A stretch of 64,000 nucleotides of DNA from Octopus sinensis (lineage: Eukaryota): contig NC_043005.1 of assembly GCF_006345805.1 (NCBI RefSeq), positions 92,008,001 through 92,072,000 on the forward strand. The letters are read 5' to 3'. The notes beneath the pieces were generated by a model. That model did not search any database. It was not told the DNA's origin and saw nothing but the letters and a program-made list of their open reading frames with translations. A program made the position numbers and the translations under genes. Below, one piece after another: positions 1-64,000 of the stretch. The first letter of the stretch is position 1, and each line of letters begins with the position of its first letter.

Positions 1-689
1 TTCCTTTGTAGTAGTAGGTGCATAATAAAATGATGACAATAAGGGATTTTTCACTTTCATTTTTCAGATGCTATTCTTTTCACTTTTAAGTTTCATATGC
101 CATTGTTTAACTTCCCTGTTATTGTTTTCACTGTAAGTCTATGTTTTCAATCAATATTTACAAACAAACAATGGCAAATCACTGACTGAAAGAAGTTCAC
201 AATTACTGATGTAAGTAAGTTCATAATTTACTGTCAGATGTATCTTCATAAAGTTCACTTCAACCTGTACGGTTTTGTGTCTTTCTGTTGTTGACAGTTT
301 CTGGTTCCTTCGATACTGGCTCTTTGGTTCACTGAGTGACTAATTTCGCTTCAACCCATACAATACTTTATTTTTCATTAAAATTTTTTATTTACTTTCT
401 GCCCATCATATTAAGAAACATAATTTCCATTACCATAATTTCTGCACAAAATGGAGAAAATGAAACAAATATGGAGTGGGGAAAATTTCTCAAAAATAAC
501 CCCCAATTGTTTTTCCCCAAAATTCCTATGTCCTTGGAATCTATACAGTCCAAGGTATATTTGCAGACAATTTCATTAAAAATATCCATTTTTCTGAAAG
601 TTAATGTCATCTAAAGTCAGGAGTGGGAGAGCACAGAAATCTGTAGTTATGCCAATTTGTCTACAATGTCAAGGTCAGTCAAAAGAATG

Positions 690-2177
690 CCTCTGTCTAA
701 GGAAAGAGAGATTGCTGCAGAAAGGGAAGCATACCAAGAAACAGACTGTGCACAACAAAAGTCAGAGCATCTCAAAGTGATGAACAGAGGTATGCACAAC
801 TGACAAGGAATAGCATCTCCACCACAAAACGAAGAGCAGTTGCAACAGCTCAGAGAAGCAACTTCTATGAAGCAGCTTTCAATTATGATCATTATGCAGA
901 TCATTATACCGATAATACTAGAGTTTCCATTGGTGCAGTGATAATTGAGTGCATACATTGTAAAGCAAAGAAGTAGTCTGGAGAGACACCTGGACTGTGC
1001 TGCAGTGGTGGAAAGGTTATCCTCCAACCTCCAGAGCCATTGAAGAAACTGTTGCCATCAACTGACCAAGACTCCAAGCACTTCCAAAACAAAATTAGAC
1101 AATACAATGCTGCACTACAGATGACATCATTTGGAGACATAAGAAATATAACTGAGCCAGGATTCATACAAACTTTCAAGGTCCAAGGTCAAATTTATCA
1201 TCGGATTGGCTTTCTACTACCTCTGTCAAATGAATCACCAAAATCCCTTCAAATATATTTTATGGATGATTCTCAACAAAAAGGCTAAAAGAGGTGCAAG
1301 AACATTTACGGCATCAGGATGAACATTGTAGTGTCTCTGCAAAAGATGCTGCATAACAACAACAACCTGATCAGAAGCTTCAAGACTGCACTTGAAACAA
1401 TTCCACATGACTCCATCGATTACAAAATAGTTGTCAGATCAGACAAGAAACCATCTGGTCAGCATGGAGGGAGGTTTAATGTGCCAACAACAAATGAAAT
1501 GGCTGTGCTTCGGGTTGGGCAAGAACACAACAAGCGTGACATTGTCATCCATCTCAGAGTCAGCATACTGACAGACACAGTCCAACTACAAATGGAAGTT
1601 CCCAAAGATACCACACTTCAAGCGCTGTCAAGATGATGAATTCGCTACAAGACTGCTATACAATGAAGTTCCACAATTCCATACCTGGTACCAAAACTGA
1701 TGGAAAAGATGTGCACTTGGAGTACCCACACATCATCTGGGAATCAAGAAAACAGACACACTTGGCAGAGTCTATGTTGTCCATCCCAACAACTCAGAGT
1801 GCTTCCATTACACCATGTCAAGAGACCCACATCATTTACAGCATTATGTACGGTTGATAGCACAATATGTCGAACATATCGCTAGGCTTTCCGTCTCAGA
1901 GGTCTTCTTGAAAATGATGCACACTGGGATGTCACTCTGAGAGAGGCACAAATGTGCAAGTCTCCTATGCAGCCGAGAAACCTCTTCTCCATCATGGCAA
2001 CATGATGTCTTCATTCCAAGGATGCCTCTCATCTCAAGTGATCTTCCCTTTCAGTTCAAGAGACTGCAGTTTTCTGTCAAACTAAGCTTTGCAATGTCTA
2101 TCAACAAAGCACAAGGTCAATCACTAAAGGTGGTGGGACTTAACCTCCTTCAACCTTGCTTCTCACATGGTCGGCTG

Positions 2178-2180
<3 letters not shown>
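690..2180 (+). mobile_element. Helitron remnant, internally deleted and frameshifted (Rep N-terminal region, linker, PIF1 helicase C-terminus)
   Basis: Translations give CIHCKAKK..GETPGLCCSGGKV, HFQNKIRQYNAALQMTSFG..FKVQGQIYHRIG (1040-1288), LLYNEVPQF..TLGRVYVVHP (about 1640-1790) and PFQFKRLQFSVKLSFAMSINKAQGQSLKVVG..PCFSHG (2022-2175). All are typical Helitron RepHel motifs. The Rep catalytic motifs and most of the helicase are missing. Confidence 0.9.
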
Positions 2181-2225
<45 letters not shown>

Positions 2226-2251
2226 AATACATATATGCATGCATACATACA

Positions 2252-2283
<32 letters not shown>

Positions 2284-2290
2284 AATATAT
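2178..2290. repeat. (TCTA)n followed by (TACA)n microsatellite
   Basis: Read directly from the sequence; it interrupts the Helitron helicase frame. Confidence 0.95.
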
Positions 2291-2619
2291 ATAGTTGTCT
2301 AATAAGTTTTCATAAGTCAGAAAAAAAGAGGTGGTTGTATATGAAATAATAAATTAGGAATATTTTCTACAACATAATTGATGCAGTCTGGTAACAGTCA
2401 ATTCATGAAACTGAATTGTTTTGTATTGAGAAACCTGCCAAGTCTGAATTGAATTCATAGAATACTATTCCCACTTTTGAAGATAGTTACTGCTTTCCAA
2501 ATCAACTAACAAGATTTTGGTTTTCCCAGGGATTTAGTGGAAGACATTTGCCCAAGTTAAACAAACTGTGACTGAACTCGAACCCATGTGATCTTCTAAT
2601 CATACAGCTATGCCTATGT

Positions 2620-2658
2620 CTACACATCTATATATATATATGTGTGTGTGTGTGCATG

Positions 2659-2690
<32 letters not shown>

Positions 2691-2706
2691 CATGTGTATG
2701 TATATA

Positions 2707-2754
<48 letters not shown>

Positions 2755-2757
2755 GTG

Positions 2758-2812
<55 letters not shown>
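2620..2812. repeat. Compound (TA)n/(TG)n microsatellite, representative of many similar tracts (e.g. 5725-5785, 6215-6262, 8120-8410, 11130-11495, 28685-28795, 35175-35375, 35770-36050, 43780-43855, 55210-55352)
   Basis: Read directly from the sequence; these tracts produce most of the YIYIYI and CVCVCV ORFs in the track. Confidence 0.95.
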
Positions 2813-2814
<2 letters not shown>

Positions 2815-2897
2815 ATAAATATTAGGGAATAAATCCAAATTTACAGGGAAAAAATCAGATTTAGGATTAAATCCAATTTTATAGTAAAATATTATAA

Positions 2898-3198
2898 AAT
2901 ATTATTAGAGACAAAACCACTATTTTGCAAAACAAACAAGGAAAGACTTAATCAATACATAAAATTTTAATAAATAGTCAAAAAAACCGCCACTACAATT
3001 GTTTCTTGTCTTGATCGACAATCTTCCAATAAGTCAATAATTTGAAACTGACTTATTGGAAGTCCACCTGAAGATTGTCGATCAAGACAAGAAACAATTG
3101 TAGTGGCGGTTTTTTTGACTATTTATTAAAATTTTATGTATTGATTAAGTCTTTCCTTGTTTGTTTTGCAAAATAGTGGTTTTGTCTCTAATAATATT
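2898..3198. repeat. 129-bp perfect inverted repeat (2898-3026 / 3070-3198) with an inner 13-bp hairpin; probable inverted PLE pseudo-LTR
   Basis: The arms are reverse complements by eye. Inner stem ttccaataagtca (3024-3036) pairs with tgacttattggaa (3049-3061). The right arm carries an HHR. Confidence 0.85.
3064..3106 (+). ncRNA. Minimal type I hammerhead ribozyme
   Basis: ccac-CTGAAGA-ttgtc(gatcaa)gacaa-GAAAC-AATT-GTA-gtgg: canonical core, 5-bp stem II, palindromic tetraloop on stem III, 4-bp stem I. Confidence 0.75.
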
Positions 3199-3284
3199 AT
3201 ATATATATATACATGTGTATGTGTATATATATATATATAAACAAGTTATATAAGTTTTCAACAGCGATTTAGCACCGACAGACG

Positions 3285-3470
3285 CCATGATAGATCATTA
3301 GCTACTACACACATTTTTTTTTCTCTTGTTTTTTTCTGTGTATCTTTCTGTAGAAGAGTGTTGTCTCAAAACGTAAAAGACTTTTTCTATTCCTGAGTGT
3401 TATACTAATACATTTGTTTGTTTGTACACCACCTGCCTTCGTCTTTTGTTTATTTTCGTAAACTTTCCCT
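3285..3470 (+). mobile_element. Solo 3' end (pseudo-LTR) of the Neptune-like PLE family, with a decayed variant HHR at about 3343-3380
   Basis: Aligns with 25890-26082, the 3' end of the Neptune element; both copies end at aaactttccc next to (TA)n. Confidence 0.8.
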
Positions 3471-3471
3471 T

Positions 3472-3502
<31 letters not shown>

Positions 3503-3664
3503 GGTTTGTTGCCAACTTAATGTGGCAGTCCCAAGAAATGGAAGAATGCTACTGCTATTTAGCCCCAAGAAACACCGTTTCTACTTGGCTACGTGACACA
3601 AATGTGCTGTGACTTTAAGTTTCCAAAGAAGGGAGATAAGCACTTCCACCCAACAAAGCCAGCA

Positions 3665-3704
3665 CCAGAGACTAGTTTCAGAGAGTTGCCCTTCATCAGT
3701 CTGG
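3665..3704 (-). ncRNA. Minimal type I hammerhead ribozyme
   Basis: Minus strand reads ccaga-CTGATGA-aggg(caact)ctct-GAAAC-TA-GTC-tctgg: canonical CUGAUGA core, GUC cleavage triplet, 5-bp stem I, palindromic ACUAGU. Confidence 0.85.
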
Positions 3705-3998
3705 AGCGCTTGGCTTTGCTAGCTGTCGGTGCTAAATTGCTGTTGAAAACTTATAGCATTTCAAGTGAAATAAATTTACTGATCTACAAAATTAGAAATT
3801 CTGCATTTCTAAATCTCTCAGAGAGAGTTATGCAGTAGCAGCATGATAAAGTGATGGTTTGTTGCCAACTTAATGTGGCAGTCCCAGGAAGGGGAAGAAT
3901 GCTGCTGCTATTTTGTAGATCAGTGAATTTATTTCATTTGAAATTCTATAAGTTTTCAACAGTGATTTCGCACTGACAGCTAGCAAAGCCAAGCTACT

Positions 3999-4039
3999 CC
4001 AGACTGAGGAAGGGCAACTACTCTGAAACTAGTCTCTGG
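3999..4039 (+). ncRNA. Minimal type I hammerhead ribozyme (second copy of the 353-bp unit)
   Basis: ccaga-CTGAGGA-aggg(caacta)ctct-GAAAC-TA-GTC-tctgg; the core differs from the first copy only at the variable N7 position. Confidence 0.85.
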
Positions 4040-4237
4040 TGCTGGCTTTGTTGGGTGGAGGTGCTTATCTCCCCTGTTTGAAAACTTAAGGACACAGAAT
4101 GCTTGTGTCACATAGCCAAGTAGAAACGGTGGGGCTAAATAGCAGCAGCATTCTTCCCTTTCCTGGGATTGCCACATTAAGTAGCTGCTACTGCATAACT
4201 CTCTCCAAGAGATTTAGAAATGCAATATTTCAAATTT

Positions 4238-4268
<31 letters not shown>

Positions 4269-5725
4269 ATGCGTATATAAATGTATGTATATATAATATA
4301 CGTGTGTGTGTGTGTATGTGTGTATATATATATATATGGATGTTTATGTATGTATGTGTGTATTTATATGTATGTAAGCATATATATGTGTGTGCTTTTG
4401 TGAGTATATATGTATGTATAATCAGATAATCACCTACAGTGAATTAGTTCTTAATGTCTTCAGCACAAACCAAAATAAGGAACTTCATGATATTACTAAA
4501 GTCAACTGTAAGTCCTTTAACATCATTACTATTAAATACCACCATCTCTTTGGGAACAGGAGTGAATAACATTCTATGAAAAAAATACTGAAAAGAAAAG
4601 ACGAAATGCAGCTTGCAGTTTCAGAGAAATCAAATTACCATGATATAATAAAATATAATGCCCGTAGACTGCAGGCTGTTGAAGTTTCACATTGGAGAGT
4701 GTCGAAAGGTTTATGGCTGCATTTCTCTCTCAAAAGTTTTTCTTATCATCCATGAAAATCACATAAAAAATGTCTAACATGGGATATTTGTAAGCATACA
4801 TTACAACATAATTAGAGGTCAGCAATGCTCTACTGTGGTAGAGGATTGCTGACCTCTAGTTATGTTTTTTTATGGCTTGTTGTAAATCCATTTTGGAAAA
4901 ATACTCCATTTCTCCATTTCTCACAAAGTTTTGTAAATCTGGGTTAGGAAAGTCATTAGAGAGCTTATGGCTGAAAAGCTTTGAAACAGATGTCTGCAAT
5001 GAGAAAGGGACCATGCTCATAATCAACTTGGTGACCCCCATATGTCTTATTCATTCTCTCCCATCTCTCTCTTTATATGTGTGTGTGTGTGTGTGTGCAT
5101 GCGTATGTGTGTGTATGTGTGTGTGTCCATGAATGTATGTGAGTATGTATATATATGTCCAAGGTGGGGGGTGTCTGGTTTTGACTGTATGTTTTCACTT
5201 ATAAGTTGCATGTATCAATTGCATTTGTAGCATGAAACCATTTTATTACCGAATACCGAAACACATATAGCAAATGTAATAAAGGAATCCAAGTTCACAC
5301 ACACATGCACACACACGCGTGCATACACACACACTCATAATACCACCACCACCAACAACAACACACACCTACATGCAAACACACGCAAGCACACACAAAG
5401 ATGTGCACTCATTTCAAGATGTAGAGTTACTATGTGATTCACAAAGGCAAAGATGGTCAACATTATGCTCAAGGGACAACCATAAGTAAACATACATATA
5501 TGTATGCATATATGCACAAATACATACACACACACACATATATGCATATATATATATATAATTAAATAAGGGTAGAAATTGATATTAATCAATTAAAACC
5601 AGTGGTCTAGCATATTTTTAAAAAATCCAATTAAAAATTTTTTTACATGCAAAATTTAGAGGACTGACCGACATCTATATCTAGCATAAGGGCTGTCTAC
5701 TTTTAGTGGTCAGTCCTCTAAATTT

Positions 5726-5782
<57 letters not shown>

Positions 5783-6210
5783 ATGATCTTAGCCTAAAGG
5801 CCATACACACACTTATATAACAAAATAAATATAAATGTAAATGTGCCCTTAGTCAGTTTTGATGAAGAGTTGTACTCTAATCAACTGAAGTACTTGTTTT
5901 GTCATTGAGAAGGTAATTCCTTTGATCAAGCAGCTGCATTTCTCATTAAATTACAGCATAAACTGGCAGTGTTTTCCAAAGATCTATATATTCTTAATCT
6001 AATTCTCATGCACAATTAATACAAAATACAGAAGTGAGAAAGCTGGCCGTTTGTATTACAGTCAGTGTCTCTTGAACAGTTTACCACACAGTTTCTGTGT
6101 CTCTCATTTCATTCCAGTGGCTCTGATCAAAGACACTGATGCATGATGCTATTTAATGAACCCAGACCCTCATGAATACAAAGCAAATTTTTTAACCACT
6201 CTGCTATGCC

Positions 6211-6266
<56 letters not shown>

Positions 6267-7090
6267 ACAAAACCTCAAAAAATTAGAAACCATTATATAA
6301 GCATTATCCAAGCATAATAAGATTATCTAGGAAGTAAATCAACCAATATCAATATAAGTAATAACTATAAATCATGAGTCCACAATCACTTTCAGCTTTA
6401 CGAGAATGAAAGACAACTTAGAATAACAATATCCCAAGAAATAAAAAATTCACAAATAAGCATATCAAATATACATTCCCATCATCAGCTGCCAAATGGA
6501 CATTACTATGGTTTCAACACCTGAGCAGTACTACTCAATCCTATGGAGTCAACATCATTAAAACATAATACTGCCTGGAACCAATAGAAATTAGCAGGAG
6601 CAAAATGCTATGTGTGTATGTGTATATCTGTATGTATTTTTATGTGTGTATATATATATATGTTTGTGCTGATACATATATGTATGTATATATGTATGTT
6701 TGTATATCTATGCATAGAATTGTATGCTTACACGTGCATTCTCTTACATCCTTATACAGAGACATTTTAGGCATGTAAGCTACTCTGCAAGAGAGGATAA
6801 TAATAGTATTATTATTAATTCTTTCCAATCTAGGCAAAAAAAAACGAAACTTTAGAAGAAGAGTTTAGTTGATGAAAACAACCTCAACTGGTGCTTTATT
6901 TTATCAATCATGGAAGAATAACTGACAAAACTGATTTTAACAGGATTTGAACTAAGACTGTAAAAACCCAGAACACAAATAATGTCTGGCATTTTTTCTG
7001 ATGTTCTAACAGTTCTACAAAGCCATCATCTTTATGATGATCATGATGATGATGATAGTAGTAATAATGATAATAATAATAATAATAATT

Positions 7091-7121
<31 letters not shown>

Positions 7122-8134
7122 AGGGACCCAGATAGTTGCCTTGCAACCACTAGAAGCAATGTATGTTAGAGACTATAAAATAGGTACTTGAAAGATTTAC
7201 TGTTTAAAAACTCACAAAGGCTTTCTCCACCCCTCATTTTTTTTCTTTTCTTCCAAACTCAATCATATCGTTTAGTATCTTTATCACTTAAATTGTTTCT
7301 CTCTCCCCCATCATTTGCCTTCCACTTGTGTAAATTTTTCTTCGGTTCTCTCGAAATTTCACCGTTTAAAAATTTATTTCAAAAAATCATTTCTTAACAC
7401 TGAACACAGTAAATGTTTTATTTTATTTATTTATTAATTTTTATTTGTCTGATCATTAACTTAACTGATTTAAACTATTTGGCCAACAATAATTGAGTGT
7501 GAAAGACATTGTGAGGTTTTTCTCTTCGTTGTTCAGACAATTTGTTCAGGAATTTTTTCTTAATTCCTATATTGGCTTTTTTTAAAAAAATAACTGTAAA
7601 AATATTTTTTAAAAGATATTTCATTTTTTCATTTCTACATTTAGAAATGTTTAAAATATGCTTTTTTTTCTTCTTTGAAGAAAATATAAAAACAAAACTT
7701 CATCAAGCTTTTCTTCATTTAACAAATATTTGTGGCAAATGTGATGTGCTGTATGTCTTCAACTCTCTAACCCTTAGTTTTGTCTACTGTATGGAGCAAT
7801 TTCAACAATATAACTAATGCTCTTGGAAAAGACATGAATATTAAAGATTTCCCTTATTCTTTTCCTACAAATCCAAGGCATTATAGCTATTTAAGAAATT
7901 CCTAGGTAAATATGTGCATGTCTGAGTATGTGTGTATGTAAGGTCTTTTGAAAGCAATAGTTTGCAGAAGACGTTGGTAATTGCCATAATTTGTAAAGAA
8001 AATTGAGATTTGGTAAGCATCAACATAATTCGAATGATCTTTATTAAGAGAAAAGAAAATGTACTTCAGTATAATATATTTTTTTTGTTGTTGACAATTT
8101 TTATAGTTTGTTTATGATTGCAATATATATATAT

Positions 8135-8177
<43 letters not shown>

Positions 8178-8345
8178 CATGTATGTCTATTATAGATATT
8201 TGTAAGTATTATATATATGTACCATATATATACAAGTATATGCATATACATTTATGCAGTCATTCATATATATATATATATGTATACACACACACATATA
8301 TATATACATATATAATTTATATGTGTGTGTGTATGTGTATATATA

Positions 8346-8397
<52 letters not shown>

Positions 8398-11378
8398 ACA
8401 TATATAATATAACATAATTTGATATGATATAATATAATCCTCAACAAAATACATGAAAAAGATACAATATTTGAACTGTGGTAAAGTCAATCAATTCCTT
8501 TCTCCCCACCTCAGTACATCCATTGTATTAATGAGTGCAGCTTGAAAGTTCTACTATGTTGACTTCTGTACCAAATCAGTGCCTTTCTGGTGGCAAAGCA
8601 TTAGTTCTGCTGATAACAAAGTCAATCTATATGAATTTCTGTATGGTATATTTTTGTTCTCCAATACATTGGTTCAGAGTAACATTAATTTTTAAGTGAG
8701 ATATTATTGTTCATTTGATCATTTAAGCAATATTATCTACTGTTTAGAATTTCTGATTCAAAGCTCAAAAAGTTATGGTCTTCATGTATGCATGCATGCA
8801 TACACATTCACATACACATACAAATAAATAAAAGTAAAAATGTGTACACACACAGTTGTTTGCTGCTAGTGATGATCTATGTTAGCTTCGTTAAGACAGT
8901 TTGTATTAACTATTTAAACACATCAATGTTTGCAATTTTGTTTTCTAATGAATGATTAGCTCTTCTTAGGGGACTTAGATTTTATCAACCTTTAATAATA
9001 GCAACAGTGCACCTCACCAAGCAAATTGCTTAGTTCATCAAGGGATTACTCGTGTGATTTCATTCAGAATAAATCTAGGAAGGTTTTAGGAAATGTTAAA
9101 TAACATTATTGCTATTATTGTTTCATTCCTGGTCAGCTGTGTTTGAACTGACTATGATCAGAGACATCCCAACTACGACCATCTCATCTCATTTTGTGGA
9201 GTGTGTTTAGAAGTACATTAGCAAATGTGTTTTCTCAGCTTTCTTTGAAGATAATAAAGTGTGATTTGAGGGAAATGAGGTTGCTCTTTCTTCCTGTTCT
9301 TCTGATGAGAAGTTCCCACTTTTAGGTAGTTTAACTTTATACCTACAAGTTTGACCCAGGGTTAAATTAATGATTGCCTAAAGACCTAACTATGTCAAAA
9401 GATCTCCATAAAATAGAATGTTTAGAAAAGAATATCACATTTTCCCCTACGGTTAAATGATTCAGCAAATTTCAGTATTTACAATTATTTTAAAGCTTGT
9501 GTTTTCACAATTTGATACTCTTTAGAGCAATAATCACTTTTCATGGATGAAACTAGTGCCTGTTTCAAAGTAAGCAATATAGCAGACCCTACTTGTTTCA
9601 ACAGGAGGAAGTATGAATTTCATTAGTTTAGAAGGTCCTTTGCAAGGCTCTCCAAACATTACTCTTGAAACTTTGTAAGCTGCTGCTAGCAGGAAAAAGC
9701 TGAACAAGGAGAAAATTCCAGAGTGTTGACATTCTGGGAAGGAAGGACTGGGTATAGTGTAGGGCTAATGGTTGGGCACAACAGGGGAGGAGAGATGAAT
9801 GAGTTGGAGGTGGCATGAGCCCGGCCTGATCTAAGGATCAGCAACCAATATAAGAACAGTGGAAAAGACAGAAATGAAAGAGCATGCTTGTGAGGCAGAG
9901 ACTAGCACATGTCTGTGAGTGTTTTATGCCAATCAGACTGAAGGCTGTACTCTAATGCAGTAATTGCACTGTCCCAAATGTAGGAGGGATATGCTATAGT
10001 GGCCTCATAAAATGCTATAATTCATAGTATGTTTTGAATCTAAGTACAACATTTGAACCACTGCAGCCAATATCAAGAGAACATATGCAAAATTGCCTCT
10101 AATGAAGTTTACAGAAATCAGTAATAAACAGAATTTTGTATACTAATGTCTTCAAATACATCTGATGACAGGGATGATAGGGATACCTATAAATATATCT
10201 TCATGTTGAATGCTTAGAGAAGGTTAACCTGGTAGCGTCCATCATTACCTCTTCAAGCTATATGCACAACAATACTTTAATTCAACTCTGCAGAGTAACA
10301 AAATAGCTGCCAATTTTACAGTGCTCCTACTACTGTTACAATGTCAACTTTTACCTACTTAAAGCAATTACTTATATCTAGTTCAACTGGACCATTTCAT
10401 TATTAAATATACCATTTATAAGCAATGCCATCACTTTATCAGTTCACCTATTTTAACTTTTTATAATTCAGAATGTAACAACAGCCAAGATTGTTACTAT
10501 ATTTGGTTACAGAACTTCAAACATAAATAGAATATGTAAATTATTTACCTTGATATCATATAGATTAACAATTTACATGATAGAACTGGTGAGTACTGAG
10601 GCCTTCAAACTGTGTGTGTATTCATTGAAATTTATCTAAATTGATTGCAGTTTAAATTAGTAAAGATTGCAAAAGCTAGACAACAATAATTAGAAAAAAA
10701 TCAGTTTAATAAAAAACATATTAAAAAAACTCAGTTTAAATCTTATAAAATATTTCATCAAAATTACAGCCTGACATGAAAATTTACTAATGCACACACA
10801 CACAGAAAAAATAATCAAAATCAAAACATTTTAATTTTGTTTTTATAAAACTGCTTTACACATTTATTTTTACCATTTGGCACTTCTCAGCAAATAGTAA
10901 ATTTATAAAGAAAAATATGTGAAGAACTTAACTTTTACTCCTTTTTTATTTTCTTGATATATATATGTATGTATGTTGATGCAAACAAAAAAAAAATATG
11001 AGTATATGTATATTTTTATTAATATTTAGCAGAAGCAACTAGTTTGATAAGTGCCAACACATGAATCTCTCAGACTTTGAGTTACTCTGTCACTTATGCT
11101 AAATATCAATAAATCATAAATATTTATATATATATATACACAGACAGACATACGCATATATACATATATATATATAATGTATATATATTTTATATATATA
11201 GTTACATATATGCACACACACAAACACACAATATATACATATATACATTTTTATAAATCTATATATTTATCTATTTTATATACATTTTTATTTATATATG
11301 TATATTTATATATATATTTTATATATATACATATATATACATATACATGCATATACATATACATATATATACATATAC

Positions 11379-11479
<101 letters not shown>

Positions 11480-12511
11480 TAGATAGATAGAAAGAAATAA
11501 AGATCAATAGATAGATTTCTTAGGAAAATTATGATTTTAATAAGCAAAAAGATTATTAAATGTCATCTCTAATTGAGGAATCAGATTTGGAGATATCAAT
11601 TTATTCCTATATATATATTTGTTTGTTTGTTTGGTGTTTACCTGCAGCATTTCTACAGAGCAGCAGATTGTATATATGTATGCACTAAAACTTCTGAAAA
11701 TCCAAAAAATGTGTGTGTTGTGAATGTTCTATTTTATTCTTGGGTGCTTACAGCTTTGTATTTAAGGGATGATCAACTTTTGACTATTTTCAAGTTAATT
11801 CAGCAGAATTTTGTCAACATACCATATTTATCTTAATATTGTGTTTCAAAGATATTCTCAACCCAACTTCTTCATAGTCAATTTTCCAATGTATAAATAT
11901 TTTATGATGACACCACAATGTGGCATCGATCATTCTAACAATTCTTTCTTCCTTTCTTTTCCTTTTGAATACATTATTATTTTTTATTTTTCATTTTTGC
12001 TTGTCTAATCTGTTTTCAAGATATTTTTATACTGTGAGAAAAATAAAAAAAGAAAAAAATGATTAAAATTATATTAAAAAATAAGACTATTTCCCTTTCT
12101 ACTAATAATGGATGGCTGTTGTAAACCGTCTCTGGAAGATAATTGACCAGTAGACAGTGATACTATTTGTATTTTTGAAGTTCTTGTCTTAAAGAAGAAA
12201 TTGGACTTTGTGTTTCAACCAGAAACAAATTGAAACTGGTTTACACATGGCTGAGTGTACAACATCTTCTGTAATTGTTGTTTTACATTCCACAGAATTC
12301 TTACTTATGCACATGTTATGTTGCTAACTTCAAAATGAAATGCATGAAAAATAAAATTTTAAAAAATTCAAACAAATTTCTTAATTGTTATTTACTATTT
12401 GCAGTTTCTTTTGCTTCTAAACAAATTTAACATACCTGTTCTTCACTTCCATTGAGAGTTCTTTTCTAGCAATTTCACTTATGTATGTGTATGTATATGT
12501 ATACATTATGA

Positions 12512-12850
12512 CTGGCACCCGGCTGTTGCCAGTGCTGCTGGATTGACTTCTGTGCAGGTGGCAAGTAAAGAAACACCGTTTCAACCCTGTGCTTGAGGAG
12601 ACCTATTGAGTCAAGTACATCAACATCAAAAATCAATGGAGATTGTAGTTGTGATCCCTGTGCTGGTGGCACGTAAAAAGCACCCACTAAACTCGCGGAG
12701 TTGTTGGCAATAGGAAGGGTATCCAGATGTAGAAACTTTGCCAGATCAAGATTCGAGCCTGGTGCAGCCTTCTGGCTTCCCAGACCCCGGACGAACCATC
12801 CAACCCATGCTAGCATGGGAAACGGGTGTTAGACGATGATGATAATGATG
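12512..12850 (+). mobile_element. SINE with a Nin-like central domain and a (GAT)n RTE-type tail; second copy at 27819-28082
   Basis: Both copies share ggtggcacgtaaaaagcaccc, ggc(g/aa)taggaagggc/tatc and cccatg(c/t)tagcatggaaa...acgatgatgat. Confidence 0.75.
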
Positions 12851-13439
12851 ATGTATATATGCATGTATTCTCTTCTGTTTTAATAATTTGAAGTCTCCCT
12901 GTAGGGAAGGAGCTGGTTTCTAACAAGGATACAAAGCCCTCTATTGTTGGAAAGTAACTAATGACATTGTCAGATGTTGAACATAAGAACAGTATTGTAT
13001 ATTTTTGCTGTTCTGCTAACAGATTTTTATTTGTAATGTGTGTATTAACTGGTTGATTTCTTTCTCTGGAAAATAGCCTTTCCAGGTTGTCACTCAGGTA
13101 TTTACTAATAAAACCAAGAGCACTAATTATCATTGGTATAAATGTGAATTTATAATCTAGGTATAAAAACTGAAGATTTTAAGCAGTTGTTCATAGCTAT
13201 CCTCATTTCAAAAAAAAATTTTGATGAGGTAGATTACCCCTGTGACAATACATTTCCTGTCCCTAACAATATTTAACCTATTATGTTTGCACAGTGGCAG
13301 ATCTACCATAAAACTAATGAAGCTTAAGCTTCAGGACCTGTAATCCCAGAGGGGCTCCTCTGAAGCAAATTAATTTTTTCATTCTATCAATTTCCTTGTT
13401 TTTGTATTTTGCCATGCAGATTGCTGTTACCAGTCTTAG

Positions 13440-13970
13440 TGGACGTCATATCATACTCCTACAGAGTCTAGACATGAGCTGTTCACCTGAGTATTTCACA
13501 TCCAGGTCTTCTTTGAGGTATGTCAGTTCAGCTATTTTGGGATTGAATATGAGATTGTCATGAAGAGAGTACTTCCTGAGGATCTCACTGCCAACACACA
13601 GGATATTGTTCTCTTCAATTCTCAGCACTAGGTTTATATATTTATTTTTGCTGCTGTTGTTCAGCAAGTGCTGTCCAAGAGAGATTTTATGGCATTCAAA
13701 GGCTGTCTACACTGATCTCAAAGCATTCCATCTCGTTCATCTCTTCTTAAGTAGAGCCGGTCAATATCATTGTTTCTGTGAAAGTTTGTAATTGATGTCA
13801 AGATCTTATGGGTTTTAATGTCTTTCAAGTGTATTTCCCTTTCAGACCAGTCAGGTGCATTAAATGTAGCTAGCAACACTCTGAATGTATTGTGGAGCAC
13901 TGTCTTGTTGTAAGAGGAGAGTTCTGACTACTACATTTTTCTAAGTTCAGTTGTAATATTCTTGGCTCTC
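13440..13970 (-). mobile_element. Degenerate R4/Dong-like non-LTR retrotransposon fragment (end of RT and thumb)
   Basis: DWSEREIHLKDIKTHKILTSITNFHRNNDIDRLYLRRDERDGML resembles the R4-clade motif W..EEI..LD.KTRK.L.....HP..D.DRLY..R..GGRGL. Confidence 0.7.
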
Positions 13971-16900
13971 ACTATCTTTATTCATGGCACTGTCATATAT
14001 GTTTTCATATGTATCTGTCTATCTATTTATCAATGTCTGTCTTTATCTATCTATCTTTGTCAGTCTGTCTATCTATCTGTCTATTTTTCTGCTTTTATAT
14101 CTGTTTATTCTTAACTTGCTGCTCTATCTACCTGTTTTCTTTTCCTTCTTTTCCTGTTGTTTCCTTAATATGATCTACTGGTTGTTGTTTTTCTATTTCC
14201 CATTTCTGTTCCTCTGTCTCTTATTTCCCTGTAGTTGTTGATCTCCTCACAGGTCTTTATCTACCTAGTTTTATGCTATTTACATAATACTATTATCTAC
14301 CTCTTTGTCCAACTATCTATCTTCTTTCTTTTTATTGCCTTACACCTCCCATTTATATTGCTGTAACTTTATCACACACTTCATGTCTCAGTTCTACAGG
14401 CATTTTCACTCCCCTTCTCTCACACTTTTTTCTTTACTTCCTCTCAACTATCATAAGAGATGAAAGAATATCTTCAAGACATTGATTTCTCCATGAGTTT
14501 TATAGTGAATATAGTGGAATCTATTTTACTGGAACCTCCAACTGGTTAAAAATAACCTTCATGTGCATCTCCTGAGTAAATATGCTGAACAGAAGCACTA
14601 AGGCTTATTTGGAGAGAATCAATAGACATTGAAGAACTGACAAAGTGTAGCTTGCCTAAGCTTGCTTGAGCTTCTTATATACAAGACACATGACAAACAT
14701 CAAGGAAAAAAAAAAAAGCAACAAAAAATATGAACCAGTTGCATTCAACTCATCTTACAAAAATTCATGGAAAGATTGTCTAGAATGTACTTGGTATTCA
14801 TTTATCTTGGTGGTGGTGGTGGTGGTAGAATTGGAATATAGATGTACTTTCAACTCTCCTCATGGTCCCATAATCAATATGTATGTATGTATGTATGTGT
14901 GTGTGTGTATGTATGTATGTATGTATGTATGTATGTATGTATGAATGTATGTATGTATGTATGTACAACACATATACACACACATATATTTCACTATATC
15001 AAACTAGACTGACAGATGTTTTTATATACTACTGGTCACAATACTACTTCTGATTCTTTGCCATCTTGCCCCAGATTGATTAACTAAATTGTTATACATT
15101 TGTATGTATATACATAGGTATGTATTTCTCTTACACACTACCTGATGAGCAATATTGTTCTTAAACCTAAGGAACATCGTGTAGCAGAAAGCATTTGAGC
15201 TATCTTAATCTTTCTTTTCACTTCATATTTCTCATTTCCTGATTGCATATATCATAAGTGTATCCTTGATGTCCGTTCAATTGGATTTCCTTAATTATAA
15301 TATTTACATTTGGTGACTGCTGTTTCATGCAAACAATCATTGATTTTGTTTTCTCTATACCATTTCCATTCCTTTGTCATTTAGTGTAGTCACAAGGTTC
15401 TTTAGATAATTTTTGTTGAAAGTTGCTAAAGCATATAAGGTTACTGATCTTCATACTTCCTAATGGCGCACTTGGCACTCTTATGCTTTTCCCCAAATCT
15501 TCTCCATTTGGTTTTTTTCATTTTAACATATGTTGTTCCATGTTTTTGTGGGATGGACAGGGATACATTTGAAGCAGGATTCTATAACCAGCTGCTCTTC
15601 CTTTCACCTAAATCCCTAGCTCTTTTATAAATAAGGAATTTTCTTATTCCACAGATCTTTGAAAGTGCACAAAGTGCAAATTTATCATATCAAGAAGGAA
15701 TGTAAACTTATCATTGTTGTACTCAAGAGAAACTGTGGTATGTCGACATTAGGGCCATTCTTGCATGATGTATACATCAGTCAGAGACACAAACAATGAA
15801 ACATCTAGGCTGTAAATCTTGAAGATTTTTCACAGTAAAGTTTGAACCTATTCTGAAATTAAAAGTTTAACACCCAACCTCAAATGTTTTCACAAAATAC
15901 ATTTTCTGCAAGGATAATGAATAATGATCGAATAGAATATATTTTGATACTAACTGTCAACACTGATACTTTGTGAACCAGACACCGTCGGTTTCTGAAG
16001 AGTTTCATTATAAACAAACAGCCAAAACTGAAAAACTGGATAACAATAACAAAAAAGCTCTGACTGCAGTTTTGTGTATATTATCGATATCCTGTGTCTT
16101 ATCTGTGAATGTTTTATTGTTTGATAACGTTTGTCACATTTGTACATTGTTCTAGTTTCTATTGCTAATATTTTGAGCTTGGACAAAGCAGTTTTGTTGC
16201 AACAATTTAAAAATTGTTCCTGATGTTTTTTATTGTTAAAGGGGAACCTGTCAACTGCAACCTATGGTATCAGTGTAATCAATAAAATCCTTACAATAAT
16301 ATCAACTGGATTAGATGGAAAAAACTAGCTTTATTTACTAAGGATCAAAATTGCATTTTTTTTCTAGATGTGAGGTTTTAAAAATATTTCCAGTTTTGTG
16401 CTTTGTTGTTTTTTTATGATGATCGCTTAACATCAACCACATTGAACTCACATTCCCGTTATAAAGACTTGCTATGTATGTTGTATCCATAGCCTTAGCA
16501 AGTTTTTATAAGGGCATGACCAGCCATGTGGGTTCTGCAAGAGCTATGGACACTACTGTTTTTCCTTGATTTAAATAATCTTGGTTAAATCTTATTTTAA
16601 ATATGGGTGGGGTGGGGGAGCAGAGTGAAAGAAAATGCAAACGAAATGAAGAGGTAAGGCCAGAAGAGAAGACAGTTAAATAGGAAAGAAATGAAAGTTA
16701 ACAGAGGGAAATGGAAAGTATGAAATTACTTAATGTTATTGTGTAACATGGAAAATACCAATATCTAAATTCAAGTATAACATTTACATTTATAAATTCA
16801 AGGATATCAGTTCATAATCACTGAACTTAGTTCTTCACATGTATTCATGTGGGTAATCCTCCTTGTGTATTCTTATTCAATTTTAATTGAAGACTTGCCT

Positions 16901-17574
16901 GCTTATAATTAACAGTGGACCAAGACGGTTTCTTTCAAAGAATGAATGAGCTTGTATTGTGCAGACAAATGTTCTGTGATGACAATGTCTCTTCTTTCCA
17001 TCAAGTGCTTAAGCCAACTTTGCTAATCTGACAAGATTATGACACTGTCACAGGCAACTATCATCTTTATTTAAGGAGTGCATTTCAGCTGCAATATCTG
17101 CAACACGTTATACATAATTTGCAGATATTATAAGCACAGGTGTCTGCAGATGTGTCCTCATTCTCAATGCAATAGCAAAATATGTATTTTACACCCTTAT
17201 TTCTTCTACGACAGGGAAGTCTGTGTCATAACTTCCAGTATTTTTTAGTTTCATTTCTTTCACAATTTACTTATACATTTATATTTTAGCATCTTTAAAT
17301 GAGATTTTTTTTAAATATTGGAAGAAGAAAGTAAAAAATTAGAACATGCATAAAAGAACAATTTGATTCAGTATCAAAAAGAATTGTTAATATTGACCCT
17401 AATTTCACTAAAGACATTTAGAATTCATTAAAACTCTAAATATATTTTACAAACTGTTTTTTTTTTTTTTTTTTTCATGCATGTTTTGGTAGGAGGTATT
17501 TTTCTCTTCATTGAATGGAATATTTTTACTTCCAGAAATTAAATCTAATTCATTGACAAGTTTAACATAATCAC

Positions 17575-17632
17575 CTGGAGCTTGGGTACCTTTAGTGAAG
17601 CTTATTAACTCTACTACAAAGACTAATAAATC
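17575..17632 (-). CDS. Candidate 58-nt internal exon of an unidentified host gene (DLLVFVVELISFTKGTQAP)
   Basis: On the minus strand: long T-rich tract ending ttttatgtag, one open frame, and a CCAG|GTGATT donor. Homology not recognised. Confidence 0.3.
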
Positions 17633-18054
17633 CTACATAAAATATTTTTTTTAAATCCCATAAAAATATTTTTTTAAAATCAAAATTAAAAAAATATATA
17701 CATAAAATATAAAAAAAATTTAACAAGATGGTCATATGTGGAATATTAGTTGAATGATGAAAAGTTGGCACAGAAACAATTGTCTCAGGAAATTTCACTT
17801 CGTTGTTCAACCAATCAACTGCCGACATATTATAGGTCTGCTTACTGAAGATTAACCTGGAGCTTAACACCAAAAACAGCAGTAGCAACAATAAAAAATC
17901 TATAATTTTACTTTGCAGTGACAAGTTAGTGAAAACTAAAATATCTGTTCATGAAACCAATAACTTCAACAGTTTGCAACTGTGCTATTCGCTGAGAACT
18001 AAGATGGAAAAATCAATGTAAAGCAAATTACTAATAATAATGATTATTCTTACT

Positions 18055-20162
18055 AGTTTTGGCACAAGGCCAGCAATTTAGTAGGATGGCTAAGTTGATT
18101 ACATCATCCTCAGTGCTCAGCTGGTCCTATTCTATTGACCCTGAAAGGATGAAGGGCAAAGTTGACCTTAGTAGAATTTGAACTAAAAACGTAAAAATTT
18201 GGAAGAAATACTAGCAAGCATTTTCTCTGCACTCACCACCATAATAATAATAATCCTTTCTACTCTAATTAGAAGGCCTGAAACTCTGAGAGAGCCCAAG
18301 TCAATTAAACTGACCCCGGTGTTCAACTGGCACTTATTTTATTGACCCTGAAAAGATGTAAACATATCAACACCGGCTGTCAAACAATATTGGGGGACAA
18401 ATACACACACACATGATGGGCTTCTTTCAGTGAGATTGAACCTGGAACCATGTAGCTGGGAAGCAAACAGCATACCACACAACCATGCCTGCACCTTGAT
18501 TACATCAACATCACTACTTAAATGGTATTGGGTTGGCAAAAAAGTAATTTCTTTTTTCACAAATAGAATTAGGATTTTTTTCAATGGATTTTGTCAATGT
18601 TATGTTTCTTTTTTTGACATTTGATTGCTGTTACTTTTAGCTTACTTTAGAAGCAAATTGCATGTAATTTTGCTTACAGCTGTTAGTTCAGTATCAATTT
18701 TAACATGGAGTGCAAAAGTGAACATTTTAACCATATTTTGTTTTTTTATTTCCATAAAGGCAAAGAAAGCTGCTGAGGCTCAGAAAGAGATATGCGAAGT
18801 TTATCATGTTGATTGCTTAACAGAACGCACATGTCAGAAATGGTTTAAAAAATTTGGTTCTGGAAATTTTTCACTCAAAGATGATCAACGTTCTGGTTGA
18901 TCTACTGAAGTTGATGGCTGAATCAACGCCATAATTGAATCTGATTGTCATATAACAGTGCAAGAGATTGCAGAGAGGTTAAATGTATCACACACAGTAA
19001 TTGAAAATCACTTTAAATGTCTTGGACTCGTTAAGAAGCTTGATATTTGGGTTCCACATAAATTGAAAGACGTTCACTTAACATAATGATCAATATTTGC
19101 GATATGCATCTCAAATGCAATGAAATTGATCTTTTTTTTTAAAGGAATCATCACTGGTGATGAAAATTTGGTTGTCTACAATAACATCAATGGAAAATTG
19201 TCATGGTCCAAGCGTAATGAACCAGCTGCAAATCGCATCGAGAGCTAAATTCCACCAAAAAATGGTCAAGCTGTTAATTTGGTGGGATTACAAAGGTGTT
19301 GTGTATTTTGAGCTGCTTCCAAGGAACCAAACAATCAATTTAGATGTTTACTGTCAACAACTAATGAAACTAGAGGAAGCAGTCAAAGACAAATGGTTAG
19401 AATTAGCAAAACATAAAAGAATTGTGTTCCACCATGACAACGCTAGACCACACACGTCTTTGCTGACTGGTGAAAAATTATTGGAGCTTGGTTGGGAAGT
19501 GATGTCACATCCACCATATAGCCCTGACCTTGCTCCATCAAATTACCATTTATTTTGAAGTTTGAAAAACTCTTTGAATGGTAAAACTTTCAATAATGAT
19601 GATGACCTGAAATTGCACTTGCTTCAGTTTTTGGCTCATAAGGACACAGAAGTTCTATGGACACAGAGTCATGAAGTTGTCAGAAAGATGACAAAAGGTC
19701 ATCAAACAAAATGGAAAATATATAATTGATTTAAGTTCATTCTTTGTATGAGAAAAAAATTACTTTTATTACACACTAAAAAAAATCGAAATTACTTTCT
19801 AGCCAACCCAATATTTTCTCAAGCCTCAAGGGCTGAAAGACGAGTTTGATTTGTACTCAGAATGTAGAAAGCCAGAACAAATACAGCAGGGCACTTTTTT
19901 CTGACTTTCAAAGGATTCTGCTAATCCACCACCATTTTTGTTTCTAACATAAAATAAAGTACCAGCAGCATGTACTTTATTTTGTCAACACCCAGAAGAG
20001 TTAAAAGCAAAGTTGACCTCAGTGCAAATTAAAACTCAGAATGTAAAAAACTGAACCAAATACCACTGGCCATTTTGTCCCCCTCTCTCTCTCTCCCTAA
20101 CGATTCTCACATGCTGCAAAGCAAAGCATTTTGTCAGATACTCTAACGATTCTGTCAATCTA

Positions 20163-20194
<32 letters not shown>

Positions 20195-20480
20195 ACAACA
20201 ACAACAACAATGATGGATTGTGACTTAGAGTAAGATCAGCAAAATTTGAGGAGGAGGTTAGTTGATGCCATGAATGCCAGTAGTTGACTGGACTTTATTT
20301 TGTTGACTCTGGAGGGATGAAAGGCAAAACTGACCTCCGTGGAATTTGAACTCAGATTGTAAAGCGCCAAAAGAAATATCACTGATAATTTTTCCAATAC
20401 CCTAACAATTCTGCCAGCTTGCTGCCTTAAAATAGTTTCAGAAATTGGCACAGGGGTAGTAATTTTGAGGAAACAAGCTT
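18055..20480 (-). repeat. Several old, CpG-decayed copies of the main tRNA-derived SINE flanking the mariner (about 18055-18240, 18265-18360, 19815-19930, 19950-20160, 20225-20480); a second decayed SINE family at about 20766-21100
   Basis: Recognisable aaagttgacctcagtgcaaatt..aactcagaatgt versus the consensus aaagtcgacctcggcggaatttgaactcagaacgt. Confidence 0.7.
18526..19813 (+). mobile_element. Full-length mariner (DD34D) transposon with a defective transposase
   Basis: TIRs tattgggttggcaaaaaagtaatttc / gaaattactttctagccaacccaata, TA target duplication, length about 1.29 kb. Motifs CQKWFKKFGSGNFSLKDDQRSG, WWDYKGVVYFELL, FHHDNARPH and HPPYSPDLAPS are present, with stops and frameshifts. Confidence 0.95.
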
Positions 20481-22569
20481 TGTCAATACCATCAGCAACC
20501 ATACAAGTGTTGATGTGATGAATGACGTACTCTGTTCACTCCATAAATGGTTGATAGATTGAAGTGAGCAGGGACACACTCAGAATTTGAGAAGACTCTT
20601 TAGTCTTGCTGAGGGCTAGGTAATCTCTGTTGTGTTGATGCCACAAAAATGAACTCAGTACATGCTGTAAAGTGAAACATTAATGTGAGATATGACCCTC
20701 CACCCTGATCCTGTTGAACCATCCAGTAAAATAATGTGTCTGATGAGAAGTGGGGTGACATAAATAGATTTACTTTTTTCCTTTTACTCGCTTCAGTCAT
20801 TGGACTGTAGCCATATCAAGGGCACTGTTTTAAGGGTTTTAGTTAAAGAAATTGACCCCAGAAATTATAAGCCTGACACTTATTCTATCAGTCTTTTTTG
20901 CTGAACTGTTAAGTTACAGAGACATAAACCAACAACAGCTGTGAAGCAGTGGGGTGGGAGCAAACACAAATGCAAACACACACACGTGATGGATTTCCAC
21001 AGTTTCTGCCTACTGAATTCACTCACTAGGTATTGGCTGCCCAGGGTTATTGTAGATGTCTGTAGGATTGAATCCACAAGCCATATGACTGCAAAGTGAT
21101 CCACACAGTCATGAAATTTTTACAGTGGTGCCCCAGTGTGTATATTCTACTTACTGCAACATTAAGCATTTACTGCTATATAAGTAACACAACGTTTCAT
21201 TCCACGTGGCCGTGATGTGGGCCACATGATAAGCATGACAAAATTTATGATAAATGTGTCCAAAATGATAAGAAACATGCCTGAATAACAAACTCAACAT
21301 ATGTCAGAATTGATGACATGTCAAAATCGTTTTAACAAACACAATAAAATTGATGAACATGAGAAATGCGGCAAAATAATGACAAACATAATATGACAAA
21401 ATTGATGACAAAATGGCAAAAATGATTCCAAAAGTGAAAATAAATATGACAAAATTGATGATAGACACAACAGAATTGAAGACACAACAAATTTCATGAC
21501 AACACCAGAAAATTCTAAATTCATGAATGCATGTGCAATTTCCATTATGTACAAGTATATTGCTTTAGTGAATTTCATACAGAAGCAGCTCATATATAAA
21601 ACCAGACCAGCAATTTGTTGTATGTTTGTACAAAGCATAACTATTCCTATAATAGGAAAATGTCAGTATGTGAATGTTCATATGAAACAGGAATTGCAGT
21701 CTCATATGAACATTCTGTAATTACCATGACAACTACTTAATAACCGGGCAATTTTCTATACAAAATGTAAGAGAGATGAAGTTTTAGAACCATTCTTCTT
21801 CCCAGGGTTTGATGATGATGATAATAAAAAATTTCAAAGAAGTGAAAAAGCTATTATTCCAAAATCTGAGATTATTTTGATTGTTTTGACTGAAGAAAAC
21901 ATAGACATATGTATATATTGTTGTTATTATACAAAAGTGGCGTAAGTCTAAAACGTTGCTTTTTCAGAAAATGTAAAAGTAGTTTCACCATTCCATAGAA
22001 AAACCGTTGTACTACACTTTGACAATTTTTGATATCTTGACATCTGAAGTAGCTGGAGATACGATAGTTTAACCAAAAGAACCGGCTATTGCAAGCAAAA
22101 ATAAATATTGAAAAAACACATTTGGTCAAATTTGGACATGCGACAGTTTAACATAATATGGCTGCACCTCTCCTACATACGGATCACAGTGGACTTTACT
22201 CTTGATGAGAAATCCTTGCAATACAACACGACGTCTAAAAACTTTTCATAAAACTGTCATTTTTGTCATTACTTAATTTTTATATTTATTTTTATACTTT
22301 CTAAACTTTCCTGTATTTTTTGGTCTTTCCTTCTGTCATCTCTTCCTTCTCTGGATGTCCTTACTCTGTTTTCTCTAGTTTGCACCCGTTATTTTGCCTT
22401 CCTCTCCCTCCGTTTCCTTTCTTTTCTCTCCACATCTTCCCCCCTTTCTCCTCACTTTCTATTTGTTCCATCTTCATCGCTTTTATTTTCTTTTATTTTC
22501 TTCTCCCACCTTGCATATATTTTCTTCTCCACACGCCCTTTTCTTCTTATTATTCTTTTATTTATTTAC

Positions 22570-22607
<38 letters not shown>

Positions 22608-22699
22608 TATTATTATTATTATTATTTAATTTTTAAAATTTAATTTAATTTTATTTTATTTTATTTTTCTTCAAATGCTTGTGCTTCTTTCTGTCACAC

Positions 22700-25600
22700 C
22701 TTTTGTATGTTTCCTTTCCATGTTTAATTTCCTTTCCCTTTTTTTTTCTCCTTGTTATTCCACCATGCCGGACTATAAATCCTACCTCCTCACTCTTCAC
22801 CATCACCTAAAATATTACTTCTGCTTACTTCCTTCCCACTGCTTTCAGCCTCTCTTTACTCATTTAAAAAAAAACCGCTTCTCTAGCCACGTTTCATTTC
22901 TCAGCCACTGCTTACATCACAGCCTCATCCCTAAAGGTTTTTGCCTCCATTTCTACCCACTCTCCACTCTGCTTCACCCATCCTACCCATACTCCATACC
23001 ACATCTTACCGCCTTATGCGTGCCACCATTCGCTCCAATCTCTCTAAAATACATACCATCGACCGCCTTCTCCCTCCTGCTTTTTCCATCTTTTTCTCCT
23101 CTCTGCCACCCTTCCATGCTCACAACATGTTGCGTTATATAATTCATTTAAATCATCTCTTTCATCAATTTCTTGCCAACACCAAACTTCGTAAACTCCA
23201 CTCACTCCTCCACTCCATCACACCCGATGCCACTACCACAGCTCCTCCACTACCCTTCCCCCTACCTGATAGGCTCCACCCACACTCAACCCCACTGTCC
23301 CTCCAAACCCCCACACACATCCCCACTCCCTCCCCCAGCCTTCCACCAGCCCTCCTACCTCCACCCTACCCACCCCTCCTACTTCTATTCCATCCACCCC
23401 TTCTCCACTTCAGTCTGTTGTTACCATTCCCCCAGATCTTCCCCTCTCTGTGGTGAAGCACTCCATCCTCAGTAGGGGTCTGTGTTTCATCCCCCTCACT
23501 CCATCCTGTAAGGAATTTCAGACTCGTGCTGATATCCACAGCTTTGTGTGCCGCATCAGCTTGTGTGTGCTTTTCCGTGACACTCCACCCGCTTCAAACG
23601 AGGACTGCTTCACTGACCTGGGCCGCCGACCATCCCAGTGGATGCCTGTTCCTGGTCAGTTCCAAGCAGTGGATCTTTTTGCGGGCGCCTGTCAGCGCAC
23701 TTTGGAGCGGTTCAACTTCTCTGGGCGCCCACGTCGTCTCAACATCTCCCCAGCCGAACTCTCGGCACTTCATCCCCTCCGACGGCGCGCTGACATCGTT
23801 ATTAAACCGGCCGACAAGGGTGGAGCAGTGGTGGTATGGCGCGCGGATCTCTACAGGGCTGAAGCTCTCTGCCAACTCCATGACACCTCCTTCTACTGCC
23901 CTCTGTCCTCTGACCCCACGCCCAGCTACCAACAGACGGTCTCCTCTCCCATCCACGACCTCATCTCGTCCTCCCGTCTCCCCCACACCGCATTCAACCT
24001 CACCTCCGAACCCCCCGCACCTCCACCATTTACTTCCTCCCCAAAATCCACAAACCCGACAACCCTGGCCGCCCCATCATCTCCGCCTGTAACTGCCCCA
24101 CCGAGCTTATCTCCAATTATCTCGACCGTGTCCTTGCCTCCCTAGTAGCTTCTCTTTCTTCTCACATCCATGACACCAACCATGCTCTTCGTCTTTTCAA
24201 CTCTTTCTCCTTCCCTCCTGGCTCCTCCAAACTTCTCTTTACAATGGACATCCAGAGCCTCTACACTGTGATCCCTCACCACGAGGGGCTGCGTGCACTT
24301 AAACACTTCCTGGACCTCCGATCCAATCCCCAACCCGACACCCCCACACTCGTTCATCTGGCCAAACTTGTCCTCTCACTCAACTGCTTCTCGTTCGCGG
24401 GCGAGTTCTACCAACAAGTCTCGGAAGTGGTCATGGGAACGAGAATGGGCCCCAACTATGCGAACCTTTTCGTTGGCTATGTTGAGGCCCAAATATTCTC
24501 TAGTTTCACTGGTCCCACTCCCAAACTATATGGCCGTTACATTGATGACTGTATCGGTGCCACCTCACACTCTCGCGAACATCTAGACTCCTTCCTCTCT
24601 TTTGTCAAATCTTTCCATCCTGCCCTCCACTTCTCCTGCACTATCTCTGACACCTCTGTCTCCTTTCTTGATATTTCGGTCAGCATTCATCACTCCACTC
24701 TTACCACTTCGATCCACTACAAACACACGGACTCACACTCATACCTAAACTTCTCCTCCTCCCACCCCAAACACACCAAGCTTTCCATCCCCTATTCCCA
24801 ATTCCTCCGTCTACGCAGGCTCTGTAGTGACGACCATGACTTTGAGACTCACTTGCCCTTACCTCTCCAACACCACCCTCCTCACCGGCACCTATCATCG
24901 ACCCTATCGCATCATCGACTCCTTCACCTGCACCTCCAGCAATATCATCTATTGCATCTCCTGCTCTCTCTGCCATTCCCTGTACATCAGACAAACGGGA
25001 CGCCACTTGGCTGACCGGTTCACGGAACACCTCCGAGACATCCGCCTCGGCAATGACACTCCAGTCTCACGCCATGTCCGCTCCACCGGTCACTCCATGC
25101 AACACCTGTCTGTATTCGGATTGTCCTTGCAGAGGCCATCCGGACTCCCGTTTGCGCCGTGAACAGGGATTAATCTTCTCTCTTCATTCTTTTACGTCAT
25201 TTGGGCTCATCTCTCCTCCCATTTTCATCTAACCTCCTCCCTGACTCCTACTTCTCTTCACTCCTACATCTTTTCACCCCTTCTCTCTTTCCCTCTTCTC
25301 CCTTACTCTCTTTCTCTCTGCTCCCTCACTCTTCTTCTCTCCTCTCTCCCCCTCCCTCCTCCTTCTTCCCACCCAACTCTTCTCTCTTGCCCCAACTTCT
25401 ACTTCTCTTCACCCCTACTCTCTTTCCCTCTTCTCTCCTACTCTCTTTCTCTCCCCTCCTTCCCTCTTCCTCTCTTCTCTCCTACTCTTTCACCCTCTCT
25501 TTCTCTCTTCTCTCCTCCTCTCTCTCTCCTCACATAACCACCTTCCCCTCCCCCATAAACCCCCACCCTACTCCACCTTCCCGAACACCCTCCCCCTCGT

Positions 25601-26082
25601 GTACCCCCACCCTCTGCCTATCCACAAACCCCAACTCTACCCCAACCCCCAGCCGAACCCACACCCCACTACACCATACAACATTACACATCACATCACA
25701 CCACCCATACACCCATTCTCACATCTTCACACCTACACATACATACACGCACACGTCCAGACCACCAGCCTTCTTTCACACGCACATACATATTCTCTTA
25801 TACACACACGCACCTTTGTGTTGGGGGTCATCTTTACCTTGTTATCTCCCCTACTTTCCTCCTCGTGTTTGACCCTTCTGTCCGGCACTAGTCGCCATGA
25901 TAGAACGTTAGCCACTACACACATTTTTTTCTCTCCTTGTTTTTTTTTCTGTGTCCCTTTCTGTAGAAAAGCGTAGGCTCGAAACGTAAAAGACTTTTTC
26001 TATTCCTGAGCGTTATACTAATATATCTGTTTGTTTTGTACACCACCTGTCTTCGTCTTTTGTTTTTTTCGTAAACTTTCCC
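22700..26082 (+). mobile_element. Penelope-like element, Neptune-type (RT plus GIY-YIG), frameshifted and internally deleted, with 3' pseudo-LTR
   Basis: FLSHCL..LIPKGF; IVIKPADKGGAVVVW; MDIQSLYTVIPH; MGTRMGPNYANLFVG; YGRYIDD; SHPKHTKLSIPYSQFLRLRRLCSD; FTCTSSNIIYCISCSLCHSLYIRQTGRHLADRFTEHLRDI. Confidence 0.93.
25957..25992 (+). ncRNA. HHR-like motif with non-canonical core CUGUAGA in the Neptune pseudo-LTR
   Basis: cttt-CTGTAGA-A-aagc(gtag)gctc-GAAAC-GTA-aaag; the copy at 3348-3354 has the same CTGTAGA. Confidence 0.5.
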
Positions 26083-26403
26083 TATATATATATATATACA
26101 CTCACACACATATACAAGGTGAGCAAAAGGTGTACATACGCTGCTTTATGTATATATAAATCCAGAAAACGGAATAAGAATGTAACGGACGGCCATAAAA
26201 ACACACAGAAAGATAGACGATACAAAGATGGACAGGGAAAACCCAGGAACGTCAGCTTAACTTAAATTGTCCTTATTAGTCGAAAGACACTTGTTGTTTT
26301 TGTTTTGTTAGTATTTGTAATCGTATAATATTTTCTCCGTTTTCTCGTTTTTTTTGTTTGTGTTGTCGTACACATTCGCTACGTTCTTATTCCATTTTGG
26401 GAT

Positions 26404-26419
<16 letters not shown>

Positions 26420-26457
<38 letters not shown>

Positions 26458-27818
26458 TTAAGTAGTTAAGTTAGCAGTTGTAACAACCATCCAAGGGATA
26501 CTGGTATGCAATGAATCAACTGGTATATTACCTATATGTGATTATGAGTATTAGTATTAATGCTCATAACGGCAAGAATACACTGGAGTTTATCTATATT
26601 TAAGGAAAACAGAAAATGGAGATAAATTTGATAATTGATAATTGAAATACATCAATTATCATTTACTGATTATAAAAAGAGAAAATCTCATCTGACAGTT
26701 GTTTCTGTTGGTGCTATTCCCAGGTTTATTATAACAACAACAACAACAACAAGTAAATAAATATACGTATCGTAACTTATAATTAACAAATAACAATATA
26801 GAAATCAATATTTTTTACAATAACAATGAAACAAAATTCAACAATATTATTTAAAAAGAAATTCACGACTTATCTAAGAAAATCTGTTAAATCTGTTTTA
26901 TCTAAGAAAATCTGAATTTAAAGCGTAAAAACGCAGGCCTTAGCGTTTATAAGAAAGTTAACTCATGAAGATGTTGCATAAATAAAAAAAAATAGAATAA
27001 ATATATAGAAGTATGTACTACCTAAATGAAAATGACGAAAGAGATTTATGCGTCTAGAATAAGAGAATAAAAACAAAACTATAAATTACTATTTACTGGA
27101 AGATTTAAAGTTCAAATAATTAATACTAAAATACGTAAAATATACATAATATAGTTAAATAAATTTATATTACTATAATTAATAGATATTCATTAATTTA
27201 TATATTCATTTATTTATTTTAGAAATATCCAAGTTTAAACGTATTCAAATAATCTAATAAACAACATATAATATCATGCTAATTTATACACTAATACTAC
27301 AATAAATTATATCTACAACAAATTAGTAACATAAAATAGAGTTTTATATATACGAGAAAATTAGCTAAACTTATTATATAAATAATGTAATTTATGTTTT
27401 TCATTTAATTTTTCGCTCATCAAGGCAATTAACCAATATTTTATTATTATTAAGTAATATTTCCTTAAATTCATTAGTACACAACAAACAAGATTTACTA
27501 CCTATACGATAAGATTTTGCCTTACAAATTATCTCCCAAGTTAATTTATATTTAATACATTTAGATTTAAGTTTCCAAATATATTTACTAAGGCCTGTAG
27601 AATTAATTAAATTTCTATTCTTAAAAGAATACATGTGTTGAGTCACCCTTAATTTAATTTTATTAGAAGTTGATCCTATGTAGATCACGTTTAAATTATA
27701 ATCATTCGTATTATTATCATCAATTAAAGTTACTATACATTTATATATTACATCATCCAAATTACATTTATTATTAAATTTACATGTAGTCTTATCTCTA
27801 CATGTACAATAAATTATC
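26420..27818 (-). mobile_element. AT-rich Penelope-like element 3' fragment with an open GIY-YIG endonuclease domain (27401-about 27810)
   Basis: CTCRDKTTCKFNNKCNLDDVIYKC...IYIGSTSNKIKLRVTQH...STGLSKYIWKLK..YKLTWEII..CLLC is a PLE-type GIY-YIG domain. It is cut off at its 5' side by the SINE at 27819. The left boundary is approximate. Confidence 0.8.
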
Positions 27819-28718
27819 AGCCTGGCCTGGCCTCCGTGCCAGTGACACGTAAAAAGCACCATCCGATCGTGGCCGTTTGCCAGTCTCGTCTGGCACCTGT
27901 GTCGGTGGCACGTAAAAAGCACCCACTACACTCATGGAGTGGTTGGCGTTAGGAAGGGCATCAAGCCGTAGAAACATTGCCAGATCAGACTGGGCCTGGT
28001 GCAGCCTTCTGGCTTCCCAGACCCCAGTTGAACCGTCCAACCCATGTTAGCATGGAAAGCGGACGCTAAACGATGATGATGAATTCATATCTTTCTTTCA
28101 TACTGTGGTCATAAAAGAAAGATATGAATTATAGTGGGCAGTATATTTTTATGACTGCGGATAGATATTGGGCATACGATGACGCTGATCGCATGCATAT
28201 TTTGAAATACTCGTGAAATTATACGAAATACTATGCTGAAGAGTAGCAGTAAGTAAAACGCGTCCACAGTTAATCAGCCTTTTGGATTCATTTTTCTTTT
28301 GCCTGCCTAAATAGAGTGTTATTCTCGAAGATTTTAAGGTAGTAAAAAGGATTTTAGCATCTATTTCTTATGATGCATGATGAGGCATAAAGCTGACCCC
28401 TTGTTATAATTATGTATATAATCATAAAATATTTTATATGTATATATATCTTCATGTGCCATATATACAGACATCAACAATCATGGACCTCTGTATCTTC
28501 CTATCCCACACTCAACTTTGCATGTATTCCATTTGTCTGTATTACATAAAGTCTGATGAATTTTCTTGATAAAGATACAGTTAATGGTTTCCTGATGCTT
28601 TCTACCAGTTTACTTTGTTATTCTTCCCTCCTCTTGAACTTTCCCTTGAGGTACAAGGTCTATTTAACCTTTAGGTATGGAAGTGATACATACATACATA
28701 CGTACATACATACGTACA

Positions 28719-28785
<67 letters not shown>

Positions 28786-31700
28786 TATATATATCAGGGT
28801 AAGTTCACACTCTAGTGAGCTTGCATGACACATGTCTAGGGCCCAGTTCTTCTCTGGAACCTGTATGCCTAAGTCATAGGACTTATCTTCTGCTATTTGA
28901 CCTATGAATGGGGTTTTTGATAGGTACTGCTACTCTGAGCCAGAGTAGACCTGGGAGCAGTGGTGACTAAAAGATAACTCTATATTCTTCATAGCTGTTT
29001 CATGGTTAGAGCCTTATCACTGAATGTAGTTTCAGGCCTTGCCCAGGACATTGCCTTTATGTGAGGTATATTTCTCAGCTTAGTATAGTCTATCAATCAG
29101 AAAATACTTATTATCTCTATTTCACTGTAAAAAGGAATTATCTCAGTCAAAAGTCCACATATATAATTTCTGAAATTGTTTGGATTTTGTTTATGATTGT
29201 TTCAGCAGATCAAGCAACTACATAGAATGTCTTACTGAAGAAAAACAAGTTTCTTAGCAAGACATTTAGACAGCATTTTTGATTATCGTTGCTGTTATCT
29301 AATTGATTTACTTTCTAAGCAAGAGAACACACAAGCTAACTCACTATTTGCTAGAAAGTGTAATATAAAAGAAATTATAAACCTTGATCTGTTTATTTTC
29401 AACATTTCTCACATCATTTATATTGTCTGAAATGATTAAAAACTCTGAGAAAGCATTAATCTTCTAAGTTAATTATTATGGTCAGTTCTTCCTTAGAAAT
29501 TAATCAAACAAACATTTAATTAAATAAAGTAATTAAACTAATTGTATACAAGTGTATCAATAACATTTGACTTAGTCTTCTATTATATTTCTGTAGCAAG
29601 TTATCAGTTTAAGAATATTCCTCTCCCTACAAATTGTTATATTCCCACCACTTAGTGGACAAATACAAGCAGCTGAAGTTGAGAGTGATATCAGAGATAA
29701 GTGTAGGGTGTAATCTGCATGAATTTTTCAACTACTTTTCTGCAGTAGTGCGAAATATAATAGCTGTGTTAGAATTTTAAGAGAAATGTCTAACACTTTT
29801 ATTGCGTAATTTCTTTATATTATGTCATAACTTTGTTAACTTAATTTACCGACAGACTCAATATTTTTATGGAAACCATCTGAGCAGCAACATGGTAATT
29901 TTCTCAAAAAAGAAAAAAAAGAAAGATATTGTTTCATAATTTTGTCTTCAGTGTTGTAGCTAGAGGTTAGGATTGTTAGTAGACGTTCTAACAAATTATA
30001 CTCTACGCCATGAAGAGCAGCAATCTTCTTAAATCATATTGTGAATAAATCAGGGATAGAAGAAATAGATCAGACATTTTTCTATCAATATTTCTTATTG
30101 TGTTATTTTATATTTAAATAGCTGTTAAGTGCTGACAGCTTTGTCTGACAAACTTGCTAATGTTAAATAGGATGGAACTCCTGATCAGTATTTGTAAATC
30201 ATTTATTCAAAAAATTATGTTTGTATCAATAATTTAGTCCAGTCCATTACATTCTGGGTTGAAATCCCACCAGAGCTAATTTTCTTTTCCATTGTAGCAT
30301 GGTCAATAAAATAAAATACTTGTCAGTTGCTGCCGTCAATTTAATTGACTACACGCCCCATTCAAAGTGTACGGCCATGTACTTATGTTAGAAATCAATC
30401 ATTACATCATTGTTTTTTAGTTAGGTGACTGCCAAATGGGAATGGTTTGGCCTTTTTCAATGTTCATTCTCTTTCCCCCTGGTGCCTATTGCATTCTCTT
30501 TCCTCTTGCCCATTTTTATGAGAATTCTCTTCTGATTTTCTTTCATCCGTTTTCTTTTTTTTTGACTCCTATTTCTGACTTCCCCTTGTCCATACCATTT
30601 TAGGTCAAACATAACAAAAAATCCTCGTGTTCATCTATTCAATCTTCCTCCTTCGATAAAATTCAATCATCAAAATACTAACATTTTCTATTTACTCATA
30701 AAGAAAACTCTTTAATCTGGGGGACCATCTAGAATATTATACTCTTCTATTTGTGACACTCATAATATTACTTCTGTCTAATGAGTCACAAAGAAAGATT
30801 TCAACTTAAATAACTGTCACTCAGGAAGACTTTATGCAGTTGTTTGTTATGTTTGAAATATATAGCAAAGTTTCTCTCAAATAAAACCTTGTAATGATTT
30901 CAAGTTTTGGCACAAAGCTAGCAACTTTAGTGGGAGAGGATAAGATGATTGCATGAATGTCAGTGGTTTGACTGCTACTTGTTTTATTATTTAAACTGGC
31001 CATATTCAGCCAAAATATTCTACATGTTATATGTTCGAACTGGCCAGATCTGGCTTCTCACACCAACCCTACAATATCATTCTAAAATTAAAAATTATCT
31101 CATCAAAATCTCAAAGCTAATTCAAAACAATAGGAATAAATAAGCACTACTTTTGAGAAAATAATGTGAATGCTAAAGAGCTAAATTTGACTGCTGTAGG
31201 ATTTGAACTCAGAATGTAAAGAACCAGAGGAAATGCTGCTAAGCTGTAATAATTCCACCAATAATAAAAAAGAGAAGACACACCCAATAATGTAGTTTTA
31301 AATACATTATAATCTGGAAAAGACTGGATGTTCATAACTGGAATGTCTTTGAATGTAGGTTTTCTCAATCTGAGTTGACTGGGGTTAAACAACAATCACC
31401 AACATACTTAACCTTATTTAACTACCTAAGCCTTTGAAATCAATGAAACAACCTCTGTACAAACACTATGTCTGTTGATTAACATAACAACCAAATCTTA
31501 CTTAAATCACATCCGACTCTCTAAAAAAACATGTGGACAAATACATTGAATAATGTAGCCTTCGATTCACCATGTGTCAAAACAAAGTCAGGATGGTTAT
31601 ACGGTTTCCCTTTCAGAGCTGACCAAGTACTCAACAACAATAACAAAAGCAAAGTCATACATAAAACATTTGGCACATTTTCTTCGTTCAAAGTAGACTT

Positions 31701-32399
31701 AAAAATTTGCCAGAAAACTTACTGTTTGACAATTTCTGTCAAATTATCGTTCTTGTGAAACTCATGATAATTGTTTATGAAGTCAATAATTCCCAAATTT
31801 CATATCAACAGAATGTTTCAATAACGACTCATTTGGGACATTTCTAAAATAGGTGAGTATGTGTGTGCTTGCATGTGTACACACACACACATATATATTT
31901 ACATAAATGTTTTTATATATATATATATGCATGCATATACATATACACACACACACACATGCGCACGCGCACACACACATATATACAGACACACATACAT
32001 ACACAAGGGATGAGAGAGCTTTAAATTACTAAAAGAATCATTCATGATTATGCTAGTTTGCTTCAAATTCTTCCCCTCCCTCTTTTTCCGAAAATGAAAC
32101 TATACTTTATTATTCCACTTAATTCTTTTTCTCTCTGAAAACGAAGCAGTATCGTCTTTTTATGCACGAACTATAAAAACTAATGCAATTTTCTACCATT
32201 TGTATTGATGCCATGAATGATATAAAAATTATTTGCCTGCAGGTATAGAATGTAGGGTGAAAATTATACAAAATTATACAAATATATATATATGGCAAAT
32301 AAGAAAATGGAGAGGATGCAAAACGACATACATCATCTTGTAGACATTCCAGTGTGTCTATTTATTCCAAAGAATTAGGACGTATTAGAAGAAAACATA

Positions 32400-33350
32400 C
32401 ACATGTAGTAACTATGTGTTACATACAGACGTATTAATATTACAGAAAAGAGCAAAAGATCAGTTCCTACGGCCGTTTCTACGAAGAGGTACGAAATCCT
32501 CCATGCCATCTCCATCTCTTCAGTGTTCTGTAGGGAGAGGCAGATAAAGTTTGGTTGATGAGTATGCCTCTAGGCTTCTTCATAGGGTCCAAGTGGTTAA
32601 GAGGGCTAATACATATAATAAACAGTTAACAATAGGTACAGTGTGTTTGTCATTATTGAAAAGGGCAGAAAAAGAATAAGAGCAAACATGAGGCTGTGAG
32701 AGAAGTACAACTTATTAAAATGAATTAGGTATAGGGAGGGGAAATAAGCTACAAACTTCCCGTGATGTAATCCAGGATCCATGTTACTTCGTCCAATGGT
32801 GGATAGGTGATTATCTTGGGAGGAGTTTTTAGGAAGGGCGAATTTAGGCAGTGGTTCGCATTATGCTTACATAGAAATACGGTGGTGAATTTGAAGGTAT
32901 GGTCTGTGTTACGGAGGTGAAAGTTCATATGGTAAAGTGCCAGCTAGTAGATGCAACGTTGCGGATGGTACGGCATAAGAAGCCTATGATGGTGAACCCA
33001 TCATGGGAAAATTTGGTATATAAGTGTACTAATGAGAGTAAAGAAGCAGGTGGTGACTAAGGTGCGGTGTTAGTGTTCGTTATTCTTTTGCTATCAACAA
33101 GTCTCTGAATCCCTTTGTGTAGTGGGGTGGGGGTCATGGTCCGTCCTACAACTTAATTGGTCAGCTATTTATTTGAAAACTATGACATGGTTCCGGTTCG
33201 CTGATGGTTAACAGATAAGACAAAAACAAATCAAATAAATATATAAACCATTGCCAGTATGGGCAAGTAAAAGAGCAAAATAGAATTTAATACAAGTAAA
33301 TAAGTGCGATAACTAAAACAATAGGACTAAGGGAAGAGGATCCTGAAGAA
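32400..33350 (-). mobile_element. Highly degenerate PLE-like 3' region with a decayed HHR (32461-32530)
   Basis: Minus strand reads CTGAAGA...GAAAC-GGCC-GTA, but stems I and II are poorly paired. The minus strand is C-rich like the Neptune sense strand. Protein motifs are not clearly recoverable. Confidence 0.45.
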
Positions 33351-33446
33351 CAGCATCAGAAAAGTAAAAGAATATAAACGTATAAAAATATAAAACATCT
33401 ATCGGGGGACTCTACTGTGTATGGTTAAACGTAATATATGTTTCTT

Positions 33447-33663
33447 TATTACCCACAAGGGGCTGAACATAGAGGGAACAAACAAGGACAGACAAACGAA
33501 TTAAGTCGATTACATCGACTCCAGTACGTAACTGGTACTTAATTTATCGACCCCGAAAGGATGAAAGGCAAAGTCGACCTCGGCGGAATTTGAACTCAGA
33601 ACGTAACTGCAGACGAAATACGGCTACGCATTTCGCCCGGCGTGCTAACGTTTCTGCCAGCTC
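33447..33663 (-). mobile_element. Main tRNA-derived SINE family; further copies at 52317-52720, 52734-52940, 53188-53360 and 60269-60352 (+), and 63125-63260 and 63575-63945 (-)
   Basis: Head ggcggcgagctggcagaatcgttagc (A-box-like) and gttctgagttcaaattcc (B-box-like), central cctttcatcctttcggggtcgataaa, many near-identical copies. Confidence 0.9.
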
Positions 33664-33777
33664 TAAGTGTAATATAGGGGATTCTAATATAGGGGATTCT
33701 AAGCTGGATAGGGGATTCATTGTTGTCGGAAGGCAGAAGAAGGATTTCGGGAATAGTGACAGAAGTGGACCGGACCG

Positions 33778-33823
<46 letters not shown>

Positions 33824-33904
33824 GAAGCTCTTGATTAACTGTATATATAAAGATGAATTCAAATTAGTAAAAATGTTTGTGTATAGAAAAAGAAGTAGCA
33901 TTTG

Positions 33905-34008
33905 GGCGTTGGGGAAGGGTATCTTTTTTTCTTCACAAATGTAAATAAACCCAATCTTTCTTAAAGGAGGGACATATTCATACAGCACGGAATGTTGTTT
34001 ACCTAAAT
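33905..34008 (+). mobile_element. Internal piece of the GGATC-TIR MITE; its continuation lies inverted at 37155-37386
   Basis: Matches 44200-44305 of the intact copy; shares an exact 38-bp inverted overlap with 37349-37386. Confidence 0.8.
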
Positions 34009-34163
34009 AGCGTAGGTAGAAATACTTATCGTAAGCTAGGTTAGTGAGCGTCTGGGAGAAGATTAGCCTACGGGAGGGTCTTGACTTCGCATATTAGACG
34101 CAGGGCGATTTTTTTAGCCAAATATTTCGGAAAAAAGTGCGTCCTATATGCCGTCAAATACGG
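34009..34163 (-). mobile_element. 5' terminus (TIR and subterminal region) of the pogo element, displaced and inverted
   Basis: Ends tatgccgtcaaatacgg|ta, identical in sequence and orientation to the pogo 3' TIR at 39181-39197. Confidence 0.85.
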
Positions 34164-34165
34164 TA

Positions 34166-34383
34166 ATTGTGTAGATGAGGTCAGAACAGTAGTACAGGAG
34201 TATTTTCCATCAAGGACGAATGAATTTTGGAAGAGAGGCCTTGTAAGTATATCAGATAGATGGAAGAGCATTGTAGAAAATAAAGGAGAGTATATTTCAG
34301 ATTAAAAAATAACATTGTTTATCTTAATTTTGAAAAATAAAAGAAGTATAAAAAAACCGCATCATTTATGGGATGACCCAATA
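34166..34383 (+). mobile_element. 3' half of an internally deleted mariner (5' half at 39200-39596, minus strand)
   Basis: NCVDEVRTVVQEYFPSRTNEFWKRGLVSISDRWKSIVENKGEYISD* followed by TIR ccgcatcatttatgggatgacccaata. Confidence 0.9.
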
Positions 34384-34503
34384 TATCTTGTTTTGCATCA
34401 TAACCAATGTATACGTACCGAACATACTTAGATATCATAGAAAAGAATATAAATTTTGAGCTTGAAGAAGAGGTTTCGAATTACAAATGGAGAAAGTATA
34501 GAC

Positions 34504-34809
34504 CAGGGGTCGAGGAACTTTTTTAACCAATTACCCCAAAATTTACGCCGACGTTACCCCCCTTGATTTGAAAGGAAGAAAATCATAGATTCTTTGAATT
34601 CAAAAGGTTTGTTGAATCTGTTTGGTGTGACGTCTCCTAAACACGTCCATTACATTGTACAGATAAGTGTTGCCAGAAGAACAATTTTCTGTCTTAACAA
34701 GGAACATGTTTTTTATATAATTTTACTTATGTCTAATGTGTCTTCATTATCCCCAAGAATTTCATTTTAACCCCACTTGGGGTAATTTACCCCAGTTCAC
34801 CAACCCTTG
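34504..34809. mobile_element. hAT-Charlie-type MITE
   Basis: Termini caggggtcgaggaact / agttcaccaacccttg; 8-bp TSD gtatagac / gtctagac, matching the NTCTAGAN preference of Charlie elements. Confidence 0.8.
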
Positions 34810-35264
34810 GTCTAGACATTAAGTCGTCATTATTGCTATGAACACAGGCAATGTTTTCATTGGAATCAACTCGAAAAGCAAGTTTGTTATGGGGCAAAAC
34901 TGAATCACTTCAACAATAGATTGTAAATAGTATCGATTCATTTTTTGTTGTTTTTTTTTTTCATTTAATTTTCATTCACCAATGGAGATACATTCTGATT
35001 AATTGCCTTTCTTTGGTCATGACTGAGAAAGAAAAAAAAAACAATGTAGAACTTTATGATTTTAGACACATTGCAAAGAATTCGTATGAAAATATATTAA
35101 AAACTTGATAAAAGGGATGGAATGGAACATATATTGTGAATACATGTCTAAAAGATTACCTATTCCCCATATATGCATATATATATATATATATATATAT
35201 ATACTATAAGGATATATATATGTGTATATATATATGTGTATATATACATATACATAGATATATC

Positions 35265-35320
<56 letters not shown>

Positions 35321-35381
35321 TATATGTATATATATATTATATGTATATATATATATATACTCTCTCTCTCTCTCTCTCTTT

Positions 35382-35768
35382 TACTCTTTTACTTGTTTCA
35401 GTCATTTGACTGCGGCCATGCTGGGGCACCGCCTTTAGTCGAGCAACTCGACCCCGGGACTTATTCTTTGTAAGCCCAGTACTTATTCTATCGGTCTCTT
35501 TTGCCGAACCGCTAAGTGACGGGGATGTACACACACCAGCATCGGTTGTCAAGCAATGCTAGGGGGACAAACACAGACACACACACATATATATATATAC
35601 ATATATACGACGGGCTTCTCTCAGTTTCCGTCTACCAAATCCACTCACAAGGCTTTGGTTGGCCCGAGGCTATAGTAGAAGACACTTGCCCAAGGTGCCA
35701 CGCAGTGGGACTGAACCCGGAACCATGCAGTTGGTAAACAATCTACTTACCACAGCCACTCCTGCGCC

Positions 35769-35770
<2 letters not shown>
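35382..35770 (-). mobile_element. Second tRNA-derived SINE family with an internal microsatellite; also at 43347-44017 and partially at 55352-55445
   Basis: Minus-strand head ggcgcaggagtggctgtggtaagt...ccgggttcagtcccactgcgtggcaccttgggcaagtgtctt; repeated copies. Confidence 0.85.
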
Positions 35771-35855
<85 letters not shown>

Positions 35856-35949
35856 GTGCAACCTGCCTTATGTTTGAGCCTAAAAGAGGTAAAATGATTG
35901 TTTAGACGTTTTTTGAACAACCGAAATAAAGAAAGCTATTGTTTGAAGT

Positions 35950-36021
<72 letters not shown>

Positions 36022-37386
36022 CACATATATATATATACATCTATATACACACATACACACGCACATAAGCACTTAAAATAAAGGCATGTATTTACTTTTT
36101 TATTCTATAATTTAAAGCTTTTGGCAGCTCCATCACCTCATTTAACGAAAAGCATTTTAAAAAATATTATTAAATATTATTAAATCAAAATGAACTCTTG
36201 TAACTTCCCACTTAATGGAAACTGTCCCGTCAATTCCTTACTATACTGTGTGAAGATGGAATTTAACAATGGTTCGCAACCAAAATCTTGATATCGGATA
36301 GACAAAAAAATTTGTTATAACATTTTATATACACAGGCATTTGTTGATCATACCAAACAGAAAACTCAATATTGGACTCTCAAAATATATCTAAAGATTA
36401 GAACAAAATAGTGTCGGTAACTTTAATCTAATACGATCTATCTTCGCTTTTGCAACAGCTTATAAATATAACAGTATAAAGAAGCTTTGCATGAAATAAA
36501 TTATTTTATTATAACTGCAGAGCAAGAACTTGAACTCAACAACACAACATACTGAGTACTTGTTTACATAAATAAAAAAGTTATTAATAAATTTCCAAAG
36601 GCAGGTCCATGCTAGAAATATTCCCTGTGAGAAATTTCTGACATTTTCGTTTTTCGTTTAACTATTTGTTTTCTGGTTAACTATTTCTACTGTGCCCTGT
36701 TTCAAGCTACTTTTGATCATCTTATGGTTTTATAAATGATAATTTAATTTCGAATGCATTCTGAAAATCAACGATATTTCCTCTTGACTTTATTTTCTCA
36801 CTTAAGCATACTGTCGCAGTATCCTTTTTTTCTTTATTACATTGTAGTGTTTCAGTGGGAATGATGTAAGATACTTTTAGTTAATAGGAGTGAATTGCAC
36901 TGTTATTTTTTATTTTCTGTTTTTTACTTTGTGGTGTTATGGGCTGTGATGAAGTTATGTGGTGTTGGTGGAGGGAATTGCAGATGAGGTAGACGGAAGT
37001 GAGGACTGCAGGGGCCTGTGACACAGGCAGAGGGCATGCGTGGGCAGGAAGCACGTGTGGTCAGTTCGAGCAGAGACGGCAGCGAGAAAAGACGGGTTTA
37101 TTTCGTGAGAGTGACCGCTCATTCTGCCGAGGTCAACAAGTAAGGCCTTTTGGGGGATCTTTTCCTTTTGAACGGCACTTTGTAACATAATTTCTAGTTA
37201 ACTAAACACTTTTAAACTTCGTATACTGGTAAAATGTGTTTATAAAGCATCATTTTTACTCGGCTTTATTGAGAAAATTCTATAGGTTGTAAGATATTTC
37301 GTCAGAAATTTCGAGCATTTCGGCAATTTTAACCAATCGCTGGAGTCCATTTAGGTAAACAACATTCCGTGCTGTATGAATATGTC

Positions 37387-39197
37387 TTAATGATATTTTC
37401 CGTACTCATGCATCATTATTTTATTGCTAGTATTATTATTATTATTATTACCAGTATTATTACTTTAAAATACGAATTATCGTAAAAATCAAAGCAATCT
37501 ACCGTAAATTGTTAGGCTGCGATCCATGACACACGTTTACTAATATCAGCTGGTCGGAACCCTAACTCGATGCTATCTGACGGTGAGGAGTAAAACTACG
37601 GAATGCACATGATAGTTGCGAGTTCGTGTATATACGGAGGTAGGTTGGATATCTTGGTACAACAAAGTTTATGATCATAACAAAACACACTACCACAGTA
37701 CAAACACCCTCACGGCTATGGCAGCAAAAAGATCAAGCTATAAAATCTCCTACAAACTACGAGTGCTAGATTATGCCAAGGAGCATGGAAATAGAGCAGC
37801 AGCAAGGGTTTTTGGGCCACCACCTACAGAAAATATGATACGTGTCTGGCGACAGCAAGAAGAGCAGCTGATGAAAGCACAGAAAGGTAAACATAACCTT
37901 CGTTGCCCAGCCCCACATTGGCCAGAACTTGAGGATGATATAAAAACGTGGGTGCTTGATGAGAGAAACTCAGGGAGAAGTGTATCTACCAAAATGATAA
38001 TTCATGAGGCCATGAGAGTAGCAGAACAACGAGGGATACAGAACTTTGCTGGTTGGTGTTACAGGTTTATGAAACGGAAGGGTTTATCAATGCGTACAAA
38101 AACATCCATTGCACAAAAAATGCCTGCTGATTATGAAGAAAAAATATTGGATTTTCATAGATTTGTTATAAATGCAAGAAAGAAAACCTGTTTTGAACTG
38201 GTCCAAATAGGGAATATGGACGAAGTTCCACTCACATTTGATGTACCATCCAACAGGACTGTGAGTGTCAAAGGGTCTAAAACGGTTTCGATAAAAACCA
38301 CTGGCCACGAAAAGACCCACAATACAGTAGCTCTGGCCTGTTGTGCTGATGGCATAAAACTGCCACCTCTTTTGATATTTAAGAGAAAAACTCAGCCTAA
38401 GGATAAAATTCCAAGAGGTGTACTAGTTCATGTTCACGAAAAAGGCTGGATGGACGAAAATGGAATGAAACTGTGGTTACAAAATATATGGTCAAGGCGT
38501 CCTGGTGGACTATTAAGAAAACATTCTCTTCTGGTTTGGGATCAGTTTAGAGCACATAGAACTGAAGCCATTAAAAAAAGGGTGGGAGAATCGAAAACGC
38601 AGTTAGCTGTCATTCCTGGTGGACTGACGAGTCAATTGCAGCCTTTATATGTGTCTGTGAATAAGTCATTTAAGCAGAACATGCGTGAACATTGGAACAA
38701 GTGGATGGCAGAGCCACATCATGCCCTCACACCCACAGGAAGAATGAAGCGGCCCACCATTGCTGAAGTGTGTGAGTGGGTGAAGAAATCTTGGGATGAT
38801 GTTAGGCCTGAAATCATTGTGAAGGATTTTAAGAAGTGTGGCATTAGCAATGCCCTTGATGGCACAGAAGATGATGCGTTATTTGAAGACAGTGATTTCA
38901 GCAGTAGTGATGAAGATGTTCCTTGTTTTGAAGATGATGAAGACTTTTCTGGTGTAGAAGATGATGAAGAGTTTTCTGGTTAAAAAGATGATTAAAGATG
39001 ATTACTATTGTAATTTGTATGCTTTCCTTTTGTATGCTTGCTTTTATACAGCAATGTTTTCTGCTTTTGTAATGTGCTGCTAGACTGCTTTCAACAATAT
39101 ATGCTTAAATACACTTAAAACTTTTTTCCTGAATTTGACCTGCTGAAATGAGGGTGCGTCTAATATGCCAGTGCGTCTAATATGCCGTCAAATACGG
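37387..39197 (+). mobile_element. pogo/Tigger-family DNA transposon, body and 3' TIR
   Basis: Contains the transposase ORF; 3' end gtgcgtctaatatgccgtcaaatacgg|ta. Confidence 0.92.
37718..38983 (+). CDS. pogo transposase (Brinker-like DBD, CENP-B-type HTH, DDE_1), 421 aa, open frame, third catalytic Asp replaced by Tyr
   Basis: First ATG at 37718 (MAAKRSSYKISYKLRVLDYAKEHGNRAAAR). Motifs GNMDEVP, LVWDQF and GGLTSQLQPLYVSVN, where the family consensus is QPLDV. Confidence 0.9.
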   Translation: MAAKRSSYKISYKLRVLDYAKEHGNRAAARVFGPPPTENMIRVWRQQEEQLMKAQKGKHNLRCPAPHWPELEDDIKTWVLDERNSGRSVSTKMIIHEAMRVAEQRGIQNFAGWCYRFMKRKGLSMRTKTSIAQKMPADYEEKILDFHRFVINARKKTCFELVQIGNMDEVPLTFDVPSNRTVSVKGSKTVSIKTTGHEKTHNTVALACCADGIKLPPLLIFKRKTQPKDKIPRGVLVHVHEKGWMDENGMKLWLQNIWSRRPGGLLRKHSLLVWDQFRAHRTEAIKKRVGESKTQLAVIPGGLTSQLQPLYVSVNKSFKQNMREHWNKWMAEPHHALTPTGRMKRPTIAEVCEWVKKSWDDVRPEIIVKDFKKCGISNALDGTEDDALFEDSDFSSSDEDVPCFEDDEDFSGVEDDEEFSG

Positions 39198-39199
39198 TA

Positions 39200-39596
39200 A
39201 TATTTTTTCCATCCAAATGATTTTGAAGACTGCAGAATAAATGATAGTCAGATGGGGCAATATCCGGTGAATATAGAGGGTGGGGCATCGTTTCCCATTC
39301 AAACTGTTCCAGCCTTCTGAATGTCACCCTCAGTGTATGTAGGTAAGCGTTTTACTGATGGAGGAACACCTTTGTCTTGAAACCATAGAAAGTCGTTTTT
39401 CTTCTAGCGCTGACTTAAGCCGCTCAAGGTGCATGCAGTAGATCTCCTTTGTTATCATTTGACTTGAGTTTAAAAGTTCAAAGTGGACTAAATCTTTCAT
39501 ATCCTACCAAACAGATAACACCTTACGTGGGTGAAGACCTTCATTAGTCTGGGGTGCAATTGAAAAAACTGCATTATTTATAGGATGACTCAAATA
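39200..39596 (-). mobile_element. 5' half of the internally deleted mariner interrupted by the pogo
   Basis: 5' TIR tatttgagtcatcctataaataatgcagttttt matches the TIR ending at 34383; encodes GLHPRKV..VHFELL..MPHPLYSPDIAPSDYHLFCSLQNHLDGKNI. Confidence 0.9.
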
Positions 39597-42240
39597 GTTT
39601 TGAATCAAATGATCAATAACATTCGACAGTCATATATTCCTTGTTTTATTACTAAACATGACAGAACTCGCGAATATTTGTGAGGTTTGTAAAAACAGGA
39701 ATAATTTCAGAAAGCCTGAACACTTTCGTTATAATTGAAGACTCAAAGAGTGAAAGCGTTGAATATGCTCAAAACCATTTTATCTCAATGCTATTGTGAT
39801 GCTCTGGTTAATGCCCAGTTGTCTCGGTGGTGTCCCCAAAATTATACAGGGAAAAAATCGGAAAGGGATCCTGTACGTGCACTACTTCAGTCATGTGTCA
39901 TGCATACCGTGCAATTACTTGGGGGCTCCATGGGTCTTAGGATCCAATACCTATTTGTGTATGCTGTGGTTTTATATGTAGGGGCTCCAATGCATTACTT
40001 TGTCTGGGGATGCTATAATGCTTTTAAGATGGTCCCTTGCTCATGCAGCTGAAGACAGTAATGATATTGAAGTATTTGTTTAGTATGTAATACTATTTAT
40101 AACTTTCTATGAGGGCCAAAGAAGTTTACTGCAGTCAAAAAGGTACAAATTTGAGTTTATTTAGCACAATGATGATGAGGACATTTAGCAATAATTATCA
40201 CCATACTCTCCAACTATGAAGTTAGTACAAGTGTTTCATAATATAAGAAACAGACAGTTCTAGCATAGACATCAGAATTGAAGCAACTTTCAGTAATTTG
40301 AAACAGATTACTAGTCACATTCTCCATTCTCCATGGAAATATTCTGAAGATTCTTGATACGCTAAATTTTGTTACAATTTTAGGTTTGCGATTTGTCTAT
40401 CGGAAACTGTCTTAATAATACATACTGTATTGAATAATTTGAAAAGATGAGAAAAATCGAAGAAAAATTTAAGAGAATCTTTAGCCAGAATAAGCATTTT
40501 AATTTAGATGCTTCTGACGCAATCGTTAATATCAATGTCAACATTTGGGCACGGAGATTTTAACAATAAATGCTTTTTATCGCATCTATAATAGTATTTT
40601 TGATAACTACTTTGGGAAACTTAGATGTCGCTTTAATGATACACAAGCATATTTGCAGTTATAGCGTTTTTCTTTTCTCTCTTGATTCAGATATATTCTT
40701 AATAGTTTCCAAATTTGACAACTCTTTTCACAATAAACTCTGCGTCACTAAACTTTACTTTATAGAAAACATTACTAGAAAGAAGCCATAACACATCTGC
40801 TTCTCTATATATCCATTTCTGCTTGCTTCTGCAGATATTTACAAACTGTCCGCTCTATATCCCACATTCACTACAAGCATAATGGTGAGTCCTCTTTCCC
40901 TGCTCCGTTTCATATACTTACAACTTACCAACACTCTATGGCTCGTCAATGAAAGAGCATCTCATTATACGTGTGTATCCATAGACAACTACTCAAGGAT
41001 ATTTGACAGAACAGTTTCTAAAACATTTCTGGTTGAAATCATGAACATTTCTAATCGTAAGACAATACTTATAAATCTGATATTAAATCCATTATTATTA
41101 CTTCAATAATTCTATGAATATTTAAAATTTTGTTGAATGTCAATAATTGTTTGGGATTGAAGAGTTAGATTTTGGAATGCGGTACTAGTTTTAAGAATGA
41201 TTTGTTTTGCCAGGAGAGATCCTTGATGACTGTCAGGCTCGGCATATGGAGAGACTGCAAGGGCTCTGCTTGAGTATCGTTCATGTTTAAGGAGGTGGGT
41301 GTAGTGGAGTTTTCTTGATATAAGTAGTGCAGACACACACACACACACACACACGTAGTATATTGAAAGGTATTCTTGAGGTACTATATGCGCGTGTGTG
41401 TGTGTGAGTGTGTTTGCGTGCGCGCGTGGGTGTGTGTTGTTGAATTTTATCAAGATCTGATATAAAGGCTTTCATATTTTTTTTCTTTTTGAAAAGTTGA
41501 AAAGCTATGATAATTTGTAGACCAGCAGCAAAGATCTTCCTTCAGGAACAAAGAACAGCGTTACTGCTGCCTTCGTTCCCAAATCTTAAATTCTCATTGA
41601 TTTACAACTTGCAAAATATCCCAGTTAGAAAAGAATTGATAAAATAATACTTTTCTAGAAACTTTATTTTGAAAACTTTCATATTTTTTTTCGTATATCT
41701 GGAATAAAAGATTTAAAAAAAAAAAAAAAATTCATGAAAAATTGCAGACTATCTTTTTTAATCTTTTTGCTGATCCTACTGTATCTAAACACTGCACATT
41801 TATGCATTCAGTAACAAGACAGAGATCATGACAACTATTTTTAATGAGAAGGTTGCGAGTTGAGAGAATCGTTAATGAGTTGGGCAAAATACTTAACAGC
41901 ATCTCTTCAGGCTCCTTACGTTCTGATTTCAAATTCTGTCGCGGTCGACTTTACCTTTCATCCTTTCGGATGGTAGGTAGGACTCGTGATCTCGAGTGAG
42001 GTATTTTTCACTGAATATGTTCAACAAATGGGTGGGAGAATTGAAAACGCAGTTAGCTGTTATTCCTGGTGGACTGACGAGTCAATCTTATTCAACGAAA
42101 GAATAAACGGACAGCGTCAACTTTTAATACAAAGTATAAAAGAAAGATGCTTGACCTTAATTTCCATAAAGTCTTCAGCTGCAGAACACTGTTTCGAGAT
42201 GATGTTCAGAAAAAAATCGAATCCCCCGCACGCGCGCACA

Positions 42241-43044
42241 CTAATAGTGGTCTAATAGTGGCCGTATTAAACCGGGTGAGGAATTTAAATTTGCCAACCA
42301 GGAATAGAAGTAAAGCTATCAGACCCACGACTTTAGAAATAAAACTGTTGAATTAATTGAAAATGGACATTGTTCACACACGTATACGAACGAATTGACC
42401 GAAAATAGAAATTGTTCACGCACACACACAAACATACATACATACATACATACATACATACATACATACATACATACATACATACATACATACATACATA
42501 CATACATACATACATACCTGGTGAGTTTTGAACCATTGCACTCAGGTCCCTTTGCTCAAGACCACGGTCTATCATACTGCTAAAATAGAAAAGACCAGCT
42601 ATAAAAATTTAATTGTATTAATTAATGCCTTCGCGAACATGGCCCGGCCAATCAGATCGGCAAGTGAACTAGAATGTTCCTATCAAATAGCCCGGTCGGA
42701 TATTCTAGAATCTTTCCTGGGTTTTATAAAAACTGAAATTTTGAATTCCAAGAACGCCTTCAGGTGCTAATTGAAGCTATGTCAGTTAGTTTGGGCATAA
42801 GGCTTTCTTATTCTTTCTACTTAATTTGCTCCTAATAATTATGGACCGTCATCGTATTACGATTTAACATATGAAGTGAAAACCTGTACTATTCCAATCG
42901 ATATCTCTTGAACGCTGTTCTATTTCTTCAGCTGTTTTTCACACACATACATACACACACACACACACACACTAATAGTGGTCTAATAGTGGCCGTATTA
43001 AACCGGGTGAGGAATTTAAATTTGTCAACCAAGAATAGAAGTAA
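42241..43044 (+). repeat. 73-bp direct repeat (42241-42313 and 42972-43044), each copy preceded by a CA-type run
   Basis: ctaatagtggtctaatagtggccgtattaaaccgggtgaggaatttaaatttg(c/t)caacca(g/a)gaatagaagtaa. Confidence 0.9.
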
Positions 43045-43609
43045 TCCCTCTAGTAGGCGTTCACAATTCTTGTCTACCAAATTTCCTTCGCATGCTTTTT
43101 GGTCTGCCTAAATCTATAAGGAGGGGACACTTGCTGAAGGTGTCCTGGTTGAATCTGAAACCACATTCTTGTCAAACTCATATCATGCCTGCGTCACCGA
43201 CCTCCACCCAACTAAAAAGAACAAATATAAGCGATTAATACATACTAGTAGACAATTGTTTAAAAAGGAGATTGGCTTTTGATGAAAAATATTACTATTT
43301 TAAAGTAGATTTATGTAACAGGAAGTCCAACCCCGATTTGAACTCTTTTACTCTTTTACTTGTTTCAGACATTTGACTGCGGCCATGCTGGAGCACCGCC
43401 TTTAGTCGAGCAAGTCGACCCCAGGACTTACTGTTTGTAAGCCTAGTACTTATTCTATTGGTCTCTTTTGCCGAACCGCTTAAGTTACGGGGACGTAAAC
43501 ACACCAGCATCGGTTGTCAAGCGATGTTGGGGACAAAGACAGACACACACACTTACATATATATGACGGGGGACAAACACAAATATACAACATGCACACA
43601 CACACACAT

Positions 43610-43641
<32 letters not shown>

Positions 43642-43777
43642 TTCGTTTTTGGATTTGGTTTGCAAGATTCTTTATATGAGTTCGTGTGTTGAAGCATATA
43701 ATTTCCACTGAAATTTTACCGCTGAGTGTGTTAAATAATAAGGCACTAAAAGAGAATGACTCTCCCCAGACACAACA

Positions 43778-43840
<63 letters not shown>

Positions 43841-44087
43841 TATATATATATACATACGACGGGATTCTTTCAGTTTCCATCTACCAAATCCACTCATAAG
43901 GCTTTGGTCGGAATCGAGGCTATAGTAGAAGACACTTGCCCAAGGTGCCACGCGGTGGGACTGAACCTAGAACCATCTGGTTGGTAAGCAAGCTACTTAC
44001 CACACAGCCACTCCTGAACCGTAAACCTTTAGTTCTATTCAACATTTTTAATGCATGGGTCACGACCACATTCATTAAAATATTTGG

Positions 44088-44496
44088 GGATCTTTTCGGT
44101 TTGAACGGCAGTTTTTTCTAGCGGTGTCATATGAAATTGTCACCATAATTATGACCCTAGAATCCATCTATTGCATTTCAATCTCTTTTAGGGTTAGGGA
44201 TGGGGGAAAGGGTATATTTTTTTCTTCACAAATGTAAATAAACCCAATCTGTTTCTTAAACGAGGGACATATTCATACGGCACAGAATGCTTTTTAACTC
44301 AATAGACGTCACTGATTGGTTGAAATTGCAGAAATTGAAGAAAAAAACAACAAATATCTTACAAACTATAGAATTTTCTTAATAAAGCCAAGAGAAAAAG
44401 TTGTTTTATAAACACATTCTACCAGTATACAAAGTTTAAAATTTTTTAATTACCTAGAAATTATGTTAAAAACTGCCGTTCAAACCGAAAAGATCC
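44088..44496. mobile_element. MITE of about 410 bp with GGATC-terminal TIRs and an 8-bp TSD (Merlin-like, tentative); second copy at 51789-52205 in the opposite orientation
   Basis: TIR ggatcttttcggtttgaacggcagtttt / aaaactgccgttcaaaccgaaaagatcc. TSD atatttgg (44080-44087 and 44497-44504); second copy actggctg / gctggctg. Confidence 0.88.
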
Positions 44497-46454
44497 ATAT
44501 TTGGTTTTAAAAATGCTTTAACTTAGCAACAGAAAAATTGCATTATTTGGTACTTTCCGATCAATCACAAGCATGAATTCAACCTTTCTTGACCCCCGCC
44601 TACCTGCACCATCTATGACTTATTATTCTAATTTCCAATGTAAATCTTGACCACAGCTGACGACTAGCTTTCAACAGAGAAACACATATTATAGTTGATT
44701 TTACTGATTAAACAAAATGCATGACCCTGTGCCAATGTGAAGAATTAATAGTATGCATAATGGTTCCTGTAGTTACGTGAGAATAATATTTAGTAGATTT
44801 AACGAACTCTATAGAATGATCCATTTCCTCAATGACATTGTTTTGGCTTTCTTTCCACCAACATACTTTCAGTGGTAAAGATAGTTTCATTAATTAAAAG
44901 AATGATGGTGCAATCTTGAAAATTTTTTTAATGCAAGTTAATGTTTCAACGCTTTATAAAACGCGAAAACTATTCCACCCGCATTTGATCGACTGAAGTA
45001 AGTGGATTTTGAATGCGAAAGATAAAAATATTGCACGAAAGCGTAAGAGTAATTTAAACAATTCATTTAAACTATAAAATCTTTAACGAAGAAATTAGTG
45101 CGACACTAACTAATAACATAGATATCTAATTCTCATAGAATTGTATTAGAGTCAATTCGTTACATTGAAGAATTCATTTTTAATTAAGCACTTTAGTACT
45201 TTTATGATAATGAAAGTTTTTTGGAAATACGAGTATTCATGGTATCTTTAGAGAAGGCAACTGAAACTTACAAATTAATTGTCAGATAAAGAAGAGATTA
45301 ATTTTTTTTTTAAATGTAGAATCGTTTCAAAAATCTCGATTGGAAATGAATTTACCGGAAAACCTTTTACGAAAAAATGTCTTATACCACTTGCAGAATT
45401 GTATTTTTCTGCCTTATGATTGCTAGCTTCCGTGGATGTTTCACGAGACTGTTAAGTAATTAAATTCTTGACAAATTTTAATGATTGATCCATGATTTAT
45501 GACTGATATCGCTTTAGTTGTGTTATTTGAACACTTGCTTGCAATTTTTGTAATCGAAAATCCCGCTGAATCTAAAAATCTCACGCAACTCAAACAACAA
45601 AAAGAATAATGATATTTAAAAGTTAAAAAAAGTATTTAGTAGAAAAATAGGAAGGGTAGTCCCTGTAATCTTTGCAGGTTATCAAATGACGAAATTGATG
45701 CAGTTAATGTTCAATTTGTACTTTTGTATATCGGTTGACTCTTGTAGAGAGGGGGGGGCGAGAGAAGGAATTACAGAAGTTGCAGTTTTGTAAAGAAAAC
45801 GTTGAGAATATGCCTCCTCTGTTGTTAAGAGAGAGAATGAGATGTTATGAGAGGAGAAACAGTTATGACAGTTGTGCTTCAGTGGTGATGGTACACAGCC
45901 TGTTAGTTTAGAGAATCAGAGACAATAATAATCGTAATAAAGAAAACGGAGGGGATAAACTGTGGGCTGGTGGTTGCAGTGAGTTCCAATCAATCAGTCT
46001 GGTAGCCTTTTTTTTTTCTTTTTTTCTTTTTGATGTGGTCTAAGATGGTTGTATATATGTATATCGGATGTATTAAGCGAGATATATTAACCGTAAAGAG
46101 TCAGAAAATACTTCTTCATGATTAGGGAGTGAATATTTTCTGAGGCTGAAGAGGAAACAGCTTTTGGTACACCTTTATGAGGAATGTTTAGCTATCATGT
46201 GAGATCATCAGTCGTTGAGACAAGTATTTGTAGAGTTAAGGTACACAGTGTAGTGGTTAGGCTGTTGCACGCACAGCCGTTGGTTCCATTCTTGGATTAA
46301 GTGGCATTTCGTGTACTTTTCAAAGCACTTCCTTTCACGCGTTGCTCCTGCCCACTTTTCAGACTATTAGCCCCAAAGCCCCAAGTCTTGCGAATAGCTT
46401 GATAGCTACAGCACACTGAATGGTGTTGAACATTTATAGAATGTTTCTGTTTTA

Positions 46455-46692
46455 CCATTTTGACGGATATTTGTCCTCATCTTGTTTGTTGTCAACACAA
46501 CGTTTCGGCTGATATACCCTCCAGCCTTCGTCAGGTGTTGGGGAAATTTCGAACCTGGGTTCTCATTCCTAAAGTATTTTTCGATGTTGTTGGTGCTGTT
46601 ATTATTATTACTATTATTATTTGGGTCACTGCCTGGAATCGAACTCGGAATCTTGGGGTTAGTAGCCCTCACGCTTAACCACTACGCTATAT
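46455..46692 (-). mobile_element. tRNA-headed SINE-like element with internal (AAT)n and an HHR; related copies at about 47500-47730 (head absent) and 62655-62875 (cut within the HHR core)
   Basis: Head tagcgtagtggttaag...ccgagttcgattcc (A and B boxes), then AAT run, then conserved catcgaaaaatac...ttcgaaatttcccc, then the HHR. Confidence 0.8.
46493..46540 (-). ncRNA. Minimal type I hammerhead ribozyme inside a tRNA-SINE
   Basis: caacac-CTGACGA-A-ggctg(gagggtatat)cagcc-GAAAC-GTT-gtgttg: 6-bp stem I, 5-bp stem II, palindromic AACGUU in place of stem III. Confidence 0.8.
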
Positions 46693-47729
46693 ACCCGATA
46701 CTACTAACGACAGTAATAATAACAACAGTATAAATATCTTTTTATCACTATAGTTAACAATGTTGACTATCGCAAGTGTTAGCAACAACGCTTCACGATT
46801 GCGTTAACAGCATTAGCATCAAATCTTCGAGATTACGAACAGACATGTCTGAGATTTCCCCTGTGTTCTGCTTTATTTTCGTTATGTCGCTGGCATATTT
46901 GTATTTCGTGTTCAACCTAACCTGTCAGTATCACTATTAGCCTACGTCGACTACAAAAGTAATCTTTCGGATGTCGCCGTACAAAAGCGAATAATAGTTG
47001 GCTTTCGTTCGTTTCTCTCGATAACAGTATCAGGGATCCCACTCAGACAACAGTCTTCTTTTATATGTCGCCGTTCTATTGTTTCTTTTGGTCTGAGGCG
47101 AAGTTTTATATTTAATCTGTTATTCCATTCCTAATAATGACGTGTTTCAAATCTCTGAATCAACAACTTTATTTTTTATATATATTTTATTTTTGTTCCT
47201 TTGCTGTTCGCATGTGATATTACAACTATTTCTAGTTTTGCCAGAATTACATCTCGTTGCTGAACAAATGTTTAATTTTCGAGAAAACTAGAAACAACTG
47301 AATTTTCCCCGAAAATAAATGAAGACAAATGATTACAGGTAATGTCTATGATATAGAAATATATTATTTCTTTATCTGAAAAACACCTTATCACCATTGA
47401 TTATCTTTTTTGGGTGGATTCTGAATAATATTCAAAAGCAAAGTTAGATCTAAATACTAAAATGGGTATTATTATTATACGTAATGTAGTAAGCCAAGAA
47501 ATCTCACCTTATTCAAAACTTTCTACAGTTCTATATTTAAGAGATGAGGAATTATGTACATTATTTACACTATTTACATTTGACAGATATTTGTCCTCAT
47601 CTTGTTTGTTGTTAGCACAACATTTCGGCTGATATACCCTCCAGCCTTCACCAGGTGTCTAGAGGAAATTTCGAACATGGGTTCTCATTCCTTAGGTATT
47701 TTTCGATGTTATTATCATTGTTATTATTA

Positions 47730-48140
47730 TTGAGTGAGAGAGCAGTGCATGCCATCAAAGTGACACTGGGGTAAAATATACGAAGCCCAGTATACCCATC
47801 ATGACTACCTGTGTGATAAGGGTACACCAGGCACATGCATCACAACCATATGTGCGCGATATGGTGATCTGTTATCAAGATAAACAGCGCATGACCTTGC
47901 GGGTGGGGCCCAGATAGAATTTTCTTCTGGTTGGGTAAGCCATCCCACTCAAAAGGTACCTGATTAAGGATTGTTTAAGGATGTTGAATGAAACACCCAA
48001 GTTTCCAGAGGTGAATTATTCAAACGCCAAAGAATCCCTCTCAACACATGGCTATGATGCTCCCCCACTACTTCTACTCGTGATCAGAGATGCACATATC
48101 GTCAGCCACTAAGGGACATGCTCAACTGGTTACGGTCAAA
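47730..48140 (-). mobile_element. Interspersed retroposon-like repeat of about 0.4-0.55 kb with an (AAT)n tail; tandem copies at about 57515-58055 and 58085-58580
   Basis: Three copies of gagagagcagtgcatgccatcaaag...gccactaagggacatgctcaac, each abutting (ATT)n. Parent element not identified. Confidence 0.8.
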
Positions 48141-48144
48141 CAAA

Positions 48145-49200
48145 ACCTCGCTAAGCTAAGTATTTATTTATATTTAAGATCTTTAAATTTTAATATTTTA
48201 TAAGTTGTATGGTATAATATTATTGTTTTTTTATGTAAATATCGTTGTTTATCAAATTATCGTAATTTTCTATATAATTATTAGATATTAACATTAAGTT
48301 TATTCGTAAGAATTTACTTAGCGATAGATATGTTGTTTGATAGCAAGTATACGAGTTGTTTTAATTTAGATTCATGTATATACATGTATTAATAGCATTA
48401 ATTGTAGTTTTAAATTTCTTATAATTATTATTTTAACTTATATATTGTCTTTTTAAATTGTTATTTGCTAGTTATATTATTCCCAGTATTTTAAATATAA
48501 GATTTTTGAAAGTTATTATTTAGCCAACGAGATATAAAGATAGTTAATTTGCTATAGCGTTTAAGATTGTTTATTTGTATTTTTGAAATTAGCTATTTCA
48601 TCTTTAAATATGAAAAATTAATTTATTAGGTCTTTATTATATATGCATATATATTTATTTATAGAGATTATTTTAGATCTTAATTATAATATTTATATAC
48701 ATTTATATATTTTCATTGATAATTTATATATTATTTAAATTTTATATTTTAATAATATGAATAGTCATTTTTTTGTAAAATATTTATGTAATTAGATATT
48801 GATTATTACTGATATTAGATTATTGGTGGGTTTATTACCTTAAAAATTAATACTTAAGAATTAAAATTAATATTTAACATTATAATCGTTGTTTTGACAT
48901 AATCATAATCGTTAAGTTTCTAGTTTTATAAGAAGAAAATTTATTATATTATTTATTTCTTTAAAAATATTGTTTAAATATTTCTAATTATTTATTAGAA
49001 TATTACAATTAACCTGAAGATTGACTGTAACCATAATTCGAATTATTAATTGAATTTAAATTATTATTATTGTTATTCGAATTGGTTACGGGCATGAAAC
49101 GATCGTAGTGTTTTTACTCTTTATCTTATATTAAACTTTTAATACTTTTTGATAGTTTAAAATTTAAAAAAATAAATAAATAAATAAATAAATAAATAAA
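48145..49200. mobile_element. Extremely AT-rich degenerate PLE-like segment carrying an HHR with an expanded stem II (49014-49107, +)
   Basis: CTGAAGA - 75-nt hairpin - GAAAC-GATC-GTA. The minus strand weakly resembles a PLE N-terminus (LTIFISRWLNNNFQKS). Confidence 0.45.
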
Positions 49201-49586
49201 ATACTATATATATATATATATATATATATTTAAAATTTATAAGTTTAATTTATTAATTTAAATAATTTTTTAAAATTTTAACTTTAATTCAAATATTTTA
49301 ATTGGATTTTTATATTTTATATTTTTTATATTTTTTAATTAATTTTATTTCTATGTATTGGCTTATGATTTTCACTGTTTGATTTGCCTAATAGTGGTTT
49401 TATCTCTAATTTAATATATTATATATATATATACAAAACAATAACTTTCCTCAGATACGCCGCCACAGAGTTTAGGTTATATAAGAGAATAAAAATGGAT
49501 ATAATAACAATGGGAAACTCAAAGTTTACGCTGGCATGTCTTTAATTAAATAGGTAACAAAAAAGTCAGAAGCAGAGATGAGGGTG

Positions 49587-49637
49587 GCATTGACGATCGT
49601 TTCGATTTACTGGTTTAAGTAAATCTCTTCAGAATGC
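49587..49637 (-). ncRNA. Minimal type I hammerhead ribozyme, fully canonical
   Basis: gcatt-CTGAAGA-gatttac(ttaaacca)gtaaatc-GAAAC-GATC-GTC-aatgc: perfect 5-bp stem I, 7-bp stem II, palindromic tetraloop, GUC site. Confidence 0.9.
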
Positions 49638-52600
49638 GAGTATAGATAGATGCATCGGTTAGGATGCGAAAATGATTGATACATATGTGATGGTAATGTA
49701 AACAAAGGCAGTAAGTCTTACATTGAAACAACTTTGTTCTTGCACTGGTAAATTCGCTGGGTAGAGGTGTCACTGTGGTAGACTGGTTAGTTTCGTTGGG
49801 TAATTAGAGCGGGGTGAATATTATTTAGCTGCGGGCTACCTCGTTTAATTACGTACATTTTTTCTCACGTGTTCATCTCGTATTATACGAGGTGTATATC
49901 ATAGAATAGAGCGTCCACTGCTTTTGTATTGGTTGCTTAGGGTTAGTGTAATCTATATTTTTAGAAATTAGAGGTGTGTAATATATATTTTATATTTTAC
50001 AATAAAAATTGACTCGTATAAGCTTCGTTGGTTTGTTGCTTATAAGTTCTTACTGTCACTTTTTATGATGTGTATGTGTACAGAAAACGAAAGTGAAAGT
50101 TACCCGTTATAACAATTATTATTTTCTTTTTACATAATTTGTATCTTTTTCCACCTCCATTTTCTTTGAAATTATTGTGTTTGAGGAGATATTCTTTCTG
50201 CTAAGCAACATAATCGGTGCTTTAGCGCCAACGATATTCTACCCTATAACTAAATTGTTTGTCAAACTGAAGTGAATGAATTTACTTTATATTTAAATGT
50301 CGATTTGCAAAAGAGACTTTTCTGCGTCTCCTAGTAGAATATAGTAGAAATAATTTGAAATTGTCTGGTCATCAATGTCTTGTAGAATATACTAAGATTC
50401 ATAGACAAAGTTTCAGATATCCTCACCAAAATCGATTTATCGTAACCATTGACAGGCGGCAAATCGACGAAAGCACAACCAGACACAAACAAAATCAATT
50501 ACCATATATACCATTCTTCTTCTTCTGCTGCTGCTGCTGCTGCTGATGCTGCTGTTGCTTTATAAGAGGTCCACTTATTATTTTCGAATAAATTTTTAAT
50601 AAGGAAACGAACCCCGTTTCATTATGTCCGCTGCCGTCCTGTCATCATCGCCCCTTATCTTGGTCACTACTTCTGCCCTCGCTATTACCACTTTCATTGT
50701 TATCATCGCTGACACCGCCACAGCAACATTGTAAAAGCTGCTGTAATTATTTCTGACGTCATTTCCGCCACAAGCACCGCCACTTGCCATTAACTCCATG
50801 AACCACACCAACTTCAACACCAGCACCAACAAAGTTACCTGTGTTGTTCCCAACAGTGCCAGCGAATTCAATTTCCTATCGACTGTTTATAACTGAATAA
50901 GATTTATATTTCCAAAGATAAAATGGTCAAAGAATAAGGATGGCTTGCATCGTCATCGCAAGTTATGGAGATTCGCATGAATGGAATTCTTAGGCAGCAA
51001 GATTTAAATATTTATCAAGCAATGTTCTCCATAATGGATATTTCTAAAAATTGCTTCCAATAAAAATGAGAAATCGGAACCCGGATATTGAAAGGTCTTG
51101 AACATCGTCAGTCAATTTGGAAATAGTTAACAATGTAAACATTGTCCAACTCGGAACAGGCAGAGAATCTAAATGAAATTTGGATTTTCACAGAGAAATA
51201 AGAAGAGAGATATACTGAATTCCGTTTTATGATTTTATATCACTGGGTACGTGGTCGTTCTACTGTTCAAGCTGAGTTGACTAATATGTTTTAAATAAAG
51301 GGAGTCGATGTTCACAATACAGATTTTATAATCGCTTTCTCCTATAACATAAAGTGAAGACATTTCAGTAATTAACTGAGATGCTGAAAATAATATTTCT
51401 TATAGCTTATTGTATAACGATGGAATAATTCAACTACTGAGTTCTAACACATGCATGGCCACAATTTTGAAAAGAGCCGTGCAGCTGATTATATTGATCC
51501 TGGCACTTGGCTAGTACTTTATTTTACCGACCCTGGAAAAATGAAACGTGAATATGAGCTCGCTGTGATTTGAACTTACAACACAAATTGGCGTAGTTAA
51601 ATGCTTTAAAAAACATTTTATCGGTGTTTCAAGCAATTCTGTCAATTCACTTCCTTATAAATTCCATGTGATTATGAAACGGAAGCCCTGCCTTATGTAC
51701 AAACGATGTCTATCGGTTCATGCGCGAACCTGACAGGAAGATTAAAGGCCTGAGTATAACAAAAAAAGTATACTACTAAAACTGGCTGGGATCTTCTCGG
51801 TTTGGACGGCAGTTTTTAACATAATTTCTAGGTAACTAAAAAATTTTAAACTTCGTATACTGGTAGAATGTGTTTATAAAACATCTTTTTGTCTTGGCTT
51901 TATTGAGAAAATTCTATAGTTTGTAAGATATTTGTTGTTTTTTTCTTCAATTTCTGCAATTTCAACCAATCACTGACGTCCATTGAGGTAAACAACATTC
52001 TGTGCCGTATGAATATGTCCCTCGTTTAAGAAACAGATTGGTTTTATTTACATTTGTGAAGAAAAAAAGATACCCTTCCCCCCACCCCTAACCCTAACCC
52101 TAAAATAGATTGAAATGCAATAGATCGATACTAGGGTCATAATTATGGGTGACAATTTCATATGACACCGCTAGAAAAAAACTGCCGTTCAAACCGAAAA
52201 GATCCGCTGGCTGTTGCTGAATGAAAATAGTTTATTGTTTCGGAGGAGAGTTTCTCTACTCACTTTTGTAAATTGCTGTATTGCTTATAAAGTTTTGGGT
52301 ACTCCTACTTGACTTGGGCGGTGAGCTGGCAGAATCGTTAGCACGCCGGGCAAAATGCTTACTGGTATTTCACCTGCCGTTATGTTCTGAGTTCAAATTC
52401 AGCCGAGGTCGACTATGCCTTTCATCCTTTCGGGGTCTATAAATTAAGTACCAGTTACGCACTGGAGTCGATATAATCGACTTAACCCGTTTGTCTGTCC
52501 TTGTTTGTCCTCTCTGTGTTTAGCCCCTTGTGGGTAGTAAAGAAATAGGTATTTCGTCTGCCGTTACGTTCTGAGTTCAAATTCTACCGAGGTCGACTTT

Positions 52601-52999
52601 GCCTTTCATCCTTTCGGGGTCAATAAAATTAGTACCAGTTACTCACTGGGGTAGATGTAATCGACTTAATACCTTACCCAAAATTTGAGGTCTTGTGCTT
52701 CCCGTAGAAAGGATTATTATTGTCATTATCAAGGCGGCGAGCTGGCAGAATCGTTAGCGCGCCAGACGAAATACTTAGCGATATTTTGCCCGTCGCTATG
52801 TTCTGAGTTCAAATTCCTCCGAGGTCGACTTTGCTTTCATCTTTTCGGGACGACATAATAAGTACCAGTTGAAAACTGGAGTCGATGTAATCAACTCATT
52901 CTCCCACCAAAACTGATGTCTTTGTGGTAAAATTTGAAACTATTATTATTATTCAGTAGTCTTATTTCTATAACATGCTTTCATTTCACTACCGAGCGC

Positions 53000-53150
53000 A
53001 GCTCTGTCGTTTGCTGTGATGCTCTTATTTTTACTATATTGAAAGTGTTTTACGTAGGATATGTGTAGTGCCTAGTCGTGCTATTTTCTGTATGTTATAT
53101 ATATTTGTTAGTCCTGGTGTCTTTGTTATGAATTTATCTGAATATTTTTT
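53000..53150 (-). mobile_element. R4/Dong-like LINE extreme 3' end
   Basis: TPGLTNIYNIQKIARLGTTHILRKTLSI* matches the R4 C-terminal motif IQK.ALLGTAHILRK.L. Confidence 0.75.
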
Positions 53151-54399
53151 ATCATGACTCATGCGCCCACTATCATCATCATCATCATGAGCTGGTCGAA
53201 TCGTTGGCACGCCTACAAAACGCTTAGCGGTATTTCGCTCTGAGTTCAAATTCCGCCGGAGTCGACTCTGCCTTTTACCCTTTCGGGTCGATGAAATAAG
53301 TGCCAATTACCCACTGTGGTCGATGTAATCCCCTCCCCACAAATTTTAGACTTTGTAGAAAGGATTATTATAGTAGAAGGATTACTATAGTAGAAAGGAT
53401 TATTATTATTATTATTGGTGTTGTTGCTGCTGCTGCTGCTTGTTTGTTTGTTTGTTTGTTGGTTGAGCGAAGCGGTCTTCGTCCCAGAGTGGGAGAAGTC
53501 CGAAACGTGGTCCTTTGCTATTCGTAAGACCCGCAGAAGAGAAAGCAGGTCAACCCCCGACACCGAGAGCATCGACGGATGGATGAATGCGCATCCAGGC
53601 TCAGCGGTTGCGTAGGAAGTCGGGTGCTGCTGCTGCTGTTGTTGCTGTTTTTTTTACTGTAAGCTCAGACATAAAACATTTCTCCTCCTCACTGCACACA
53701 TTTTGCTGGTCGCTAATTTTGAATGCTTAAAGCAAGCAGAAATAACAACAAACCAGACTTGATTTCTTCTGAACAACTTACAAGAGCTTCTGCCGTAAAT
53801 AGACTGTATCAGAAATGTATGTTGCTCACCATCCTACCATATTAAAACTCATTCAACTGTCATGATATAATTGTTAGGTTAATCGGTGAATCACTCTCAA
53901 GATATTTCTCAGTCAAATTTTCACAGGAAAGTTCTCCGCTATTTTTTTTTTTTGTTTATTTGTTTGTTTTTTTTCTTGTATATTTTGACTTGGATATGAA
54001 TAAAACCTGCATCTGCATTTTCGTTCGCCAAATTTGCTTTTTCAGTTCACTCACTGACAAGGAAAATTCACAACTAGTTTATACACGTAGATTTATTATA
54101 AAATAACCTAATTAGATCTTATACTAGAACGGCGGTAACATCGACTACGATTGGTAATATCCAACTTCGACGCAGTCACCTTGTATATAATTCAGTGGAC
54201 AACTGGTTCATTTCCATCGGTTGTGTAGATTTGGCTGTAACCGTACTCGATAGTAGAACATAGAACGGGACTCTCTGAAAGGCCTAACAAAGAAAATTAC
54301 TTTGCATTTTTCTAGTAGTACAGTCTGCCTAATGATGAACCATGTCTCAAGCGGCTTGCTTCTCAAAATAGGTTGATCATGCTTGACCTGGGGTATATG

Positions 54400-54800
54400 A
54401 ATTAATTCTTTAGATATAGTAGCTGTAGATTCCTCAATAGTCAGCGTAGGTATTTTCTTTTTCGTTGATCATTAGCTTTATGCTAACATCCACTGGGCAG
54501 CTGATTTCCCCAACTGTACACGGTTTCTCTTCTCTGTCCCAAATCACTATGTCAGGTCTATTATGTTTACATGTTATTGTGGTTTGTAGTGGGATATTCC
54601 ACCAGTACTTCTTATTATGAGTGGCTCTGGCTTCTACCATATTGTAGGTTCTTATTTCTTTGGCCTCGAGGTTATCCTTCCGACGGATTTCATACAGTGT
54701 CCTAGCTACAACATGATGTCTCATTGGTAGAGCCACTCGTCAGAGGTGGTCTGTGGCGAATCTCCTATCATTCTCAAACACGGGCGACCTTCACGACTGA
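54400..54800 (-). mobile_element. R4/Dong-like LINE fragment, restriction-like endonuclease region
   Basis: LPMRHHVVA...KHNRPDIVIWDREEKPCTVGEISCPVD...EKENTYA is a PD-(D/E)xK RLE; the CCHC finger region appears deleted. Confidence 0.8.
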
Positions 54801-55236
54801 CGGTTCTACACACAACATCAATAATTACTATCCTTTCTACCATAAAAATAAAGAAGTGACGCGGGTCAGGCATGCTGACTATCAGAAAATTGTAGAACAC
54901 TTTTAAAAGATTGTTTATAATAAGCAAACATAAAGAGAAAAACTAAATGTACATTTAGAAAAAGGCTGTATACTTTCATTCACACGATGCCAATACATGC
55001 TCTGATTCTATAATGTGCATTCACATGCCCACGCATCACCTTATTCAAAGTGATACAAAAATAGCCTTTAATATATATTATGTATTTGTATGCATATAGA
55101 CATATGCACGCTCACACGTGTACACTCGTGCGCATTTACGTGCATGTATGCATGTACTCGCAATATGAGCAACTTTATGCGCATACATCAAGGTGTACAT
55201 CCGCGCACGCATATATGTATGTATAAATATATGTAT

Positions 55237-55298
<62 letters not shown>

Positions 55299-55318
55299 TG
55301 TATATATATATATATACA

Positions 55319-55355
<37 letters not shown>

Positions 55356-57359
55356 GACGGGCTTCTTCCAGTTTCCGTCTACCAAATCCTCAAAGCTTTG
55401 GTCGGCCAGAGGCTTATAGTAGAAGACAGTGGCCTAAGGTGCTGCGCATGTGCACACACACTCACACACACACACACGCACGCACACAAACACACACACA
55501 TGCACGCACATACGTGTGTCTACGCGCAGCTGCACGCACGCATACTCGCACGTACAGGATTCTTATTGCTTATCCTACCCACCTCGCTTTTCCCTTCGGC
55601 CTAGCATTCTTTTTCCTTCTACTCAATGACTACTTAACTGCACCCAACTTATTCCCATTTGGAACGATCTTCCCACTAATATTTTTATTGGTCATTTGAC
55701 TTCGATTTTCTTTTTTCTTGTCCCTTTTCGACTGGCCGGTTGCGGCCAGTTTGATAGTTGCCAAGCGGCAACGTAATCAACGTAGAGGTAAGAAGGACTT
55801 GAAGTCCAGCCAAGTTAGTTTTGTGTTTGTTACAACTTATGTACTAAGCATCACTTTGCTATGAAACGATCGTAACCTGTTCCCCTCCTTACTTTTTGGA
55901 TCATTTGTCCTTTATATAAATTGTCAACATTTTCATCGGCACCACCTTATTTTTTTCTGACGATGCTGAATTATGTACATTTTATCTTCATACTTTTCTA
56001 CATGAAATTCAGAGAAGGCATTGGGCTGAATGGTACGATTTTATTTGTATAAGATATACGTAAAAAGAGTAATGTGGAAACCTCTAGAAGGTTTTTGAAG
56101 ATAGAGCTCAGATATGTATATGATATTGCCTTTATTGCTGCGTTCTGAGAAGAATTAAGGATTCTGATGAAGTGAAAGGAAAAAGTGATGAATATAGTTT
56201 ATTCATTAATTTTGATAAAACTGAATCAATAATTATCTCCTGAACGATTGACCAATATAATCCTATAACTGATAATCAAACTGTCAAAGTGGTGAATGCG
56301 TTTTGCCATCTTGGATGTATTTCTATAAATCAATGTGATGACAGCCTAAGAGATAAAAAGAACTGCAATTGTAAAATACGCTGTTATCTGTTTTTACTCT
56401 GGGAAAATCTATTGATAGGTAACAAACAAACAAACAAACAAAAAAGACCAGGCTGAAATTGCTGTACACTTTGATATTTCCAATTGCAACATATAGAGCT
56501 GAATACTAATCTCTTAAAAAAAACTGTTTGAAAAAACAGAATTTTCCAAGTTTGATATTATAGAACCTTGTTAAGAATTTGCTAGATAGAAATAAAAATG
56601 ACAAATCAATATGTATTGAATTGAATTGGAATTGAATGTGGCATTGTAAACGAACTGGACAAGCAAAAACTTAAATATTCTGAACATTTCATATGAGCGG
56701 ATGATCGACAAAAATGTTAAAACCCTACAAAAAAATATTGAAAACCCTAAAGAAAAAGTTGGGTTGATGACATAGAGTTGACAAGCTTGATGATGCATCA
56801 ATAAAGAAGAACAACAGAAAATATAAATAATAGAGAAGAAATGGAGGATGAGACACTCTCACTCCAAAGTTGGTAGTTCCATATACTGACGACTGAATCG
56901 TTCAAAGTGTGTAATACCTCCTGTTTCATTACTTTGTTTACACGTAGTATCCTATCACTTGTAAATACAACCACTTATACCAAAATTAAGTGTATAAAGA
57001 TCGATAAATTTTACTAGTAGTGTTTAGACAGTTACCCTTCAATAATTTTTCAGTTTGATTCGTATTAATTTACAGCTCGTTTTTCTTCCTCTTTCTTAAC
57101 GATCCTGGAATCAAACGGGCATGATGGGTCGTTAAGTAAGCAACTTCGCTTTTCCTTATCTACAGTCATCATATCTAGTCTATTATTTTCTAATTTCTTG
57201 TCTGTTTGAATCGGAAAGTCCTACAAAATCTTACATTTCTTCAACTCCAGTATTCTTTCGACTCGATGATTGTACCATGTGTTTCCAGTTTCACATCCAC
57301 GCCTCCCTTTCTGATATTCTTCCTGTGCCAACTTAGGGCATTCTGTCACAATGTGTCCA

Positions 57360-57454
57360 ACTTTCTTCTTCTTCTTCTCCTTCTTCTTCTTCTTCTTCTT
57401 CTTCTTCTTCTTCTTCTTCTTCTTCTTCTCTTCTTCTTCTTATTATTATTATTC

Positions 57455-57485
<31 letters not shown>

Positions 57486-57515
57486 CATTATTATTATCAT
57501 TATTATTATTATTAT
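57360..57515. repeat. (TTC)n followed by (TTA)n microsatellite
   Basis: Read directly from the sequence. Confidence 0.95.
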
Positions 57516-58052
57516 TGAGCGGGAGAGCAGTGCATGCCATCAAAGTTACACTGAGGTAAAATATACAAAGCCCAGTATACCTATCATGACTACCCGTCTG
57601 ATAAGGGCACGCCAGGCACATGCATAACAACCATGTGTGCACGACATGATAATCTGATATCAAGATAAACAGCACATGACCTTGTAGATGGGGCCCAGAT
57701 AAAATTTTCTTCTGGTCGAGTAACCCATCCCGCTCAAAAGGTCCCTGAATAAGGGTTGTTTAAGGATGTTGAACGAAACACCCAAGTTACCAGAGGTGAA
57801 TTATTCAAACCCCAAAGAATCCCTCTCAACACACAGCTATGATGCTCCCCCACTACTGCTCATGGTCAGAGATGCACATATCGTCAGCCACTAAGGGACA
57901 TGCTCAACTGGTTAAAGTCAAACAACTGACAAGCAAATCTGTGGTATTGAGCAGAATATTTGCTGTAGCCCATCTTTTATGCCAAGACAAAACAATGTAC
58001 ATGATAACACCTCCAATCAGTTAAGATCAGAAGCCACGAGAGCCACTGCCTG

Positions 58053-58085
<33 letters not shown>

Positions 58086-60483
58086 GAGTGAGAGAGCAGT
58101 GCAAACCATCAAAGTGACCCTGGGGTAAAATATACGAAACCCAGTATAGCCATCATAACTACCAGTTTGATAAGGGTACACCAGGCGCATGCATCACAAC
58201 CATATGTGCACGACATTGTGATCTGTTATCAAGATAAACAGCGCATGACCTTGCAGGTGGGGCCCAGTTAGAATTTTCTTTAGGTCGAGTAGCCCATCCT
58301 TCTCATAAGGTCCCTGAATAAGATTTGTTCAAGGATGCTGAGCGAACCACCCATGTTTCCAGTGGTAAATTATTCAAACCGCACATGGCTATGATGCTCC
58401 CCTACTACTCCTGCTCGTGATCAGACATGCACATGTCATCAGTCACTAAGGGACACGCTCAACTACAAGCAAATCTGTGGAATTGAGCAGAATATTTGAC
58501 TGTAGCCCATCTGTAATACCAAGACATGCACATGATAACACTTCCAATCAGTTAAGATCAAAAGCCTTGAGAGCCATTGGACAGATGCATATTAAACTTG
58601 ATTAAAACTGTTGACCTGGCAATAGATGGGAACTAGTGGTGACATTGAATTAGCTAGTGTGAAATACACAGCACCTCTTACGTTATAGACTATCCCCAAT
58701 GGAAAGATTGTCGAAGATGAAGAAGGGATGGAGGACAAAGTTGACCATGGGATATGAACAAGCAACGGCTAGTCATCAGACACGAGCAGATGTGATTTTC
58801 GGTTTGTCAATATAAATATGTTAAAGTGACCAACATCGGAAGAGTAGTCGAAACGTGCTTCTTTCTTTTCGGTTGTAATTTCTGGGCTGATGGAATGTAG
58901 AAACGAACAGGTGTTAATATCATTCTCTAGTAATACTTAATGTGCTAACCAATATAATTAAGTAGCTCACACCATAAATAATGAAAGATATAACTGCTCA
59001 GAATTCTGACGAATGATGCTAAGGTTGTTGCACTAGTAGAATAATTACTCTATCCAAATAGAGTAATTATTCTACTAGTGCAAATTAATTTAGATCCCTT
59101 GAGAAGTATCTAAAATTATTGTTCTTTCTATCGTCTATAATCGGATTTTCAGAAGCGAAGATTGTTTGAGGAATTCCTTGAACTTCTGTTGTCGTTGTTG
59201 TTGCCATTCCCCACCCCCACTACTTCTTGTGGTTTGTTGCTGACTCTCCAGAAAATAAATACAAAAAGTTAGGATTACCCAAGATCAAATTCTATAACCT
59301 TTTATGTATCCCACTGTTCCAATAAAATGTGATAATGTAATTATCTGCAGAACAATGGTAGATCTCCATTGATGCTAATCAGCTAAGTTGGCGATGGTAG
59401 AGAAGATATTTCTTTCTGTGCAAACCTTAGTCAAACCAAACCAAACAAAAAATAAATCTATGACGGAGCTTTATAAGTTAGCTTCAGTTTCCAGTTAAAA
59501 TCGCTTCATTTACATCAATAACACTCTTGGGAAAACTACGAACGCTAGGATTTCCAATCTCCAGTTTGCTTTAAGTTTGTAGTTTCATGATTGTATGTAT
59601 ATTACGATATGTTTGTAAGCGTTCGTGTCTACGCGTTCGCATGTATTTAATTTAATTTTTATATTTCTATTTCTCTCTATTCTGGTGCAGAATATTAAAC
59701 GCTGACGCAAATATTTTACTGTCAAAAATATGTTGAAAATACGAACTTAACTCATAATACTTTATCTAAATGATCTGTATATAGACAGATGTTTATTCTA
59801 TATCGAGGCACCAATAAATGTAATTCCATCCAACGCGGGAGCTTCTCTACACAGTTGATTGACCTGCCAGGTCTTCCCCAGACCATATCCAACCGCATTT
59901 TGCAATAATAATAGGACACATGGAATAATACAATCTAATATATACACTGCCTGAACAAGAACAGATGTTGAAAAGCAATTCCTCCATGCGAGAAGCCCAC
60001 AATCCCAGCGAATAACTATAAGAGAGAGAGAGAGATTATCTTATTACTCAGTTTCTTTAGTGCTTTTTCGTTTATTCTTTTTCGCTCAATGTTCCATTCA
60101 TGTCATAAATTAAGACCATCATATCATGAAAGGAGATCATACAATTAATGAAGAGTATTGATTTTTACGATTATCGCCCACCGGCGACTGTTATGATCAA
60201 GAACAGTAATAATTGGCATTAGTATTAAATGGTAGGTCACTTCAGAGATTAATATTTGTATAAGAGAAGGCGGCGAGCTGGCAGGAGTTTTAGCACGCCG
60301 GATAAAATGCTTAGCGGCATTTCGTCCGTCTTTACGTTCTGAGTTCAAATTCCTTAAGTTGTTTATCTGTATTTATTATTAATGTTGTTGTCCTAACAAT
60401 AATATTTAGATTTAATGATGTTATTAATACTACTACTATTATGTAAGCGTTTTTGTTATAGGTGTTCTCTCTGGTAGCTGGAA

Positions 60484-60600
60484 CAGCGCGTAGCCTAGTG
60501 GCTAGGCAACTGAGTTCTCGATCATAAATAAGGTCATGGGTTCGATCTTACTCCGAGCCAAGCATTTCGCCTCTCGTTGCTGCAGTCTACTCACCTAGTA
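60484..60600 (+). mobile_element. tRNA-derived SINE head of a further family (not a functional tRNA)
   Basis: tagcctagtgg (A box) and gggttcgatc (B box), but no complete cloverleaf. Confidence 0.55.
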
Positions 60601-60739
60601 AAAATGTGTATTAAGAGAGCTTCCGATTAGAGTCAAATTAGCGCTACAGCGTTAACGAGTTTGTGAACTGCTACATCCTATCTTTACTCTTTACTCTCTG
60701 ATGGGTGGGAAAGTGTTCTTAGAATAGTATATAATAGTA

Positions 60740-61830
60740 AATTTCATTCATCAAAGTACCATTACAATCAACACATCTTTGCCAACGAGTTACAGGTTTG
60801 TTTACTCCGGTAACACAAATCTGGAGTTCTGGAGCTGATGAACTCTTTCAACGCAATTTCCAAATCGGTTTGATTTTTGAACTCCTTCTCTCGCACGAAA
60901 CCATCAAGGTGATTGAAAAAGTGTAGTCGGTAGGAGAAAGGTCTAAGGAATAAGCTGGGTGGGGAAGAACTTCGTAGCCAAGTTCCCTCAACTCCTGGAG
61001 CGTCATTAGTGAAACGTGTAATCAAGCATTGTCATGAAGAATGGTTGGCTCCCTTCTGTTGACCAGTCTGGGACAGGAGAGTGGCGGTTTTTCGTTCATT
61101 TTGGCAATTTCATGGCAATATGTTTCTGCAGTAATGGTTTTTCCTAGTTTAAAGAAGTTTATAGTGGCTGAGTCCAGCAGTGCACCACCAAACAGTCACT
61201 ATAACCTCCTTTTTGAAGAGCTCGGGTTTTGGGAAGGTTTTCAGTGCTTCATTTTGGTCCAACCGCTGCGAAGAACGTTTTTTTATTATTCTATAGAATC
61301 CACTTTTCATCGCAAGTTACAATACGGTCGCGAAATGAATCGGTCTGGTTACGGAGAAGAAGCGACGAGCAAATTTCGTATCTGCGCATTTTCTGATTTT
61401 CATTCAAATCGTGTGATGCCCATTTGTTGTGCTTTTTTTATTTTCCGGTTGCATGCAAATGGTTGCAGGCAGTTTTCTGGCTAACTTGAAGTTCCTTGCC
61501 AGTTCTCGAGTGGTTTTACGTGGATCTTTCTCAATGACGGTCTCTAATTGACCGACATCGATGACAGATGGGCGTCCACTACGCTCACGATCTTCGAAAC
61601 TCAGATCTCCACTGCGAAATCGTTTAAACCATTTTCGAGCTGACCACTAACTGGTTATTTCCTCACCAAACGTTTCGTTGATATCACAAGCAGTTTCAGC
61701 TGCTTTACGTCCTTTTTCTTTAAGTTGAATAGCAAAGTTTAAAAAACGAAGACTCGATGAAAGCCTTCAATTTGTAGAGATTAATCAATCTACTTTACAG
61801 AACCAAATGGCGTAACTGCATAAATTCTTA
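60740..61830 (-). mobile_element. Mariner transposon, defective; TIRs not clearly recognisable
   Basis: KRFRSGDLSFEDRERSGRP-type HTH region, and YHFFNHLDGF.REKEFKNQ..KEFISSRTP following a degenerate SPDL motif. Confidence 0.88.
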
Positions 61831-62732
61831 TAATTTAAAAATAATTGCGCCTGTTGAATGTAAAAGTCTATCATATGTGGTTATTGTCTCGTATATTATA
61901 CTGGTGGTATATGAAAACGATATTAAAAAATATAGAGTCTGATAGAAAATTTGATCAAGGAAGATAAAACAAATTTCCAGATAATCATTTCGACAGTAAA
62001 ATCAGATAATGAATTTGATATTGATCTGTTTAACGCCTTTTGTAAAATAATAAATTCCAGTATTGATTTGTTTATTTAATTCCTAACTGAACAGAATGAT
62101 ACTATAAACGAAAATGATTGCGTAATAAAACACGTGAGCTTACTCCATTAATGGCATGGCGTTGTCGATAGGGACAGTGATAAGAGGTGTAGGGGTAGAG
62201 AAGCGGGTGGATGAGGAGGAAAGCGGGGATTATAAAATAAACAGTAATACAATTAAACCATTTCGAGCAATGTACGGTTAATGCAGAGTTATGTTTCTTT
62301 GGTGGTGGTTGTGATAAAGGTATAGGCCGTGGTGGTGTTTATGAGGATGGTGAAAATAAAGAGGGGAAGAGAAGAGGACGGAGAGGTGGAGATGGAATTA
62401 TATTATAAGGTTGAATTGTTTCAAGGAATTAAATTTCCAGTTGGATAGGGGACAGTTTTGTGCACACGTGCGAAAATACATTTAAAGGCACACAAACATA
62501 CACATGCACAAGTTCGCACGCAGCCAAACTTACGAAGCTACACGCACGCCGCCATTTCGGTAACTACTATCATGATGCTGACTAATATGACTGACTCTAG
62601 TTGAACTAGTGCATGGGAATGCTCGCGCTTTGACAATTCCATTTCAGATGATTGTAACATCAGGTGTCTTGGGGAAATTTCGAACCTCGGTTCTCATTCC
62701 TAAGGTATTTTTCGATGTTGTTGTTGTTGTTG

Positions 62733-62804
<72 letters not shown>

Positions 62805-63284
62805 TCACTGCCTGTAATCGAACTCGGAATCTTGGGGTTAGTAGCTCGCGCTCTTAACCACTACGCCATATGCCCATTTATCTGATGGTTTACTCTATAT
62901 TTTTGTGGAGTGCAAATTTATTCTTTTGGAAGGATGTTGTTGACCGTGACTTGGAAGCTTCGACCAGCCATCGATCGATGGTATCATGGTTCAGCTGGCC
63001 GAAGCTTCGACGTCATTGCTAATAACATGCTTGTTTAATGATAACAATCTTTTTTACTGTATGTACGAGATATGAAATTTGGGGGAGGGAGTCAGTCGAT
63101 TGCATCAACCACAGTGTTTCATATCTACTTATTCTATCTACCCCGAAAGGATGAAAGGCAAAGTCGACCTCGGCGGAATTTGAACCCAGAACGTAACAAC
63201 GAACGAAATACTGCTAAGTATTTTGTCCGGTGTGCAAACGATTCTGTCAGCTCGCAGCCTTAATAATAATGATGATGATGATTA

Positions 63285-63575
63285 CCCCAGGAAACCAGGT
63301 AACTCCAAAATTCAAAAAATAGTGCTCATAGGAACTGCCCATATCCTACGTAAAATACTGTCTATGTAATCTAACATTTTAAAACAAACTTATAATTTCT
63401 TTATGTTTTCTTAAACATTCTTTAGAACAATATTATGTGCAAAACCAGATATATGACACCCTAGGCATAACACCAACATGAACACTTCTAACTTGTTGTC
63501 TCTTGAGGTCTCTGAGTGAGACTTGGAGCCAACTTGTACAAATACAAAGCAAAAGTCAAACATATAATAATAATA
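63285..63575 (+). mobile_element. R4/Dong-like LINE 3' end and 3' UTR inserted in a (TAA)n tract
   Basis: IQKIVLIGTAHILRKILSM* followed by UTR and taataataat; flanked by AAT/GAT runs between SINE copies. Confidence 0.75.
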
Positions 63576-63944
63576 ATCCTTTCTACTGGAAGCACAAGGC
63601 CTCAAACTTTGGGGGAAGTGATTAAGTCGATTACATCGATCTCCGAAAGGATGAAAGGCAAGGTCGACTTCGCCGGAATTTGAACTCAGAACGTAACGGC
63701 AGACGAAATACCTATTTCTGTACTACCCACAAGGGGCTAAACACAGAGAGGACAAACAAGGACAGACAAACGGATTAAGTCGATTATATCGACCCCAGTG
63801 CGTAACTGGTACTTATTTAATCGACCCCGAAAGGATGAAAGGCAAAGTCGACCTCGGCGGAATTTGAACTCATAACGTAACGGCAGACGAAATACGGCTG
63901 AGCATTTCGCCTGGCGTGTTAACGATTCTCCCAGCACACCGCCT

Positions 63945-63987
<43 letters not shown>

Positions 63988-64000
63988 TAATAATAATAAT

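What the first reader, a model, noticed from the sequence alone, without database searches (positions are those of the whole stretch)
33971..39596. 3.4-kb inversion shown by three interlocking broken transposons and a 38-bp inverted duplication
(1) The pogo TIRs (34147-34163 and 39181-39197) are now in direct orientation. (2) The mariner the pogo inserted into has its 5' half on the minus strand (39200-39596) and its 3' half on the plus strand (34166-34383). Rejoined across the shared TA they read in frame ...LQNHLDGKNI-NCVDEVRT.... (3) A MITE is split into oppositely oriented pieces overlapping by an exact 38-mer (33971-34008 is the reverse complement of 37349-37386). Flipping about 34009-37386 restores all three. 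The inverted duplication suggests staggered breaks or template switching rather than ectopic recombination.
Basis: seen in the sequence. Interest (0 to 1): 0.7.

Follow-up and report, generated by a model that had tools for sequence, protein, structure and literature searches.

The report
Small inversion splitting three nested transposons
A 3.4-kb stretch of this repeat-rich animal genome was flipped by one event that cut through a small hAT-like transposon and a pogo transposon nested in a mariner, copying 38 bases to both ends; this is a clean but ordinary example of a known way that inversions form.

Summary
The 38-mer 33971-34008 is the exact reverse complement of 37349-37386 and does not extend. 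Both pogo ends and both mariner terminal repeats now lie in direct orientation. The two mariner coding pieces, on opposite strands, join across one TA into a peptide that aligns without gaps to Mos1 transposase. The two MITE pieces join into one 295-bp match (E 7e-100) to two intact copies in the same window. Subterminal similarity to distant pogo relatives shows that the end at 34165 is a genuine left end lying backwards. Reversing 34009-37348 and dropping one 38-mer restores a 1966-bp pogo with inverted ends and TA duplications, a 612-bp deleted mariner and a contiguous MITE. One breakpoint sits mid-MITE, staggered by 38 bp. The other sits 155 bp inside pogo. Neither junction shows microhomology or pre-existing inverted homology. 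This fits the staggered-break, fill-in and end-joining model described for Drosophila. Replicative template switching remains a mechanistic rival. Not testable here: read support, polymorphism, and the exact pogo junction, because no intact same-species copy was found. It is a new member of a known kind, of modest interest.

The parts
33911..34008 (-). Distal piece of the hAT-like MITE (MITE positions ~195-294). It now lies on the opposite strand to the other piece. Weak similarity continues to ~33895, and the last ~125 bp including the right terminal repeat are absent.
   Evidence: It matches 52081-51982 (93%) and 44204-44305 (89%). It joins the other piece into one contiguous match. Alignment.
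33971..34008 (+). 38-bp breakpoint duplication, copy 1 (left edge of the inverted segment).
   Evidence: Exact reverse complement of 37349-37386 with no extension. It is present once in each intact MITE copy.
34009..34163 (-). pogo left end, 155 bp, displaced and inverted. Junction J1 lies at 34008|34009.
   Evidence: Terminal 20-mer on the minus strand. 73 bp align to the left end of relative L046 and only 29 bp to its right end. The internal inverted motif CTGCGTCTAATATGCG at 34088-34103 is conserved in relatives.
34164..34165 (.). TA target-site duplication of the pogo insertion, left copy.
   Evidence: Read from the sequence. Keeping a single TA preserves the mariner reading frame.
34166..34381 (+). 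Mariner 3' part: the last 46 codons (NCVDEV...GEYISD*), the 3' untranslated region and the 3' terminal repeat (34359-34381). It was carried along by the inversion.
   Evidence: Translation, Mos1 alignment, terminal-repeat search.
34382..37153 (.). Remainder of the inverted segment: unique sequence, a SINE-like repeat (35376-35764), long AT/TATA microsatellites, and a G+C-rich stretch at 36940-37130.
37154..37386 (+). Proximal piece of the hAT-like MITE (positions 1-232, including a diverged left terminal repeat). Its last 38 bp (37349-37386) are copy 2 of the breakpoint duplication. Junction J2 lies at 37386|37387.
   Evidence: It matches 51788-52019 (85%) and 44496-44266 (82%). Contiguous match after joining.
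37387..39197 (+). pogo body and right end: 331 bp of 5' untranslated region, open reading frame 37718-38983 (421 aa), and a right end with two tandem GTGCGTCTAATATGCC motifs.
   Evidence: Pfam DDE_1 (4.7e-32) and HTH_Tnp_Tc5 (1.9e-10). The right end aligns over 48-54 bp to the right ends of L002, L046 and L047. Motif search.
39198..39199 (.). TA target-site duplication of the pogo insertion, right copy.
39200..39593 (-). Mariner 5' part: the 5' terminal repeat (39571-39593) followed, after an internal deletion, by the degenerate middle of the transposase up to ...LQNHLDGKNI.
   Evidence: Translation, Mos1 alignment, terminal-repeat search.

Best explanation
Inferred history: a hAT-like MITE inserted first and is now ~14-16% diverged from its relatives. 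About 3 kb away sat an internally deleted mariner on the minus strand. A pogo element inserted into a TA inside that mariner's coding remnant.

Later, one rearrangement broke the chromosome at two places. The first break was in the middle of the MITE, with the two strands (or two sister chromatids) cut 38 bp apart. The second was 155 bp inside the pogo left end. The segment between them was rejoined backwards by non-homologous end joining after fill-in of the 38-nt overhangs. The 38 bases therefore now sit at both ends of the inverted segment in opposite orientation.

Shown: the present arrangement; the four orientation anomalies; the exact 38-bp inverted duplication; and the restoration of all three elements on un-inversion.

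Inferred: the order of events; that no bases were lost at the pogo break; and the repair pathway.

Consequence: this pogo copy can no longer be mobilised as a unit, because its ends are direct and 5 kb apart. Its transposase also carries Tyr in place of the third catalytic Asp.

My confidence that a real inversion of this structure occurred is about 0.85-0.9. Given that, my confidence in staggered breaks with end joining over a replicative route is about 0.6-0.65.
For: - The 38-mer inverted duplication is exact and does not extend.
- The pogo end 20-mer and the mariner terminal repeat each occur twice, both times on the same strand.
- The joined mariner peptide aligns without gaps to Mos1 257-344, E 5.7e-18.
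- The joined MITE gives one 295-bp match (E 7e-100) and one 294-bp match (E 1.5e-88) to two intact in-window copies, each of which holds the 38-mer once.
- The backwards pogo end is of left-end type and the other end is of right-end type, by comparison with relatives.
- The scripted un-inversion gives a pogo of 1966 bp plus TA/TA with inverted ends, a 612-bp mariner with inverted terminal repeats, and a single 38-mer.
- Both junctions show 0 nt of microhomology and no inserted bases (junction print-out).
- Precedent: 17 of 29 Drosophila inversions carry inverted breakpoint duplications. The shortest is 46 bp, and in 12 of 18 only one breakpoint is duplicated (PMC1885836; also PMC5080602).
- The event looks recent: the duplicates match at 38/38 bases and the pogo reading frame is still open.
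Against: - There are no reads, other individuals or outgroup, so the ancestral arrangement is inferred only from transposon integrity.
- The exact pogo junction cannot be checked. The nearest proteins in a database of 5.8 billion are 67% identical, and their 5' untranslated regions stop aligning after ~80 bp.
- A template-switch route gives the same product.
- A 38-nt overhang is long for simple staggered nicks, although the published Drosophila cases are longer.
Confidence: 0.8

Rival explanations
1. The same real inversion, made replicatively. A fork or break-induced replication copies A plus the 38-mer, switches to the opposite strand inside pogo, copies backwards through the segment and the 38-mer again, then switches back (two FoSTeS/MMBIR-type template switches).
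For: This produces exactly the observed order, A-x-rc(C..B)-rc(x)-D. Inversions and inverted duplications by template switching are well documented (PMC2621351 and PMC9199198, listed).
Against: Both junctions have 0 nt of microhomology, whereas MMBIR and FoSTeS junctions typically show 2-5 nt or more. There are no extra templated insertions, and the event is balanced apart from the 38 bp. The microhomology test assumes that no bases were lost at the pogo break.
Confidence: 0.25
2. Assembly artefact. The true genome is un-inverted, with an intact MITE and a 38-bp templated insertion in pogo, or is otherwise different. The assembler mis-oriented the segment between the two 38-bp inverted repeats.
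For: A de Bruijn graph with k below 38 cannot orient a segment bounded by 38-bp inverted repeats. No reads are available here.
Against: The alternative orientation still needs an unexplained inverted 38-bp copy inside pogo. The window has no N and resolves microsatellites of ~190 bp and many SINE copies, which suggests long reads. For long reads, 38 bp is not ambiguous. Chimeric reads give one fold-back junction, not two reciprocal ones.
Confidence: 0.07
3. Ectopic (non-allelic homologous) recombination between two inverted copies of the MITE.
For: The MITE is multi-copy in the window, with two further copies.
Against: The breakpoints carry complementary halves of one copy that share only 38 bp. 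The partner sequence at each junction is pogo, not MITE. Recombination would leave two full-length chimeric copies.
Confidence: 0.01
4. Transposase-mediated rearrangement: alternative or aberrant transposition by pogo, mariner or hAT transposase.
For: Three DNA transposons sit at the breakpoints. Alternative transposition is known to make inversions (PMC8225341, listed).
Against: Neither breakpoint is at an element terminus: one is 155 bp inside pogo and the other is at MITE positions 194/195 and 232/233. The pogo left end is still joined to its original TA and mariner flank. There is no 2-bp or 8-bp target duplication at the new junctions and no TA at the break sites. The local transposase has lost a catalytic Asp.
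Confidence: 0.02
5. Independent insertions of separate fragments, with no inversion.
For: None beyond the high transposon density of the window.
Against: The mariner halves abut at one TA, in frame. The MITE halves are exactly complementary with a 38-bp overlap. The pogo ends are of left and right type. The fragment ends are internal positions without target duplications.
Confidence: 0.01

Closest known systems
Inversions with inverted breakpoint duplications formed by staggered breaks (Ranz et al. 2007, Drosophila melanogaster group; D. subobscura O and E inversions)
   Same: A sequence that is single-copy in the standard arrangement sits in inverted orientation at both ends of the inverted segment. 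[quoted passage not shown] There are no pre-existing inverted repeats, and the joins are blunt.
   Different: The scale is much smaller: 3.4 kb here against hundreds of kb to Mb. The 38-bp duplication is slightly shorter than the shortest reported case (46 bp). The ancestral state is inferred from split nested transposons in one assembly, not from a comparison between species. The host is a different, unidentified animal.
FoSTeS/MMBIR replicative template-switch rearrangements
   Same: They can yield an inverted segment with short duplicated sequence at its edges.
   Different: No microhomology was seen at either junction. The event is balanced and simple rather than complex.
Alternative-transposition inversions (Ac/Ds in maize p1/p2, P-element hybrid insertions)
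   Same: Inversions associated with DNA transposons, with element ends left in abnormal relative orientation.
   Different: In those cases the breakpoints are at transposon termini and carry a new target-site duplication. Here the breaks are internal to the elements and carry no such duplication.

Membership tests
Staggered-break inversion with inverted breakpoint duplication | Two reciprocal junctions bound a segment whose reversal restores collinearity. | tested here: met
   Un-inversion restores pogo, mariner and MITE together. Four independent orientation markers agree.
Staggered-break inversion with inverted breakpoint duplication | A sequence that is single-copy in the standard arrangement is present once at each end, in inverted orientation. 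| tested here: met
   The 38/38 inverted duplicate. The 38-mer occurs once in each of two intact paralogous MITE copies. The ancestral allele itself was not seen.
Staggered-break inversion with inverted breakpoint duplication | No pre-existing inverted homologous repeats at the two breakpoints. | tested here: met
   The partner of the MITE at each junction is pogo sequence, and there is no similarity beyond the 38-mer.
Staggered-break inversion with inverted breakpoint duplication | The standard (un-inverted) arrangement is observed in another individual or species. | not testable with these tools
   The collections held no reads or related genomes. The exact pogo protein is not on record.
FoSTeS/MMBIR template switching | Microhomology at the junctions. 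| tested here: not met
   0 nt at both J1 and J2, on the assumption that no bases were lost at the pogo break.
Non-allelic homologous recombination inversion | Full-length homologous repeats in inverted orientation span both breakpoints. | tested here: not met
   Only complementary MITE halves with a 38-bp overlap are present.
Alternative-transposition inversion | Breakpoints at transposon termini, with a new target-site duplication. | tested here: not met
   The breaks lie 155 bp inside pogo and in the middle of the MITE, with no TA or 8-bp duplication at the junctions.
pogo/Tigger (Tc1/mariner superfamily) | Transposase with a CENP-B-type helix-turn-helix domain and a DDE_1 domain. | tested here: met
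   PF03184 at 4.7e-32 and PF03221 at 1.9e-10. Named relatives are pogo or POGK.
pogo/Tigger (Tc1/mariner superfamily) | Terminal inverted repeats flanked by a TA duplication. | tested here: met
   Met only after un-inversion: the ends at reconstruction positions 4193 and 6162 become inverted, and both are flanked by TA.
pogo/Tigger (Tc1/mariner superfamily) | Intact DDD catalytic triad (an active copy). | tested here: not met
   The third Asp (LQPLD, present in all 9 relatives) is Tyr311 here. This copy is a family member but probably inactive.
mariner | Homology to mariner transposase, plus ~30-bp terminal inverted repeats. | tested here: met
   Mos1 and SETMAR matches, E 5.7e-18 to 1e-15. 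The terminal repeats TTGRGTCATCCYATAAATRATGC occur twice. The element is internally deleted, 612 bp.
hAT-type MITE | Short non-coding element with terminal inverted repeats and an 8-bp target duplication. | tested here: met
   The intact copies 51788-52205 and 44083-44496 have 29-bp terminal repeats and 8-bp flanking duplications, CCAAATAT and (A/G)CTGGCTG. Assignment to hAT rests only on the 8-bp length. The local copy lacks its right end.

The most novel reading that the evidence does not exclude
The 38-nt stagger may not be an accident of random breakage. It could be the footprint of a specific process in this genome, such as paired nicks by a structure-specific or transposon-derived nuclease at MITEs, or a template-switch route that needs no microhomology. 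In that case kilobase-scale inversions with short inverted duplications would be frequent and still segregating in this transposon-rich animal genome. They could then be counted from a single assembly by looking for split nested transposons.
Probability: 0.07. Interest if true: 0.5.

Novelty: new member of a known kind. Interest (0 to 1): 0.25.

Why it matters
This is an unusually well-documented micro-inversion. Three nested or neighbouring transposons act as internal rulers, so both breakpoints can be placed to the base and the ancestral state rebuilt from one assembly without an outgroup. It extends the staggered-break signature, known mainly from large Drosophila inversions, to a 3.4-kb event with a 38-bp duplication in a different animal. 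It also suggests a simple reference-free screen: look for transposon ends in direct orientation and split elements with short inverted overlaps. Such a screen could measure how common small inversions are. The event has no evident functional consequence beyond immobilising an already crippled pogo copy.

Tried and rejected
- Looked up the exact pogo protein in the assemblies collection: not on record.
- Searched for pogo homologues to find a same-species intact copy. The best hit is only 67% identical, from tick, frog, bichir, lizards and marine metagenomes.
- Fetched seven relatives' loci. Their coding regions and the first ~50-80 bp of each end align to ours, but the 5' untranslated regions do not. 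They confirm the left-end and right-end identities but cannot test the junction at pogo position 155.
- Scanned metagenome contigs with the 18-mer terminal repeat. All 42 hits fail to extend and are taken as chance.
- Searched for homologues of the joined mariner peptide: only two weak hits. Pfam at E 0.01 gave nothing for the 92-aa peptide. The comparison with solved structures did work.
- Folded an intact MITE to see whether the 38-mer sits at a hairpin tip or cruciform. Only the terminal-repeat stem forms, so there is no special structure at the break.
- Ran Rfam and tRNA scans of the window to type the SINE-like repeat or the host: no hits.
- Searched homologues of the reverse-transcriptase fragment to identify the host. 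The top hits are unnamed (79% or less), so the host remains unidentified. The SINE-like repeat reminds me of cephalopod genomes, but that is memory, not a test.
- Considered a piggyBac-like or other 3.4-kb element with 38-bp terminal repeats at 33971-37386. Rejected because there is no target duplication and the 38-mer is internal MITE sequence.


Full report
**What is in the sequence.** The window is A+T-rich, transposon-dense eukaryotic (animal) DNA with no N. Every element of the finding checks out.

- The 38-mer 33971-34008 is the exact reverse complement of 37349-37386. The bases immediately outside mismatch on both sides.
- The pogo terminal 20-mer TACCGTATTTGACGGCATAT occurs only twice in 64 kb, at 34146-34165 and 39180-39199. 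Both are on the minus strand, and 0.01 matches are expected by chance. The two ends are therefore direct, not inverted.
- The mariner terminal repeat TTGRGTCATCCYATAAATRATGC also occurs only twice, at 34359-34381 and 39571-39593, again both on the minus strand.

**Identity of the three elements.**

*pogo.* The reading frame 37718-38983 (421 aa) has the DDE_1 and Tc5/CENP-B helix-turn-helix domains. Its nearest relatives are annotated pogo or POGK, at 67% identity or less.

*Mariner.* The minus-strand peptide ending ...LQNHLDGKNI (39327-39200), joined across a single TA to the plus-strand peptide NCVDEVRT...GEYISD* (34166-34305), aligns without any gap to Mos1 transposase residues 257-344 (E 5.7e-18) and to SETMAR. 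The junction falls in the middle of that alignment. The mariner is an internally deleted, degenerate copy of 612 bp.

*MITE.* The window holds two intact copies of the third element.
- One is at 51788-52205 (418 bp) and the other at 44083-44496 (414 bp, minus strand).
- Both have 29-bp terminal repeats, GGATCTTTTCGGTTTGAACGGCAGTTTTT.
- Both have 8-bp flanking duplications, so the element is a hAT-like MITE.
- The local pieces, 37154-37386 and the reverse complement of 33911-33970, join into one uninterrupted blastn match to each intact copy: 295 bp at 86.8% (E 7e-100) and 294 bp at 84% (E 1.5e-88).
- Each intact copy contains the 38-mer once.
- The local copy lacks the last ~125 bp. That loss is unrelated to the inversion.

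**Is the backwards pogo end really the missing left end?** No same-species pogo copy was available, so I used distant relatives whose ends I could locate. These were L046 (marine metagenome, both ends), L050 (a lizard, both ends), L045 (left end), and L002 and L047 (right ends).
- The reverse complement of 34093-34165 aligns over 73 bp to the left end of L046, but only over the 29-bp terminal repeat to its right end.
- 39150-39199 aligns over 48-54 bp to the right ends of L002, L046 and L047, but only 27 bp to the L046 left end.
- The left-end layout is a terminal motif, a T-run, then an inverted CCTGCGTCTAAT at ~60 bp. The right-end layout is two tandem GTGCGTCTAATAT motifs. Both are conserved across the family.

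The end at 34165 is therefore a true left end lying backwards, not a second right end from another copy. Beyond ~80 bp the untranslated regions no longer align. The exact pogo junction, the reverse complement of 34009 joined to 37387, therefore rests on the geometry fixed by the MITE, not on direct comparison.

**Reconstruction.** I reversed 34009-37348 and dropped 37349-37386 in a script. The result has:
- a pogo of 1966 bp with inverted ends, flanked by TA on both sides;
- a mariner with inverted terminal repeats around it;
- a contiguous MITE with a single 38-mer.

Two breakpoints therefore explain all the anomalies. One is in the MITE, staggered over positions 195-232. The other is 155 bp inside the pogo left end. 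The ancestral inverted unit is 3378 bp.

**Mechanism.** The junction sequences are ...CCTAAAT|AGCGTAGG... (J1) and ...ATATGTC|TTAATGA... (J2). I compared them with the ancestral neighbours: GGACTCC after the 38-mer, CCTCCTT after its reverse complement, and ...CTACGCT|TTAATG in pogo. Neither junction shows shared bases or inserted bases.

Ectopic recombination is excluded, because there are no pre-existing inverted repeats at the breakpoints.

Transposase-driven rearrangement is also unlikely:
- The breaks are internal to the elements.
- The pogo left end is still attached to its original TA and mariner flank.
- No 2-bp or 8-bp target duplication marks the new joins.
- The intact MITE folds only through its terminal repeats, with nothing special at the break.

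The structure matches the staggered-break model of Ranz et al. (PMC1885836). In that model, paired single-strand breaks, or breaks at different positions on sister chromatids, are followed by fill-in and non-homologous end joining. In that study 17 of 29 inversions carried inverted breakpoint duplications, the shortest was 46 bp, and in 12 of 18 cases only one breakpoint was duplicated. The same signature is reported for D. subobscura inversions (PMC5080602).

A two-switch replicative route (FoSTeS/MMBIR; PMC2621351 and PMC9199198) gives the same product and cannot be excluded. The absence of microhomology argues against it.

**Timing.**
- The MITE is old: 84-87% identity to its relatives, which are 93.5% identical to each other.
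- The mariner is degenerate.
- The pogo insertion is younger, because its reading frame is still open.
- The inversion is younger still, because it splits pogo and its two 38-mers are identical.

The pogo transposase is nevertheless probably dead. The third catalytic Asp (LQPLD in all nine aligned relatives) is Tyr311 here, and three residues are missing before WCYRF.

**What could not be tested.** I could not check read support, polymorphism or an outgroup arrangement. A mis-orientation by an assembler is conceivable only for short k-mers, and it would still leave an unexplained inverted 38-mer inside pogo. The gap-free resolution of ~190-bp microsatellites and many SINE copies suggests long reads. 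The host was not identified.

**Verdict.** This is a real-looking, recent 3.4-kb inversion with a 38-bp inverted breakpoint duplication. It is best explained by staggered breaks and end joining. It is a new, small-scale example of a known class and is of modest interest. Its main value is to show that split nested transposons can reveal micro-inversions from a single assembly.

Noticed in passing
window 38648-38650 (codon 311 of the pogo reading frame 37718-38983): The pogo reading frame is open, but the third catalytic Asp (LQPLD in all 9 aligned relatives) is Tyr here. Three residues are also missing before WCYRF. This copy is probably catalytically dead.
   Followed up: partly
L046:177-3371, L050:4324-7146, L002:2792-2845, L047:2811-2858, L045:2305-2360: Relatives at only ~61-68% protein identity share recognisable terminal and subterminal end motifs with this pogo. 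They come from a marine metagenome, a lizard genome, an unnamed GenBank assembly and Logan contigs. Named protein hits span tick, frog, bichir, caecilian and lizard, a patchy spread suggestive of horizontal transfer.
   Followed up: partly
window 51788-52205 and 44083-44496: Two intact copies of the hAT-like MITE (29-bp terminal repeats, 8-bp target duplications). Copy 1 carries a short telomere-like (CCCTAA)3 run inside (about 52085-52103) and copy 2 a shorter one.
   Followed up: partly
window 52323-53330, 63094-63935, 33429-33663, and scattered (18091, 20277, 41916, 60275): A ~160-235-bp repeat family, partly in tandem-like arrays. One copy lies ~250 bp from the MITE piece at the left breakpoint, and another lies at a similar distance from the intact MITE copy 1.
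   Followed up: no
window 35376-35764 (other copies 43343-44016, 55334-55448, 20773-20982): A SINE-like repeat inside the inverted segment, embedded in long AT/TATA/GATA microsatellites. It gave no tRNA or Rfam match.
   Followed up: partly
window 36940-37130: A G+C-rich, G-skewed stretch ending in CAACAA|GTAAGG, directly upstream of the MITE left end. It could be a non-coding exon with a splice donor that the inversion reoriented. Untested.
   Followed up: no
window 19157-19558 and 23450-25160: A second, unrelated mariner fragment (PF01359, 1.1e-16), and a reverse-transcriptase fragment. The RT's relatives carry PF26215, and one carries a GIY-YIG domain, which is Penelope-like.
   Followed up: partly
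window 38908-38992: Three 27-bp tandem repeats encode the acidic C-terminal tail of the pogo transposase (DEDVPCFEDDEDFSGVEDDEEFSG).
   Followed up: no
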